This document shows, piece by piece, positions 1-64,000 of a DNA stretch of 64,000 nt. A model generated the notes under the pieces. It made no database searches. It worked only from the letters and a program-made list of their open reading frames with translations, and was not told the origin of the DNA. The stretch spans positions 69,910,935-69,974,934 of the forward strand of contig NC_134847.1 in the NCBI RefSeq assembly GCF_965363235.1. Reading direction: 5' to 3'. The translations under genes were made by a program, and so were the position numbers. Source of the stretch: Mytilus galloprovincialis. Taxonomy: Eukaryota. Position 1 is the stretch's first letter. Each line of letters begins with the position of its first letter.

Positions 1-879
1 AAATGCCTGCAGCAATAATAACCTGAATTGAATATATTTGTATACTATGAAAATAAAAACTTCTAAAAGTGGTTCTTACTAATCTTTTCATCTCTATCGG
101 GAATTTTCAAATAGAAAAGAATGGAAAGCCAAGGATTTTTTACTACCTAAAATGGTATGTTCTTTATGACTGTTTAAGGTCAAATTTGCTCGCGGGAGAT
201 GGAATCTTAGTTACTTGATAATTTATGAATTTGTAAACGGAGAATGTAAGTAAAGAATGTTATAAAGCACTTATTACCGAGTTGATTATACTCTCGTGAG
301 TTAAAAGCTTAGCAGCAGTTGTATTTATTTATTCTTACTATTCAACGGGACTTTCAGATGAACTGGTGGTATCATGAGGTACAGATTTGTTTAAATAATG
401 AAAGTCGGAATACCAGTAGAGAACGACCGACATTCAGCAGGAAACTAGAACTCTAAACATGTATTTTGACGGGAGCTAGAAATGAAAATAACATCTTATA
501 AATTATAATCACTTCTAACTCAAATTGATAAATTGTTTTCCAAGATTTCAACATAAAGTAGATTCGGATAGATAAAGGCAACAGTTGTATACCGCTGTTC
601 AAAACTCATAAATCCATGGACAAAAAACAAAATCGGGGTAACAAACTAAAACCGAGGGAAACGCATTAAATATAAGAGGAGAACAACGACACAACACTAA
701 AATGTAACACACACAGAAATAGACCAAGCATCAGACAAAATCCCACGAGAATAACAAATATAACATCAAAATCAAATAAATGAATTTGGGATAGACAAGT
801 ACCGTGACACGTCTTATCGCAATATGAAATTACACTCAAAAATAAGAGAAAACAAACGACTCAACGTTAAAATGTTAGA

Positions 880-1065
880 CCCTGTTCACACTAGCATTTT
901 TTTTTTATCGATCTTATTTGCCGTATTTGGCACAACTTTTTTGAATTTTGGATCCTCAATGCTCTTCAACTTTGTACATGTTTGGCTTTATCAATATTTC
1001 GATTTGAGCGTCACTGATGAGTCTTATGTAGACGAAACGCGCGTCTGGCGTACTAAATTATAATC
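880..1065 (+). repeat. Copy of a dispersed repeat carrying a hammerhead ribozyme motif (retrozyme/SINE-like). A degenerate paralogue lies at 6841-6980.
   Basis: About 120 bp is shared with 6861-6975 (atcctcaatgctcWtcaactt...gagcgtYaCTGATGAg...gaaacg.gcgtctggcg). ORF 824..1063 lies inside it and is not coding. Confidence 0.5.
1008..1053 (+). ncRNA. Type-I hammerhead ribozyme core: CUGAUGA, helix II GUC/GAC, GAAAC, helix III ACGC/GCGU, and a GUA cleavage site after 1052.
   Basis: CTGATGA at 1014-1020. Then gtcttatgtagac (3-bp helix II with a 7-nt loop), cGAAAc, acgc-gcgtctg-gcgt (helix III), then tA|C. The core order and spacing match Schistosoma and retrozyme HHRs as recalled. Helix I pairing with the upstream gatttgag is imperfect. 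Confidence 0.55.
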
Positions 1066-1079
1066 CTGGTACTTTTGAT

Positions 1080-1860
1080 AACTATTGAATCGATCTAAAT
1101 AAAACCAGTTAGCGTTCACATTATCTTTAATCATATCGATCTATATCGGTCTAATATGAACCACTGCGTTCACACTACAATTAAAAACGCAATCGATCTA
1201 ACCTTTTTGCCCGTAAAACTGTAAACACTGTGTATAAATAGAACTGATTTATCAAATTCATGTGCTGATACACTGATACACACACTTGGAAAAAAAAATT
1301 GGATAAAGTTATTGTTTCTCTTGAATCACAATTTAAAATTTTGATACTGGTGTTATTGCAGTTTTCTTTAATTTTGAAAAAAATAACTGTAGCAACGAAG
1401 TTACAACACGACGCCGGAAATACTGCGGTTCCTGCAAAGAAAAAAAATCAACATAAGAAAAGAAGACACAGATTTCGTAAATCTATGCTATGGCGAAGAC
1501 AACATGTTTACAGTTTGTTTTAAAGGTCTTTTAACAGAGAAATATGGGTTAAACACCGAACATCTGAGATAGTTTTGCCGCTATACATGCGCAAACGATA
1601 TTTTCGATTCAATCGTACTAGTTTAAACCGATCTCTGCGTTCACATCTAAAGTAAGATCGGTTTACTTTAGATCGATTCAAACTAAACTACCTCTTTTGG
1701 TGTTTTAGTTTAGACCGATTGAAGATCGATTCAATGCGTTCACATTAGCCCTTAAACCGATCTAAAGTGAACCGGTCTAGTTTAAATCGATAAAAATGTC
1801 CTAGTGTGAACATAACCCGAATAATCCAGTCGTTATATTCCGACTCACTATCGATCGCTA
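1080..1860. repeat. Cluster of short direct and inverted repeats (GCGTTCACA, AACCGATCT, GATCGATTCAA motifs). Hairpin-rich, foldback-like.
   Basis: gcgttcaca occurs five or more times. tgtgaac also appears in inverted orientation. aaaccgatc...gatcggttt and ttagatcgattcaaactaaac / gtttagtttagaccgattgaa are inverted pairs. Confidence 0.4.
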
Positions 1861-2885
1861 CATTAACCAATATGAAAAACTATATCTCAAAAGTAAGATA
1901 GAATTAGGATTGAATTAAGATTATAATAGAACTAAATACTGATATAAACACATAGAGTTAGAGCAAAGACATCATATGCAACCAACAAACAGCTTAACAT
2001 GTGAAATGACAAAAGCGAAAGACGAACTGCAAGTAAAAAAGTAAGATGACATAAATACCAAGGTTCCTAGGAAAATTTCAAAACAGAATTCCAACAAATG
2101 GCAAATAAAAATCTCAAATACATCAAACGATTGGAAAACAACTGTCCTATGCCTGACGTGGTATAGGTATTTCCTAATGGCTAATGTAGAAATGATTGAT
2201 AAAAACTGGTTTCATTTGGTGCACGACCATAAGTGTCATAAACATAGACGCAATGTTTATGTCGTGTACATTTTTTTATGTTGTACAGCTTATTACCTGT
2301 ACAAAAACATTGTAAGAGTAATTACTTGTAGATTTTGTTCATATAAACTACTGTGAGTTCAGTAGAATATTAAAAATTTAGTTTAACTGATGAAAATATT
2401 TCCTCAATTTCTATCTAAACTATCATGGATGGATTTTGAAAACGACCCATTAGTTATTTATTTGAAACAAAATATGGAAAGATGATTTCAATGCATATTA
2501 TGTTTCTCCTTTTATATTCCCTTATTATTAAAATAAAAATCCTCGAAAGAAAAATCAATATGATTTTAGAACTTTATGCTTCAGAAATTTAACATTAAAG
2601 ATCAGAAATTTTGTTCTTCTGGTCCTACATAATATAGGCTATGTTATCATGCGAAAAATTACATGTCAAAAGAAAAATGTTAATTTTACATTGACAGCAG
2701 AGCTGGATAGATCTCTAAAACAAGATACCTCTGTAAAGTCCATGTGAAACATTGTTACATATTTATAGATTGTTTTCAAGTTCTGTCCTCTATTATTAAT
2801 AAAAGTCATTATCGTTTGATTTTAAAGACAACGACTTTGTAAATAAAAATGTTCATTATTCAAAAGCAATAAACAGGTAAATATA

Positions 2886-3340
2886 AAAAAGAAGATGTGG
2901 TATGATTGCCAATGAGACAACTATCCACAAAAGACCAAAATGACACAGACATTAACAATTAACTATAGGTCACCGTACGGCCTTCAACAATGAGCAAAGT
3001 CCATATCGCACAGTCAGCTATAAAAGGCCCCGATAAGACAATGTAAAACAATTCAAACGAGAAAACTAACGGCCTTATTTATGTAAAAACAAATGAACGA
3101 AAAACGAATAAGTAACACATAAACAAACGACAACCACTGAATTACAGGCTTCTGACTTGGGACAGGCACAAACATAAATAATGTGGCGGGGTTAAACATG
3201 TTAGCGGGATCCCAACCCTCCCCTAACCTGGGACAGTGGTATAACAGTACAACATAAGAACGACCTATAAAAATCAGTTGAAAAAGGCTTAACTCATCAG
3301 ATGGACAAAAATACAAGTGGACGTGGCCCGGTACTTATAG
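2886..3340 (+). mobile_element. SINE-like interspersed repeat, full-length copy, with head AAGATGTGGTATGATTGCCAATGAGACAAC.
   Basis: Near-identical over about 450 bp to 49295-49760. Minus-strand ORFs 3053..3316 and 49486..49752 encode the same peptide, which is a repeat artefact. Confidence 0.55.
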
Positions 3341-5162
3341 AATACCTTCTCATAAGTTTTGCACGGGATACATTAACTAAAGATCAAGGACCAGTAAATG
3401 ACCAGTCCATAGATTTTTTTTTTGAATTTACAACTCAATTAGATATTGATAATATACATCAGAAAAAAGTATATGTCACCGACTTCGTTTTCGAGAAAAA
3501 TCAATTTTTAAAATGGTCCAATAGGGTACTAAATAACATTGAATATATAGGGAAAATCAATATTTTTCTTCAACAATTTTCGTTTTCCTGAATAAATCAC
3601 TTGAACCACTCCATAGAAATTTTTTTTAAATAAAATGTTCTTCCTCTTTGTCTAACAAATTAGATGATGTTAAAAAATAATATGGTCACCGACTTCGTTT
3701 TCCCTGTAGAAGCGACGCAAACTCAACATTTTGGTAAAAAAAAATCAAAAATCTTAACGTCGTCATTTTTATTACATAACGTCAAGTTATCATGCTAATA
3801 ATTTCCAACGTTCTTCGTGTTGATTATGCACGATGATTATGTGTTTTGTGTTGATAGATTCTTTTTATCATAAGAGTCTGGAAATCATCATTAGTTTTTA
3901 TTTTGTATTACCAGTATTCTTTAATAAATATTCTTTATATTTTAGCACCCTATTATCCTCTTTCTTTTTAATCTTTTTTGTCTTTTTTTCGGAAATTTTT
4001 GCCCGTTATTCTGTATTCCATAAACCCTTAATCATACCCTCTTTTATGGACACGTATTTAAAGGAAAGAAAATATTATGTTCATTATCAATATGTATATG
4101 TTTAAGACAAATACTTATTTAGACAAAAATACTTTGTAAGTACATACACGTAAAGTTTTGCACGGGATAATTTGATGCTAATATGAATTTGGGGCCACCA
4201 AAATATTTTGAGAAAGTTAGTAAGATAAAGCCATCTTCTGTCATATAGATATTATGAAATGCATGTAAGCAACATACACAAAAATTGTATGAACATCTTC
4301 GATTTGGTTATTTTAAAAAATCACAATACAATATTATACATATCAAGACATCATCGTTAGTATCAAAGAATATACCCAACTGAGGTTAAAATTAAGTTAA
4401 TAAAAACAAAATTTAAAAAAAGTTAAAATGTTCTTAATTTTCAATATCATTTCGCAGTGAATAAATCTGAATATAAAATACACAACATGGTTCTAAAGTT
4501 TTTTTTTAATGATATCATATGTGTACACTCTAAACTTTCGACATGTGATGAACGACTCTGGCAAAAAGTGCCTCATGATAAAGAGTTTTGGCAAAGTTTA
4601 ATGACGACATTCATCGTCATTTATATTAACTATAAATCTATCATTATCAGGAGAGTGGACAAAACCTTGAATATCTTATGTGCTTCATTTTAAAATATAT
4701 ATTTTATATATCATATACATAACACAGTCACTGAAACACATGAGGATTCAATGTAACATAGGCTTTTATCATTCATGTTTTGGATAGAGGATGCTTGCGT
4801 TTTTTCCAAAGAGAAACAATTTTTAATTTAAAAAAAATCTTAACTAACAAACACCAACAGGAAATGTGTTTTGAAACTCAATGTTGTATTTCTCCTCTCA
4901 TCCTTTTATGCTTAAATACAAAATATGCAAACAAATCCTTCTCATAACTGTAGTGCAATGATATTGGTAATTATATAGTAGCAATTCTAATTCCAACGTC
5001 AAATGATTCCCATTGGACGATTCAAACATAACTCATTCATTTGTTTATTCCTAATATTTAAATTCATTAATTATTCATAATTATAATAATACAGGTACGT
5101 GAGTGACAATCTGCAAGAAATCTTGCAAAGACGATACGAATTTTTCGTAGAAATATACACTG

Positions 5163-5489
5163 ATGGCACCTGGTGATAACATGTTTATAGTTAAATATGT
5201 TTTGTTCTTTTTAAATGTGTTCAGTCCGGGTCAAACTGAAACAAACATTTTTCGCATTCACCCTGATCGGCTTGATTCTAAGCTGCAAGGATACATTTAT
5301 TTAACATTTGAGAAAATATCACCGAGGTTATGCTTTAACAAATGTATACGGAGGCCAAATTGCCACTCGTACAACTATAATAAAGCTGTGCTGACATGTG
5401 AACTAAATAACAAGCCAAAATCAGTATCTACTGAGGATTTCTATTTTCAGAAAGGATATGTATATGTTGAAATTGACCAGTACAGAGGG
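5163..5489 (+). CDS. Mucin-like gene exon 1: start codon, signal peptide and a PAN/apple-like 4-Cys module.
   Basis: ATG at 5163, with a second ATG at 5181. Hydrophobic MFIVKYVLFFLNVFS. RLCFNKCIRRPNCHSYNYNKAVLTCELN. Donor GTATGT at 5490, phase 0. Confidence 0.6.
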
Positions 5490-6184
5490 GTATGTAAAAA
5501 TTTCATATGATAAGGAAAATAATATCTTTTTACCTATGTTTTTCGAATTATTGTACTATTCTGAAAGAAAGTTTAGTTTTGAGCATTGCGCGTGATTCGT
5601 TATGACAGGAATATAATTAGAGTCATAATCAGTTCTAAACTAAAGCATGGATATATTTTTTAAAGTCACATGAGACTTTAGATTAAAAAACAACGTTGCA
5701 TATGTTTTATATACTAACATAAGACCAAGTTTTATAAAACAAGTGTACATGGACCTTCTTTTGAAAGAAAATTCTTTCTCCTACCACATTCTTCAGAAAT
5801 GTAATGCGATTGAATTGTTGTCTTCCCGTATAATAATTCGCCTTTAGCTTTTCCATATGCAGTTAGCATATATAGCAACGAGTCAATCTTTAGTAATTCG
5901 GTAACCTCACAGCGCAAGTGAGAGAGAGAGAAACGAGGCGAAAGAAAGGATACCTTAAATAAATGTAGAGGTTAGATCATGTATATTGATTCTAAAAGAA
6001 AAAACACAAATTTTAAGTTACACATATTATAATACAACAGACGCTTTTGACATAGATCGCTTTTTTTAGTATGTTTTCGGTGTTTGAGGTTTTATGTTAA
6101 ATTTTCTTAATTATTTCTACAAGTTTTCACATATTTAATGCATTGCTGCTCTCGTCTTTCCAATTTTATAATAAAAGTAGTTTA

Positions 6185-6722
6185 AGGGGCTCGCGGGTCT
6201 AAATCCATTTTATTTAATTTAATATAGGATTTCTCTATATTTTTTTTATAAATGAATTTTATCTTATACTTAATAGAAAAATAGAAAAAAAAATGGGGTC
6301 ACCGTTCATTTACCCTCACAATCTGCCTTCGAAAGAAGCATACATTTTTGTTAATGTCCTTTTTTCTGTTGAAATAATAGGAGAAATAGCGGTAATATCG
6401 ATATAAAAAAAGAACTAAATTACAGAAATCGCTAAAATTTTACAATTATTTAGTTTATGTACAGCTTATTCGAAAACAACCTTAAAAAATTATAGGTCAC
6501 CGATGAGTAAAAAAAGATATTTCAATTTTAATGTCAAAAAATGGCATTTTTGCACAAAAGGGAGATAATTTAGAGCTTTTTCAATGATATGTACATTTTA
6601 AAAGTCACCTGGGGCCAACACGAATTGATTTTTGAGAACAACTACTTAAGGTAATAAATAAAATTTGTAATGAAAAATTAATGTTTAATTTTTTTCTGAA
6701 CATCTTATACCCGCGAGCCTCC
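6185..6722. mobile_element. MITE of about 540 bp with 17-bp TIRs (TTAAGGGGCTCGCGGGT ... ACCCGCGAGCCTCCTTAA), TTAA-flanked, lying in mucin-gene intron 1.
   Basis: The inverted termini at 6185-6201 and 6706-6722 were read directly. TTAA sits at both ends, which is piggyBac-like target preference. Confidence 0.55.
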
Positions 6723-6840
6723 TTAAGTGTTGATATGATCATCGGTATGGTCATTATTTTAAAATAAATGTTTACAATACTTTGAATTTTTAAAATAAGT
6801 ATGCTTTTCTATCTCTGGAATAGATTACTTTGACTGTATT

Positions 6841-6980
6841 TGGCAACAACACTCTAAGGATTTTTTTTTATCCTCAATGCTCATCAACTTCGTACTTTAT
6901 TTGGCCTTTTTAACTTTTAATAATTCGAGCGTTACTGATGAGCCTTTTTTAGATGAAACGAGCGTCTGGCGCAAATACAA
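6841..6980 (+). repeat. Degenerate paralogue of the hammerhead-bearing repeat. CTGATGA and GAAAC are retained but helices II and III are disrupted.
   Basis: gagcgttaCTGATGAgccttttttagatGAAAcgagcgtctggcgc. Pairing is lost relative to the copy at 1008-1053. Confidence 0.4.
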
Positions 6981-7199
6981 AATGTCAAAGATGAATTGGT
7001 GAATGTTATGTAATTGTAAGATCTCACGGATGAGGATGAGCAAAAACACATTGAAAAGTGGAATAATTATCTATCCAGTTGGTTTTTTTTCAATATTAAA
7101 TATTGGCCTTGTTTGTTCATTGTGAAGATCATTAAAGACACCAGCGGTTACATTGGTATTATATACTTTTATCTCATGATTCCGTCTCAATATTTTCAG

Positions 7200-7293
7200 G
7201 ACTCGCTACTGGATCCATGTCATAGAAAGCCCTGCCAGTCAGCAGAGATTTGTGAAATAAAACTGGATGGAAACACATTTTGTGTAAAAGATA
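7200..7293 (+). CDS. Mucin-like gene exon 2: EGF-like Cys module (DPCHRKPCQSAEICEIKLDGNTFCVKDS).
   Basis: Acceptor tattttcag at 7199 and donor GTAAGT at 7294. Phase-0 entry matches exon 1. Phase-1 exit (a) joins AA of exon 3 to give Lys. Confidence 0.55.
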
Positions 7294-8726
7294 GTAAGTA
7301 CACAATTTAAGATAAAGGTATCTTTGATTATCTGAAACATTTGTAAAATTTCTGTTTTGTGCATGATCAAAAAGATTTTTTGTTGTAATGAATTTAGAAA
7401 AGGGAGGGAAAGGTTAGGTGGAATAATTCTTGCCTTGATTTTTTCATACTTAACAAAAGAGTTAATGTCATTTTTTTTTAAGAAACAATGATTATAAAGG
7501 CAATGATGCTATAGTATAAAAACAATACGTTTATCAAAATAATTAAGCGTCTAATGATGGAACGACTAGTAATTTTAATATTTATTGATAAAGTTTTATC
7601 ATTGTCATTTAATGATTATAACTTTTGACATAGTACTGTCTAACCTACAAATACTATGCCATCGGATATAATAAAAAAATACGAAACAATTCGAAAGTAA
7701 AAACCAACGGCATGATTTATTCAAAAACAACAAATAAAGCACAATGTATGTTTGATAGGAAAAAGCAAAAAAAAATAACGCCGTGTCTTTAAAAACATTA
7801 GGACGAAATTCCAATAACGTTGTTGCCTATAGCACTTCGTAAAAATAGCAGCATGCAACATAAAAATAATATGACAAAAAATTCCGAACTCCAAGGAAAA
7901 TTCAAGTCGGAAAGTCGCTTATCAAATGGCAAAATCAAAAGCTCAAACACATTAAAGGAATAGATAACATCTGTCATATTCTTGACTTGGCACATACATT
8001 TTCTTATGTAGAAAATGGTGGATTGAACATGGTTTTCTAGCTAACTTATCCTCTCTTTTGTATGGCAGTCGCTTAAAATTGCAATATATTGACAACAATG
8101 TGTGAACAAAACAAACAGACTTAAATGATAGAAATGTCAAAAACTGAGTAGTCATTCTTGTGTTAAAATTTAATTACTATAAAAACAAACAACTCTGTCA
8201 ATAAAATGGCCAATAGCACATCACTTCAGCCAAAATGGAAGACAAGAGTACAAAAAATGTTCATAGCACAATACAAAAATGACTGGATATTAGTATATGA
8301 ATACCGAGGCATGTCAAAAGAATTTCAGGGAAAATGGACTTAACAGTATAGGCTAAAGATATTCATATACAAGTAAAAGAACACGTCGCAAAACATTGAA
8401 ATTGAACGTTTAACAGTCGAGTACGATCCAGATTTGGCTGAAAATCAAACAAAAAGTATGATCAATGCCGATTTTTACATCTAGTTTGATTAATCTTGAG
8501 AGGAATAATTATGCAAAGTGTCTTCATGTAAATCAAGAAACATGTTCTCCGAAGTCACGTAAGATAGTTTCGGCCCTATTAAAATATTTTCTCAGCTCTT
8601 ATCTTTTACATGATATAGAATCAGATAACATGCCTATTGCCTGCAGCCCATTTATAAAAGGTTTTACTTAGAGCAACAACCAGTGAGAAAAGTATCATAT
8701 AGTGAAGTGTATTTACTCTTTTTCAG

Positions 8727-11700
8727 AACCTATTACCACTACAACAAAAGACAATACAAAATTTCTCAATACTGGTACTTCAACAACGCAAATGAAAACA
8801 CTAACATCAATTTCTCGAATAGCCACAACAACTGAAGCAGCTAAAACCGTCACGTTTGATACTACTGCTGAGATACCATTAACAACAACCAAAGGTACAA
8901 TTGTCTCTGAGACCCATAGATCAAAATCTTACAAAACAACTCCTACAACAGCAACAACTTTGCTAGAGACAACCGCTTATAAATCATCGGTCTCTCCAAT
9001 TACTCATGACCAACCAATGGGATTTGCAGACACTATAGCTAGCTCTATGGCGCCAACAAAAATATTAACATCCCTCTCTGACATTCAGACGATTGCCTCT
9101 TATACAGATGATACGACTGTGACAGACACATCAATTGATACAGATGCTTTCGCAGCGGCAGAAAACATCGAACTTATTTCTAGATATAGTACTACTGGCA
9201 TTACCACTAAGACTATTGACAAAACCGATGATATTCTATTGACAAACACAGAAGGTACTACTGTATCTGAGACTCATAGACGAACATCTAATGATGCAAA
9301 TCTTCAAGTAGCAACAACATTGCTAGACACAACAGCTGAGCAAGCTTCAGTCTCTCTAATTACTGACATTAGACTGATGGAAACTACAAACACTATAGTA
9401 AGCTCAGTAACCCCAATAAAAACGTCAGCATTCATTTCTGAGAGTCATACGATTGGCTTTTTAACGATTGATGAAGCTCCTGTCACAACTGCCAAAACCA
9501 TTGAACTTACATCTATATATAATACTTCTGGCACTACCGCTGACATTCAATTGACAAACACAGAAGGTACAACTGCCTCTGAGACACAAGGACCAACATT
9601 TGACGAAGCAACTTACACAGCAACATCAACATTGCTAGAGACAACTGCTGCTAAAGCTTCGAGCTCTCCGATTAATTATGATAAACAGAATGAAATGACA
9701 GACACTATAGCTAGATCAGCAACGCAAACGAAAACACCGGTGTTTATTTCTGAGAGTCAAACGATTGGCTTTACAACAGATGGTAGTACTTTGACAGACG
9801 CAATAACTGATAAAGATACTAGTACTGTCACATCCGCAGACACCATAAAACTTACTTCTATATCGACAACTGGTGGCACTACCACTAACACTGTTGGTAC
9901 TTCTGCCCAACAGCCGTTGATAAAAGCCGAAAGTACAACTGTCTTTGAAACTCATGGGTCAACATCTGACGAAGTAACTCGCACATCAGCATCAACGTTA
10001 CATAAAACAACCACTCAAGCTTCGAACTCTCCGATTACTAATGATAACCAGACGAAAACAATAGCAAGCACAACAAATCCTGGGAGTACACCGCCATTCA
10101 TTTCTGACACTCAGACTATAGGTACTAAAACAAATGATACGACTGGTACAGCCGCAATAACTGATGGAGATACTGTTACAGCCGCAGAAACCTTCCAACT
10201 TACCTCTTTATCTTCTAATACTGTCACTTCCACTAAGACTGTTGGTACTACTGCAGACACACCATTGACAAACACAGAAGGTACATTTACTGTCTCTAAG
10301 ACTCATAAATCACCGTCTGACGAAACCACTCAAAGAGCTGCAGCAAACTTGCTAGAGACAACCGCTGATCAATCTTCGGTCTCTCAGATTACTAATAACA
10401 AATTGACAGAAACGACGGAAACCATAGCTAGACCAGAAACGCCAACACAAACGTCTACATCCATATCTGACAGTATGGCGATCGGCTTTACAACAGATGA
10501 TACTACGGCAACAGACACAACCACTAGTGAAACAACTGTCACAGCCGCAAAAACTATCGAACCCACTTCTTCATCAAATATTGTTGGCACTACAACTACC
10601 ACTTTTGGTACTACCGCAGAAAAACGGTTGATAGACACCGACGGTACAACTACTGTTTCCGAGACTCATGAATCACCATTTGACGACACGGCTCACACAG
10701 CAGCAATATCATTAATAGAGACTACCGCTGATCAAGCTTCGAGTTCTCCGATTACTTATGATGAACCGAGGGAAATATCGAACACTATAACTCACTCAGC
10801 AACGCCAACAAAAACAGCAGCAACCATTTCTGAGAGTCAAACAATTGACTTTACAACAGATGGGAGCACTGTGACAGACGCAATACCTGATGAAGATGCT
10901 GTCACAGCCGCAGAAACCATCAAACGTACTTCTATATCGTATAATGTTGGCACTACCACTCACATTGTTGGTATTTCTGCCGAAAAGCCGTTGATAAATA
11001 CCGAAGGGACAACTTTCTTTGAGACTCATGGGTCGAAATTTGACGAAACAACTCGCACCGTAACAACAACCGCTCAGCAAGCTTCGTACTCTCCGCCTAC
11101 TTATACAAAACTGAGGGAGACGACAGAAACAGTGGTTGGCTCAAAAACCCAAACGAAAACACCGGCATTCATTTCTAACACTCAGCCAATTGGCTCTAGA
11201 ACAGATGATACGACTATGACAGACACAACAATTCGTGAAGTTTCTGTAACAGCTGCAAAAACCATCAAACTTTCCTCTATATCAAATAATATTGGTACTA
11301 CCGAAGAAACCCCATTGATAAACACCGAAGGTACAACTACTGTCTCTGAGACTCACGAACTAGCATCCGACGCAACAACTCACACAGCAGCAACAACCTT
11401 GCTAGAGACAACAATCGAACAAGCCCTGGTCTCTCCGACTACCAATAATAAACTGAGGGAAATGACGGAGACTATAGCTAGCACAGCAATGCCAATTAAA
11501 ACTCCAGCATTCATTTCTTCCAGTCTGACGATTGGCACTACGACCGATGAAACGACTTTGACAGCCACAACTATAAGGGAAGCTATTGTCACATCCGCAA
11601 AACCAATCGAACTTACCTCTATATCTTATGCTGTTGACACTACCACCAACACTATAAGTACTCCGTTGACAAACACCAAAGGTACAATTGTCTCTGAGAC

Positions 11701-14443
11701 TCAAGGACCAACATTTGACAAAAACACTCACACAGCAGCAATAACCTTGCTAGAAATAACTTCTGATCAAGTTTCGAATTCTCCGATTACCAATGACAAC
11801 ACGACGAAAACGTTGGATAGTTTAGCGAGCACAGTAAATACAGTGAAAACACCGGCATCCATTTCTGACACTGAGACTATTGGGACTAGCATAAATGATA
11901 CGACTTTGACAGACGCAACAACTGATGAAAATACTGTTACAACTACCAAACATATGTCTCTTAACATTGGCACTTCTACCAAGACTATTAGTACAACCGC
12001 AGAAATACAGTTGACAAACACAGAAAGTACATCTTTTGTCTCTGAGACTCGTGGATCACCACCTGACGAAACCACTCACACAGCAGCCACAAACTTGCTA
12101 GAGACAACCACTGATCAATCTACGGTCTCTTCGATTACTAATTACAAATGGACAAAAACGATGGAACCCTCAGCTAGACCAGAAACGCCAACAAAAACGT
12201 CTACGTCCATATCTGACTCTCAAACGATCGGCTTTGCAACAGAAGATACTACGGCGACAGACACAACAACTAGTAAAGCTATTGACACAGACCTTAATAC
12301 CATTCAACTTACCTCGATGTCTAATACTGCTGGCATTACCACTAAGATTGTTGGTAGTATTACCGATAAACATTTGACAAACACAGAAGGTACAACTACT
12401 CTTTCTGAGACTCATGAACCAACATCTGACGAAACATTTTTCACAGCAGCAGCAACCCTGCTAAAGACCACAGCTGATCAAACTTCGGTCTCTCCGATTA
12501 CTAATGATAAACCAAGTCAAACGACGGAAATCATATCTAGCTCAATAACGCCTACGTCCATATTTGACACTCGGACGATCGGCTTTACAACAGATGATAC
12601 TCCGATGACAGACACAACCAGTGAAGCTACTGTAACAGCTGCAAAAACCATCAAACTTACCTCGATGTCTAATACTGTTGGCACAACCACAAGGAACATT
12701 GGTACTACTAGTATCACCGATAATTATTTAAAAAACACACAAGGTACAACTTCTGTTTCTGAGATTCATGGACCAATATCTGACGAAACAACTTACACAG
12801 CAGCAATAACCCTGCTAAAGACCACCGCTGATCAAGCTTCGGTATCTCCGATTACTATTAATAAACCGACGGAAACGACGGAAACCATAGCTAGCTCGAA
12901 AACGCCAACAAAAACGTCTATATCCATATCTGGTACTCAAACGATCGGCTTTAAAACAGATGATACTACGATGATAGAAAAAACAAATAGTGACGCTACT
13001 GACAAATCCGCCAAAACCATCCAACTTACATTGATATATAATACTGTTGGCATAATTACAAGGAACATTGGTACTATCACCGATAATTATTTAACAAACA
13101 CACAAGGTACAACTACTGTTTCTGAGATTCATGGACCAATATCTGACGAAACAACTTACACAGCAGCAACAACCCTGCTAAAGACCACTGCTGATCAAGC
13201 TACGGTCTCTCCGATTACTAATGATAAACCGACGGAAACGACGGAAACCATAGCAAGCTCTAAAACGCCAACAAAATCATCTACATTCATATATGACACT
13301 CAAACGATCGGCTTTACAACATATGATACTACGATGACAGACAAAACAACTAGTGACGCTACTGACACACCCGCAAAAACCATCCAACTTACCTCAATAT
13401 CTAACACTATTGGCCTTACCACTAGGCCTATTGGTTCTATCAGCGAGAAACATGTAACAAACACTAAAGGTACAACTACTGTTTCTGAGATTCATGGACC
13501 AATATCTGACGAAACAACTTACACAGCAGCAACAACCCTGCTAAAGACCACTGCTGATCAAGCTACGGTCTCTCCGATTACTAATGATAAACCGACGGAA
13601 ACGACGGAAACCATAGCAAGCTCTAAAACGCCAACAAAATCATCTACATTCATATATGACACTCAAACGATCGGCTTTACAACATATGATACTACGATGA
13701 CAGACAAAACAACTAGTGACGCTACTGACACACCCGCAAAAACCATCCAACTTACCTCAATATCTAACACTATTGGCCTTACCACTAGGCCTATTGGTTC
13801 TATCAGCGAGAAACATGTAACAAACACTAAAGGTACAACTACTGTTTCTGAGATTCATGGACCAATATCTGACGAAACAACTTACACAGCAGCAACAACC
13901 CTGCTAAAGACCACTGCTGATCAAGCTACGGTCTCTCCGATTACTAATGATAAACCGACGGAAACGACGGAAACCATAGCAAGCTCTAAAACGCCAACAA
14001 AATCATCTACATTCATATATGACACTCAAACGATCGGCTTTACAACATATGATACTACGATGACAGACAAAACAACTAGTGACGCTACTGACACACCCGC
14101 AAAAACCATCCAACTTATCTCAATATCTAACACTATTGGCCTTACCACTAGGCCTATTGGTTCTATCAGCGAGAAACATGTAACAAACACTAAAGATACA
14201 ACTACTGTTTCTGAGGCTCATGGATCAATATCTGACGATTCAACTCACACAGCAGCAACAACTCTGCTAAAGACCACCGCTGATCAAGCTTCGGTCTCTC
14301 CGATTATTAATGATAAACCGACGGAAACGACGAAAACAATATCTAGCTCGGAAACGCCAACAAAAACGTCTACATCCATATCTGACACTCAAACGATCGG
14401 CTTTAAAACAGATGATACAACGATGATAGAAAAAAACAACTAG
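8727..14443 (+). CDS. Mucin-like gene exon 3: about nineteen tandem 121-aa (363-bp) Thr/Ser-rich repeats, ending at TAG 14441-14443.
   Basis: Acceptor ctctttttcag at 8726 and phase-1 entry. Long open frame of 8702..14443. Repeat unit ...TNTEGTTVSETHGPxSDETTYTAATTLLKTTADQASVSPITNDKPTETTETIASS.TPTK.S.SISDTQTIGFTTDDTT.TD.TTS.AT.TAAKTI.LTS.SN.VGTT. The last three units (13141-14229) are identical. Confidence 0.75.
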
Positions 14444-15650
14444 TGACGCTACTGACACATCCGCCAAAACCATCCAACTTACCTCAATATCTAATACTGT
14501 CGGCATAATTACAAGGAACATTGGTACTATCACAGATAATTATTTAACAAACACACAAGGTACAACTACTGTTTCTGAGATTCATGGACCAATATCTGAC
14601 GAAACAACTTACACAGCAGCAACAACCCTGCTAAAGACCACTGCTGATCAAGCTACGGTCTCTCTGATTACTAATGATAAACCGACGGAAACGACGGAAA
14701 CCATAGCAAGCTCGAAAACGCCAACACAAACATCTACATTCATATATGACAATCAAACGATCGGCTTTACAACATATGATACTACGATGACAGACAAAAC
14801 AACTAGTGACCCTACTGACACAACCGCAAAAACCATCTAACTAACCTCGATATCTAATAATGTTGGCTTAACCACTAGGACCATTGGTTCTATCAGCGAG
14901 AAACATGTAACAACCACTAAAGGTACAGCTACTGTTTCTGTGACTCTTGGACCAATATCTGACGAAACAACTTACACAGCAGCAACAACCCTGGTAAAGA
15001 CCACCGCTGGTCAAGCTTCGGTCTCTCCGATTACTAATGATAAACCATCGGAAATCATAGCTAGCTCGGAAACTCAAACAAAACCGTCTACATTCATATA
15101 TGACACTCCAACGATCGGCTTTACAACAGATGATACTACGATGACATACACAACAACTAGCGAAGCTACTGTAAAAGCTGAAAAAACATCCAACTTACCC
15201 CGATATCTAATACTGTTGGCATAACCCCAAGGACCATTGGTACTATCACTGATAATTATTTAACAATAAATCGACGGTAACGACAGAATTAATAGCTAGC
15301 TCGGAAACAGCAACAAAAATGTCTACATTCATAATTGACATTCAGACGATCAGATTTACAACAGATGATACTACGATTACAGACACAACAACTAGCGAAA
15401 CTAGTATAACAGCAGCAAAAACCATCTAACTTATCTCGATATTTAATACTACTGGCATAACCACTAGGACCATTGGTAATATTACCGATACACATTTGAC
15501 AAACACAGAAGGTACAACTACTGTTCCTCAGCCTCACGAACCAACATGTGACGAAACTACTTACACAGCAGCAACAACCCTGCTAAAGACCACCGTTGGT
15601 CATGCTTCGGTCTCTCCGAATACTAATGATAAACCGACCAAAAGACCAAC
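14444..15650 (+). pseudogene. Decayed continuation of the mucin repeat array (about 3.3 more units) with frameshifts and stops.
   Basis: The same 363-bp unit continues. The frame shifts by +1 after an A6 to A7 change at about 14430. An in-repeat TAA (accatcTaactaacc) lies near 14836. ORF 14940..15224 is a residual in-frame piece. Confidence 0.5.
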
Positions 15651-15655
15651 AAAGT

Positions 15656-16040
15656 GAAAAAGTATATTTAAACAAAACGCATTTGACTAAAAGGTCGAAT
15701 ATATATATACAAGTCTAAATTGAAAACTACGTTCAAACCTCTGATTGCGTTTGATAAAAACCGCAATTTTTATACGTGTGCATGTAAAACAAGTTTCGTT
15801 GTAGAAGGGTCTAAATACAGTATATATATATTAGTCAAATGCGTTTTGTTTAAATATACTTTTTTCACTTTTTTGGTCTTTTGGAAAATGTTGTTTTTGC
15901 TGTATTTAGACCATTCTACAACGAAATTTGTTTTACATGCACACGTATAAAAATTGCGGTTTTTATCCAACGGAATCATAGGTTTGAACGTAGTTTTCAA
16001 TTTAGACTCGTTTATATCAGGAACATATATATTAACCATG
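15656..16040. repeat. Compound palindromic hairpin element. Arms 15716-15850 and 15900-16036 are inverted; an inner pair 15656-15690 and 15832-15866 is also inverted.
   Basis: +ORF 15720..15950 and -ORF 15770..16039 give near-identical peptides (KTTFKP..DKNRNFYTCACKT), which is the signature of inverted arms. Confidence 0.6.
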
Positions 16041-16379
16041 TTTATGATATACTGTTCCCAGTTTATTTATATATATATATTGCTAGATCAAAACCATATT
16101 TTATCTATATACAATGTATATACACAATAAAAAAAAAGTTTATGAAATTATTGTATAAAATATGTTTAGATTTTAAATTATTTCCCTAGTATGTGCCTTC
16201 TTGTAAAAGATTATGCAAAAACTGCAAACAAATTGAAGATCATATTCATTTCTTTTTGTATTTTAATAGAAACCATAATAATAGAAAAGTTTATTTTGAT
16301 TTTTTGATAAATGAGAATATGCACTTTATAAATTTATATGACATAGATAAAATAATATATATACTCAACCCAAGATAAC

Positions 16380-18527
16380 ACATGCATATTAAGCTAGGAT
16401 CCCTTTTAACACAGTCTCGTGAGTCTATTGAACTGAAGACAGGGGACTCTCGTTTAAAAGAACTTGATAAAAAGCTAGAAGATGCTGAAAAAAATAAATG
16501 TTTCAATGATCTAGATTTTCCAATAAAGGACTCAGAAATATATTCTGCTATTGGTAGATTAAAAATGGATAAAGCTCCTGGATTAGATCATATTAGCAAC
16601 AACATTTTTAAAAGAGGCCAAATTTTCTTAACAAAATGTTTAATTAAATTGTTTAATACCAGTTTATTATATGGTTTATATCCTTAATCATGGGCGGAAA
16701 GATATATAAAAAAATGCATAAAGGTGGCGATAAAGATGAACAAAGTAACTATAGAGGCCTGACAATCACCAGCTGTGTTGGTAAATTATTCAATTGCATA
16801 TTAAACTCTAGATTGGATAATATTTTAATAAAGCATAATAGATGACTCTCAGATTGGTTTCACAAAAAAGGCTAGAACATCTGACCATATATTTATATTA
16901 AAATGCATTATTGATAAATACTGTTCACATATGATATTAAAGGATGGTAGAGTGTTTGTCTGCTTTGTTGATTTAAGAAAGGCTTTTGACACTGTAATTC
17001 ATACAGGATTAAGACTTAAACTCTTAGAAATAGGGGTTGGTACTAAATTTTATAATGTTATTAAGAATATGTACTCTGTAAGTAAATCTTGTATAAAAAC
17101 AAGTAACACTGCTCGCATTGAAATGTTTGATAGTAAATTGGGAGTTAAGCAAGGCGACAACCTAAGTTCTAACTTGTTCAAAATATTTATTAATGACCTT
17201 CCTTCATTACTGAAACAAACATCAGATCCAATTATACTAAACTCTCGGCATATACATTGTTTGATGTATGCAGATGATATTTTTCTGCTCTCTTCCTCAT
17301 CGCATGGTCTTCAACAAAAACTAGATAATTTAGACATGTTAGATAAGTTTTGCAAACAGTGGTGTCTTACTGTAAATTTATCTGAAACCAAAGTACTTAT
17401 ATTCAATAAGGCAGGCAGACATCTCAAATATAATTTCAAATACAATGGAAAAATTGTTGAATGTGTAACCGAATGTAAATATCTTAGCATTACTTTTTGT
17501 TCATCTGGATCTTTCTCCAGACCTATGCTCAAAATGAACTTTATCAGAAGGGTCTAAAGGCTTATTTTAAACTGTGCAAGGAATTTATTTCTCACTGTCC
17601 TTCACCTTAAATCTCATTACATGTATTCGATCATTCTATTATGCCAATATTATTATATGGTTGTGAAACTTTGGGTTATTTTAATCCCTTTACAACAAGA
17701 TTGAAAAAAAAACCCTGATTTGTCCTTTGATGAAATTTATAAAAGAGTTAAATGTGGAAAAATGCATGTTAAATTATGTAAATTTGTTTTGGTTGTGGGA
17801 AAAAGAGTACACATTTTGCCTCCTTGTCATAACTTGGCAGATTAACCACACATTTTAATATCGTCAGTTCAATGCTTAAATATTGGCACTGTTTAGAAAA
17901 TTTACATAATCAATTTCCAATTCTAAAAGATGTCTATTTAACTTCCATAGAGTTGTACGAAAATAAACATCCTTCTTGGTATGGCTCTGTTTATATACAG
18001 AAAAACAGAATTTTTGATAACCATACTGACTTAACATGCTTAGAGTCAATGAAAACAAATAGTTTTAAGAAGACATGTAAAAAAATATATGAAAATTCAT
18101 TATATTAATCTTTGGCAAAAAAAAAAAAAAAACCATCATTATCAGACGGCAAACTGTGTACATACTTCAAGTTTAAACAAAATTTTGGATTTGAAAATTA
18201 TTTGAATATATTATAAAAGATTTTGGGCAGAGGAGAATTTTCACCAGATTCAGAATATCACCTCATAGACGTCAAAATGTTCAAATAGAGTTGGGAAGAT
18301 GTCAAGGTATTATCAGGCAAAATAGATTGTGTGTTCATTGCACATCTGGCAAGGTAGAAGATGAGATCCATTTTTTACTAACATGTACAAAGTATAAAGT
18401 TGAACGTTATGATCTTATAAATGCTATTTGTCCTAATTTTACCCAATTACAAAATCCTGAAAAATTTATTTGGATGATGAATAATGAAGATCATGAAATA
18501 TATGTAAAATTTGCTGTCGTATAGCCA
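16380..18527 (+). mobile_element. 5'-truncated, frameshifted non-LTR retrotransposon (LINE ORF2: RT domains, thumb, C-terminal CCHC). CR1/L2-like.
   Basis: KAPGLDHISNNIFK. YRGLTITSCVGKLF (other frame). FVDLRKAFDTV. MYADDIFLLS. SIMPILLYGCETLG. C-terminal RLCVHCTSGKVEDEIHFLLTCTKYKVER (18291..18524). No endonuclease region. Confidence 0.7.
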
Positions 18528-19372
18528 AACATGAACATACTAATTAAAGAGTAGTGGGACTTTGTCACTTCACTTGCACCTGCATGCTACTGCTATGCTA
18601 GAGTGTTGACTATGTATATATATACATTTGTAAATATAATTACACACGATTTTGGATGCCAAAACCTTATAGTATCATCCCTTGGTGAATTCTGCATTAA
18701 AGTGAACAATTTTTTTTTACTTTTGTGCACTAGTCACGAGGGGGTTAAGACGGTATCTAAAATTCCACTTACTAACATGTCCAAGCGCATTTGCCCTTGT
18801 TCTCTTTTCCATTTTAGTGACTTGTATTATTTATTCCTTCAACTTATTTTTCTGGATAAGAGACAAGGTGGACCTCTGTTAGCCAACTATTTCCATTCTC
18901 AATTTACAATGATTTAATATGGTGAATTAATAAATTTTTTAACTATTTTTGCTGGCACTCTGGCATGGCAGAAAAACAAAAGATTTGAAACTTTGAAAGA
19001 ACTAAAATAACTGTTAAATAATAACAATAACAATAGTTTTGTGTTGTGATATTTTATATGATTATATAAGGTCATCTGCAAATAATAATTTAGCTGTTGT
19101 ACGACCGAAGAAAAATTCAATGAAGAAATCTTTTGCATATAGATCATCTATACTTTGGAATAAACTACCAAATGAAATAAAAATGTTGTGAAAACCTGGA
19201 CACTTTTAAACAAAATGTGTTGATTTCTTGACTATAAATGATTTATAACAACTTACTCAAATATTCTAATGATTTGTATGTTAAGTATATATATATCAAT
19301 GAATTTATTTTTCTCTTGTTCTACAGACAGTTTATAGTTAGTATCAGAGACATATTATACATGATATATATG

Positions 19373-20110
19373 TTCCAGACCGTATGAGTATTTGGACCGT
19401 ATGCGTATATTTTCAAAATGCGCATACGGTCGGACCGTACGCGTACGGTCTGACTAATATTAAGAAGTTGGTCACGTTTATCAGATACAAATGTATATAA
19501 CAGATCAACATAGCTTACATCTCAAATTAATGTAAAAAGTTCAATAGTAATTGAAATAAAACAAAATAATGTTATAACTATTTTAAAAAATCACGTTTAC
19601 TTAATCTGTTAATCTCCTGTATTTAGCATGTCAGTAATTCATATATTGAAGCCAAGTATGCTAATTAAAATTGAAGTTATCGGAAGTAAACTTAGAGTGG
19701 GAAGACAATCGTTTTAGAATATTAAGGAACTTTACAAAAAAAAAAATGCAAAGCAACGTGCATGAACAAATTATGTTACTGTAAAAAAAAATATGACGTT
19801 CTTTGTGGAAGTCAGTGTCACCTTGAGTACCAAAATAGGAATCACGGATATAAAAATAAACACATATTTAATTTCAATTGTTCGCTTAATCATTTCATCC
19901 ATATACATGTAATAAAATCAATTTGTATAACTAAAAATAATGATTTTGATAAATATTTGTTTAAATTTAACCAATATGATCCCAAAACATCAGCTGGACC
20001 GTACGCGTATACTCATACGGTCCGACCGTACGCGTATGGTCGGACCGTACGAGTATACGTATACGGTCCGGACCGTACGCGTACGGTCCAAATACTCATA
20101 TGGTCTGGAA
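19373..20110. mobile_element. Foldback element of about 740 bp. Arms of about 90-125 bp are built from GGACCGTACGCGTA-type subrepeats; the centre is AT-rich.
   Basis: Left start ttccagaccgtatgagtatttggaccgta and right end tacggtccaaatactcatatggtctggaa are reverse complements. Subrepeats occur at 19396-19450 and 19990-20085. Confidence 0.65.
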
Positions 20111-20214
20111 CATATACACATGTGTATATATGTCTCTGTTAGTATGAATAGTGCATTTACATAATATGTTAGAAACTGTAAGCTTTGTAATATTTGTACT
20201 GTTTGTTCTTTGTG

Positions 20215-20770
20215 AGGGCCTCAAGGTAGATTAGCGAAAGCTAATTGAGTCACCCTCTGTTCACGGGGGGTTACTTCCTATTATTGGGTATACGGGGATG
20301 TGCCAAAAATATGGGTCATAATTTTGCGAGATTTTATATTAAAATGACCCTCCTTTTTAATGACATCCTTTATTAAAATACATTTACGTTTGATAACTGT
20401 ATATTGATTTCGGGTATGATCTGCATATCATACATATAAATATGCTATTTAGAATCTTACATATAAATGGTCAATTAATTTATTATATCAAATTAAATCA
20501 ATTCATTTGAAAGTTCACCTCTCAAATAAGTTCCCAAATGAACTCCGGAAATTTGTCTCCTGATTTGATGAGTTAGTGCTTATATAAGCATGTGTCATGT
20601 ATCAAATAAAATATTGTATATAAGTATAGGTCATTCTTTCTTAAATATTTATATAACTATAGGTACTGAATTTCAGTGAATGTTATATTAAAATGGGTAC
20701 GTTTTTTTAAGGCAGAAATGGCACACCCCTACCAAAAAAATATCGAAGTTACCCCCCCGTGCCTCTGTTA
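20215..20770. repeat. Possible MITE bounded by imperfect inverted repeats (ttcacggggggttacttcc / gaagttacccccccgtgcc).
   Basis: Inverted G7/C7-centred motifs at 20262-20280 and 20741-20760. Internal hairpin gggtcataattttgcgagattttatattaaaatgaccc. Confidence 0.3.
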
Positions 20771-20780
20771 AATAAAGTCA

Positions 20781-20811
<31 letters not shown>

Positions 20812-20812
20812 T
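20781..20812. repeat. (ACTT)8 microsatellite.
   Basis: Read directly from the sequence. Confidence 0.85.
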
Positions 20813-21589
20813 TATATAAATTAATATTACCTCATCCTCTTCATGTGAATTATAATTTTAATTTTATCTTCATTATATGTTTATGTGTTAAGAATCAGAA
20901 TGTATTGTGTATTGTTGTCATAAATGTCCCGTCAGGGCCCTTAATTGGAAAATAAAGAACTTTGAACTTTGAACTTTGTAGTAAAATAAATCAACTATAG
21001 ATCATTGTTATTTTTAGAACAGGAAGTCATTCGACGGTTAACCTAAACATTAAAAAAATTTCCCGATCACTGTCACATATTTTACAAAAAACGCAGTTAT
21101 TGTATTCATCATGACGGGGACCTGTTGAAGCAAAATATGCTGCATTAATCAAACAGCAACGAGAAATTTGTTAAAGTTAACAACTAATTTGCATAGGTAG
21201 ATATTGAATTACAAATGATCAAAAACAGCAAAATTCTAGGGATTTTCAAAATATTTCAATATTTACTTTTAGGGAAGGACAGGAAAATATTCATATAAAT
21301 TTTCATTCTATCCTAGGACAATCGTCCAATGGAACCTTTTACCAATTACTGCTGTCCAATGCACCACAGTTGAAGCATTCAGAGAACAGATTCCTATATC
21401 TGTTCTCAACCAATACTACACCATGTAATGTAACACCTTGTAAATAGTTTTATCTTATATGTACAGTGAAAATCAAAAACAAGTTATTATTTCTTTATTA
21501 ATTTTTTTTAATGTAAGTATAAAATTGTAAATTTTACCCCCGCATGCATGGCACATAGTTATCAATATTATGATGGAGTGCAGAAACTA

Positions 21590-21995
21590 AAAGAAGAAGA
21601 AAAGGGGGGGTAGTGGCAGGGTGGGTATCAGCTCTGTTCACACCCAATACACTTTCGCACCCTACACGTTCGCACCTCCCACATTCGCACCCAAAGTCCG
21701 TTCGCACCCTACACTTTCTCACCCAATTTTAAAGCAAATTCTAGTTGAATAATTAGAAAATCATGATTGTTGTTTAAACAGAGTGGCTATTTTTATTAGG
21801 GTGTACCACTGACTGCTTTAGAAAGGGGAGGGACTCCAAGCTTCAGTGATTCCTTCAATAATCAACCATTTTTTTCAACAAAATAAGGGGCTGGGCACCC
21901 TGGTGAATCCGGGTCTGTTCGCGCCCATTCACTTTCGCGCCCAGTCTCATTCTCACCCTTTCACTCTCACACCCTACACATTCGCGCCCAATTTT
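21590..21995. repeat. Two blocks, 21600-21725 and 21900-21995, of a 13-20-bp minisatellite (CACWTTCGCRCCC), each preceded by a G-rich lead (gggtatcagctctgttc / ccgggtctgttc).
   Basis: Read directly. This is a local duplication of a lead-plus-array unit about 300 bp apart. Confidence 0.5.
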
Positions 21996-23762
21996 TTATT
22001 GGTTTTGTGTTTAATGACTTTGTAATCAAGTTTTGGCATGCACATTGCAATGGCCGGACAAATAGCCCTGGCAATTAATTTTGGTGAGGTTCGTTTTCAT
22101 TATCTAATGGGTTAAATACTTAATGCAAATTTTTCCATTTTAATTTGGTTAGAATACATTGCAAACTTTTCAAGAAATATTTTTCTTCATGATCACCTCG
22201 TCAGAAATTTAAAATAAGCATGAATAATATCATGGCCAAATAAACAATAAAACTTAAGACATAATTCTGCATCTTATGGTATCTATTTTATAAAAATCAC
22301 TCAAAGAGCGACTTGGTAATAATTTTTTGAAAATATTGATTTTAGTTGAAATAATAGGACATTTTTTGAGTGGTAACTCACTTTTGTCCGAGGACTGTAT
22401 ATTCTAATGGGAGAAATTCCGGTCACAAGGTCATGTAGTGAGGACATAATAAAGGTAACAGTAATTGTTGGTGCATGATGTTAAAATGTACTTTATTTTT
22501 AATGATAAAAAAATCGACCGATTTTGACAAATCACTTAAAAAAATTCAAATATGACTGTTATGATTATTATTTGGGACTTCTGACTAATCACAATAAGGA
22601 TATATGTAGACAAATCACAGTAAAATTTAACCAATTTGATGCTAATGGTAGCCAGAAATTACCGTTGGACATCCTTTTGGTAAAGGGAATTTACTACCCT
22701 CATGGTAGCTACATGTAGGTAGGCATTTTTGGGTTTTTTTTTAATGGCAAACTCAAGTCAGATATTTTTTAGTCTTCATGAGTAGAAGAAAAAAACTTTA
22801 TCACATCAGTACAATAAAAGATTTTGAGTAGGCAGCTATTTTCTAGGTAGGTAAACATATATGCATTTATGGCCTTATTAAAAAAATTTGTATTTTTAGC
22901 TGCACTAGTCAGTATAAGATAAATGTAATTGTTGCTCTATTTTTACTCGTATAACAATCTTGTTTGAGTGCACACACCTAATGTAATTGCTTTCACTCTA
23001 AGCAAATGCTAAGGAAACTTCACTATATTAATTGAAGTTATATAGAGTCCACTAGTGATGGGAGTGGATTCTGTCAGAAAATTTCAATTGAAAAAATGCC
23101 AGGGAAAATTTCAATTGAAAAAATTTCCAGGGAAATTATTAAGTTGTGATTTCTAATGTTTAATTTCAAATACCTTTCAAGGAAGACATTTATTACCCTT
23201 GCCACCCCCACCTCAAATACCAACATACCCACCCTTTACACCTCAACTCATACTTTCTAACTTGATTAGTACTTGCTATGCTCCTAAGAGAGGAATTATA
23301 TAAACAAACAATGCACAGGAATAGAAAGTTTTAAAGAAAAAAATTGGATAATCGGGAGAAAAGGGTTTGAGAAAAAGAACATGTAAAAAAAGTAATATGT
23401 TGTTGGATGTAAGATCATATATATTGTGAATTAAAGCAATTGATGCCATTTCTATATATAACTTTATTCAGTAGAATAATAAGTTACAAAGTCTTAATAA
23501 TTAATTTGTTCATAACTATTTTAAATGTTTCTTTGTACATGTATAAGCCAAACTATCAAACTAAAATTTATACCATAACTGCACATATACATTTTTTTTT
23601 TATTTGCAGTCAATTAAAGTAGAATCACATAGAGTATCTTTTCGGATGAGAATTTGGAACAATTGTAGCTGTAACAGGTATATCTTTTCATATTATCCAT
23701 CTTCTTTTCAAGCCTGTTCACATAGACACATACTCTTAAACGTCTCTTTATTTTCTCAATTA

Positions 23763-23900
23763 AAAGATGATGTGGTATGATTGCCAATGAGTCGACTATC
23801 CACCAATGACCATAAGTGACATGTATTTATGCAGGCCTGTAGATCATTGCTTGGCCTTTAACAATGATTATCATCCTGTGTGCAATTCCAAGACCAGCAT
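23763..23900 (+). mobile_element. SINE-like family fragment (AAGATGATGTGGTATGATTGCCAATGAG head) about 90 bp upstream of PARP4-like exon 1.
   Basis: The head motif matches copies at 2886, 36700, 49295 and 60676. Confidence 0.45.
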
Positions 23901-23989
23901 ACTTCTATGAGTCTATTTATTTGGTATCTCTATCATGAATGGTTTATAATCAGTGTGTTTGATCCATGATTTTTTTCTTCAGATAAAAG

Positions 23990-24118
23990 ATGTCGATATT
24001 TAGTGATTGTCAAATTGTCCTTGATTTGACAACCAGTGTCAACTTTAAGAAAAAGACAGAAATCAGGAAAAAGATAACTAATAATGGAGGAGTTATATCA
24101 TATATTGTCACTAAAAAG
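23990..24118 (+). CDS. PARP4: PARP4-like exon 1: start codon and N-terminal half of the BRCT domain.
   Basis: MSIFSDCQIVLDLTTSVNFKKKTEIRKKITNNGGVISYIVTKK parallels the vault-PARP N-terminus (IF.NC.F.L...KK...I..NGG..S). Donor AAG|GTAAAC at 24119. Phase 0 joins exon 2 at 34164. Confidence 0.6.
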
Positions 24119-24175
24119 GTAAACATCATAGAACTCGCCATTTACCAATTTCCAGATTTTAGAATTTTATACTAA

Positions 24176-24240
24176 GAAGATGTGGGGTATGATTACAATG
24201 CGAAAACTATAATCCAACAGAATTCAAATGACCAATATAA
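24176..24240 (+). mobile_element. SINE-like family fragment (head only).
   Basis: gaagatgtggggtatgattacaatgcgaaaac. Confidence 0.35.
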
Positions 24241-25032
24241 CAACAATTTTACCTTTTTTTTTATTAGTTTTCATTCATCTGGACAGTTGAATTTAAATGT
24301 TATCAAGAAATAAAAAAATAAAAATTGAAGTATGAGAAACCATATAGATATTAGGGTTTCAATAAATGGCATAAACTGAGCTGGAGTTATTTCCCTTAGT
24401 CATCATTTTGAAGGTGGTTGATTTTAAACTAGATTTTTTAAGGAAAAAAAGTCAGTTATTGATTTGGTGATATATGGCGGTGAGTAGGCTGCCAAACAAT
24501 GTCCATTCATTAACATGCAAACGCTTTGACATAATTTTTCAAATTCAGATATGTTGTTTCAAACTCAGACCATTTGTTACAAAACCTGGATGTTTAAATG
24601 TTGCTCTCGAAAAAACATGGACAATGCAAATCACAAAATTTTAAGTTAAATACAGTCAAACCTGCTTAAGAGACCATCTGTATTAAGCAAAACCCTGTAT
24701 CATACGACCATAAATTTAGATCCCTCTAGCTGTAGTACATTTCATATAGTTTGAACCTGTAATAAAAGACTACATGTCTTCATGAGAGACCACTTTTTTG
24801 TTCTCCCTTAACTTTACTGGTCTCTAAAAACAGGTTTCACTGTACAATAATATTTTGTGACTTTTTTGCTCTAAACATGTATAGTATTCAAAATAAGATG
24901 GACAGTCACGAATAAGACTGTTATAATTAGGAAATAGCACTTGTTTTATCACGAAAAAAAAACCCCACAAGATCTGCATCCGAAAAAAAGTGGACGAATT
25001 CACTTGAAAAGAACACAATCTTTGCCAGACAC

Positions 25033-25055
25033 TATATATATATATATATATATAC
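25033..25055. repeat. (TA)n microsatellite.
   Basis: Read directly. Confidence 0.8.
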
Positions 25056-25157
25056 CTACTGTTCAAAGAGCATTTTTATTAGTTGCCCAAATTTCATTTC
25101 TTGGATTTAAAACTGTGAATTAAGAAATTATTGTGTGCATTTATATTATTATTGTGA

Positions 25158-26310
25158 CTTTTTATACGACTGCAAAAAATGTTTGAGGTCGTATATTGGT
25201 ATGACGTTGGCACATTGGTTTTCGCACTATCACTTTAGTTTTTGTAAATAGAAATCTATGAAAATTAAACGCAAGGTTTGTGACCACTAAAGGAAGGTTG
25301 GGATTGATTTTGGGAGTTTTGGTCCCAACAGTTTAGGAATTAGGGGCCAAAAAAGGGCCCAAATAAGCATTTTTCTTGGTTTTCGCACAATAACTTTAGT
25401 AAAAGTAAATAGAAATCTATGAAATTTAAACACAAGGTTTATGAACACAAAAGGAAGGTTGGAATTGATTTGGGAGTTTTGGTCTCAACAGTTTAGGAAT
25501 TAGGGGCCAAAAAGGGGCCCAAATAAGCATTTTTCTTGGTTTTGGCACCATAACTTTAGTATGAGTAAATAGAAATCTATGAAATTTAAACACCATAAAA
25601 GGAAGGTTGAGATTGATTTTGGGAGTTTTAGTCCCCACAGTTTAAGAATTAGGGGCCCAAAGGGTCCAAAATTAAACTTAGTTTGATTTCATCAAAAATG
25701 GAATAATTGGGGTTCTTTGATATGCCGAATCTAACTGTGTATGTAGATTCTTAATTTTTGGTCCTGTTTTCAAATTCGTCTACAATAAGGTCCAAGGGTC
25801 CAAAATTAAACTTAGTTTGATTTTAACAAAAATTGAATTCTTGGGGTTCTTTGATATGCTGAATTTAAACATGTACTTAGATTTTTGATTATGGGCCCAG
25901 TTTTCAAGTTGGTCCAAATCGTGGTCCAAAATTAAACTTTGTTTGATATCAACAAAAATTGAAACCTTGGGGTTCTTTGATATGCTGAATCTAAACATGT
26001 ATTTAGATTTTTGATTATAGGCCCAGTTTTCAAGTTGGTTCAAATCGGGGTCCAAAATTAAACTTTGTTTTATTTCAACAAAAATTGAATATATGGGGTT
26101 CTTTGATATATGCTGAATCTAACCATGCATTTAGAATTATGATATTTGGGCCCGGTTATCAAATTGGTCCACATTGAGGTCTAAAGGGTCCAAAATTGAA
26201 CTTTATTTGATTTCATCAAAAATTGAATTCTTTGGGTTCTTTGATATGCTGAATCTAACCATGTAATTAGATTTTGGATATTGGACCATAATAGGTAAAT
26301 GTCCAATTTA
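25158..26310 (+). mobile_element. Satellite-bearing non-autonomous composite element, copy 1. This is the 5' part; its 3' tail resumes at 33647-33756 after the nested Ngaro.
   Basis: Starts ctttttatacgacYgcaaaaa...ggtcgtata (9-bp hairpin) as in copy 2 at 50643. Contains satellite I (units of about 150-171 bp, 25215-25640) and satellite II (units of about 126-138 bp, 25662-26290). Both satellites carry GGGCCC. Confidence 0.6.
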
Positions 26311-27320
26311 TACAAAATTCTCAGAAATGATCCTGAATATGTTTAATTGTCATTTGTTCCATGTTTGCAATGTGTTCTGATTCTTTGTAAATATTTTTTA
26401 GGGTAAATTTATTTCTGTTTGATGTGATGCTGTTCTAATCTTATTTTAATTGTCTTTTGTTTATACTGTATCTTTTCTGTGGTAATCTGTTATGTAATAG
26501 GGAAATGTGTGTTAACACCTGAGCAAACATCCAACCTCATATCTTCTTGCAAATTCTTTGACCTGACAATTAAACCATCCTGATCTAACTTTCGGTCCTA
26601 TATTTTAATTTTGCTAATAAATGTGTCAGTGAACAAAATCCTCAAAGTCACACATAATGAGTTCATATTAATTTCATAGTAATTTAAATAATTTAATTAC
26701 CCCTGATTTCTTTCAGAACACACTGTTTGAACTCATGATATGTAAAATTAAGGATTTAGTGCTCACATTATTATCAACCTAATTTTTCCTGCTATCACCT
26801 ATCTTGTAAATAAACTCCTGGGAAATACTGTGTAGCAATGCCATTGGTATCCATGTTTGAATTAAACATAAATCATAATTTAATTGCAACTTTTATTTTA
26901 TATATATACATCACGATTATAATTTGGCCCTTGGGGAAACTACTCAGCTAAAAAATTTAATTTTTTGCTCCATGCCTAAACCAAGAGCCTAGCTATGTGC
27001 ATACTGAAAAGTAGCAAAGTATAGACCCCTGGCTTGACATCACACCAATCCAATTGGAACGATGGTTCAAAATAAATGCATGAGGCTATCAGGAAGCCTA
27101 TGAGGCTATCATTCCTAGAGGCTATCATGCCTATGAGGCTATGAGGAAGCCTATAATGAGACAATGAGGAAGCCTGTAAGGAGGCTATGAGGAAGCCTAG
27201 TAGTGTTGATGTTGAATTGGTGTTGGAATGAATTTGTATGAAATTTGACAGTTTATCCCCAGAAATTCTTGGGGGATGAGTGAAATTTTTGAAACAACCA
27301 GTGATAAAATTTCATAAATG
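26311..27320 (-). repeat. Ngaro terminal direct repeat, copy at the element 3' terminus. Contains ATGAGGCTATCA/GAGGAAGCCT subrepeats at 27087-27200.
   Basis: Identical, as read, to 27841-28856. Confidence 0.8.
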
Positions 27321-27398
27321 AAATCAATAAACATAATGCTGAGATTGCTTCCCCTGTCATGGCAATATTGAAGGTGAAAGGAGGGGTCGGTGGGAGGC

Positions 27399-27839
27399 AA
27401 GTTTTTAGCTAAAACCTATTAGCACTATTAGCCAAGATTATTCTATAACTGCTTAATCTGCATTTAGATAAATGAATACTCAAGGCAGCATACACAGGTT
27501 TTTAATACACAACTTCTTAATGGGATACTCCTAAGTGGGAGGAGTTAAAACTGCACCCAGATTAATGTATCAAGAAACAAAGGACAAAGGAAGCCAAATG
27601 CCACAAGTGGTCACTAATTAACAAGACATGTATATTTGTATTGGAACTGATGAAATTAGACCTCCTGCTAAGAACATGTGATAAACTTCATATCTAACTG
27701 ATTGACATATGATAATAAATCTGTTTCATCTCAACAGCAAAGAAAATACACATCCTGGGAAAATCCTAAAATAATGACTACTGAGTAATTAAAATCAAAT
27801 TATGTATAAACATACTTATATAACATATAAGTACCTATT
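27399..27839 (-). repeat. Ngaro internal copy of the 0.44-kb repeat, identical to 33203-33646.
   Basis: agtttttagctaaaacctattagcac...gtacctattta is present at both sites. Confidence 0.8.
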
Positions 27840-27840
27840 T

Positions 27841-28856
27841 ATACAAAATTCTCAGAAATGATCCTGAATATGTTTAATTGTCATTTGTTCCATGTTTGCA
27901 ATGTGTTCTGATTCTTTGTAAATATTTTTTAGGGTAAATTTATTTCTGTTTGATGTGATGCTGTTCTAATCTTATTTTAATTGTCTTTTGTTTATACTGT
28001 ATCTTTTCTGTGGTAATCTGTTATGTAATAGGGAAATGTGTGTTAACACCTGAGCAAACATCCAACCTCATATCTTCTTGCAAATTCTTTGACCTGACAA
28101 TTAAACCATCCTGATCTAACTTTCGGTCCTATATTTTAATTTTGCTAATAAATGTGTCAGTGAACAAAATCCTCAAAGTCACACATAATGAGTTCATATT
28201 AATTTCATAGTAATTTAAATAATTTAATTACCCCTGATTTCTTTCAGAACACACTGTTTGAACTCATGATATGTAAAATTAAGGATTTAGTGCTCACATT
28301 ATTATCAACCTAATTTTTCCTGCTATCACCTATCTTGTAAATAAACTCCTGGGAAATACTGTGTAGCAATGCCATTGGTATCCATGTTTGAATTAAACAT
28401 AAATCATAATTTAATTGCAACTTTTATTTTATATATATACATCACGATTATAATTTGGCCCTTGGGGAAACTACTCAGCTAAAAAATTTAATTTTTTGCT
28501 CCATGCCTAAACCAAGAGCCTAGCTATGTGCATACTGAAAAGTAGCAAAGTATAGACCCCTGGCTTGACATCACACCAATCCAATTGGAACGATGGTTCA
28601 AAATAAATGCATGAGGCTATCAGGAAGCCTATGAGGCTATCATTCCTAGAGGCTATCATGCCTATGAGGCTATGAGGAAGCCTATAATGAGACAATGAGG
28701 AAGCCTGTAAGGAGGCTATGAGGAAGCCTAGTAGTGTTGATGTTGAATTGGTGTTGGAATGAATTTGTATGAAATTTGACAGTTTATCCCCAGAAATTCT
28801 TGGGGGATGAGTGAAATTTTTGAAACAACCAGTGATAAAATTTCATAAATGGCCAT
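27841..28856 (-). repeat. Ngaro internal copy of the 1.01-kb repeat.
   Basis: Identical to 26311-27320. Duplicate ORFs 26976..27164 and 28507..28695 give the same peptide. Confidence 0.8.
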
Positions 28857-29079
28857 AACACAGATGGTAACAGCTGAGTGTCCCCAAGGATTTGTGAGGT
28901 TAGGGAGGGGGTACCTTCAATAAAGCCATGAAATAAAAAAAAAATAAAAAAATAATAAAAATAATAAATGTTATCACATAATAATACACAATATCAAAAT
29001 CAATTGTCAAACAAAAACAATATCATCTAGAATCTCTGTAAAAAACATGTGTATGGAATATTTGAAAATGAGCATGCCC

Positions 29080-30093
29080 TTAAATTCTACCTAACCTACT
29101 TTGAGCTGTTTTAATAGATGCTGGCGTTACCCTAATGTATCTGATGTAACTATCTGAAGTCCAGCGCCCTAATGTTTTTATCAAGTGATCTTCTATTTTT
29201 GCCTTACCAGCACTTGTAGCTGCCCCAATTCTAAAACTATGACCATTATAATGACTTGAGTTGAAACCACATATATCCAGTACTTTTTTGATACAAGTGA
29301 TGAAATATTGTCTCTCCAAAGGTTTCTTATCAATGGTTATGAAAAGTGGATCAGTTTGATTAGTAGGAGAAAATTCTTTCCTTATTTGTATATATTCTAA
29401 CAAAATTGTGTAAGGGCAGATAAGCTGACCTAATTTATGTAGCTGTAGATTTATGCCTTTTCTAAAAGGATCTGTTTTTGATTGTTTTAATTTCAAAACT
29501 ACTAAGTCTGAGTGAAATACAACATCTTCAATACATAAATTTATATGTGGATCAAACTGTGAGGCCTTTGACACTGTAAACTCGCCACATCTCAAAAATC
29601 CATAAAATGCGACAATGCATGCAGTTCTTAACATTAAATCAGTAAACTTGGAACAAAAACCTTTTCTCAAACAATTTACAATTTTTTCCAAAATTTCGAA
29701 AGTTATTGGTAATCTTATGTGATTTTTTGTTTTTTGCAGTCTTTTTACAGAATTTAAAACATAATCAAGTCTGATTAAAGGTGTATTATGAGCAGATTGT
29801 AAGGGATCATTTTGATTACCCTGTACATATTTATACCTAATTCCACATAAATATAATTTAATGGTAGAGTATTGTAAACTCAGAACTTTAAAGCAGTGGG
29901 CTATGAAATAAATTAAAATATCCTCAGAAATAGGAGGTAAATTAGAAAATTGAAAACCATTCAATAACATAAAAGTCTCAAATTTTCTGAACCCAGTATC
30001 ATAAACAGTTCTTGTAGTATTAGCAATAGCACTGTTCCAAAGTTCATTCACTGCTTGATTTAGGACCACATTACATCTGAGCTGCTTGGGCAC
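29080..30093 (-). CDS. Ngaro tyrosine recombinase (phage-integrase-type YR), 337 aa.
   Basis: Box I FLRCGEF. Box II GHSFRIGAATSA. LGRWTSDSYIRYIR carries the Tyr nucleophile, so the R-H-R-Y set is present. Overlaps the RT ORF by 34 nt. Confidence 0.85.
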   Translation of the reverse strand: MPKQLRCNVVLNQAVNELWNSAIANTTRTVYDTGFRKFETFMLLNGFQFSNLPPISEDILIYFIAHCFKVLSLQYSTIKLYLCGIRYKYVQGNQNDPLQSAHNTPLIRLDYVLNSVKRLQKTKNHIRLPITFEILEKIVNCLRKGFCSKFTDLMLRTACIVAFYGFLRCGEFTVSKASQFDPHINLCIEDVVFHSDLVVLKLKQSKTDPFRKGINLQLHKLGQLICPYTILLEYIQIRKEFSPTNQTDPLFITIDKKPLERQYFITCIKKVLDICGFNSSHYNGHSFRIGAATSAGKAKIEDHLIKTLGRWTSDSYIRYIRVTPASIKTAQSRLGRI

Positions 30094-31553
30094 TTCATTG
30101 GATGTTGTGCTGCACTGGGAGCTAGTTTGCGGAATCTGTCTATCTGTAAACGAGATAGAGCATCACTTATATCATTCTGATATCCTGGAACATGTTTGGC
30201 ACTAAAATGAAAGTTGTATTTACAAGCACACCATGTAAGTTTCCTCATTAATTTCATTATTTGTAAACACTTTGAACGGCCCTTTTTTACTATAGCCACT
30301 GTAGCTTCATTGTCACACCAGAAAAGAATGCGTTTTGTTGTCCACTGTGAGCCCCACAGTATTGCGGATACTACAATGGGGTATAATTCAAGAAAAGCCA
30401 TTGAAAATGTTTTGTCAGGATAAGCAATGTTTGATGGCCATGATGAATAAAACCATTCTCCCTTGAAATATCCACCAAATCCTTTTGTTGATGAGGCATC
30501 AGTAAAAAGTTCCATATCATAACTTGAGTAAAATTGTCTACTGTAAAACATGTTCACACCATTCCAGCTGCTCAGAAAAAGTAACCAAAATTCTAGGTCA
30601 ACACGGCATTCCTTATCTAATTTAACATAATGATGCAAATCATTGACAGTAGTGGACAGCCCTATGAGGTATGAAACAAAGGATCTACCAGGTAAAATGA
30701 CACGTGAAGCAAAGTTTAAGTGACCCAAAAGCTGCAACAATTCCCTTTTTGTACAAGATTTTTTCCTGCATAATTTTTTGATGAATTCACAAATGCGATC
30801 AACTTTATTAAGAGGTAGTCGAGCTTCCATTTTTTCAGAATCTAGAATAATACCCAAATATTCTAAACATTTTACAGGACCTATTGTCTTATGTTTTGCT
30901 ATAGGAATGTTCAGTTTTTTGAAAATCATCATCATTATAGCCATAGTCCTCTCACCATCAGCATCTGGTGGATCTATGGTTAGGAAATCATCCAATAAAT
31001 GCAAAATGCTATTAACTTTGTAATTGTTTTCTGCAATATGACACAAAGCTTGGGATAAATGGTCAAAAATTTTGGGGCTTGAACGACATCCAAAAGTTAA
31101 ACGGACATAAAAATAATACATTTTTTCCCATTTTATGCAGAAAAGAGGCCACTGACTTGGTACAATTGGACAATTTTTGAACGCGTCGGATATGTCGAAC
31201 TTGCAAAGCCAGGAATTTCTTCCAAATTTCAAAATAACATCAATGGCGTCATCTATTCTAACATAAGACATTGAGCAATCCTGTTTGTCAATAAGATCAT
31301 TAATACTTAGATGTTTATCATCATTATGTGGTGAAGATAAGTCCAATATTAAACGCTTTTTACCAGAATATTTCCCTTCTGCAATACCAATTGGGCTTAC
31401 CCTATAATTTTGAAAAGGGGGATCCTTAAAAGGCCCATACAAGAAACCTTTAAAAACTTCTTTCTCTATCAAATCAGAAACCACATCTGGTTGTGTCCTA
31501 GCAGATAAACTATTCCTACATTCTTTTGTAGGTAAATCTGTTGTAGATACCAT
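30060..31553 (-). CDS. Ngaro reverse transcriptase plus RNase H, 497 aa, with no methyltransferase domain.
   Basis: RT blocks LILDLS, KFDISDAFKNCPI, LTFGCRSSPKIF, HLLDDFL (YxDD equivalent). RNase H FTDASSTKGFGGYF...WCDNEATV. The ORF is too short for a DIRS-type methyltransferase, so Ngaro rather than DIRS. Confidence 0.85.
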   Translation of the reverse strand: MVSTTDLPTKECRNSLSARTQPDVVSDLIEKEVFKGFLYGPFKDPPFQNYRVSPIGIAEGKYSGKKRLILDLSSPHNDDKHLSINDLIDKQDCSMSYVRIDDAIDVILKFGRNSWLCKFDISDAFKNCPIVPSQWPLFCIKWEKMYYFYVRLTFGCRSSPKIFDHLSQALCHIAENNYKVNSILHLLDDFLTIDPPDADGERTMAIMMMIFKKLNIPIAKHKTIGPVKCLEYLGIILDSEKMEARLPLNKVDRICEFIKKLCRKKSCTKRELLQLLGHLNFASRVILPGRSFVSYLIGLSTTVNDLHHYVKLDKECRVDLEFWLLFLSSWNGVNMFYSRQFYSSYDMELFTDASSTKGFGGYFKGEWFYSSWPSNIAYPDKTFSMAFLELYPIVVSAILWGSQWTTKRILFWCDNEATVAIVKKGRSKCLQIMKLMRKLTWCACKYNFHFSAKHVPGYQNDISDALSRLQIDRFRKLAPSAAQHPMKCPSSSDVMWS

Positions 31554-31682
31554 AGTATCAAATCCTTTCTCTAAGCCATTGCATAAATAGTTAACAGATT
31601 TTTTGTCAGGATGAGAAATTAATTCTTTTGCAAGTATAATAACATTAATTGGAGTAGTAGCCAGATATGGGAAATCATGTAG

Positions 31683-33083
31683 TCATTGACCTTGCTTATT
31701 TGTTGTTATTTTCTCAAACTTTTGTGAAGAGTTTACTGTATGTGGCTTAGATTGTACTTCAGTCCTACCTTGAGAGGGGAAAACTTTTTGACAAGATAAT
31801 AGGGTATGACCAGCGACTTTACATCTGCTACAGATATGTGAAAAATGACAAAAACTCCTGGTACAACCCCTACTGGTATTAAAATTATTGCAAACCTCCC
31901 GCCCAGAATGATAAATTTTCTTTCTACCTAACTTATCAGTAGTGTCTACCTGCCTTGATACTTTATCTGGGTAGTCTTGATATGTCATGGAGGTTTGCAT
32001 AGGACAAAAAGCAGTAGTGTGATCAACCAAATTACAAATTTTGCAAACATTTACATTCCCACCAGCAACTATTAATGAAAGAAGATCCCTATCTCTTTTG
32101 CTCCAGTCAACCTTAATCCTTCTCTCCCTTAAAAGAGCTGCTGATTTTGCAGAAAACAATTTATGGTAATCATAAAATCTGTCACCATAAAAATTACTAA
32201 TATCTATAATCTCATCTTCATAAGCATCTAGCTCTGCTCTACGGTCAGGGTAAACTGATGACATGACCCTCTTAAACTTGCCAAATGCCTTAATGAATTC
32301 TTGAATTGTGAGTTTTCTATTCAGACGGGGATCTGGCTTCCCAGAAATATTTAACTCTAACCCATTAGCTGCAACAGAGTGAATTTGGGGAGTTTCATAG
32401 TTTGGGATAAGCAGAGATGCCAAATTAACATCCTTACCGTCAATGATTTGCTTTTGAATAGAAGGAGATATAATGTCCACATTAGAATATTCATCCGAAC
32501 GCACTCCACATGAAACATTTCCAACTTGTGGTCCTGAGATGAAAGATGCATGCTCTTGTGTATTTCCATGTAAAACAGTATTATTTCCTCTGTTAGAAAT
32601 TTCACTCCTATTCCCAATCCCTGCATGGTTGTACCACTGTTGAAGGTTGAATTCGCGATCTCTACCTGTGTCATGAGTACAATTGTCTCTGTAAATTAGC
32701 TGTTTAAAGGTCTCTTGAAGTCCTTCAAAACACTGAGCTATGTTCCTGTCTGTTCCACCATTTGAAACACTGCTTCTGTGTTGATGCACTGATTCTGCTA
32801 AGGTAATTGGAAGAGTGCTCTCTGGTGAGGAATCTGTGTTAATCTCATCACTAATGGTGTCTGTCTGTTGTGTCTCTAAAGATGTTACTCCATCAAAACA
32901 ATTCTCTAAATAAAGTTGTTTTAACACTTGTTTTGACATACCAGAAGGTGTTCTTATTCCCTTTTTGTTAAGTTCTTCTTTTAGTTTGTTTATTGTCCAA
33001 TTAGAAGGGTTATTAGAATCCCATTGGGTCTCATACGGAGAACTCCTAGTTTTCCTTCGAACACCTTTTCCTCTGCCAGACAT
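31683..33083 (-). CDS. Ngaro Gag-like protein, 466 aa, with an N-terminal SAP-like motif and two CCHC zinc knuckles.
   Basis: INKLKEELNKKGIRTPSGMSKQVLKQLYL (SAP-like). CKICNLVDHTTAFC and CSRCKVAGHTLLSC (C-x2-C-x4-H-x4-C). Basic N-terminus. Confidence 0.75.
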   Translation of the reverse strand: MSGRGKGVRRKTRSSPYETQWDSNNPSNWTINKLKEELNKKGIRTPSGMSKQVLKQLYLENCFDGVTSLETQQTDTISDEINTDSSPESTLPITLAESVHQHRSSVSNGGTDRNIAQCFEGLQETFKQLIYRDNCTHDTGRDREFNLQQWYNHAGIGNRSEISNRGNNTVLHGNTQEHASFISGPQVGNVSCGVRSDEYSNVDIISPSIQKQIIDGKDVNLASLLIPNYETPQIHSVAANGLELNISGKPDPRLNRKLTIQEFIKAFGKFKRVMSSVYPDRRAELDAYEDEIIDISNFYGDRFYDYHKLFSAKSAALLRERRIKVDWSKRDRDLLSLIVAGGNVNVCKICNLVDHTTAFCPMQTSMTYQDYPDKVSRQVDTTDKLGRKKIYHSGREVCNNFNTSRGCTRSFCHFSHICSRCKVAGHTLLSCQKVFPSQGRTEVQSKPHTVNSSQKFEKITTNKQGQ

Positions 33084-33202
33084 TTTGTTGTCAGTTAATC
33101 CAAAATAATGTTTATTGTTTCAGGTTATATAGTTTGAATTATATTTAGTTGTTTAAAAACTGTCATATAGCTTTTGTAAAGTAATCCAAACACTGAAAGT
33201 TC

Positions 33203-33646
33203 AAGTTTTTAGCTAAAACCTATTAGCACTATTAGCCAAGATTATTCTATAACTGCTTAATCTGCATTTAGATAAATGAATACTCAAGGCAGCATACACA
33301 GGTTTTTAATACACAACTTCTTAATGGGATACTCCTAAGTGGGAGGAGTTAAAACTGCACCCAGATTAATGTATCAAGAAACAAAGGACAAAGGAAGCCA
33401 AATGCCACAAGTGGTCACTAATTAACAAGACATGTATATTTGTATTGGAACTGATGAAATTAGACCTCCTGCTAAGAACATGTGATAAACTTCATATCTA
33501 ACTGATTGACATATGATAATAAATCTGTTTCATCTCAACAGCAAAGAAAATACACATCCTGGGAAAATCCTAAAATAATGACTACTGAGTAATTAAAATC
33601 AAATTATGTATAAACATACTTATATAACATATAAGTACCTATTTAA
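33203..33646 (-). repeat. Ngaro 5'-terminal copy of the 0.44-kb repeat.
   Basis: Matches 27399-27839. Confidence 0.8.
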
Positions 33647-33756
33647 AAAATTTATAAGTTTTTAAGTTTAAGTTCTTAGACCACATTTATTCTGTGTCAA
33701 CTGTTCAGGGTTCGAACTCTGCGGCCGTATAAAGCTGCACCCTGCAGAGCATCTGG
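33647..33756 (+). mobile_element. 3' tail of composite element copy 1, displaced by the Ngaro insertion. Homologous to 52135-52296.
   Basis: aaatttWtaagtttttaagtttaagttcttagaccacatt...actgttcagggttcgaMctctgcgg...taaagctgcRccctgcagagcatctgg is shared by both copies. Copy 2 has an extra 60 bp. Confidence 0.6.
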
Positions 33757-34163
33757 ATAAGAATGGACATAAAGGCAAGTTTAATTATTGTGATTCCAGG
33801 AAAATATTTATACAGAGTTGTTTACTTGATATCAGAATGAAAGTTTCAATTAATGCGATACAAACCCACTCCCAGTCACATTATTCAGATGAATGTGAAC
33901 CTCACAAGAATTTTTGAATTCACTGTATACAGGACTATATATATCATGTATCTATATGTATCCCCAAATTTAAATAATGATTTCACTTGACTATTAACGA
34001 ATATATTTACAGAGTACACATGTTGTATGTAATGACCTTTTTATGAGCTATTAACATTTGACACAAATTTCAAAACCTCCCTAATGTCTACATGTCTTCC
34101 CTAAAGATCGATCATTATCATATTTGTTGTCTTGTTTATTATATGTTTCTGGTTTATTTACAG

Positions 34164-34362
34164 AGTACACATGTTGTATGTAATGACCCAGAAAAGGCAG
34201 ATATCAGTTACAAATGTAAGATGGCCTCAAAGTATGGATTACCAGTAGTGTCACTTGATTATATCCATGACTGTGTAGACCAGGGGAGACTACTCAATAC
34301 AGATAATTACATCCTTGTAGGAAAAACAAAGTCACAAGAATTCAGCTCAGGAAAGATAACAG
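34164..34362 (+). CDS. PARP4: PARP4-like exon 2: C-terminal half of BRCT.
   Basis: STHVVCNDPEKADISYKCKMASKYGLPVVSLDYIHDCVDQGRLLNTDNYILVGK. Acceptor ttatttacag, donor GTAAAA, phase-1 exit. Confidence 0.65.
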
Positions 34363-34865
34363 GTAAAAGGAAAAGGAAAAATAAACAAACTTATTTCATA
34401 AATGGAAAAGGGGTATCTACCAATATCTCATGTTTGGCCTACTGTTTGATTGAAGTTTTAAAACTTGAAATTAAAATTAGAAATAATTTTTCAATATTCT
34501 AAAGATTTCCAAAGTACAAATCTCTGAATACAATATGTATGACATTAGTTTTTTCAGACTTCAAAAATTGTTCAGTAGGTCTGAACGTACTTTAGTGAAA
34601 AATATTTTACATTACGGTTTTAAAATTATGTTATGTCCATTTATTGTAGAAGCGTAAGTGTATTGTTACACAAGCAAGGGCATTATCTGGGTCCTCATAA
34701 TGGACACATTCTCCATTTATATCAATATGTATTTGTCTTTACAACACAACATTTACCTGGCTTACAGATGAGGTAAAAATTAGCAGAAATGTAATAATTG
34801 TTAAATATTAAAATATTTAGACATGATGAATATATAAAAGAGGAATGATTTGTTTTGATTTGCAG

Positions 34866-35008
34866 CCTCAAAATATCAGAGCAAAGAACCCAAGAAGAAG
34901 AAATTTAAAATTGACCCTAAAAATGTTAAAGTTTGGAAGATAGAAGATAAAAATGCCCCAGAGTACAATGAAAAAGACTATGAGGTGGCTAAGTATGCCA
35001 TATTTCAG
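34866..35008 (+). CDS. PARP4: PARP4-like exon 3.
   Basis: ASKYQSKEPKKKKFKIDPKNVKVWKIEDKNAPEYNEKDYEVAKYAIFQ. tttgcag / GTAAGG. Phases 1 to 0. Confidence 0.6.
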
Positions 35009-35845
35009 GTAAGGAATAATGCTCTTATTTTTTAGAATTATAGAAATTAACAATTTTGTATTAGATTTTTTTTTTTTTTAGATGAAAGCGATTTTAAATG
35101 ATAATTTGGTTCTTATCTCTTTGTCTGTGCTTAGCCTGCAGTCAGATAGTATTTTAATTACAGAGTTCTTAAGTTAGTAATTTGCAGTGGAAAAAAATGT
35201 GTTTTCTGTTGTCTACATTTATTAGTGATTACCTGAAGTTAATTTCACATTGAGTGTGTTAAAAAATTGATTCCCATCTATATGAAATACTTAAGGAAAA
35301 TGTGACATCATGCACAAATAAAAAGTATATATATACCCTTGTAGTGAGGAAAATAAATAGTTAAAAACCAATTATTATAAACTATATATCTTTTTTTTTT
35401 GGTTAATACATTTTAAATTTTTTTAATTGTTCATTTGTGTCTGTTTCAAAAGATTTTGCAACGAACCAATTTTTAGAGAAGTCTATTTTATTTAAAAATA
35501 CCAGTTATTCATGCTGCTATACATGCACTGTGTAAGTTTGTTACTAAACATACAATAATGTAAACCAACTTATTTTCGCAGATACTTTATTTTGTGTTTT
35601 AGCCCTTACTAGCCCTTTTCATGGTGATTTAGTTTCACGATTTCAAATTTGATTTACGTATTTAAATAAGGAGAGATAAAAGTTTTACATATTTACCACT
35701 ATTTATATCAGCGTTATTTTTTATTTGTGAAAGCGCAAAAATAAATCGCTCTCAAAAATAAGTTGGTTTACAGTATTTCTTATCAGTAAAACTTTTTTAA
35801 ATGATAGGTAACATGTTACTGTTATTGTAGTTATATATATTTCAG

Positions 35846-35980
35846 AAATATGACAAGTTAAAAGAGACCATGCTGTTTTATAATTTGGAGATACATGTAG
35901 CTGAGCCGGTGGATTTGAACAGATCAGACTGTTATAGATTCAGGGTCTATTCACATTTTGGTTCACTGACTGACATTGAG
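35846..35980 (+). CDS. PARP4: PARP4-like exon 4.
   Basis: KYDKLKETMLFYNLEIHVAEPVDLNRSDCYRFRVYSHFGSLTDIE. This is the only open frame. atatttcag / GTAGAT. Confidence 0.55.
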
Positions 35981-36513
35981 GTAGATAAGATTATCAGATT
36001 GTAATTTCTTGATTTCCAAATATTTAGAAGATTCATAAGTTAAAGAACAACTACTGTGGATTCATTATTATTCGTTGGATACCATTTTTTGTGGATTATG
36101 GGGTACAGGTAAACCATGAAAGTAAAAGTTTGACCAACAACAAATTTTCTATTGGCTAAATGTGTTCACAATTTGGCAAAAACCATGAAATTAAATATCG
36201 ATGAACATATAAGTTTTCCTTAAGCCACGAACATTGATACCCATGAAAATAAATGAATCCACAATATCTGTCAAATTAATATAATTGATTGGTTAATAAG
36301 TTGTGCTGTGAAATATTTTTGTTCATAAAATTGCCATTGTTCTTATGTCTCTGATTGATACAAACATTGATGACATATTTTGTTAACCTGTATGTTTATT
36401 GAGATCTAATATCTGAACATTTACAGTTAATTATAAAATGAACACCAGTGTATAGTGTGGAAGAAAACCATATAAACAGCAGTCTGTAATAATGATTTGA
36501 TATTATTTTTCAG

Positions 36514-36666
36514 AGAGGTGTTACAGAATGTCGGTATGTTGCCACATCAGATGATGCCCTACATGTGTATACCTATTTACATACTGAACAAACTCGACCT
36601 CCATACAACATGGATGTTATATACCAACCCTTGTCAAGAAAAATTGGTTCTACAAACTTTCAAAAG
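36514..36666 (+). CDS. PARP4: PARP4-like exon 5.
   Basis: RGVTECRYVATSDDALHVYTYLHTEQTRPPYNMDVIYQPLSRKIGSTNFQK. tttttcag / GTAGGT. Confidence 0.55.
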
Positions 36667-36699
36667 GTAGGTTGTATAAAAAGTTGATAAAATATAAAA

Positions 36700-36935
36700 A
36701 TTGAAGATTTGGTATGATTGCTAATGAGAGAAAATGACATAGAACTATAAGTCACTGTACAACCTTCTTGAATGAGCAAATGACCCATATCACAAAGTCA
36801 GCCATATGAGTCCTTGAAGTGACAGCAACAAACAACCACCACTGAATGAAATACTCCTGACTTGGGACAAGCACTTACAGAATGTGATGGGGTCAAGCTA
36901 TAGTTTGCTGGTGCCCAACCCTCATTGTTTCCATA
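36700..36935 (+). mobile_element. SINE-like family copy (divergent) in PARP4-like intron 5.
   Basis: gaagatttggtatgattgctaatgagag...ctgacttgggacaagcac...ggtgcccaaccctc parallels 2886-3250. Confidence 0.45.
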
Positions 36936-37556
36936 TAAAGATATCTTTAATTCTATGGAAATTTGTACCTTTCTGAAACTCGTTGTACAAAAAAATTTAA
37001 TCAACGTATGGTTGCCTGTGATCTCAGAAGATGATTGTATGATTTAAAGGGTCATAATCTTTATCACCCTACTGAATGAATCAAAATATTCTAACAGGTG
37101 TTAATGAAATTGACAACATCTTAGAATGTTGCAGGCACTTGAAGGGGATTTTAGTTTAGCAAAAAATTGTTACATAGTTACTTTTGGATTATCCAATTTA
37201 TCGAGGCTCAGACTTTAAAATTGATAATTTAACTATCTGGATTGGATAAATCTGATAATTCACTGGTTTCAATGAAAGAATCTGTATATATAATTATAAG
37301 AAGTAACAGCCTATGGTTAACTTTAACCTTAAAGATTTAACATGTCAAGTACACTAGCTAGTATGAGCCTTAATATTGAGAACCAGATTAAACATTTTCT
37401 GTGGAAACAAATAGAATGACCATTGAGATACATTTTTTTCTGTACTTGCATTCTGAGAAATGTAAAACTGTTCAATTGACATGTCAGAAATTGCAATTGG
37501 ATCATAATTGGGCGAGTTTATTGTTTAGTTTGCTTATTCTTATTATTGTTTTTCAG

Positions 37557-37694
37557 ATGGTAGAAATATATGGAATGGACAGTCGTCCCTTGTCACCATC
37601 AACTGTAGAGTTAATTGAACATATCTGGAAAGAGGCTACAGGTGAAATAGAGCAGGTGATAAGTGTACCTTTACAGAGCATCAAGTTCGAACAG
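37557..37694 (+). CDS. PARP4: PARP4-like exon 6: start of the PARP helical regulatory domain.
   Basis: MVEIYGMDSRPLSPSTVELIEHIWKEATGEIEQVISVPLQSIKFEQ. tgtttttcag / GTATGT. Confidence 0.6.
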
Positions 37695-38143
37695 GTATGT
37701 AAACTTTTTATGAACTAGAATACAAACTGGAATAACTTATATAACTTGTACCTTTGATAACCAATTATATACAATGTTATGCAATAAGTATTTGTCACTA
37801 ACGATCTTTACTATATATTTCTAACTATAACAAACAGTATTATGAACGACACAGCTATTTTATATTTTATATCTATTGATGATTTGTCATCAGTTGTCTT
37901 AGTTTTTTTCCTGGAGTGAACATTTAGTTTGATTGAAATAAATGGCAACGTTCCAGACAAAAATGAAATGAGAAAGCGTCATAATAAAAGTATAACCAAA
38001 GTTGTTAGTTCAAACCCTGCTTGTGGCATGTTGCATTAATGGATTTTATTTGACACAGTTTGCAACTTTTACTGTAGAAGGCTTTTGGTTTTCTTTGGGT
38101 ACTCTTGCTGCCTCAACCATTGAAAAATATGCACCATGATAAT

Positions 38144-38357
38144 ACTGTAAATTCAGAAATTATTGTGTGCATTTTATTATTGCTATTTGGTCATTTTAGA
38201 CTTCAATGCGATTTTAATCTTTACGATTTTGCGAAAAATCCTGTTTAATTCATATAAAATATTTCAAAATGTCAGTTTAAATTATTGCGTTTACCACATT
38301 TTTTCGCATTTTTCTCAATATTAAAAACCTTGCAATAATTTCTGAATTTACTGTAGT
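38144..38357. mobile_element. MITE of about 215 bp with TIR CTGTAAATTCAGAAATTATTG / CAATAATTTCTGAATTTACTG. A paralogue lies at 58322-58530, and the same head occurs at 25118-25157.
   Basis: Termini read directly. The internal sequence is shared with 58322-58530 (attattgtgtgcatttWattattg...ttgattcatataa.aaatttcaaaatg). Confidence 0.55.
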
Positions 38358-38485
38358 CAAGGGTCTTTAAGTGGCATTTATCACAAGCATACCAGAAAAT
38401 GAATTGTACAGTATTTGAATGTAATGCAAATGTTGATCTGATAAAAATATGTAATACAACATTTTTCTTTTGACATATATTATAG

Positions 38486-38653
38486 ATAGAGAAAGCAGAA
38501 GCTATTCTGTTGAAGATAAAGGATTGCAAGGATGACTTAAAAGTAGAACAGTTGTTTAAAGAATTCAATGAAATATTACCACACAAAAACAAAACTCAAC
38601 CAGTCAAATCACATAGGAGATCATGGCTATCAAAGAAACAAGATATATGTCAG
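38486..38653 (+). CDS. PARP4: PARP4-like exon 7: helical domain.
   Basis: IEKAEAILLKIKDCKDDLKVEQLFKEFNEILPHKNKTQPVKSHRRSWLSKKQDICQ. attatag / GTAATA. Confidence 0.6.
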
Positions 38654-39239
38654 GTAATATGTTTGATTCATTTCAATTACCAGAAATACTCTTTAACTGT
38701 ATTCTGACTTCTCATGCAACTTTTAATGGGTTAAGTGGATCCCTGAATCTTTGAACATAATCAAAACCTGCCTATAGAAATATATTAAATTTTATCATTT
38801 AAAAACACTTACAAAGCAGTCACATAGAATATATCCCCATTAGAATATTCATCCCTTAGCTCAACACACTGACATAAATTTTATGCCTAGCAAACCCATT
38901 ATTGACTTCAAATTATGTCACATAAAACCAAACACTTTCACAGAAAAGAGTCATGTTAGTTAATATTCATATAGAAACACTTTCTTCACTCATTTTCCAT
39001 TACAATTAGTGATCTTTATTGTTCTTGTATATAGAAATGTCAGGACAAAATAAGAACACATTTTGAAGGAAGATTTTGTAAGTCTGAGTAAAGAAATGCT
39101 CTATTACAAAATTAGATGTTTCTTTCTTATCATTTTTACCTATTACAAAAGGAGGTAAATCACTAGTTTCCTGACTTTTAGAATTTTTGTGTATGTATTT
39201 GACATGATGTATGTATTTAAAGATTATGACATATTTCAG

Positions 39240-39400
39240 ATGATTAAAGATATGGTAGCTGTGAGTGAGTCTACAAACTGGTCAACCAGAAGTAGTACCG
39301 AGGCCAAGTATAAAGCATTACGATGTAGACTTGATGGTTTAGAGATTACAGATACAGAATATAAACAGATCAAGGAACACATTATACAGTCTCTCAAACA
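39240..39400 (+). CDS. PARP4: PARP4-like exon 8. The donor GTTTGT is weak, so the 3' boundary is uncertain.
   Basis: MIKDMVAVSESTNWSTRSSTEAKYKALRCRLDGLEITDTEYKQIKEHIIQSLK. The phase-2 exit needed by exon 9 fits CA|gtttgt. Confidence 0.45.
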
Positions 39401-40307
39401 GTTTGTATTTTTGATATCTTACATTATTTTGTTGTTGATGATGATTCAATAACATTTTAATGTATTTTTATATATCAATGGTAATCAATGAAATTTGGGT
39501 GCAATAAAACCTGGTTGTTGTCTTCTATGATAGAGAGGCCAAGTGGTCTTAATAGCTCCTGCAGGTGCACATGACTCAAATCTTAATTGACTAGGATTGT
39601 CAGATTTTCTAACAAAGGTCAGTAGTTTTCTCTTGGCTCTCCCACTTCCTTCACCAATAAAAACAGGCTGCTATCAAATAGCCATAAAGTGGTGCTAAAA
39701 GTGGAATTTAAACACAAAAAATTAAATCATATCAAATCTTCTATATAGGATATGTAATTGTCATCTTTAGGACATATTTAGAATCGAAAACCTTATTAAT
39801 TAGATCTTTATGAAATCATGATGAATGGGTTCAAAACAATTAAAATGAATCCTTAGTTTTTACTAACTTCCTAAGAAATAAGAGATTGATGTTTGTATCA
39901 CTTTCTAGATTATCATACTGATTAAAATACACCTCTAGATGTCTTTTTCTTGGGTCATTGTGTTTTTGGACGCTAATATTTAATCCAAATCTTAAAGAGA
40001 AAACATCAAGAAGTCAATAAATTTAATACTTGTAGTATAAGTAGTTAAGCTTTGATGGTACCACAAGATTTATGTATTTATATAGTGTCAGAAAAACACC
40101 CATCTGAAAAAGTTTGAAAAAAATGTTCTACATCCAGTCATTCTTCAATGGATATTTTTTTTTCAAGTTTTATTCTTTGAATCAGCTGTCATTGAGAAAT
40201 TAATGGCAATATGTTGTATTTTGCTTGTTTTTTAGGGGTAGTATAGCTATTAAGTTTATTGCTGGTCAGTTCAGGATTTACAACTTATCAGTAATTTTTT
40301 ATTTCAG

Positions 40308-40448
40308 AGGAAGTCCTGAGATCAGCATTAGTAATGTTTTCTGTGTTCATCGACAAGTTGAAGAAGACAATTTTAGAAAAGATTTAAGACCTCAGAAGTT
40401 GTTGTTTCATGCATCAAAAGTTCAGAACTTTGTTGGAATATTATCTAG
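40308..40448 (+). CDS. PARP4: PARP4-like exon 9: PARP catalytic domain, H-G-S-type motif.
   Basis: GSPEISISNVFCVHRQVEEDNFRKDLRPQKLLFHASKVQNFVGILSR (LLFHAS...GILS resembles LLWHGSR..N..GILS). atttcag / GTAAAA. Confidence 0.65.
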
Positions 40449-41010
40449 GTAAAAAGTTTTAATTTAATCACAAATGGCCAAATAAATAGGACCATAGTAG
40501 AATCTGAATGTACTATTGAAGAGTTTTGCTTTTCATTATCTTAATATTATAATTCATTAGTTTCTAAGGGATTTTTATGAACCATATCACCAAATCTCTT
40601 AAAATTTTACACAATATGATTGATAACTAAATAACCAGGTTCATTTGCATGATTTTCAGATTCGGCCTTTCAACAGTTCAGTTGTAAACATCCTGTTGCA
40701 AAGCCAAAATTTCTAAGAAAATTGAAACAGAGAATTGAAAGGCAATGTTTTAAAGATCTCCCGCACATAATAATTTAAAAAAAAAAACAAAACTTAAAAA
40801 TATGTCTGTGTTAATATATATAGTGCCTTCCAACAACCAATCTATTATTTTCTGATATAGCCAATCCTTTTTTTTTCTGGAATAGAAAAAATATTTAAAT
40901 TAAAAATTACATTTGTAGATTATACATATAAAAAAAACCATGATATGACAAAATTGATGTAACTGCTTTATACCACAATTTTGTGACAAGTATTAATCTT
41001 TCTTTTTTAG

Positions 41011-41109
41011 GGGTTTACTTTTGCCTAAAATAATTGTTGATGATTTTGGTGGAACCAGAACAGATGCAGGAATGCTTGGAAATGGTGTCTACTTTGCCAG
41101 CTCTGCTAG
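41011..41109 (+). CDS. PARP4: PARP4-like exon 10: catalytic, Tyr-Phe-Ala motif.
   Basis: GLLLPKIIVDDFGGTRTDAGMLGNGVYFASSAR (resembles GKGIYFAD). ttttttag / GTATGT. Confidence 0.65.
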
Positions 41110-41479
41110 GTATGTAGAGGTCAAATTAACTCAAATAAAATTCTGTAAAACAAAATGGACTTTTGTCATATAGTGTTGACCTCAGTGGTCAATTTTGTTT
41201 TCAATGTTAGATATTTGCGTGGCAATCAATTTTTCTTTATTTTAATTCTTGAAATGAGAATAAAGTGTAACTGAAAATTTTCCTTCTATCTTGGGATTAG
41301 ATTCAAGGTTATTTGAAGGTTATTCAAATTTGCAAAGTTCTGGACATTTTAGTAGGTAAGCTCTTTATCTTTCGTGTATATGAAAGTCAACAAGATATAC
41401 AAATGAATAAAGTACTTAAATAATGTAAGATTCAAGTCAGAGAATGATAAACATAATATGATTTATTTTAATATTACAG

Positions 41480-41663
41480 TACTAGTATACAATACTCAGA
41501 CCAAAGTAAATGTAAGGGAACCAGAATGATGCTAGTCAGCAATGTTGCCCTTGGCAACTGTAAAGATTTCACAGAATACCACAAAGATCTACAGGGGCCT
41601 CCAGAGGGGTATGATAGCTGTCATGGTGTAGCTTCGTCAGAAGATCAATCTTCAGAATTTCAG
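41480..41663 (+). CDS. PARP4: PARP4-like exon 11: catalytic.
   Basis: STSIQYSDQSKCKGTRMMLVSNVALGNCKDFTEYHKDLQGPPEGYDSCHGVASSEDQSSEFQ (LVSNVALG resembles LLLCEVALG). attacag / GTACAC. Confidence 0.6.
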
Positions 41664-41929
41664 GTACACAGACAAATAACAAAAGCCTCTAATGGTTTAA
41701 TATAACCAGTACATTGGGTTTTTTTTTTCACCAAGAAAAGATGTAAAATTTCAAGAGATTCTTGATAAATGGGGTCCACCATGACCTTGTAATACTTTTA
41801 CTTGTGTAGCTTCTTTGCAACAACAAATGTAGAATAAAAGTTATCAATATGTTTAAGATTTTTAATGAATTTTGAATGATATTAAAAAATAATATGGAGA
41901 AATACTTGTGACATGAGCTCACAGTACCT

Positions 41930-44900
41930 AGATTGCACATTCCTAAAAGACAATACAAAGGATATGGGCTATCCATCCATGACACAAGCACATTCCTAAT
42001 AGACACTACAAAGGATATGGAGTATCCATCCATGACACAAGTACATTCCTAATAGACACTACAAATGATATGGGCTATCCATCCATGACACAAGCACATT
42101 CCTAATAGACAATACAAATGATATGGGCTATCCATCCATGACACAAGCACATTCCTAATAGACACTACAAATGATATGGGCTATCCATCCATGACACAAG
42201 CACATTCCTAATAGACAATACAAATGATATGGGCTATCCATCCATGACACAAGTACATTCCTAATAGACAATACAAATGATATGGAGTATCCATCCATGA
42301 CACAAGCACATTCCTAATAGACACTACAAATGATATGGGCTATCCATCCATGACACAAGCACATTCCTAATAGACACTACAAATGATATGGGCTATCCAT
42401 CCATGACACAAGCACATTCCTAATAGACACTACAAATGATATGGGCTATCCATCCATGACACAAGCACATTCCTAATAGACACTACAAATGATATGGGCT
42501 ATCCATCCATGACACAAGCACATTCCTAATAGACACTACAAATGATATGGGCTATCCATCCATGACACAAGCACATTCCTAATAGACACTACAAATGATA
42601 TGGGCTATCCATCCATGACACAAGCACATTCCTAATAGACAATACAAATGATATGGGCTATCCATCCATGACACAAGCACATTCCTAATAGACACTACAA
42701 ATGATATGGGCTATCCATCCATGACAAAAGCACATTCCTAATAGACACTACAAATGATATGGGCTATCCATCCATGACACAAGCACATTCCTAATAGACA
42801 CTACAAATGATATGGGCTATCCATCCATGACACAAGCACATTCCTAATAGACACTACAAATGATATGGGCTATCCATCCATGACACAAGCACATTCCTAA
42901 TAGACACTACAAATGATATGGGCTATCCATCCATGACACAAGCACATTCCTAATAGACACTACAAATGATATGGGCTATCCATCCATGACAAAAGTACAT
43001 TCCTAATAGACACTACAAATGATATGGAGTATCCATCCATGACACAAGCACATTCCTAATAGACACTACAAATGATATGGGCTATCCATCCATGACACAA
43101 GCACATTCCTAATAGACACTACAAATGATATGGGCTATCCATCCATGACACAAGTACATTCCTAATAGACACTACAAATGATATGGGCTATCCATCCATG
43201 ACACAAGCACATTCCTAATAGACAAAACAAAGGATATGGGCTATCCATCCATAACACAAGCACATTCCTAATAGACACTACAAATGAAGTACATTCCTAA
43301 TAGACAATACAAATGATATGGGCTATCCATCCATGACACAAGCACATTCCTAATAGACAATACAAATGATATGGAGTATCCATCCATGACACAAGCACAT
43401 TCCTAATAGACACTACAAATGATATGGGCTATCCATCCATGACACAAGCACATTCCTAATAGACAATACAAATGATATGGGCTATCCATCCATGACACAA
43501 GTACATTCCTAATAGACAATACGAATGATATGGGGTATCCATCCATGACACAAGCACATTCCTAATAGACACTACAAATGATATGGAGTATCCATCCATG
43601 ACACAAGCACATTCCTAATAGACACTACAAATGATATGGGCTATCCATCCATGACACAAGCACATTCCTAATAGACACTACAAATGATATGGGCTATCCA
43701 TCCATGACACAAGCACATTCCTAATAGACACTACAAATGATATGGGCTATCCATCCATGACAAAAGTACATTCCTAATAGACACTACAAATGATATGGAG
43801 TATCCATCCATGACACAAGCACATTCCTAATAGACACTACAAATGATATGGGCTATCCATCCATGACACAAGCACATTCCTAATAGACACTACAAATGAT
43901 ATGGGCTATCCATCCATGACACAAGTACATTCCTAATAGACACTACAAATGATATGGGCTATCCATCCATGACACAAGCACATTCCTAATAGACAAAACA
44001 AAGGATATGGGCTATCCATCCATAACACAAGCACATTCCTAATAGACACTACAAATGATATGGGCTATCCATCCATGACACAAGCACATTCCTAATAGAC
44101 ACTACAAATGATATGGGCTATCCATCCATGACAAAAGTACATTCCTAATAGACACTACAAATGATATGGAGTATCCATCCATGACACAAGCACATTCCTA
44201 ATAGACAATACAAATGATATGGGCTATCCATCCATGACACAAGCACATTCCTAATAGACACTACAAATGATATGGGCTATCCATCCATGACACAAGCACA
44301 TTCCTAATAGACAATACAAATGATATGGAGTATCCATCCATGACACAAGCACATTCCTAATAGACACTACAAATGATATGGGCTATCCATCCATGACACA
44401 AGTACATTCCTAATAGACAATACAAATGATATGGGCTATCCATCCATGACACAAGCACATTCCTAATAGACACTACAAATGATATGGAGTATCCATCCAT
44501 GACACAAGCACATTCCTAATAGACACTACAAATGATATGGGCTATCCATCCATGACACAAGCACATTCTTATAGACAATACAAATGATATGGGCTATCCA
44601 TCCATGACACAAGTACATTCCTAATAGACAATACGAATGATATGGGGTATCCATCCATGACACAAGCACATTCCTAATAGACACTACAAATGATATGGAG
44701 TATCCATCCATGACACAAGCACATTCCTAATAGACACTACAAATGATATGGGCTATCCATCCATGACACAAGCACATTCCTAATAGACACTACAAATGAT
44801 ATGGGCTATCCATCCATGACACAAGCACATTCCTAATAGACACTACAAATGATATGGGCTATCCATCCATGACACAAGCACATTCCTAATAGACACTACA

Positions 44901-46200
44901 AATGATATGGGCTATCCATCCATGACACAAGCACATTCCTAATAGACACTACAAATGATATGGGCTATCCATCCATGACACAAGCACATTCCTAATAGAC
45001 ACTACAAATGATATGGGCTATCCATCCATGACACAAGTACATTCCTAATAGACAATACAAATGATATGGGCTATCCATCCATGACACAAGCACATTCCTA
45101 ATAGACAATACAAATGATATGGAGTATCCATCCATGACACAAGCACATTCCTAATAGACAATACAAATGATATGGGCTATCCATCCATGACACAAGCACA
45201 TTCCTAATAGACAATACAAATGATATGGGCTATCCATCCATGACACAAGCACATTCCTAATAGACAATACAAATGATATGGGCTATCCATCCATGACACA
45301 AGCACATTCCTAATAGACACTACAAATGATATGGGCTATCCATCCATGACAAAAGTACATTCCTAATAGACACTACAAATGATATGGAGTATCCATCCAT
45401 GACACAAGCACATTCCTAATAGACACTACAAATGATATGGGCTATCCATCCATGACACAAGTACATTCCTAATAGACAATACAAATGATATGGAGTATCC
45501 ATCCATGACACAAGCACATTCCTAATAGACACTACAAATGATATGGAGTATCCATCCATGACACAAGCACATTCCTAATAGACACTACAAATGATATGGA
45601 GTATCCATCCATGACACAAGCACATTCCTAATAGACACTACAAATGATATGGGCTATCCATCCATGACACAAGCACATTCCTAATAGACACTACAAATGA
45701 TATGGGCTATCCATCCATGACACAAGCACATTCCTAATAGACACTACAAATGATATGGGCTATCCATCCATGACACAAGCACATTCCTAATAGACACTAC
45801 AAATGATATGGGCTATCCATCCATGACACAAGCACATTCCTAATAGACAATACAAATGATATGGGCTATCCATCCATGACACAAGCACATTCCTAATAGA
45901 CACTACAAATGATATGGGCTATCCATCCATGACAAAAGTACATTCCTAATAGACACTACAAAGGATATGGAGTATCCATCCATGACAAAAGTACATTCCT
46001 AATAGACACTACAAATGATATGGAGTATCCATCCATGACACAAGCACATTCCTAATAGACAATACAAATGATATGGAGTATCCATCCATGACACAAGCAC
46101 ATTCCTAATAGACACTACAAATGATATGGGCTATCCATCCATGACACAAGCACATTCCTAATAGACAATACAAATGATATGGGCTATCCATCCATGACAC
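41930..46200. repeat. Intronic satellite: about 80 tandem copies of a 53-bp unit (ACAAATGATATGGGCTATCCATCCATGACACAAGCACATTCCTAATAGACACT).
   Basis: The 53-bp period was verified at 42061, 42114 and 42167. Variants segregate (gcac/gtac, cact/caat, gggc/ggag). Lies inside PARP4-like intron 11. Confidence 0.85.
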
Positions 46201-46427
46201 AAAATCAGTAGGTGCACACCAAAAAAGCACAAGAAGCAAACAGTGCATTTATAGTTGTTCTTCTTCTAGGGGTAACAGTTAGGCCTACAATGCTGAGCAA
46301 AGAAACTCCCACCCTTCTGCAATTCCAAGACAACCACCAGCACCGGTCCTAGTAAAGTTTTGTGTACATACCACAGTATATTGTACAATTTAATTATATG
46401 TTACAATTTTTATTTTAATTTATACAG

Positions 46428-46575
46428 GATGATGAATATGTCATTTACAATACAAACCAGCAGATCGTAGAGTACTTAGTGGAGTTTTCTGTGGAAGGGG
46501 ATATCAAACAATCGTTCAACATAGAATCAATGTTCACCATGGAAGAAGATGTAGATTTAGATGTTAACCAGCAAA
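46428..46575 (+). CDS. PARP4: PARP4-like exon 12: end of the catalytic domain, with the catalytic Glu.
   Basis: DDEYVIYNTNQQIVEYLVEFSVEGDIKQSFNIESMFTMEEDVDLDVNQQ (resembles NEYIVYD...KYLL). tatacag / GTAATA. Phase-1 exit. Confidence 0.65.
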
Positions 46576-47040
46576 GTAATATTATTATTTAATATCACTT
46601 TTGCAGTTAATACCCTTATTATAGGAAATTCAAACTATTCAATTGGTGTGAATTTCATAAGTAAATTTTGATATAATTGAAAAACAAATGACTGTGGAAC
46701 ATATTCACTGAATAGACTAAAACTAATGGTAGTATTCATTATAGTCATTTTGGTCCCATTATACTTACTGACTCTTATGACAATTGTGACTTTTATTAAT
46801 TTACTAAATATTCAACATAATTTATTTGCTTAAAATCATTTCATCCTTAAGTATTAAATATCAGAAATATTTTAACTTAACTGTTGTCTTATCTTAAATA
46901 ACTCTCAAAATAGTTTTGCCAATGGACGTTAACCAACCAACTTATTATCAATCAAAATAATTTAGTAAAGTCTTAACCTCATTGTATGTTTCTTTAGTGC
47001 AGTGTGCATTAACTGTCCCAAATATTCTTTTATATTTCAG

Positions 47041-47174
47041 TTGATTTAAAAGATGTTTCTGGAATAAAGAATCCCATGGACAAAGTAGAGCCAGGATTGG
47101 TATCTACCTCAGGAGAATCATGTGTTCTTAAATCAGTCCATATCAGAGCTCAGCTTATGGACTTGGCCTCAAAG
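47041..47174 (+). CDS. PARP4: PARP4-like exon 13: start of the VIT domain.
   Basis: IDLKDVSGIKNPMDKVEPGLVSTSGESCVLKSVHIRAQLMDLASK. tatatttcag / GTATGA. Confidence 0.6.
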
Positions 47175-47317
47175 GTATGATTATACCATCAGTACCTAAC
47201 ATAGAAAAATATTTTAAAACTATTCACATTGCTGGACAAATTAAACTACAATATACTGTTTGGCAATTTTCTTTAAGGAATGTCATTAATTGTGGCTTCA
47301 AATGTTTGTGAGTAGAT

Positions 47318-47470
47318 GTGATATGAGTGCCAATGAGACAACTCTCAAATCCAAGTCACAATTTGGTAACAAATAACGGTCTTCAATATGAAGCATTGGC
47401 CCACACCAAACAGCAAGCTATATAGGGCCCCAAAAATGACTAGAATAAAACCATTCAAATGGAAAAAACA
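47318..47470 (+). mobile_element. SINE-like family fragment.
   Basis: tgatatgagtgccaatgagacaactctcaaa...ggtcttcaatatgaagcattggcc parallels the head of the family. Confidence 0.4.
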
Positions 47471-48038
47471 AAAGAGTTGTTTCTCTTTCACACTGGCTGC
47501 AATGCCAACTTTTACTTTTCAAATTCATAATTCATGATTTTACTGTCACAGATTGATGACTGTTTAAACATTTTCAGACATCTCAAAAGTCAAGTATACA
47601 AAAATTGATAATTTGTAGTAAAATCTGAATAAGTTCTGAATAAAAGTTTTTTTTCTGAAATAGGCAGGACTTCAGTAGAAATTGATCTCAATGTAACCAA
47701 AACATGTAAAGGAATGATATCACTTTTCATTCTATTATTCAATCCTTGCAAAACTGTTAGAAGGAAACTAATGCCATTGTAAAAAAAAAAAGACATTTAT
47801 GCAACAGGTTATAATTAGGAAATTGAATTGAACAATGTTGTTTTTTTTGTATTTCAGAAAATATTCAAGAATAGTTGGGTTTTATGAAGGCATACTCCCA
47901 ACATGCACCTATGTAATTTCATAAGCTGAATAGGCTTGATGGGTTCTGTTTAGACCTGTTTTGCTGTAATCCTACTTTCAAAGCCATTTATGTATTGGAA
48001 GCCTGTTACATTTTTTCCGACAATACTTTATATTTCAG

Positions 48039-48263
48039 GTAGTAGTTTTACAGGAGTACCACAACAATAGTACCTCTACTCTAGAAGCTAAGTATGTGTT
48101 TCCATTAGATGATATGGCTGCTGTTTGTGGATTTGAGGCTTTTATCAACGGTAAACATATTGTGGGAGAAGTAAAGGAGAAGGAGACGGCTCACAAGGAA
48201 TACAAGAAGGCAATAAGTGAAGGACATGGAGCTTATCTCATGGATCAGGATGAAGAAACTCCC
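48039..48263 (+). CDS. PARP4: PARP4-like exon 14: VIT domain.
   Basis: VVVLQEYHNNSTSTLEAKYVFPLDDMAAVCGFEAFINGKHIVGEVKEKETAHKEYKKAISEGHGAYLMDQDEETP. tatttcag / GTAGGT. Confidence 0.7.
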
Positions 48264-49294
48264 GTAGGTTAAATAATAGGCCGTTTCAGAATCTAAAGGT
48301 CTATGGGTTACTCAATTGTTTGTACCCAACATTGAAAATAACACCACAGCATTGGTCTAATTTCAATTATTTAGGACATTTTTAACCAATCATGACGCTT
48401 TGGTGTACACTTATGAAAATATTACCCAGAATGCATTAGATTCTTAAACAGCGAATTATATACTTGCTGTTTTGTTTTATTGTACTCATTATTTTGTTGT
48501 TGTCTTGTTGCTATTTTCCCACATCTCCTGTTAGTAATACTACAGGAATAATGTTTTAACAGTATATAGTTGTACCTTTTTAATGTGTATGGTTACATTA
48601 ATGAGTCAACTGTGAGTTAAATTATTATATAAAACATTTGGTGTCATCAAATTCAAATATATTAAAGGATCTTTTTGAACACACAGGTCATGTAAACATT
48701 TACAATACAGTGCACAGATCAATTTGTTAGCCAACTTTACATATATAAATTGAACACCAAATTTCTTAACCCTTTCAACGCTACACAAAAAAAAGAGAAA
48801 AATGGCTGCTGCTGCTGCATTTTTTGTGTGTTCATTCATTAGAACAGTATATTCCTTTTCAGACTGCTGTATCTTTTTTATTATAAGAGATACAGAGAAA
48901 GTTATTGCATGAAAAATGCTCAGGAGAGTATGAACTGTAATGTTGGGCAGTTATTTCAGTAAAATTTTTATCAGGTTACCTGCATTTTCATGTAATTAAC
49001 AGGTAAAAGGTGTAATTTATTACATTTGTGTTGAATTTGGAATAAAAACTACTTTTAGTCTTCATCTATTTTGTTGTTTTATCTGCCATATAATAAAGAA
49101 GACACCAATTGCTCGATTCCGTAGCGTATAGCACCATTCACAACGTATTATGTAATCTTGGCACAAATCAGTGGCTCCGTCCTCAAAATTTTCAGTCAAC
49201 CTCCGTTTTCCGCGAATAGCAGTGGCGGACGGCGTATGTCATCGCGGCATATGCCGTGTAAAGCGTTGAAAGGGTTAATATAGTGAATGTAAAA

Positions 49295-49760
49295 AAGAAG
49301 ATGTGGTATGATTACCAATAAGACAACTGTCCAAAAGAGACCAAAATTATACAGACATTGACAACTATAGGTCACCATACGGCCTTCAACAAAGAGCAAA
49401 GCCCATACCGCATAGTCAGCTATAAAAAGCCCCGATATGTCAATGTAAAACAATTCAAATGAGAAAACTAACGGCCTTATAAAAGTTATTTATATAAAAA
49501 AATGAATGAAAAACAAATATGTAACACATAAACAAATGACAACCACTGAATTACAGGCTCCAAACTTGGGTAAGGCTCATACATAAATAATGTGGCGGGG
49601 TTAAACATGTTAGCGGGATCCCAACCCTCCCCTAACCTGGGACAGTGGTATAACAGAACAACATAAGAACGAACTATAAAAATCTGTTGAGAAAGGCTTA
49701 ACTCATCAGATGGACAAAAATACAAGTGGACGTAGTCCGAGTACTTGTACATCCCGACAA
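49295..49760 (+). mobile_element. SINE-like family, full-length copy, in PARP4-like intron 14.
   Basis: Near-identical to 2886-3340. Confidence 0.55.
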
Positions 49761-49961
49761 CAAAAAGACATTTAAGGAACAGATCTGAGAGTACTCGCAG
49801 TTATCTGACAGCTAGTTCAAAGCTTCTAACAACTAATACAAAAAATCATGTATCTAAGATTAAACTGAAGATTTATGATATACTGTTATAATTTGTAGGC
49901 TATATGTTATGTGTCTTTTTTTGAAGAAAAGTTACTAATAAATCCTTCTTGTTTCTTGCAG

Positions 49962-50117
49962 GATGTATTTACTGTCAGTGTGGGTAATTTGCCACCAGGG
50001 TGTGTGGCCCTTATCAAAATAACTTATGTATCAGAATTACAAGTAGAAGGAGAATTGATCAACTTCACAATTCCTGGATCTGTGGCTCCTTGGAAACAGG
50101 AAGCCAGTAATACTGAA
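49962..50117 (+). CDS. PARP4: PARP4-like exon 15: VIT.
   Basis: DVFTVSVGNLPPGCVALIKITYVSELQVEGELINFTIPGSVAPWKQEASNTE. gtttcttgcag / GTAAGG. Confidence 0.65.
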
Positions 50118-50430
50118 GTAAGGGAGATAACAATAGCATAGGGTAAAATAATAAATCACTGAAGCGTAACCGGAGAGGCCCCGTCTTAAGCAGTCAGTGG
50201 GCCACCACTTATTAAAATTTCTGGATCCGCTACTGGTAAAGGGATATATTTTTGGAAGATGATGATATTAAATGAAACCATTTGTAAAAAAGTGAAATCT
50301 AAGTTTTTCATAGCAGGAAAGTTTATTTGTATCTACAGAATTCATTTTACACTTAGAATTTTATATTGGACAGAGAGGTGAGTTAAAGTTATATTGAAAC
50401 ACGTATGTTGTCATTGTACATGTATTACAG

Positions 50431-50520
50431 GATGATGACAGCTGTACCATCCAAGTGTCAATACAGATGCCATTTGATATCAGAACAGTAACATGTCCAA
50501 CTCATAAAATTATGAAAAAG
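50431..50520 (+). CDS. PARP4: PARP4-like exon 16.
   Basis: DDDSCTIQVSIQMPFDIRTVTCPTHKIMKK. tattacag / GTAAGT. Confidence 0.6.
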
Positions 50521-51107
50521 GTAAGTAACTCTCTTTATGTTGCTTCAAAAAAATTTCTGTGCATGGTTTTATTTTTCAGCTATGGAAAGCTTTCAAATTT
50601 TGACAAATTGAGTTTTTTGAAATGTCTGATATGTTCAAGCTCCTTTTTATACGACCGCAAAAATTGAAAATTTTTTGGTCGTATATTGGTATCACGTTGG
50701 CATCAGCGTCGGCGTCATCAAAGATATTTGGTTTTCGCACTCTAACTTTAGTAAAAGTAAACAGAAATCTATGAAATATAAACCTGACCATAAAAGGAAG
50801 GTTGGGATTGATTTTGGGTGTTTTGGTCCCAACAGTTTAGGAATTAGGGACCAAAAACAGATCCCAAATAAGCATTTTTCTTGGTTTTTGCACAATAACT
50901 TTAGTATAAGTTAATAGAAATCTATGAAATTTTAACACAAGGTTTATGACCACAAAAGGAAGGTTTGGATTGATTTTGGGAGTTTTGGTGACAATGAATT
51001 AGGGGCCAAAAGGGTCCAAAAGTAACTTGTTTGATTTCATCAAAAATGAATTATTGGGGTTCTTTGATATGCCAAATCTAACCGTGTATTCAGATTCTTA
51101 ATTTTTA

Positions 51108-51402
51108 TGCCCCACCTACGATAGTAGAGGGGCATTATGTTTTCTGGTCTGTGCGTCCGTTCGTTCGTCCGTCCATCTGTTCCTTCGTCCGTCTGTCCCT
51201 CTTCAGGTTAAAGTTTTTGGTCAAGGTAGTTTTTGACGAAGTTGAAGTCCAATCGACTTCAAACTTAGTATACATGTTCCCTATGATATGATCTTTTTAA
51301 TTTTAATGCCAAATTAGAGGGTTTACCCCAATTTCACGGTCCACTGAACATAGAAAATGATGGTGCGAGTGGGGCATTCGTGTACTGGGGACACATTCTT
51401 GT
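51108..51402. mobile_element. Small insertion of about 295 bp inside copy 2, with 9-bp inverted termini ATGCCCCAC / GTGGGGCAT. Absent from copy 1.
   Basis: Copy 1 reads ttaatttttggtcctgttttcaaatt at 25751-25776 without it. The 5' hairpin is atgccccacctacgatagtagaggggcat. Confidence 0.45.
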
Positions 51403-51574
51403 TGGTCCTGTTTTCAAATTGGTCTGCATTAAGGCCCAAAGGGTCCAAAATTAAACTAAGCTTGATTTGAACAAAAATTGAGGTTCTTTGATATGCTGAA
51501 TCTGAACATGTACTTAAATTTTAAATTATGGGCCCAGTTTTCAAGTTGGTCCAAACCGAGGTCCAAAATTATTA

Positions 51575-51835
51575 TATTTAGTATCGTGCAATAGCAAGAA
51601 ATTTTCAATTGCACAGTATTCCGCAATAGCAAAAAATCTTCAATTGCACAGTATTGTGCAATAGCAAGAAATTTTCAATTGCACAGTATTGCGCAATAGC
51701 AAGAAATATTCAATTGCACAGTATTGTGCAATAGCAAGAAATATCTAATTGCACAACATTGCGCAATAGCAAGATATTTTCAATTTCATAGTTTTGCGCA
51801 ATAGCAAGAAATATTCAATTGCACAGTATTGTCCC
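51575..51835. repeat. About eight tandem copies of a 33-bp unit AATTGCACAGTATTGYGCAATAGCAAGAAATWTTC. Each unit holds a TTGCACA...TGYGCAA palindrome.
   Basis: Read directly. Present only in copy 2 of the composite element. Confidence 0.6.
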
Positions 51836-52582
51836 GTTTTCAAATTGGTCTACATTAAGGTCCAAAGGGTCAAAAATTAAACTTTGTTTGATTTCAACAA
51901 AAATTGAATATATGGGGTTCTTCAATATGCTGAATCTTACCATGTATTTAGATTTTTAATATTTAGGCCCGGTTATCAAATTGGTCCACATTGAGGTCTA
52001 AAGGGTCTAAAATTGAACATTATTTGATTTCATCAAAAATTGAATTCTTGGGGTTCTATGATATGCTGAATCTAACCATGTATTTAGATTTTGGATATTG
52101 GACCATAATAGGTAAATGTCCAATTTAAAATTTTTAAGTTTTTAAGTTTAAGTTCTTAGACCACATTCATTCTGTGTCAGAAACCTATATTGTGTTAATT
52201 ATTTGATCAAGCTTAAATGTTGTGTCCATACTTGCCCCAACTGTTCAGGGTTCGACCTCTGCGGTCATATAAAGCTGCGCCCTGCAGAGCATCTGGTTAG
52301 CTTGATGGATTAGAAAACCATAAGTATCATAAGATTTACAAATAGCATTCTTCAAATGTTATCTAGACTTTCTTTTTTATCAGCAGATTTGCTTTTTTGA
52401 TTGTGTTTTTGTTAACTTCATCATTTTCAATAGATATTTGAAGACTGCCAAATTTGACTCGTTTGATATTCAAAAGAATATTATGATAATAGCAACAGCA
52501 GTTAACAGTTCAGTTCTATTTTGAAAAAATACAAAATATGAATTGAATGGAATAATAATATAGCTTTATATTGATTAATTAC

Positions 52583-53515
52583 GGTCCTACTAAAAAGCGC
52601 CCAGGAGCGCCCGGGTGAAGAAAAAGCGCCCGGAGAAAAGAAAAAGCGCCCGGGGAAGAAAAAACAGCGCCCGGGGAAAAGAAAAGGCGCCTGGGAGAAT
52701 AAAATAATAATATGTATGATAACAATAAATATTTTCCTGAAGAAAAAAAATCATTGCTTGTTTTGTCCTTATATAAATGGGGATATGTACGATGCTACGA
52801 TCTGGAATTGACAAACTTTGCCTGAGATGTTCCTCACCACAGACAAAAAATGTGAATTATTCATGCAAAGCGTTTTTTTCCAATGACCAGTCAGATTAAT
52901 ACACATACACATCAGCTTTATTACGATTGACAGAGATGAGATTTGTAATATATTATATAAATAATAAAGAGAAAATAATAAAACGTTCTGTTCAGACAAT
53001 GCAAAAGGTACGCTTATGGAATTTTAATATTTCATTATTCTACATCCGTTTTCATTTTTTTAACAATCGTTAACTGTACACACTGTTGATTTTGCATTTT
53101 TTTTTTTAAATCATTCTTAAAAAACATGTCTTTTGATGTCTTACATTTTATAAATCTATAGCATAAACTGTGATCGATTCATTTTTATCTGTCTTTTGAA
53201 ATAGTATTCATATATTATTGTTAAAATTGAAACATTCATACTCGTTTTTATGCTTTATTATATATCTCTATTATCTGAATTTGCAAAATACTTGTCTGAA
53301 ATTAGAAAAAATAATCAATGTGCATAACTTATTTCATCGACACAAAGTTGTCTCATGCCAATACAATATCTATAAAATTTCCCCGGGCGCCTTTTCTTTC
53401 CCCGGGCGCTGTTTTTCTACATGGGGCGCTTTTTCTTTTCCCCAGGCACTGTTTTTTTCTTCCCCGGGCAATTTTTCTTCTACCGGGCACTACCGGGCGC
53501 TTTTTAGTAGGGCCC
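52583..53515. mobile_element. Foldback element of about 930 bp. Inverted arms are made of AAAAGCGCCCGGGGRAG subrepeats; the centre is AT-rich.
   Basis: ggtcctactaaaaagcgcccaggagcgcccggg... at 52583 and ...cccgggcgctttttagtagggcc at 53493-53515 are reverse complements. ORFs 53218..53530 and 52590..52814 are low-complexity artefacts. Confidence 0.65.
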
Positions 53516-53574
53516 ATTAATTTTCTGTAAGCATATATAGAAATGAAGTAAAGTTTGTGTTTTTTTTGTTTCAG

Positions 53575-53712
53575 AGTACAGCTACAAGATGTACAGTTTC
53601 AATGGTGGAAGGACAGACTATTTCTGATGGATTTCAGTTACTGATAGGACTGGCTGAGATACATGTACCGAGGATGTGGGTCGAGGTAGATGGTGAAGGC
53701 AAACAAACTGAG
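53575..53712 (+). CDS. PARP4: PARP4-like exon 17.
   Basis: STATRCTVSMVEGQTISDGFQLLIGLAEIHVPRMWVEVDGEGKQTE. gtttcag / GTATGT. Confidence 0.6.
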
Positions 53713-54043
53713 GTATGTTATCAAAAGATGGGGAAATAGCTAGTTTAGTATGTGCAAAACAATTTCTTTATTTACTTTTTCAAGGTCAATTCACTGCCAA
53801 ACATTAATTATAAATTATAATATCCATGTAAATAATTTCAAACATATGATAAAAAAAAGTATGGTCTTTTTAACTACTTATGTGAATTGTCAGAACCAAA
53901 TTTTGTTAAATTTTTTTTATCTAAATTTTATATAGAGAACATACTTTGTAACCTTTCAACAATTATATAGGGGGTAAAAAAGGGAACAATGAGAGTTATG
54001 TACTCTTGCTGGTATAAACATTCTATCTTTCACATTTTTTTAG

Positions 54044-54230
54044 GCAGCCATGTTGACATTTTATCCAGAATTTGAAGCAGCAGAAGACAATGAAACAGAG
54101 ATAATACTTGTCCTTGACCTTTCAAATTCAATGAAGGGGAAAGCTTTGCAGGAAGCTAAGAAAATTTTGCTGCTAACACTGAATCATCTGTCAGCACATA
54201 CTCTGTTTAACATTGTAGTATTTGGCACAT
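54044..54230 (+). CDS. PARP4: PARP4-like exon 18: start of the vWA domain.
   Basis: AAMLTFYPEFEAAEDNETEIILVLDLSNSMKGKALQEAKKILLLTLNHLSAHTLFNIVVFGT. tttttttag / GTAGGT. Phase-1 exit. Confidence 0.7.
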
Positions 54231-54590
54231 GTAGGTACTTGAGTAGATGTCTTAAGATATGATAATATGACTGTCTTGATCATCCTTACTTACATTTTAT
54301 GCTTGAGAAACTCTTGACAATGTCAAATGTAGCAATAAGTCAATGTCAAAGGTTGCAAGAGGTTAATGTCATAGGTAGCAAGAGGTCAATGTCAGAAGGT
54401 GCAAGAGGTTTATGTCACAGCTTTAAAAATATATCTATAACAATGCATCATCCTTTATGAATATGTCATCTGTAACTGTTCCTTAGTATTAATTTACAAT
54501 ATACATGTATGTAACAACAATGTCTATAAAGTTTCACATGTAATTATAAACTGTCATTATAAACAGGTTACAGAGAATTATTTCCTGCAG

Positions 54591-54640
54591 GCCAGAAAAA
54601 GTCCAAGTCAACGCTGAAAATTTCTGAGCAATTTGTTAAG
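54591..54640 (+). CDS. PARP4: PARP4-like exon 19. An alternative in-frame acceptor lies 24 nt upstream at 54567.
   Basis: CQKKSKSTLKISEQFVK from the ttatttcctgcag acceptor, or CYRELFPAGQKKSK... from aaacag. Both restore the frame. Donor GTATGT at 54641. Confidence 0.45.
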
Positions 54641-55318
54641 GTATGTTTAAATTTCAAACTCAGTTCAAAATGCATTATATCAAGGGCACTAAAATTTGAC
54701 GTGCAGCCTCTCATGTAAAACAGATTGAAAGAGGTAGGGTAGAGTTTCTGAACTTTTTTTGGTGGGAAGGCAAAATAAAAAAAATGTTAAAATGTGATGA
54801 ACATGTCTCATATACTTTCTGTGTAAAAATTTTATTTGTAATTTTCTTTTCATTTCATGTTTAAGCATCCTGGATATGCATGAAATATTTGCCACTCGTT
54901 GTTAAGCAACCTACAATCAATCAAATAATGTATATACAGTGTAACCTGACTAATCCCACACCTGAGTATTCCAACATCCTGCATTAACTGACACATTTTC
55001 ATGGTCCCAATATATTCCTATCCTTGCAGAAAAAAACTTGAGTATTCCGACACCCTGCTCAATCCGACATTTTTTTCTGGTCCCCAAATGTTTCAGATAA
55101 CACAGATTACCCTGTATATTGAAAAAGTTTTCATATTCAGTGAGTAGCAATTATAAACACTTACAATCTGTTGTTTACAGTAACTCTTGATGAGACTTCT
55201 TCGTCTAACATTAGTATAAGTATCTTTATAGATTAAAAATGGTATAAGCATACTCATTACTTATCCCTTTCTATACACCTTGGCTTGTTTCCCTCTAATT
55301 CTGTCTTTTTTGTTTCAG

Positions 55319-55506
55319 GATATCCAAGCCAACATGGGTAGCACAGAGGTATATCGTCCCCTCCACAGTTTCTTCCTCCTAAAGCCGGAGAACTCATTGA
55401 GAAATGTCTTTATATTATCTGACGGTCATATTAACAATGAGGAGACTACTCTTAAAGCTGTTCATGACAACTGTCAGCACACAAGAATCTTTACATTCGG
55501 TGTTAG
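55319..55506 (+). CDS. PARP4: PARP4-like exon 20: vWA domain.
   Basis: DIQANMGSTEVYRPLHSFFLLKPENSLRNVFILSDGHINNEETTLKAVHDNCQHTRIFTFGV. tgtttcag / GTAACT. Phase-2 exit. Confidence 0.65.
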
Positions 55507-55892
55507 GTAACTGTAAATAAAACTTTTATATTAAAAGATAATTTAGGTTTTTGTTTGTCATGTTTGCACCACTGCCTTATTCCTAGGCAGATTGGCACTT
55601 AAATTTATATCTACTACAGTAATGAAAAGTTACTTGCTGAAATGTAAAAAGAATAACATTTGTCCCTTTCTAATAGATCCCGCGGAAATTTCTCATAGAC
55701 ATTAGGAGGTTAAAAATTGTATGTTCCTTACGGTAACAAGCATATATTAAAAGGCTATGTATATTTCTTTTTAATTTGGATATTTTCATCATGTATGTAT
55801 TTTTAAAAAAGAAAAAAAAGTCTATTGTCATAAATACTAATTGCTTGTTAAAGAGAATGAAAGAATAAATGAATGTTCTTGTTCTGTTTCAG

Positions 55893-55992
55893 TGCCATTG
55901 CTAACAAACATGTGCTGAAGGCTATGTCCAGACTTGGAGCAGGTTCTTTTGAATATTTTGATTCTCATGCAAAGTCAAAGTGGGAAAACAAG
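55893..55992 (+). CDS. PARP4: PARP4-like exon 21: vWA domain.
   Basis: SAIANKHVLKAMSRLGAGSFEYFDSHAKSKWENK. ctgtttcag / GTAGTT. Confidence 0.6.
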
Positions 55993-56294
55993 GTAGTTAA
56001 TAAACTTATTAAAGAAGCTTTTTTTTATGTAACTATTTTTATGTTTGAAGAAGAGTTTTATGTTTTTTTTAAGTGGGATTTATTTAAAGTTTTATTTGAT
56101 TAAAAAGAGGATATAATAAGCTGTAGAAAGAAATAAGATCAGTAAAATAGTATTTTTCAGTAGAACTCTTTTACAGTTGATATACAATAAGAAAGCTGAA
56201 AACACAGTGTAAAAATAAAGATAATGACATTTTATGTCATCTAAAAACATCATAACTTGTGTGATCTATAATTCATAATGTATGAATATTGCAG

Positions 56295-56459
56295 GTAAAA
56301 TCCCAAATTCAGAAGACCTCTCAGCCAGTGTTGACCTCTGTATCAGTTGCTTGGCAACAGTTTGATACTCCTCCTCCAGTTCAAGCTCCACAACAAATCA
56401 CAGCTCTGTTTAATGGCTCCAGACTTGTGGTATATGGATTTGTCAGCAATTGTAAAATG
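56295..56459 (+). CDS. PARP4: PARP4-like exon 22.
   Basis: VKSQIQKTSQPVLTSVSVAWQQFDTPPPVQAPQQITALFNGSRLVVYGFVSNCKM. tattgcag / GTAATT. Confidence 0.55.
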
Positions 56460-57190
56460 GTAATTATAAGTACATTTTACAATTTTGTTTTGTTATACAT
56501 TAACAAATAACAAACTTAAAGACAAATCAGACAATTATTTATTAAGTCAGACTGATTTCTTGTTAGATTAACTTTTTTTTTGTTCTAAAGAATAAAGTAT
56601 CCTTTTTTTCACCCTTTTTATTATATCTATGTTGGGAGCCAATAAAATGTAACTTTTTGTGCTTAGAATCATCAGTTTGAATTCACAAAAGTTACATTAT
56701 GGAAAGTTTAAACACTTTCAGAATCATTACTTTTTAAAGATCTCACATGAACAACATTACATATAACTTAACAGGGTTTTCCAATGTTTGTGCAGACTTA
56801 TAACCAAATTTGACATGTAAATTGATCACCCTGATACAATACATGAATATGTAGTGTATTCTTTATGGACATATTTCTTGTTTAGGTAAAGTTATTATTT
56901 TGTTTCTCACAAATCATGATATATAGTTCAAAAATGATAACTTTAAATAGCTTTCCATTAACTTCAGTATTCTATTGCACATTTTGTATATTGACTGCCA
57001 ATGTTTTAGAGTTATGCCCCTTGAAATGTTTTTTTTCAAAGCCTTAGTATATAGTTATATACCATGAACTTATACAATGATGTGAAAGATCAAAGATAGG
57101 TTATGTTCTCTATCATTTATATAACTGGTTTGCCCTCAAATGAATATAATATGTACACATATAAACCATGTTTTACGGTTTTTTATACAG

Positions 57191-57271
57191 GCTACTTTAA
57201 AGGCAGAGATTGGTGGCCAAGAAATATCTACTGTTGTCTCTACGTCTGAGCTCAGTACTACACAAGGGCAG
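57191..57271 (+). CDS. PARP4: PARP4-like exon 23.
   Basis: ATLKAEIGGQEISTVVSTSELSTTQGQ. ttttatacag / GTAAGG. Confidence 0.55.
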
Positions 57272-57664
57272 GTAAGGATAATTTAACAACTGAAATTTCA
57301 TCAAAACTTTTCTTTGGGTTAGTATCCTCATTTAAAAAACATTTAAAGTGCATATATAGATTTTGGAAACTTTGAACACAAATCCTAACTTTCAGATCTG
57401 ACATTAGTAATATCATGTGTATAAACTTGATATTTTTATGTTCAATCTTTTTAGAAAACAATGGAGAAAATAAAATTGTTACAGTGATATTTGTCACAAC
57501 TGTTCCTTTAGGGGGGAAGTCAGAGCTTTATACTAAACTGTTTTGAAGACAACATGTTGACCACTAGATGTCATCTTTCTTTGTTATTGCCCTGCTGTCA
57601 TGTACCGAGAATCACCTTTTATTCATGAGATTGATATGATAATGTTGTTGTTTTTTTCTTGCAG

Positions 57665-57745
57665 AATCTCCACAGACTAACAGCTAAAGCAATAATCAGA
57701 GACTGGGAAGATGGAGTACTTTCCCCAGACAGTATTGACCATCAG
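57665..57745 (+). CDS. PARP4: PARP4-like exon 24.
   Basis: NLHRLTAKAIIRDWEDGVLSPDSIDHQ. ttcttgcag / GTAAAA. Confidence 0.55.
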
Positions 57746-58321
57746 GTAAAATTAAATGAATAAGGTAGAATCTGAACTTTAGTTTGGATGTGAATCATAA
57801 GAGACAGTTACTAATTTTACAAAATTTCTTGCAATAAAAACTACAACATTTCAGTACAACACCATTCATTTTTGTTGTAATAATTTTTTATAAAAAGAGG
57901 AGAACATTTTCAGTACTTTTAAAACTGACAAGACTAAGTGTTAGTTGAGACCCCTGCTACCAAAGTTGATATATTTGCTACTGCTCATGATCTATTAGCC
58001 AATCATACAGCATTCAGGAATTAGAGCATTTGGCTTTGAGTCAATAAATGTGTGTGAGTAGGGTTAGATATCATCCTGTACAGATACCTTGTGATCTTTA
58101 TCTTGTTAAAACTCATGCCCAAGATGTCATTCTATTACAAAACAGGGTTCATATTTGTATAGCAGTTAAACCTTTTACATCCTTATTTGCTGAAAATGAA
58201 AGTTCATGTTATAACTTAAACACCAGCTGCAAAATTGCATCTAGTATCCAAGCTCTTTATTTTGAGACATCTCTGTAATTACTGAGTCAGTTTTTGAATT
58301 ACTCTAGGAGGAATTATATAT

Positions 58322-58530
58322 ATATACTGTAAATTCAGAAATTATTGTGTGCATTTATTATTGTGATTTTGTCATTTTAGAATAAAATGCAATTTAATTT
58401 TTGAGATATTTAGAAAATTCCTATTTGATTCATATAATAAATTTCAAAATGCGAGTTTTAATTATTGTGATGATAAACCTGTTGCATTTTCGCAATAATA
58501 AAAACATCCCAAGGATTTCTGAATTTAAGG
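58322..58530. mobile_element. Second copy of the 38144-type MITE, in PARP4-like intron 24.
   Basis: actgtaaattcagaaattattgtgtgcattt...gcaataataaaaacatcccaaggatttctgaatttaagg. Confidence 0.5.
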
Positions 58531-58577
58531 TAATTTCTATGGATAAAGAAGTAGAATTATTTATGATTTGTTTGCAG

Positions 58578-58679
58578 TTGAAGAAGATGGACATGAAAGA
58601 CTATATAATAGAACTGAGTAAGAAATACTCTATAGTCACTCAGCTGACAAGTTTCATAGCCGTGGAGAAAAGAGAAAAG
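58578..58679 (+). CDS. PARP4: PARP4-like exon 25. The gene probably continues beyond this point, but later exons are not resolved.
   Basis: LKKMDMKDYIIELSKKYSIVTQLTSFIAVEKREK (TSFIAVE as in VIT-vWA proteins). tttgcag / GTAATA. Confidence 0.55.
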
Positions 58680-59439
58680 GTAATATTTACCTATGTTAAT
58701 AGATAAGAATATTTTACCCCACTCTTTGTCCGTTTTGGTCCATCTGTTGTAACTTTTGTTACCATACCTGCCAACTTTCACGATTTAGGCGTGTATTACA
58801 CGATTTTGACCCTTTGTCACGATTGCACGATCGTGATCGTGAAAAACCCTCTAAAACACGATTTTGTGAAAATCTACACGAAAAATATGATGGTTCCCGA
58901 TTTTGAACTGTGTCCATGGAAGACATTCATGTTCAGCCAATCAAATTCTATGTTTCTCATGATCAAATTAATCAGCCAATCAAAAACGTTTTCTCTCAAG
59001 ATAATTCTAACATCCTAGATTTTGAACTTGTGTTGAATTCCTCTGTATTTTAAAATTGTGAACATGGCAAATGGTTTTTCAAATGCAAGGAGGTTCTTAC
59101 ACAGAATAAGAATAAAAGCATGGCTGATTGACAAACTTCAATGATGCATTACTACCATAAAGATAATAAATAGTAGTTTATTCACTAATTTATTGATATT
59201 ACACTTGCTGTAACAAATGTTATTTATGTATTAATTAAAATACCAAATCATTTAATGTACTATTCTTTATTTTTCACATGGACAAAAAAAAAAAGCCCAC
59301 ATGAGGAATCCCTTCAATGAGGGACTTCCCTTAGTCAAGGGGTCATTTTACTTCTGTGAAAAATGAAATGAAAAATGTAGATTTTTATTTAACTTAAAAA
59401 TGGGAAATTCTGACATTATATTTAGAACTACTTTTCTAA

Positions 59440-59727
59440 GGCAGCAACCATTTGATTTTCTGGGGGGGGGGGCTATGTTTTTTTTTTCTGAACAAACTTT
59501 TTTTTTCGCCTGTGGCGAAAAACAATCTATTTTTTTCGCGACAAGTCGAAAACAATTTTTTTCTTTCAATTTTAGCATTACATATAGTGGCAGCTGAGGG
59601 TGAAACAAACAATTTTTTTTCTAAGAATGAAAAACAAATTATTTTTTTCTCCAAAAACTGGAAACAAACTTTTTTTTCCAAAAAAACGCATAGCCCCCCC
59701 CCCCAGAAAATCAAATGGTTGCTACCT
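59440..59727. repeat. Hairpin element of about 290 bp. Termini GCAGCAACCATTTGATTTTCTG(G)n / (C)nCAGAAAATCAAATGGTTGCTA, with internal palindromic T7CG...CGA5 subrepeats.
   Basis: Read directly. ORFs 59348..59771 are low-complexity artefacts. Confidence 0.6.
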
Positions 59728-60675
59728 AAATGTAGGGTCCAATTATTTTGAAAAATAAAGAAGATATACATGATATATTAGGCCAAGAACATACAAAAAT
59801 TCTAGGACATGTGTTGACCATATTATACCAGACAGATCATAAGATGTATAATTCTTTGGGAAAAGTTTCTTCAAATAACATGAATGTGCGCTCATTTTTA
59901 TTTAAAAAGTGGTTTTAATGTCGTTACATTGAGGGGATACCCCTAGGTGTTGTTCCCAACCTGATAAAGGTCTTTTTTTGTGCATAATTTTAAATTTGAA
60001 AAGTCAACAATTATTTAATATCCTTACACATGAAATTAATTCCTGGTCTTGCAGCTACATGTTCATCTTTTCTACTGATATATAATAACTAGAATCATGC
60101 AAATAAACTTAAGAAATAGGCATGTAAGCTCATCTTACAAATATGACACTTTTTCTAGACCACAAAACAGCACACGCAAATAGTCGTCGCAAGGAATTGT
60201 AACCTTTGAAATTGTTGTCGCGCACTAAAACCCCCATGGGCACTTTCAAAACTTGGCAGGTATGTGTTACATATAACACAGATTCTGTATAAAGTATTTT
60301 GATGCTTTGTCTTTCCTATAAATTTTGCATGACCAAACATAGATATATATGTGGAGAGTCTTTCTATTATATTGAATATGCTATCAAAACTTAAGGCCTA
60401 TAAAAATGGTCCAAATTAGATGGGCAGAGATACTGATAATGTTGCTGTTGGCTTTTGAAACTTTTAACACTAATGGACTTGTAGGCTTGGTAATTTATTC
60501 TGTAACTATTTCATGAACAAATAATACAGAATAGAATAACACTTAAAAGTTTTAAACCAAATTGAAAGTTACTGTACAACCCAGAACTGTTTGAATGAAT
60601 TTATGTTCCAATGTTTTATATAGTCAAAAAGTTCAGAATAAATACACACTAGAAACGGTAACCTGTTATTAAAAT

Positions 60676-60800
60676 AAAGAGATGTGGTATGATTGCCAAG
60701 GAGACAAATATTCACCAGACAAATTGATATGGATAGCTATAGGGTGTAAGCAATTATAGTCAACCATACAGCCTTCAACAATTAGAAAAACCAATATTGT
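60676..60800 (+). mobile_element. SINE-like family 5' fragment.
   Basis: aaagagatgtggtatgattgccaaggagacaaatattcacc...caaccatacagccttcaacaattag. Confidence 0.45.
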
Positions 60801-61429
60801 ATAATTGACTATTAAAGCTAATACTAAGTTATGTTGGTAAAATATTTTTAGAAATCTGAAAGAATAAATATGTCTAGCTATAAAATGATAATAAAATGTT
60901 TAAGAATATTATGATTTAAAATCAGAATTTGATTTGTGCATTTAAATTATTATTGTTAATTTTCTATAGCAAACAAAAAATGATTATTTTAATTAATATA
61001 ATTTCTGTGTAAATTGTAGAATAATTATTACTCTACAAGTTTTTCATCCTGTCTAGTTTTCCACATTAGTATCTGAAATGATCTGTATGCCAAGCAACAT
61101 ATATGGTAGCTAAAATATATTTCTTTTATACCAGTATGTCATGTTACAGTGAGTTGACTGTTAGTGTTGCTCTCCACCAATTGCAACTCATTCAAAATTT
61201 TGACCAAATTGCAATTTGTTTTATAAAATCAAATTGTTCAACTGGTCAGAAATTTGAACCAACTGCTGTAGAAAACCACAGCCAAGTCATGAAAGTGCAA
61301 GGTGATAAAATAAAACTTACTTACAATCCTATAAGACTTTAATTCCACTTTAATGATGTTGTGACAAAATTAGTTTATCAGTTTGTATAGTTATATTATA
61401 TTCATTTCCATGCTGAAGGGGAACTGTTT

Positions 61430-61810
61430 ATTTAGAATTGCTATTAAATTGTCCAAACTAAGCTTTCATATAGTTTTTCTTTCTAAAAGTATTCTATATT
61501 TATAAGAATCAGACATTATGTGAATTAAAACATTTCATATTCAGTAAAATATGTGTAAAATTGCAATATATGTTTGTAGGAAGTTTCCATGGGGGAGATA
61601 ATAACTTTTCTTTCAAAAAGTCTTTATTCAAAAGAATAATATTTTAGGTTATCTCCCCTGAAAACTTATCAATAGCATATTGTTATTTCACACATATTTT
61701 ACTGAATATATGATGTTTTATTTAAAATGATATCTGATTCTTATAAATAAAAAATACTTTTAGAAAGAAAAACTATATGAAAGCTTAGTTTGGACAATTC
61801 TTATTCATAT
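61430..61810. repeat. Large palindrome with arms of about 150 bp (61440-61590 and 61650-61800) around a GGGGGAGATAA/TTATCTCCCC core.
   Basis: aattgtccaaactaagctttcatatag and tatttataagaatcagacattat have reverse complements in the right arm. Confidence 0.55.
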
Positions 61811-62074
61811 TTCGCCTTCGGTCTCAAGTAATGAATTAGCTTAACTTCTCTATGAGGGGTGAAGCTTACATATAATATCTCTGTTTAAAGAAACGAACTA
61901 TACCACCAGACCATACCTGGCCAGTGACCTTGACCCTAGTATATAAGCACCTGTTCCATAATAACTTGTCATTATTTTTCTTGAGGGTTTGAAGTGAACA
62001 CTTCACGTAAGTACTTTTTAGTTATTTTATTTTTATCTTAAATTTGGGAGAAAGTTATTAAAGTTACATTAACT

Positions 62075-62310
62075 TGTCTACGATGTACGACAAGTTCTAT
62101 TGTTATTTTGTTATTTACAAATAATAATTCCTCAATTGTCTACGATGTATGACAAGTGTTGATGGAAATGAATTTAAAAATTTCTTGTCTACGATGTATG
62201 ACAAGTGTTCATGGAAATTAATTAAATATTTTATTGTCTACGATGTATGACAATTTTATATATTCATTAAGTTTTTGCCTTAGTACGATGTACGGCAATT
62301 ACTTTTTCAT
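62075..62310. repeat. Five tandem copies of a 55-60-bp unit containing TTGTCTACGATGTAYGACAAG (TTGTC...GACAA palindromic).
   Basis: Read directly. Confidence 0.6.
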
Positions 62311-64000
62311 ACCCCTGTTTGTTAAACAGGTAGATATTTAAAAGTATTTCTATTCACCTGAAGGTCGTGAGTACTCTTCACAATTTACACGTGTTTTACC
62401 TGCACAGGTACACATTTTTGTATTACAATGGCTGAATTTGTTTATGCAAATGTTTTGTTTTTGCAAGATGTTTAGAATGATGTTTACACTTACAAGGGTG
62501 ATGGTTATGATTTTCATCACCTCTGGAATGTTTTAGAAATTAAAGATGATAAATTTAATAGGAAAACAAGAGGTATTTTGAATAAATCCTCTTCTTTAAC
62601 AGATATAAAACCTAGTAGTTTTATAATAAATCATAATGGCATGGCAATTGGAAATAATTGACAAAGCAACAGAACCTGTAAAATTAGTAATTTTTAAAAT
62701 CTAGTGCTACTTGTATAACTTCAAAATCTACTTGATTTGTGAATGTTTCTCACGAAAGTGCTGTTGAGATTTAAGATAGGCATGTATATTGATACATTTA
62801 CTCATTATTATTAATGACTATGTAGTAAAGAACCTGTATGAATCATAAGGTTTGAGACAGTTTCACTGCCTTCAACTCTAGCAGAGTTTGTAGAGAAACC
62901 TGCTGCTATATTTGAAAATTAGAGGCTTACTTTAATGAAGATTTAGTTCTAATTTATTTTTTTTTATCTGATCTACTGAAATGATACGTGTATGTACCTC
63001 CTTTTGGAGTTTGTGCCATGGCTGATGATAGTCCAGCCGGAGTTGAATTTGATACATCTTTTGATCCTGCATTAAGGTTTTCAGAAGCCTTTAAGGCTTC
63101 TTTTATTGAGATTAATGGTCCATTATCTCATCCTGTTTGTTGAACAGTTTAATCATGATTTTGATAAAATCAGGAAAATATAAAGTTCATAGAGGAAATA
63201 CTATCACACTGAGACTGTGACAATCCTAGTGTGTCTAGGATAAATAATAAATCGATATGGCACTGCCTAGACAGGCCCACTCTGTGGTTTCAAAGATGCA
63301 GGAAACCCAGAGATACTTTTTTAAGGGGTTGATCATCACCCCTATTGTTGAGTTGGCTATTTCTTGTTGTAAGAATGAGCCATTGGATCTTGATAATACA
63401 AGGATTTTATTGTAAAATTCTTTTTGTTTGTTTGACCATGGGTTTCTGGTTAAACCCATAGGAGATGCTCAGAAATATTTAGATGATAATACTTATTTGT
63501 AATTCTGTTGTGATAGTTGCTTTATCACATTTCTAGTTACGATTGCAAAAAGCAAACTTAGTGTTTATACAAAGATTCTGAAGCAAATTATAGATTCCTT
63601 GGAAGAGGTTCCAGGTCTAGCAATTAATTTACTCCCAGCTGTTATGGGAAAGGCAATATCAGTTTTTTAACTGCAGAGGCTCTGTTGGTCAACAGAGCGA
63701 CTATATTAGTAGGCATTTCCCTTCATTGAGAGGGAGAGGTTTCCAAAAAGGGAACAGAGAATCTCGAAGAGGTCACATTTCTCAACCAGTTGCTATATAT
63801 ACAGTAGATAACTTAAATATTATGATTTGGAAAATGTTACTAATGATCTATTGATATTAGATTTATTAAGAAATGGTTATAAAATTATTTTTAATGATGT
63901 ACCACAAGGTTTATCATTTCTGAATTAAATACATTTCACCTTTCATAAGGATGAATTTATTTCAGAAGTCCAAAAATTGATAGCTAAGGGAGCTATTTAA

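Follow-up and report, generated by a model that had tools for sequence, protein, structure and literature searches.

Probable non-autonomous Helentron-type elements carrying tandem arrays in the genome of the mussel Mytilus galloprovincialis

The stretch of 64,000 nucleotides of Mytilus galloprovincialis contig NC_134847.1 that was analysed here (the window) contains two copies, A and B, of a repeat which is very probably (probability roughly 0.85) a non-autonomous Helentron-type rolling-circle transposon (HINE) of the Mytilus genome, with the architecture of DINE-1, pearl and Cg_HINE. Elements of this kind have already been described in oysters, clams and flies, and the mussel family is a well-documented example of them, not a novel class. 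One unit is about 1.06-1.26 kb long, non-coding, and has two short tandem-repeat arrays inside. It opens with a run of five T residues (T5), a 13-nt 5' subterminal inverted repeat (subTIR), a nested inverted repeat (IR) and a short (GTC)n tract. The arrays follow, with one to three monomers of about 160 bp and then three to five monomers of about 126-138 bp, and the right end consists of a 197-bp right module (with the 3' subTIR and a short palindrome) and ATCTGG, after which comes TT. The consensus left module begins TTTTTATACGACCGC and the consensus right module ends ...GCGGTCGTATAAAGCTGCGCCCTGCGGAGCATCTGGTT. Coding capacity is absent, the longest open reading frame overlapping copy B being 79 aa. 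As to an origin from a SINE or a structured RNA, no tRNA was found in the window and no Rfam match was better than E 0.1. The parts of the two copies are as follows.

25159-26310, + strand: left part of copy A, with T5 run and subTIR (25159-25173), IR (25187-25195), the arrays and the start of the right module
26311-33646, - strand: intact tyrosine-recombinase (DIRS/Ngaro-like) retrotransposon, foreign to the element, inserted in the right module of copy A
33647-33756, + strand: right part of copy A, with the remainder of the right module, the palindrome and the ATCTGG end
50644-52296, + strand: copy B as a whole, delimited by the terminal motifs
50644-50658, + strand: T5 run and 5' subTIR TTTTTATACGACCGC, placed by motif position and by eight independent 5' ends
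50677-50685, + strand: inverted repeat GGTCGTATA, pairing with TATACGACC (-10.9 kcal/mol, z -4.75, 0 of 200 shuffles)
50699-50719, + strand: short, degenerate, microsatellite-like (GTC)n tract in the left module, read from the sequence
50728-51011, + strand: two diverged 160-type monomers with a period of about 153 (self-matches 50728-50856 and 50881-51011, 77% alike)
51013-51106, + strand: left part of the first 126-type monomer (m1), interrupted by the nested element
51107-51398, + strand: nested 292-bp element of a second family (unique motif; own subTIR and 5' hairpin)
51399-51558, + strand: remainder of m1, and m2, of the 126-type array
51580-51831, + strand: 35-bp x 7.2 array of AGTATTGCGCAATAGCAAGAAATATTCAATTGCAC with palindromic units, in place of the interior of one 126-type monomer (TRF)
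51868-52104, + strand: 126-type monomers m3 and m4, of which m4 closes the array and is truncated; identity with their counterparts in copy A is 93.5%
52100-52260, + strand: internal part of the right flanking module, conserved in L005, L009, L010, L012 and L014
52261-52273, + strand: 3' subTIR GCGGTCATATAAA, complementary to the 5' subTIR at 12 of 13 positions (consensus GCGGTCGTATAAA, 13 of 13)
52274-52296, + strand: short 3' palindrome GCTGCGCCCTGCAGAGC and the terminal ATCTGG; the adjoining TT (52297-52298) may be part of the element

The nested element and the 35-bp array are extras of copy B that had not been separated in a preliminary description of this DNA, and the 7.3-kb insertion that interrupts copy A (25159-26310 plus 33647-33756) went unmentioned in it.

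Both ends of the unit are precisely defined. The window has exactly two occurrences of the 5' motif CTTTTTATACGACYGCAAAAA, at 25158 and 50643, and exactly two of the 3' motif GCTGCRCCCTGCAGAGCATCTGG, at 33734 and 52274, with none expected from shuffles in either case; the two copies with the same ends that had been noticed earlier are thereby borne out. Copies beyond the window were recovered from public assemblies, mostly from one ENA metagenome assembly (ERZ6864376), and the only extra one from a Mytilus genome assembly is L013 of M. edulis (GCA_905397895.1). Eight independent 5' ends (window A, window B, L004, two in L006, L007, L014 and L015) start TTTTTATAC[C/G]AC[C/T]GC and are preceded by unrelated sequence, and nine independent 3' ends (window A, window B, L005, L009, two in L010, L011, L012 and L014) finish ...GCTGCGCCCTG[CA/CG/TG]GAGCATCTGG. 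When the flanks of the copies were compared with each other, no flank resembled another. The preliminary description had staked its reading on the termini recurring elsewhere in the genome, and other copies do share both of them between unrelated flanks. Eight 5' and nine 3' ends of this sort therefore show that the repeat is a mobile family and not a segmental duplication.

Among the complete copies, B measures 1654 bp, which falls to about 1110 bp once its two inserts are subtracted; A has 1262 bp if the retrotransposon is left out of account, and L014 has 1062 bp. L013 belongs to a divergent subfamily, and its copy, about 1010 bp long, keeps the layout unchanged. In L006 the left module has been reused with an unrelated interior. 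Scanning the metagenome with the 5' subTIR-IR pattern yielded one true copy, L004. Three further loci were rejected as copies: L001, L002 and L003 have the pattern only and are otherwise unrelated, the 12-mer of L002 and L003 being part of a different inverted repeat. Scans of bacterial and archaeal genomes and viral contigs with 16-mers gave only chance matches, none of which aligned past the seed, because the pattern is too short for databases of such size.

The 13-nt subTIR, TTTATACGACCGC at the 5' side and GCGGTCGTATAAA at the 3' side, is fully complementary (13/13) in the consensus, as represented by both L010 copies, and complementary at 12/13 positions in copy B and at 11/13 in copy A, where the 3' subTIR reads GCGGCCGTATAAA (33721-33733) within a right module 58 bp shorter than that of copy B. 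The 3' subTIR sits 24 nt from the CTGG end. It is this subterminal repeat, overlooked in the preliminary description, that places the element with the Helentrons and HINEs, since the latter are defined by subterminal inverted repeats of 11-13 bp whose 3' complement lies near the end and not at it (PMC4067079, PMC7492417). In six of the eight 5' ends, the inverted repeat GGTCGTATA pairs with TATACGACC, the inner 9 nt of the 5' subTIR, from 13-18 nt downstream. The 5' hairpin TATACGACC...GGTCGTATA so formed has a DNA folding energy of -8.1 to -10.9 kcal/mol (z -4.8 to -6.0), and none of 200 shuffles folds as well, in agreement with the hairpin proposed earlier for this end. The start given at the time needs a small correction: its T-run and subTIR belong to the element, but its leading C is flank, the other copies having a, t or g there. 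The (GTC)n tract of the left module is (GTC)3-6-like in most copies, takes the form GGCGTCGTCGTTGTC / GGCGTCGTCGTCGTCC in L004, L006, L014 and L015, and is deleted in copy A.

A palindrome or stem-loop directly after the 3' subTIR is a further feature of HINEs (PMC4067079, PMC7492417), and a short palindrome is found at this place in all copies. A hairpin followed by CTGG had been proposed for the 3' end, of which the CTGG end stands; the hairpin is statistically weak, the stem of the window copies measuring 4 bp and its fold being matched by shuffled sequence (z +0.55 and +0.04). The CA/TG/CG variation among the 3' palindromes of the copies points to an ancestral CpG, and the ancestral palindrome deduced in this way, GCTGCGC-CCT-GCGGAGC, would have 6 bp with one mismatch (-6.2 kcal/mol, z -0.77, not significant).

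T5 is present at 8/8 main-family 5' ends, and TT follows CTGG in 8/9 readable 3' flanks (divergent L013 included; L009, the end of which has diverged, left out), the exception being copy A. No direct repeats flank A, B or L014. T-run boundaries, T-rich or TT targets and the lack of target-site duplication are likewise reported for HINEs, in which a microsatellite and central repeats are frequent and not obligatory (PMC4067079, PMC7492417). A candidate empty site of the main family lies at 58326-58407, in a weak paralogue of the copy A flanks (77% identical) that reads GTCATTTTAGAAT across the junction and has a T4 run there. Chimeric empty-site queries against all fetched DNA returned this one weak paralogue and no clean main-family empty site. 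Copy B lies inside an intron of a PARP4-like gene, the flanking exons matching C. gigas PARP4-like at 66%, with VIT domains; in a search for orthologous PARP4 loci with these exons, concatenated, as query, no Mytilus protein was among the matches.

A cleaner view of insertion is offered by the nested 292-bp element in copy B, which is non-autonomous and belongs to a second family with the same layout as the main one. It has the subTIR pair ATGCCCCAC / GTGGGGCAT, a (GTCC/GTTC)n tract, a 5' hairpin of its own (-9.9 kcal/mol, z -6.0) and the end ...ACACATTCTTGTT, and further members are found in L007 and L014. Copy A, L004 and L006 retain the site without the insert, as CTTAATTTTT followed directly by GGTCC, and the filled site in copy B has no duplication and a T5 at the 5' junction.

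Since the preliminary description had likened the CTGG end to the CTRR of Helitrons, the question arises whether the family could be a non-autonomous canonical Helitron, with 5' TC, a hairpin, a 3' CTRR and insertion between A and T. This is improbable. Indeed, CTGG fits CTRR, it lies 6 nt past the short palindrome, the next base is T in 8/9 readable flanks, and target-site duplication is absent. The 5' end, however, is TTTTTATAC and not TC in every copy, and the bases preceding the eight 5' ends (c, c, a, a, a, t, g, g) reveal no preference for A, so that the insertion context between A and T, which had been expected at additional copies, did not materialize. In addition, a 13-nt inverted repeat ties the 5' end to a subterminal 3' site and the 5' hairpin is nested in it, features by which Helentrons and HINEs have been contrasted with canonical Helitrons (PMC4067079). 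The likeness to canonical Helitrons is thus superficial: CTGG fits CTRR and is followed by a T, but T5 takes the place of TC and the base in front of the element shows no preference for A.

A classical MITE, that is, a deletion derivative of a cut-and-paste DNA transposon which contains tandem repeats by chance, is still less likely. In such an element the inverted repeats should be terminal; here the 3' repeat, 24 nt from the CTGG end, is subterminal and therefore not terminal, and no duplication is seen at A, B and L014, nor at the filled and empty site of the nested family. Small size, lack of coding sequence, abundance and inverted repeats near both ends would suit a MITE, and pearl and DTC84 were originally classified in this manner, the first accounts giving them a MITE-like character and a target duplication of 'AA' (PMC3879986). 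Read on the opposite strand, however, the pearl-type 'AA' is the T-run boundary, and later work explained it by Helentron insertion (PMC4067079, PMC7492417). Least credible of all is the absence of any discrete mobile unit, with A and B as products of a local segmental duplication or as fragments of a dispersed satellite. The two copies lie in or beside one gene, 25 kb apart and in equal orientation, and both have satellite-like arrays, but the similarity of A and B ends exactly at the T5 run and at CTGG, and the same ends recur between unrelated flanks at at least 10 further loci, one M. edulis contig included; the arrays, for their part, are short, have an ordered structure and lie between non-repetitive modules that are conserved. 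A non-autonomous Helentron-like mobile element with tandem arrays, as first suggested, agrees best with termini common to unrelated loci and with the subTIR.

The closest parallel to the Mytilus elements is Cg_HINE (PMC7492417). Its left module comprises the 5' subTIR, an IR complementary to it and a microsatellite of the GTC type (reported as GTCY/GTCC/GTCK), and its centre is occupied by satellite-like arrays of about 150-180 bp, at times two in succession, whose orientation relative to the flanks is fixed. The right module consists of 3' subTIR and palindrome, and insertion is T-rich or TT without target-site duplication. The host family differs, being Mytilidae in the present case, and the likeness is one of layout; moreover, the IR spacing is 13-18 nt in Mytilus versus 1-12 nt, the right module about 197 bp versus about 60 bp, and the second array has a 126-138-bp monomer. 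The DINE-1/HINE elements of Drosophila, mites and mosquitoes, which are non-autonomous partners of Helentrons, similarly have 13-bp subTIRs and, 3-22 bp away from the 5' one, an IR whose 5' half is nested in the subTIR. They also possess a microsatellite, central repeats and a 3' stem-loop; their boundaries carry 2-5 T, and the T-run target is left unmodified (PMC4067079). The 3' stem-loop of the Mytilus family is weaker than theirs, and the likeness is one of architecture, a relationship in sequence not being expected.

Pearl (CvA, CvE and CvG of Crassostrea virginica), DTC84 of Donax trunculus and MgE of Mytilus galloprovincialis have a comparable modular layout: a flank, 1-6 core repeats of about 160 bp, a microsatellite and another flank, with terminal or subterminal inverted repeats (PMC3879986). 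The order of the monomer variants of DTC84 does not change with copy number (PMC3879986), and the 126-type monomers of the Mytilus family are likewise fixed in order. According to the title of Kourtidis 2006 (cited in PMC7492417 and PMC4067079), introns of a Mytilus gene harbour MgE, which in this respect resembles copy B. MgE was reported to be without a microsatellite (PMC3879986), whereas most Mytilus copies studied here have a short (GTC)n tract. A text search of the literature with six k-mers of the element gave no relevant match, and a literature search returned no paper combining ApaI, Mytilus and satellite DNA. The family may be identical with MgE, and its 160-bp monomer may be an ApaI satellite type, for which the distances of 160 and 138 bp between GGGCCC sites in copy A are an indirect hint.

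By analogy with the published family, transposition would take place in trans by the Rep/helicase, with or without the endonuclease, of an autonomous partner, presumably a Helentron and perhaps a Helitron2. The enzyme would recognise both ends and strip away a single strand, starting at the 5' end and stopping at the 3' subTIR and palindrome, where the 3' structure would act as the terminator; the strand would then be pasted into a T-run without duplication of the target, and the tandem arrays would be copied along as cargo. Knowledge of this mechanism is unchanged by the present findings. Both window copies are old and decayed, and the CpG-to-TpG/CpA changes in their termini together with one or two secondary insertions per copy suggest that they are probably immobile relics.

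The arrays are better developed in copy A, in which TRF delineates a 160-bp array of 2.9 copies (25215-25661) and a 126-bp array of 4.7 copies (25660-26279). Both arrays had been ascribed to both copies; in copy B this applies to the 126-type (a 136-bp array of 1.9 copies, 51836-52099) but not to the 160-type, which amounts to just the two monomers, 77% alike, and is not called by TRF even at score 30. The GGGCCC sites mentioned for both copies are present and unevenly distributed, five in copy A versus one in copy B, and are spaced by 160 and 138 bp in copy A. No similarity above that of shuffles was seen between the 160- and 126-bp monomers that would indicate a common origin. Monomers of the 126-type are 91.4% identical at the same position in different copies versus 84.7% at different positions in one copy, and in 28/31 cases a monomer finds its best match in another copy within its own positional class. 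From this fixed order it follows that the second array travels with the element, and that the arrays are inherited with it and not homogenised locally.

The 35-bp x 7.2 array is found in copy B and in no other family copy. A single 35-bp unit is present just upstream of the right module in the divergent M. edulis subfamily copy (L013 6716-6749). It is conceivable, if rather doubtful, that copy B captures the birth of a new tandem array in a Helentron-type element and that the family forms a natural series for the cargo arrays of HINEs, a reading that draws on the amplification of the 35-bp unit from 1 to 7.2, the fixed monomer order and the reuse of the left module in L006. If true, the series would be a tractable one, in which arrays arise, are exchanged among the 'cassettes' that flank them and might eventually give rise to satellites, for example the ApaI repeats.

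About half of a mussel genome consists of repeats, and those that bear arrays can easily be mistaken in annotation for satellites, MITEs or canonical Helitrons. The main import of the present results therefore concerns annotation, as the subTIR and T-run signature provides a clean definition of the main family and of the second, nested one. The inheritance of the arrays is also relevant to an idea of long standing, according to which transposon cargo is the source of bivalve satellites, the Mytilus ApaI repeats possibly among them.

The window also gives evidence of layered activity in or beside the PARP4-like gene, with a HINE within a HINE in copy B and a very young tyrosine-recombinase retrotransposon within a HINE in copy A. 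The retrotransposon has two pairs of split direct repeats, 26303-27320 = 27834-28851 (99.9%) and 27398-27841 = 33202-33645 (100%). Its domains are RVT_1 and a weakly matching Phage_integrase, its proteins are 98-99% identical to M. edulis proteins, and a 99% identical copy of it is carried by another M. edulis locus.

Both terminal motifs of the two window copies (A and B) of the approximately 1.1-kb array-carrying element, here called the main family, proved real and specific, as claimed in the preliminary description: in the 64-kb window CTTTTTATACGACYGCAAAAA (5' motif) occurs only at 25158 and 50643 and GCTGCRCCCTGCAGAGCATCTGG (3' motif) only at 33734 and 52274, with no occurrence of either in 100 shuffles. 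When the copy B region was compared with the window by BLAST, copy B came back as a single unbroken block (50644-52296) and copy A as two parts (25159-26310 and 33647-33756) separated by 7.3 kb of foreign DNA. The earlier observation of two copies thus stands, corrected for the split of copy A. The GGGCCC sites are spaced by 160 bp in copy A; copy B retains one site and has lost the others.

When the end sequences are read, the reverse-complemented 5' end matches a subterminal 3' site, which had been overlooked. The consensus pair of these subterminal inverted repeats (subTIRs), TTTATACGACCGC / GCGGTCGTATAAA, agrees at 13/13 positions, copy B at 12/13 and copy A at 11/13. The layout is as follows.

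Main-family element, 5' to 3'
1. T5 run
2. 5' subTIR
3. Inverted repeat (IR) GGTCGTATA, 13-18 nt downstream, pairing with the inner part of the 5' subTIR
4. Short (GTC)n-like tract
5. One to three monomers of ~160 bp
6. Three to five monomers of ~126-138 bp
7. Right module, 197 bp, non-repetitive: 3' subTIR, short palindrome, ATCTGG

The 5' hairpin formed by subTIR and IR departs strongly from random expectation (-8.1 to -10.9 kcal/mol, z -4.8 to -6.0). At the 3' end the palindrome is weak, having a 4-bp stem in the window copies and folding no better than shuffles. Its variable dinucleotide is CG, CA or TG among copies, the pattern left by CpG decay; even the ancestral form GCTGCGC-CCT-GCGGAGC (-6.2 kcal/mol) does not fold significantly. 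There is no relationship between the two monomer types. Coding capacity is lacking, the longest ORF overlapping copy B being at most 79 aa; the window contains no tRNA, and no Rfam family matches in the region of copy B.

Further copies were found in contigs from public assemblies. A single metagenome scan for the subTIR-IR pattern yielded a third 5' end (contig L004). A period of 126 bp is divisible by three, so that gene-calling programs run ORFs through arrays of this kind; a 91-aa ORF in copy A, used as query, retrieved 32 such array-derived 'proteins' from ENA assemblies, and their contigs (L005-L012, L014, L015) hold further element copies. Eight independent main-family copies begin with TTTTTATAC... 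and nine end with ...GCATCTGG, while the flanks beyond these shared ends are unrelated from copy to copy. It had been considered that A and B might be a segmental duplication, in which case copies elsewhere would not have the same termini. The same ends at loci with unrelated flanks rule this out, and the window copies are therefore insertions of a mobile family. L014 contains a complete main-family copy of 1062 bp, and L013 (M. edulis, GCA_905397895.1) a divergent subfamily copy of ~1010 bp with the layout unchanged. Two metagenome contigs from unrelated samples (L002 23-34, 386-429; L003 1073-1103) have TTATACGACCGC...GGTCGTATA in common with the 5' hairpin of the element and nothing else, the motif lying there within a different IR (GTGCCGGTCCAGTTATACGACC / complement).

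Across the eight 5' ends, T5 is preceded by c, c, a, a, a, t, g and g, the CTGG is followed by TT in 8/9 readable 3' flanks (AT in copy A), and no direct repeat flanks the element at any complete copy. These boundaries match those described for Helentrons and their non-autonomous derivatives (HINEs), which have 2-5 T at the ends, target T-runs and do not modify the target (PMC4067079; PMC7492417). Canonical Helitrons, in contrast, start with a 5' TC, and their insertion site lies between A and T. Although CTGG fits the canonical CTRR formula, as had been pointed out, it is the only canonical detail that does so: the 5' TC and the A/T insertion preference are absent, and the element does not fit the definition of a canonical Helitron. 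The definition of a classical MITE likewise does not apply. Each tested feature of the HINE structural definition was found, except that the 3' stem-loop, while present, is statistically weak. Structure thus supports the core of the preliminary description, namely that the main family is a non-autonomous, array-carrying Helentron-type element. By architecture, its nearest described relatives are Cg_HINE (C. gigas), the pearl family, DTC84 and MgE (M. galloprovincialis), and it is a new representative of a well-known kind of element, or possibly one that already has a name. It might be MgE itself, and its 160-bp monomer one of the ApaI satellites, for which the 160-bp GGGCCC spacing in copy A is the only hint. 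No clean main-family empty site was found; the only candidate is a paralogue of the copy A flanks (58326-58407, 77% identical), where the junction shows a T4 run. The copy A target (25078-25158 and 33757-33836) itself belongs to an older, AT-rich dispersed repeat, other copies of which lie in the window at 58326-58407, 38140-38181 and 60924-60956.

The 126-type monomers fall into four positional classes: m1 adjoins the 160-type array, m2 is present once or twice per element copy, m3 is the third class, and the truncated m4 adjoins the right module. Monomers at the same position in different copies are on average 91.4% identical, those at different positions within one copy 84.7%, and in 28/31 cases a monomer's closest counterpart in another copy is of its own positional class. 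This position-specific similarity indicates that the master element already had the array, which was copied along with it; DTC84 of Donax likewise has ordered arrays (PMC3879986). Copy-number variation concerns chiefly m2 and the 160-type array. Among main-family copies, only copy B has a 35-bp palindromic unit repeated 7.2 times (51580-51831). A single 100% identical unit directly precedes the right module of the divergent M. edulis copy (L013 6716-6749), which suggests that the array of copy B is a local amplification of sequence native to the wider family and, possibly, a snapshot of array birth. In L006 (115-182, minus strand) the interior that follows the left module (T5, subTIR, IR, (GTC)n) has no relation to the 160/126-bp arrays; the left module is thus common to at least one other subfamily, much as oyster HINEs are reported to behave as 'cassettes'. 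A repeat with many GGTATTTTGAACCCC motifs cuts the upstream copy in L006 on the 3' side.

A second, array-less HINE-like family is nested in copy B (51107-51398) and also occurs at L007 3581-3821 and L014 about 2029-2290. Its layout is that of the main family: T5, subTIR ATGCCCCAC / GTGGGGCAT, a 5' hairpin (z -6.0), a (GTCC/GTTC)n tract and the end ...ACACATTCTTGTT. Three empty sites are available, as copy A, L004 and L006 keep CTTAATTTTT unbroken before GGTCC. In copy B the insertion is at the T5 run, without duplication, and the host T5 coincides with that of the element. This filled/empty comparison agrees with the published proposal that T-runs at the termini direct integration to T-runs. 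The most useful yield is that two Mytilus HINE families are now precisely defined, together with the positional order of the monomers and the possible case of array birth in copy B.

The foreign DNA in the right module of copy A is an intact tyrosine-recombinase (DIRS/Ngaro-like) retrotransposon on the minus strand (26306-33645).

ORFs of the retrotransposon
33083-31683, minus strand, ORF 1
31553-30060, minus strand, ORF 2, RVT_1
30093-29080, minus strand, ORF 3, weak Phage_integrase match (tyrosine-recombinase domain)

Its split direct repeats, in an arrangement typical of DIRS/Ngaro-type elements, are 100% and 99.9% identical, which dates the insertion into the old copy A as very recent. The reverse-transcriptase ORF shows 98-99% identity to proteins of Mytilus edulis and 91% to one of M. 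galloprovincialis, by which the window is assigned to the M. edulis complex. A second M. edulis locus (L013 9441-14948) holds a 99% identical, internally deleted copy of the retrotransposon.

Copy B is surrounded by exon-like ORFs that match VIT-domain PARP4-like proteins, the best named match being C. gigas PARP4-like (66% identity). Copy B therefore lies in an intron of a PARP4-like gene (plus strand, about 34160-58700), and copy A ~340 bp upstream of its BRCT-coding ORF.

Coding segments of the host gene
34092-34502, plus strand, BRCT-type ORF
48096-48272, about 49980-50115 and 50436-50520, plus strand, VIT exons
About 54065-54230, plus strand, VWA-like exon

A 4.3-kb array (41935-46202), in which a 53-bp unit recurs ~80 times in two blocks with 96% matches inside each, is apparently inside a PARP4-like intron. 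At 52583-53514, 290 bp downstream of copy B, there is a foldback-like structure with two inverted arms of ~60-100 bp, ~730-800 bp apart, each made up of ~20-bp subrepeats (AGCGCCCGGGGAAAAGAAAA). Elsewhere, an unbroken 1913-aa ORF (8702-14443, plus strand) overlaps a tandem array of 363 bp x 9 (12007-15266; 121-aa period); it matched no Pfam family and may be a repetitive secreted/mucin-like exon or a coding-looking satellite. At 16931-17557, an ORF of 208 aa has a reverse-transcriptase domain (RVT_1, E 3e-20) and is probably a non-LTR retrotransposon fragment.

Follow-up and report, generated by a model that had tools for sequence, protein, structure and literature searches.

How does a retrotransposon that carries a tyrosine recombinase (YR) join its genomic target, and what does it leave at the joints? 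The question is raised by a 64,000-nucleotide stretch of the Mytilus galloprovincialis genome (contig NC_134847.1, hereafter the window), in which a 7.3-kb insert lies in one of two copies of a satellite-bearing element, the second copy being uninterrupted, as a preliminary description of the locus had recognized. The features of the locus are compiled in Table 1. In the reading that we consider probable, a Ngaro-type retrotransposon inserted very recently into the right module of a HINE-like tandem-repeat carrier by recombination at a short core.

Table 1. Features of the insert, of the two host copies and of the joints in the window (positions are those of the window)
Feature	Position	Strand	Description or evidence
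Host copy 1, left part	25158..26310	+	5' subterminal repeat TTTATACGAC and complementary inverted repeat (hairpin); ends ...CCAATTTA
Copy 1 tandem repeats	25215-25661; 25660-26279		160 bp x2.9; 126 bp x4.7
ATTTA core at left joint, flank side	26306..26310	.	TAAAT in element sense, after element 3' end
Ngaro-type YR retrotransposon, 7,335 bp	26311..33645	-	ORFs, domains, repeats
Split direct repeat B2, 1,010 bp, element 3' end	26311..27320	-	1010/1010 identical to B1
Unique spacer between A2 and B2, 77 bp	27321..27397	-	also in L001 and L002
Split direct repeat A2, 444 bp	27398..27841	-	444/444 identical to A1
Single ATTTA/TAAAT core at internal B1/A2 joint	27837..27841	.	GTA-TAAAT-AGG in sense; same joint in L001 and L002
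Split direct repeat B1, 1,010 bp	27842..28851	-	self-comparison
ORF3, tyrosine recombinase, 337 aa	29080..30093	-	Pfam, homologs, invariant residues, XerD profile
ORF2, reverse transcriptase and RNase H, 497 aa	30060..31553	-	RVT_1, profile, fold
ORF1, gag-like, 466 aa	31683..33083	-	two C-x2-C-x4-H-x4-C knuckles and a CCCH-like motif, read from sequence
Split direct repeat A1, 444 bp, element 5' end	33202..33645	-	starts TAAAT (33645 down to 33641 in sense)
Host copy 1, right part	33646..33756	+	3' subterminal inverted repeat GCCGTATAAA; ends ...GCATCTGG
Host copy 2, uninterrupted paralog	50643..52296	+	5' subTIR TTTATACGACCGCA and inverted repeat; 3' subTIR TGCGGTCATATAAA
Copy 2 tandem repeats	51580-51831; 51836-52099		35 bp x7.2; 136 bp x1.9
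Unoccupied site in copy 2	52123..52128	.	single ATTTA at 52123-52127; joint 52127/52128
Copy 2 extra 58 bp	52180-52237		

The insert contains three intact minus-strand ORFs and a 105-aa ORF nested in ORF1; apart from these, no ORF of at least 100 aa is found in it. ORF1 yielded a weak Pfam match to zf-CCCH alone (E 0.05), its gag knuckles going undetected. ORF2 matched RVT_1 above the curated Pfam cut-off (E 3.6e-9), and its profile matches retroviral reverse transcriptases (RTs). The AlphaFold model of ORF2 (pLDDT 80.5) aligns over ~480-496 columns with the RT/RNase H enzymes of CaMV, MMLV and Ty3, with E values of the fold matches from 1e-14 to 1e-16; in this structure alignment the 497 residues of ORF2 are filled by RT and RNase H. 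The RNase H part was undetected by Pfam. The C-terminal part carries the invariant residues D352, E389, D414 and D464, read as TDAS...E...CDN...D...LSR, and at the level of fold and motif only an RNase H domain is predicted downstream of the RT.

ORF3, which overlaps ORF2 by 34 nt, matched Pfam Phage_integrase with an E value of 1e-4 at 22.6 bits, below the curated cut-off of 27.1 bits. Its residues R168, K206, H285-x-x-R288, W311 and Y316/Y319 do not vary across 19 homologs (42-65% identity), and the profile of the homologs matches XerD (E 1e-4). Many homologs carry a precomputed PF00589 assignment and are named 'Tyr recombinase domain-containing'. For both the YR and the RT ORF, single-sequence searches of the PDB were uninformative, and it was the profile searches that gave the matches. 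Pfam returned no methyltransferase match at E <= 0.01 for the insert ORFs, and neither the ORF list nor Pfam revealed a DDE integrase ORF or domain. The best protein matches come from the genus itself: Mytilus edulis (99%), M. californianus (96%), M. galloprovincialis (94%) and M. coruscus (87-92%).

The ends of the insert coincide exactly with the ends of its split direct repeats, which are arranged on the sense strand in the order A1 - ORFs - B1 - A2 - 77 bp - B2. Self-comparison showed the element ends A1 and B2 to be unrelated in sequence, without long terminal repeats. A classification as an LTR retrotransposon was rejected on account of these unrelated ends and of the missing DDE integrase. 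Ngaro elements belong to the DIRS order (Goodwin & Poulter 2004, as summarised in PMC4157794, PMC8547959 and PMC13465315), in which the absence of a methyltransferase separates them from DIRS1-like and PAT-like elements (PMC4157794, PMC8547959). The insert resembles them in the ORF order gag-like, RT/RNase H, YR, in the lack of a methyltransferase and an integrase, and in split direct repeats of the type A1-[ORFs]-B1A2B2, the internal repeats following the YR. It differs from them in the unique 77-bp spacer between A2 and B2 and in having no hydrolase ORF. The insert thus has the structure by which Ngaro elements are defined (PMC4157794, PMC8547959), and its ORFs, domains and split direct repeats agree with its designation as a Ngaro-type tyrosine-recombinase retrotransposon in the preliminary description.

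The two repeat pairs, A1/A2 and B1/B2, are free of differences over 1,454 bp. At the time of insertion, near-identity is expected of split direct repeats (PMC6681497). The 100% identity within the repeat pairs, set against 78-96% for the host paralogs, places the insertion long after the host duplication; the insertion is thus very young.

The homology of the two host copies begins at 25158 and 50643, respectively. As seen in these two copies, the host element opens with a T run (C/TTTTTATACGAC), both copies close with GCATCTGG (...CTGG), and the flanking sequences differ. Elements of the HINE/Helentron kind are characterized by insertion at TT or T-rich sites without a TSD (target-site duplication) and by an autonomous Helentron partner with Rep/helicase and endonuclease. 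The hairpin TATACGAC(C/T)GCA ... GGTCGTATA of the left module is more stable than shuffled sequence in copy 1 (z = -6.4) and in copy 2 (z = -5.3). The subterminal repeats TTTATACGACCGCA and TGCGGTCATATAAA of copy 2 are complementary over 14 nt with one mismatch, and those of copy 1 over 10 nt with one mismatch. A 3' palindrome, CTCTGCGG...CCTGCAGAG, can be paired, but has no folding advantage over shuffled sequence (z = -1.0 and +0.2). Non-autonomous HINE/Helentron elements with satellite-like repeats are known from bivalves, among them Cg_HINE of the oyster, pearl, CvE, MgE and DTC84 (PMC7492417). The host shares with HINEs a left module in which a subterminal repeat stands next to its complementary inverted copy, a few satellite-like repeats of 126-160 bp arranged in tandem in the centre, and a right-module subterminal inverted repeat together with the absence of TIRs at the very ends. 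It differs from them in that no microsatellite was seen in the left module and in that the 3' palindrome finds no support in the folding statistics. By its architecture the host is a putative HINE-like (Helentron-type) non-autonomous tandem-repeat carrier. The Ngaro element sits in its right module, 31 bp past the last satellite unit.

Comparison of the window with itself showed that the sequences on either side of the insert continue into each other in copy 2. The 263 bp of the left flank, 26048-26310, align to 51867-52127 with 93.9% identity (E 2e-110). For the right flank there are two matching blocks, 33647-33699 against 52127-52179 (96.2%, E 2e-19) and 33698-33756 against 52238-52296 (93.2%). 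The preliminary description had proposed an alignment of the flanks, and we aligned copy 1, with 26311-33645 removed, globally with copy 2. Both analyses show the left and right halves of the host element directly adjoining in copy 2; the claim that the flanks of the 7.3-kb insert are contiguous in the paralogous copy is thereby borne out. Identity in the global alignment is 96/100 left of the joint, 49/55 right of the joint, and 78% across the whole element, with a 58-bp indel right of the joint. Around the joint, copy 1 without the insert reads CCAATTTAAAAAATTTATAAG and copy 2 reads CCAATTTAAAATTTTTAAG, which amounts to two extra A and one substitution.

Several details of the preliminary description have to be adjusted accordingly. 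The joint in copy 2, given there as 52134/52135, lies 7 bp away at 52127/52128; in copy 1 the left end at 26310 is correct, and the right half resumes at 33646 rather than at 33647. The insert had been called precisely nested, and the flanks do rejoin in copy 2, but, since the A runs differ in length between the copies, the joint can be placed to within about 2 bp at best, and the reference is a diverged paralog. Similarly, the window had been said to contain its own pre-insertion control: an unoccupied reference is indeed present, but copy 2 differs from copy 1 by 4-22% and is a paralog, not the pre-insertion allele. The putative pre-insertion sequence of copy 1 is reconstructed from this one paralogous unoccupied site.

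The joints share a pentamer. On the plus strand, the left joint reads TGTCCAATTTA/TACAAAATT, the internal B1/A2 joint GTACCTATTTA/TACAAAATT, the right joint GTACCTATTTA/AAAAATTTATAAG and the empty site in copy 2 TGTCCAATTTA/AAATTTTTAAG. At the right joint ATTTA occupies 33641-33645, the last 5 nt of the insert, and together with the ATTTA in the left flank the filled site contains two copies of the core, whereas the empty paralog has a single occurrence at 52123-52127. When the filled site was compared with this one paralogous empty site, no extra duplicated bases were found outside the core. The earlier statement that the junctions show no duplicated target bases therefore does not hold, as ATTTA stands on both sides of the insert and once in the empty site, and a naive test for a target-site duplication (TSD) would score it as a 5-bp TSD. 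We regard the pentamer as a recombination core and not as a TSD because the B1/A2 joint contains it too and because it turns up again at independent insertions in four species. The shared 5-nt core strengthens, rather than weakens, the earlier reading of the joints as recombinase-type and not of the integrase or endonuclease type.

The independent insertions are nine further loci of the same Ngaro family (L001-L009), which we located via protein homologs in four Mytilus species. They are 88-99% identical to the window element, and their flanks are all unrelated. Sister families exist as well, one of them 81% identical. The pentamers at their joints are listed in Table 2. Four of the loci (L001 'main', L003, L006 and L009) are rearranged or truncated, and single joints alone were taken from each.

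Table 2. Pentamers adjoining the ends of the window element and of nine related copies, given in element sense
Copy	Species	5' pentamer (before AGGTAC)	3' pentamer (after TTTTGTA)
Window copy	M. galloprovincialis	TAAAT	TAAAT
L002	M. edulis	TAAAT	TAAAT
L005	M. californianus	TAAAT	TAAAT
L008	M. coruscus	TAAAT	TAAAC
L007	M. coruscus	CAAAT	TAAAT
L004	M. galloprovincialis	TATGT	TAAAC
L003	M. edulis	degraded	TAAAC
L001 (solo A-77-B)	M. edulis	CAAAT	truncated
L006	M. edulis	TTAAT	absent
L009 (inverted fragment)	M. coruscus	TTACT	rearranged

Counting the window copy, the readable 3' flanks begin with TAAAY in seven of seven cases (TAAAT n=4, TAAAC n=3). The 5' pentamers are TAAAT in 4/9 and CAAAT in 2/9, with TTAAT, TATGT and TTACT found once each; the 5' joints with TTAAT and TTACT (L006 and L009) have no readable partner joint. 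The internal B1/A2 joint is TAAAT in all three copies that possess one (window, L001 and L002). The background frequency per site is 0.35-0.40% for TAAAT and 0.18-0.30% for TAAAC. The presence of TAAAY at every readable 3' flank against this low background argues that the pentamer adjoining the element is not a random duplication but probably a sequence common to the joined ends and their targets. The sample is small and its members are closely related, so that conservation among the copies adds little to this argument. No consistent similarity between target and circle junction extends beyond the pentamer in the joints compared.

Among the paired joints, the off-core base is at position 1 of the 5' joint in L007 and at position 5 of the 3' joint in L008, both on the outer, target side. 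That the deviating base lies on the target side each time is predicted by a reciprocal exchange within the core. L004 is an exception: its TATGT at the 5' joint and TAAAC at the 3' joint would require the target TATGC, and it fits neither a perfect-core nor a simple heteroduplex model.

The copies also differ in their internal organization. Five of them (L004, L005 and L007-L009) have the form A-ORFs-B and are without A2-77-B2, and L001 is a solo A-77-B. These forms are recombined derivatives, comparable to solo LTRs; the solo form has its counterpart in the solo 'AB' derivatives of the Cafeteria Ngaros (PMC8547959). The remaining copies of the family are surrounded by unrelated sequence and give no sign of a preference for the satellite-bearing host. 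Eleven loci from a metagenome collection that match a 19-nt motif of the B end were set aside as chance matches, none being homologous to the element.

Taken literally, the preliminary description implies that the recombinase inserted the element without any sequence relation between its ends and the target, in which case ATTTA would stand at both joints by coincidence. In a genome with 67% A+T this is conceivable: a match of at least 5 nt is expected at ~1.3% of random sites (the probability of a joint ambiguity of at least 5 nt at a random site of the window is 0.013), and the match at L004 is poor. We nevertheless consider it unlikely, given that TAAAY opens seven of seven independent 3' flanks against an expectation of no more than ~0.7% per site, that the pentamer is located exactly at the internal B1/A2 joint, and that the published DIRS1 and Crypton models predict a shared core of just this kind.

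It is quite unlikely that the history of the two host copies was a different one, copy 2 having been emptied by YR excision or gene conversion, or copy 1 having arrived as a composite of host and Ngaro by segmental duplication or conversion. Conservative recombination by a YR can in principle be reversed, and recombined derivatives of the family exist, as described above. The host copies, however, are 4-22% apart, contain different internal repeats and are distinguished by the 58-bp indel, whereas the Ngaro repeats are without a single difference over their entire length; the simplest order of events is that the host was duplicated long ago and that the Ngaro recently entered copy 1 alone. Both the emptied-site and the composite alternative leave unchanged what the joints show. 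Insertion in place, by comparison, predicts an empty allele of the form ...GTCCAATTTA(A)nTTTATAAG... with a single ATTTA.

It is very unlikely that an LTR-like retroelement was inserted by an integrase, with ATTTA as a genuine 5-bp TSD produced by staggered cleavage and repair. A 5-nt direct repeat that surrounds an insert and is single in the empty site is formally a TSD, and a length of 5 bp is typical for LTR elements. The YR is the sole recombinase encoded by the insert, however, which has no DDE integrase ORF or domain, and its repeats are split (A...B A B) and are not LTRs. Moreover, the same pentamer occurs at unrelated loci and within the element's own internal joint, and integrase action on a TAAAT target would yield TAAAT-TAAAT-AGG at the 5' joint, which is not seen. 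The missing integrase, the split-repeat layout and the lack of a doubled 5' pentamer therefore exclude a TSD of the integrase type. That repeats were mis-assembled, joining a Ngaro copy into the host element, is likewise highly improbable, for although mussel genomes are repeat-rich and L001, L003, L006 and L009 look rearranged or collapsed, both joints in the window fall exactly at canonical termini with the same core as in other copies, and the flanks rejoin within 2 bp in the paralog, which is unexpected for a chimeric join.

Recombination at a shared core, the reading that we prefer, can be formulated as follows. We infer that the reverse-transcribed element was closed into a circle, whose junction ...TTTTGTA-TAAAT-AGGTAC... 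would be identical to the B1/A2 joint; under the split-repeat replication model, this internal joint would represent a built-in copy of the circle junction. The element's tyrosine recombinase would then exchange the core of the circle with a matching or near-matching TAAAY in the target in a conservative and reciprocal manner. As no DNA would be synthesized at the joints, no true TSD would arise and each joint would be left with a single core, as attL and attR are when attP has recombined with attB. The variant joints CAAAT/TAAAT of L007 and TAAAT/TAAAC of L008 would place the exchange point towards the 3' edge of the pentamer.

In attP x attB integration of the phage lambda type, which is conservative and site-specific, the partners recombine at a common core that each of them carries once; each resulting joint again contains it once. 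The mussel element resembles this system in having the common core once per partner and once per resulting joint. It differs in its loose use of targets (TAAAY, with 4/5 matches tolerated), in that neither arm sites nor host factors are known for it, and in its presumed substrate, a reverse-transcribed circle.

The closest precedents are found among eukaryotic YR elements. In the model for DIRS1, a 3-nt sequence at the circle junction recombines with an identical genomic one and comes to flank the element on both sides without a TSD (PMC3266345, PMC7192593). The logic proposed for the insert is the same: its joined termini would provide a short sequence that recombines with its identical counterpart in the genome and then stands on both sides of the element, again without a TSD. 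DIRS1-like elements are distinguished from it by inverted terminal repeats, an internal complementary region, a methyltransferase and a 3-nt core (NTT), where the insert has split direct repeats, no methyltransferase and a 5-nt core. For Cryptons, direct repeats of 4-6 bp are regarded as recombination substrates (PMC3212892, PMC13465315). Like the insert, Cryptons are mobilized by a YR, and their 4-6-bp terminal direct repeats are read as substrates or target microhomology and not as TSDs; unlike the insert, they have neither RT nor gag nor long repeats, and their movement is thought to involve excision of DNA and its reintegration.

The principle of a shared core is thus already in the literature for DIRS1 and Crypton, and no concept is changed by the present locus, which is an ordinary, well-behaved case of a Ngaro insertion. 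Its modest new detail is the 5-nt TAAAT core common to element and target that is documented here. We found no equivalent statement for Ngaro in the literature searched, though the original Ngaro paper may already describe one. The window provides a clean, very young and apparently intact Ngaro copy together with an unoccupied reference site, the practical value of which is modest. Combined with the nine related copies, it shows a Ngaro family joining its targets at a 5-nt core (TAAAY) and extends the 3-nt circle-junction model of DIRS1 to a Ngaro element. For annotators it carries a warning, since such a core will be mistaken for a 5-bp TSD or else recorded as 'no TSD'. The specificity of the tyrosine recombinases of eukaryotic retrotransposons has so far been without experimental test (PMC7192593), and the locus offers a candidate element and site for their biochemistry.

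The joined ends contain a further feature that may bear on the recombination site. They form an imperfect 13-nt inverted repeat, AATTTTGTATAAA / TTTATACATAATT, whose arms are 27 nt apart; its left arm exists only when the B end is joined to the A start. The inner edge of this left arm coincides with the inferred exchange point. By a rough estimate, an inverted repeat of this kind is expected by chance with a probability of ~0.04-0.1 in an AT-rich stretch, and the copies are too similar for its conservation to count as evidence. We therefore propose only tentatively that TAAAT may be the crossover core of the family's recombination site, with the exchange taking place at its 3' edge, which would be the inner edge of the inverted repeat; on the sequences at hand we hold this possible but somewhat doubtful. 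If it is true and unpublished, it would be the first definition at sequence level of an att-like site for a Ngaro element, and the intact copy with its identical repeats would be a ready substrate for testing the tyrosine recombinase of a eukaryotic retrotransposon.

Five copies of the Ngaro family, a YR retrotransposon laid out in the window as A1-ORFs-B1-A2-77 bp-B2, have the form A-ORFs-B and lack the A2-77 bp-B2 portion (L004 of M. galloprovincialis, L005 of M. californianus, and L007, L008 and L009 of M. coruscus). A solo A-77 bp-B is found at one locus, L001 of M. edulis. Both forms look as if they arose when the identical split repeats recombined with each other, which would make them equivalent to solo LTRs; a collapse in the assembly is a possible alternative origin. 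Locus L001 also contains a Ngaro segment truncated to element positions 8-6524 and enclosed at both ends by an identical 18-nt sequence, AGTTTCAAATTAATTTAT; this segment is a rearrangement or duplication and not a normal insertion joint. At L007, the 5′ flank and the start of repeat A are present twice, 1.2 kb apart, with the identical joint CAAAT in both occurrences. The pair is a local duplication that takes in the insertion joint.

The internal B1/A2 joint, the presumed copy of the circle junction, is spanned by an imperfect 13-nt inverted repeat, AATTTTGTATAAA / TTTATACATAATT, whose arms are 92% complementary and separated by a 27-nt spacer. Its left arm is formed only by the joining of the B end to the A start, and the same inverted repeat is obtained when the B2 and A1 ends are joined. 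The spacer contains a perfect 9-nt palindrome, TACTTATAT-GTT-ATATAAGTA. The inverted repeat may represent a recombinase-binding architecture, or it may have occurred by chance in AT-rich DNA.

The DNA immediately upstream of host copy 1, the HINE-like element that carries Ngaro, is part of another dispersed repeat with further copies in the window, and it therefore seems that an older repeat was the insertion site of host copy 1 itself. Host copy 2, the uninterrupted paralog, contains in its right module 58 bp that are missing from host copy 1, flanked by ...TTCTGTGTCA and AACTGTTCAGGG; this difference reflects either an insertion in copy 2 or a deletion in copy 1.

Coordinates of repeats and related features in the window and at Ngaro loci
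Feature	Sequence	Positions	Properties
Solo A-77 bp-B	L001	18414-19934	
18-nt bounding sequence	L001	7970-7988; 14379-14396	
Duplicated 5′ flank and A start	L007	7523; 8765	
13-nt inverted repeat	window	27798-27810; 27838-27850	
Repeat upstream of host copy 1	window	25108-25166	
Further copies of that repeat (n=3)	window	38139-38350; 58320-58527; 60924-60968	
58-bp segment, host copy 2	window	52180-52237	
460-bp dispersed repeat pair	window	2877-3336; 49283-49746	same orientation, 89% identical
53-bp satellite array	window	41935-46202	4.3 kb, about 80 units, identity about 96%
1,913-aa open reading frame	window	8702-14443 (+)	
Tandem array	window	9463-15640	363-bp unit, about 9 or more units, identity 72-87%

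The unit sequence of the 53-bp satellite is GCACATTCCTAATAGACACTACAAATGATATGGGCTATCCATCCATGACACAA. The 1,913-aa open reading frame traverses the tandem array, whose unit corresponds to 121 codons and translates into a Thr/Ser-rich, mucin-like sequence; the reading frame probably represents a large repetitive coding exon.
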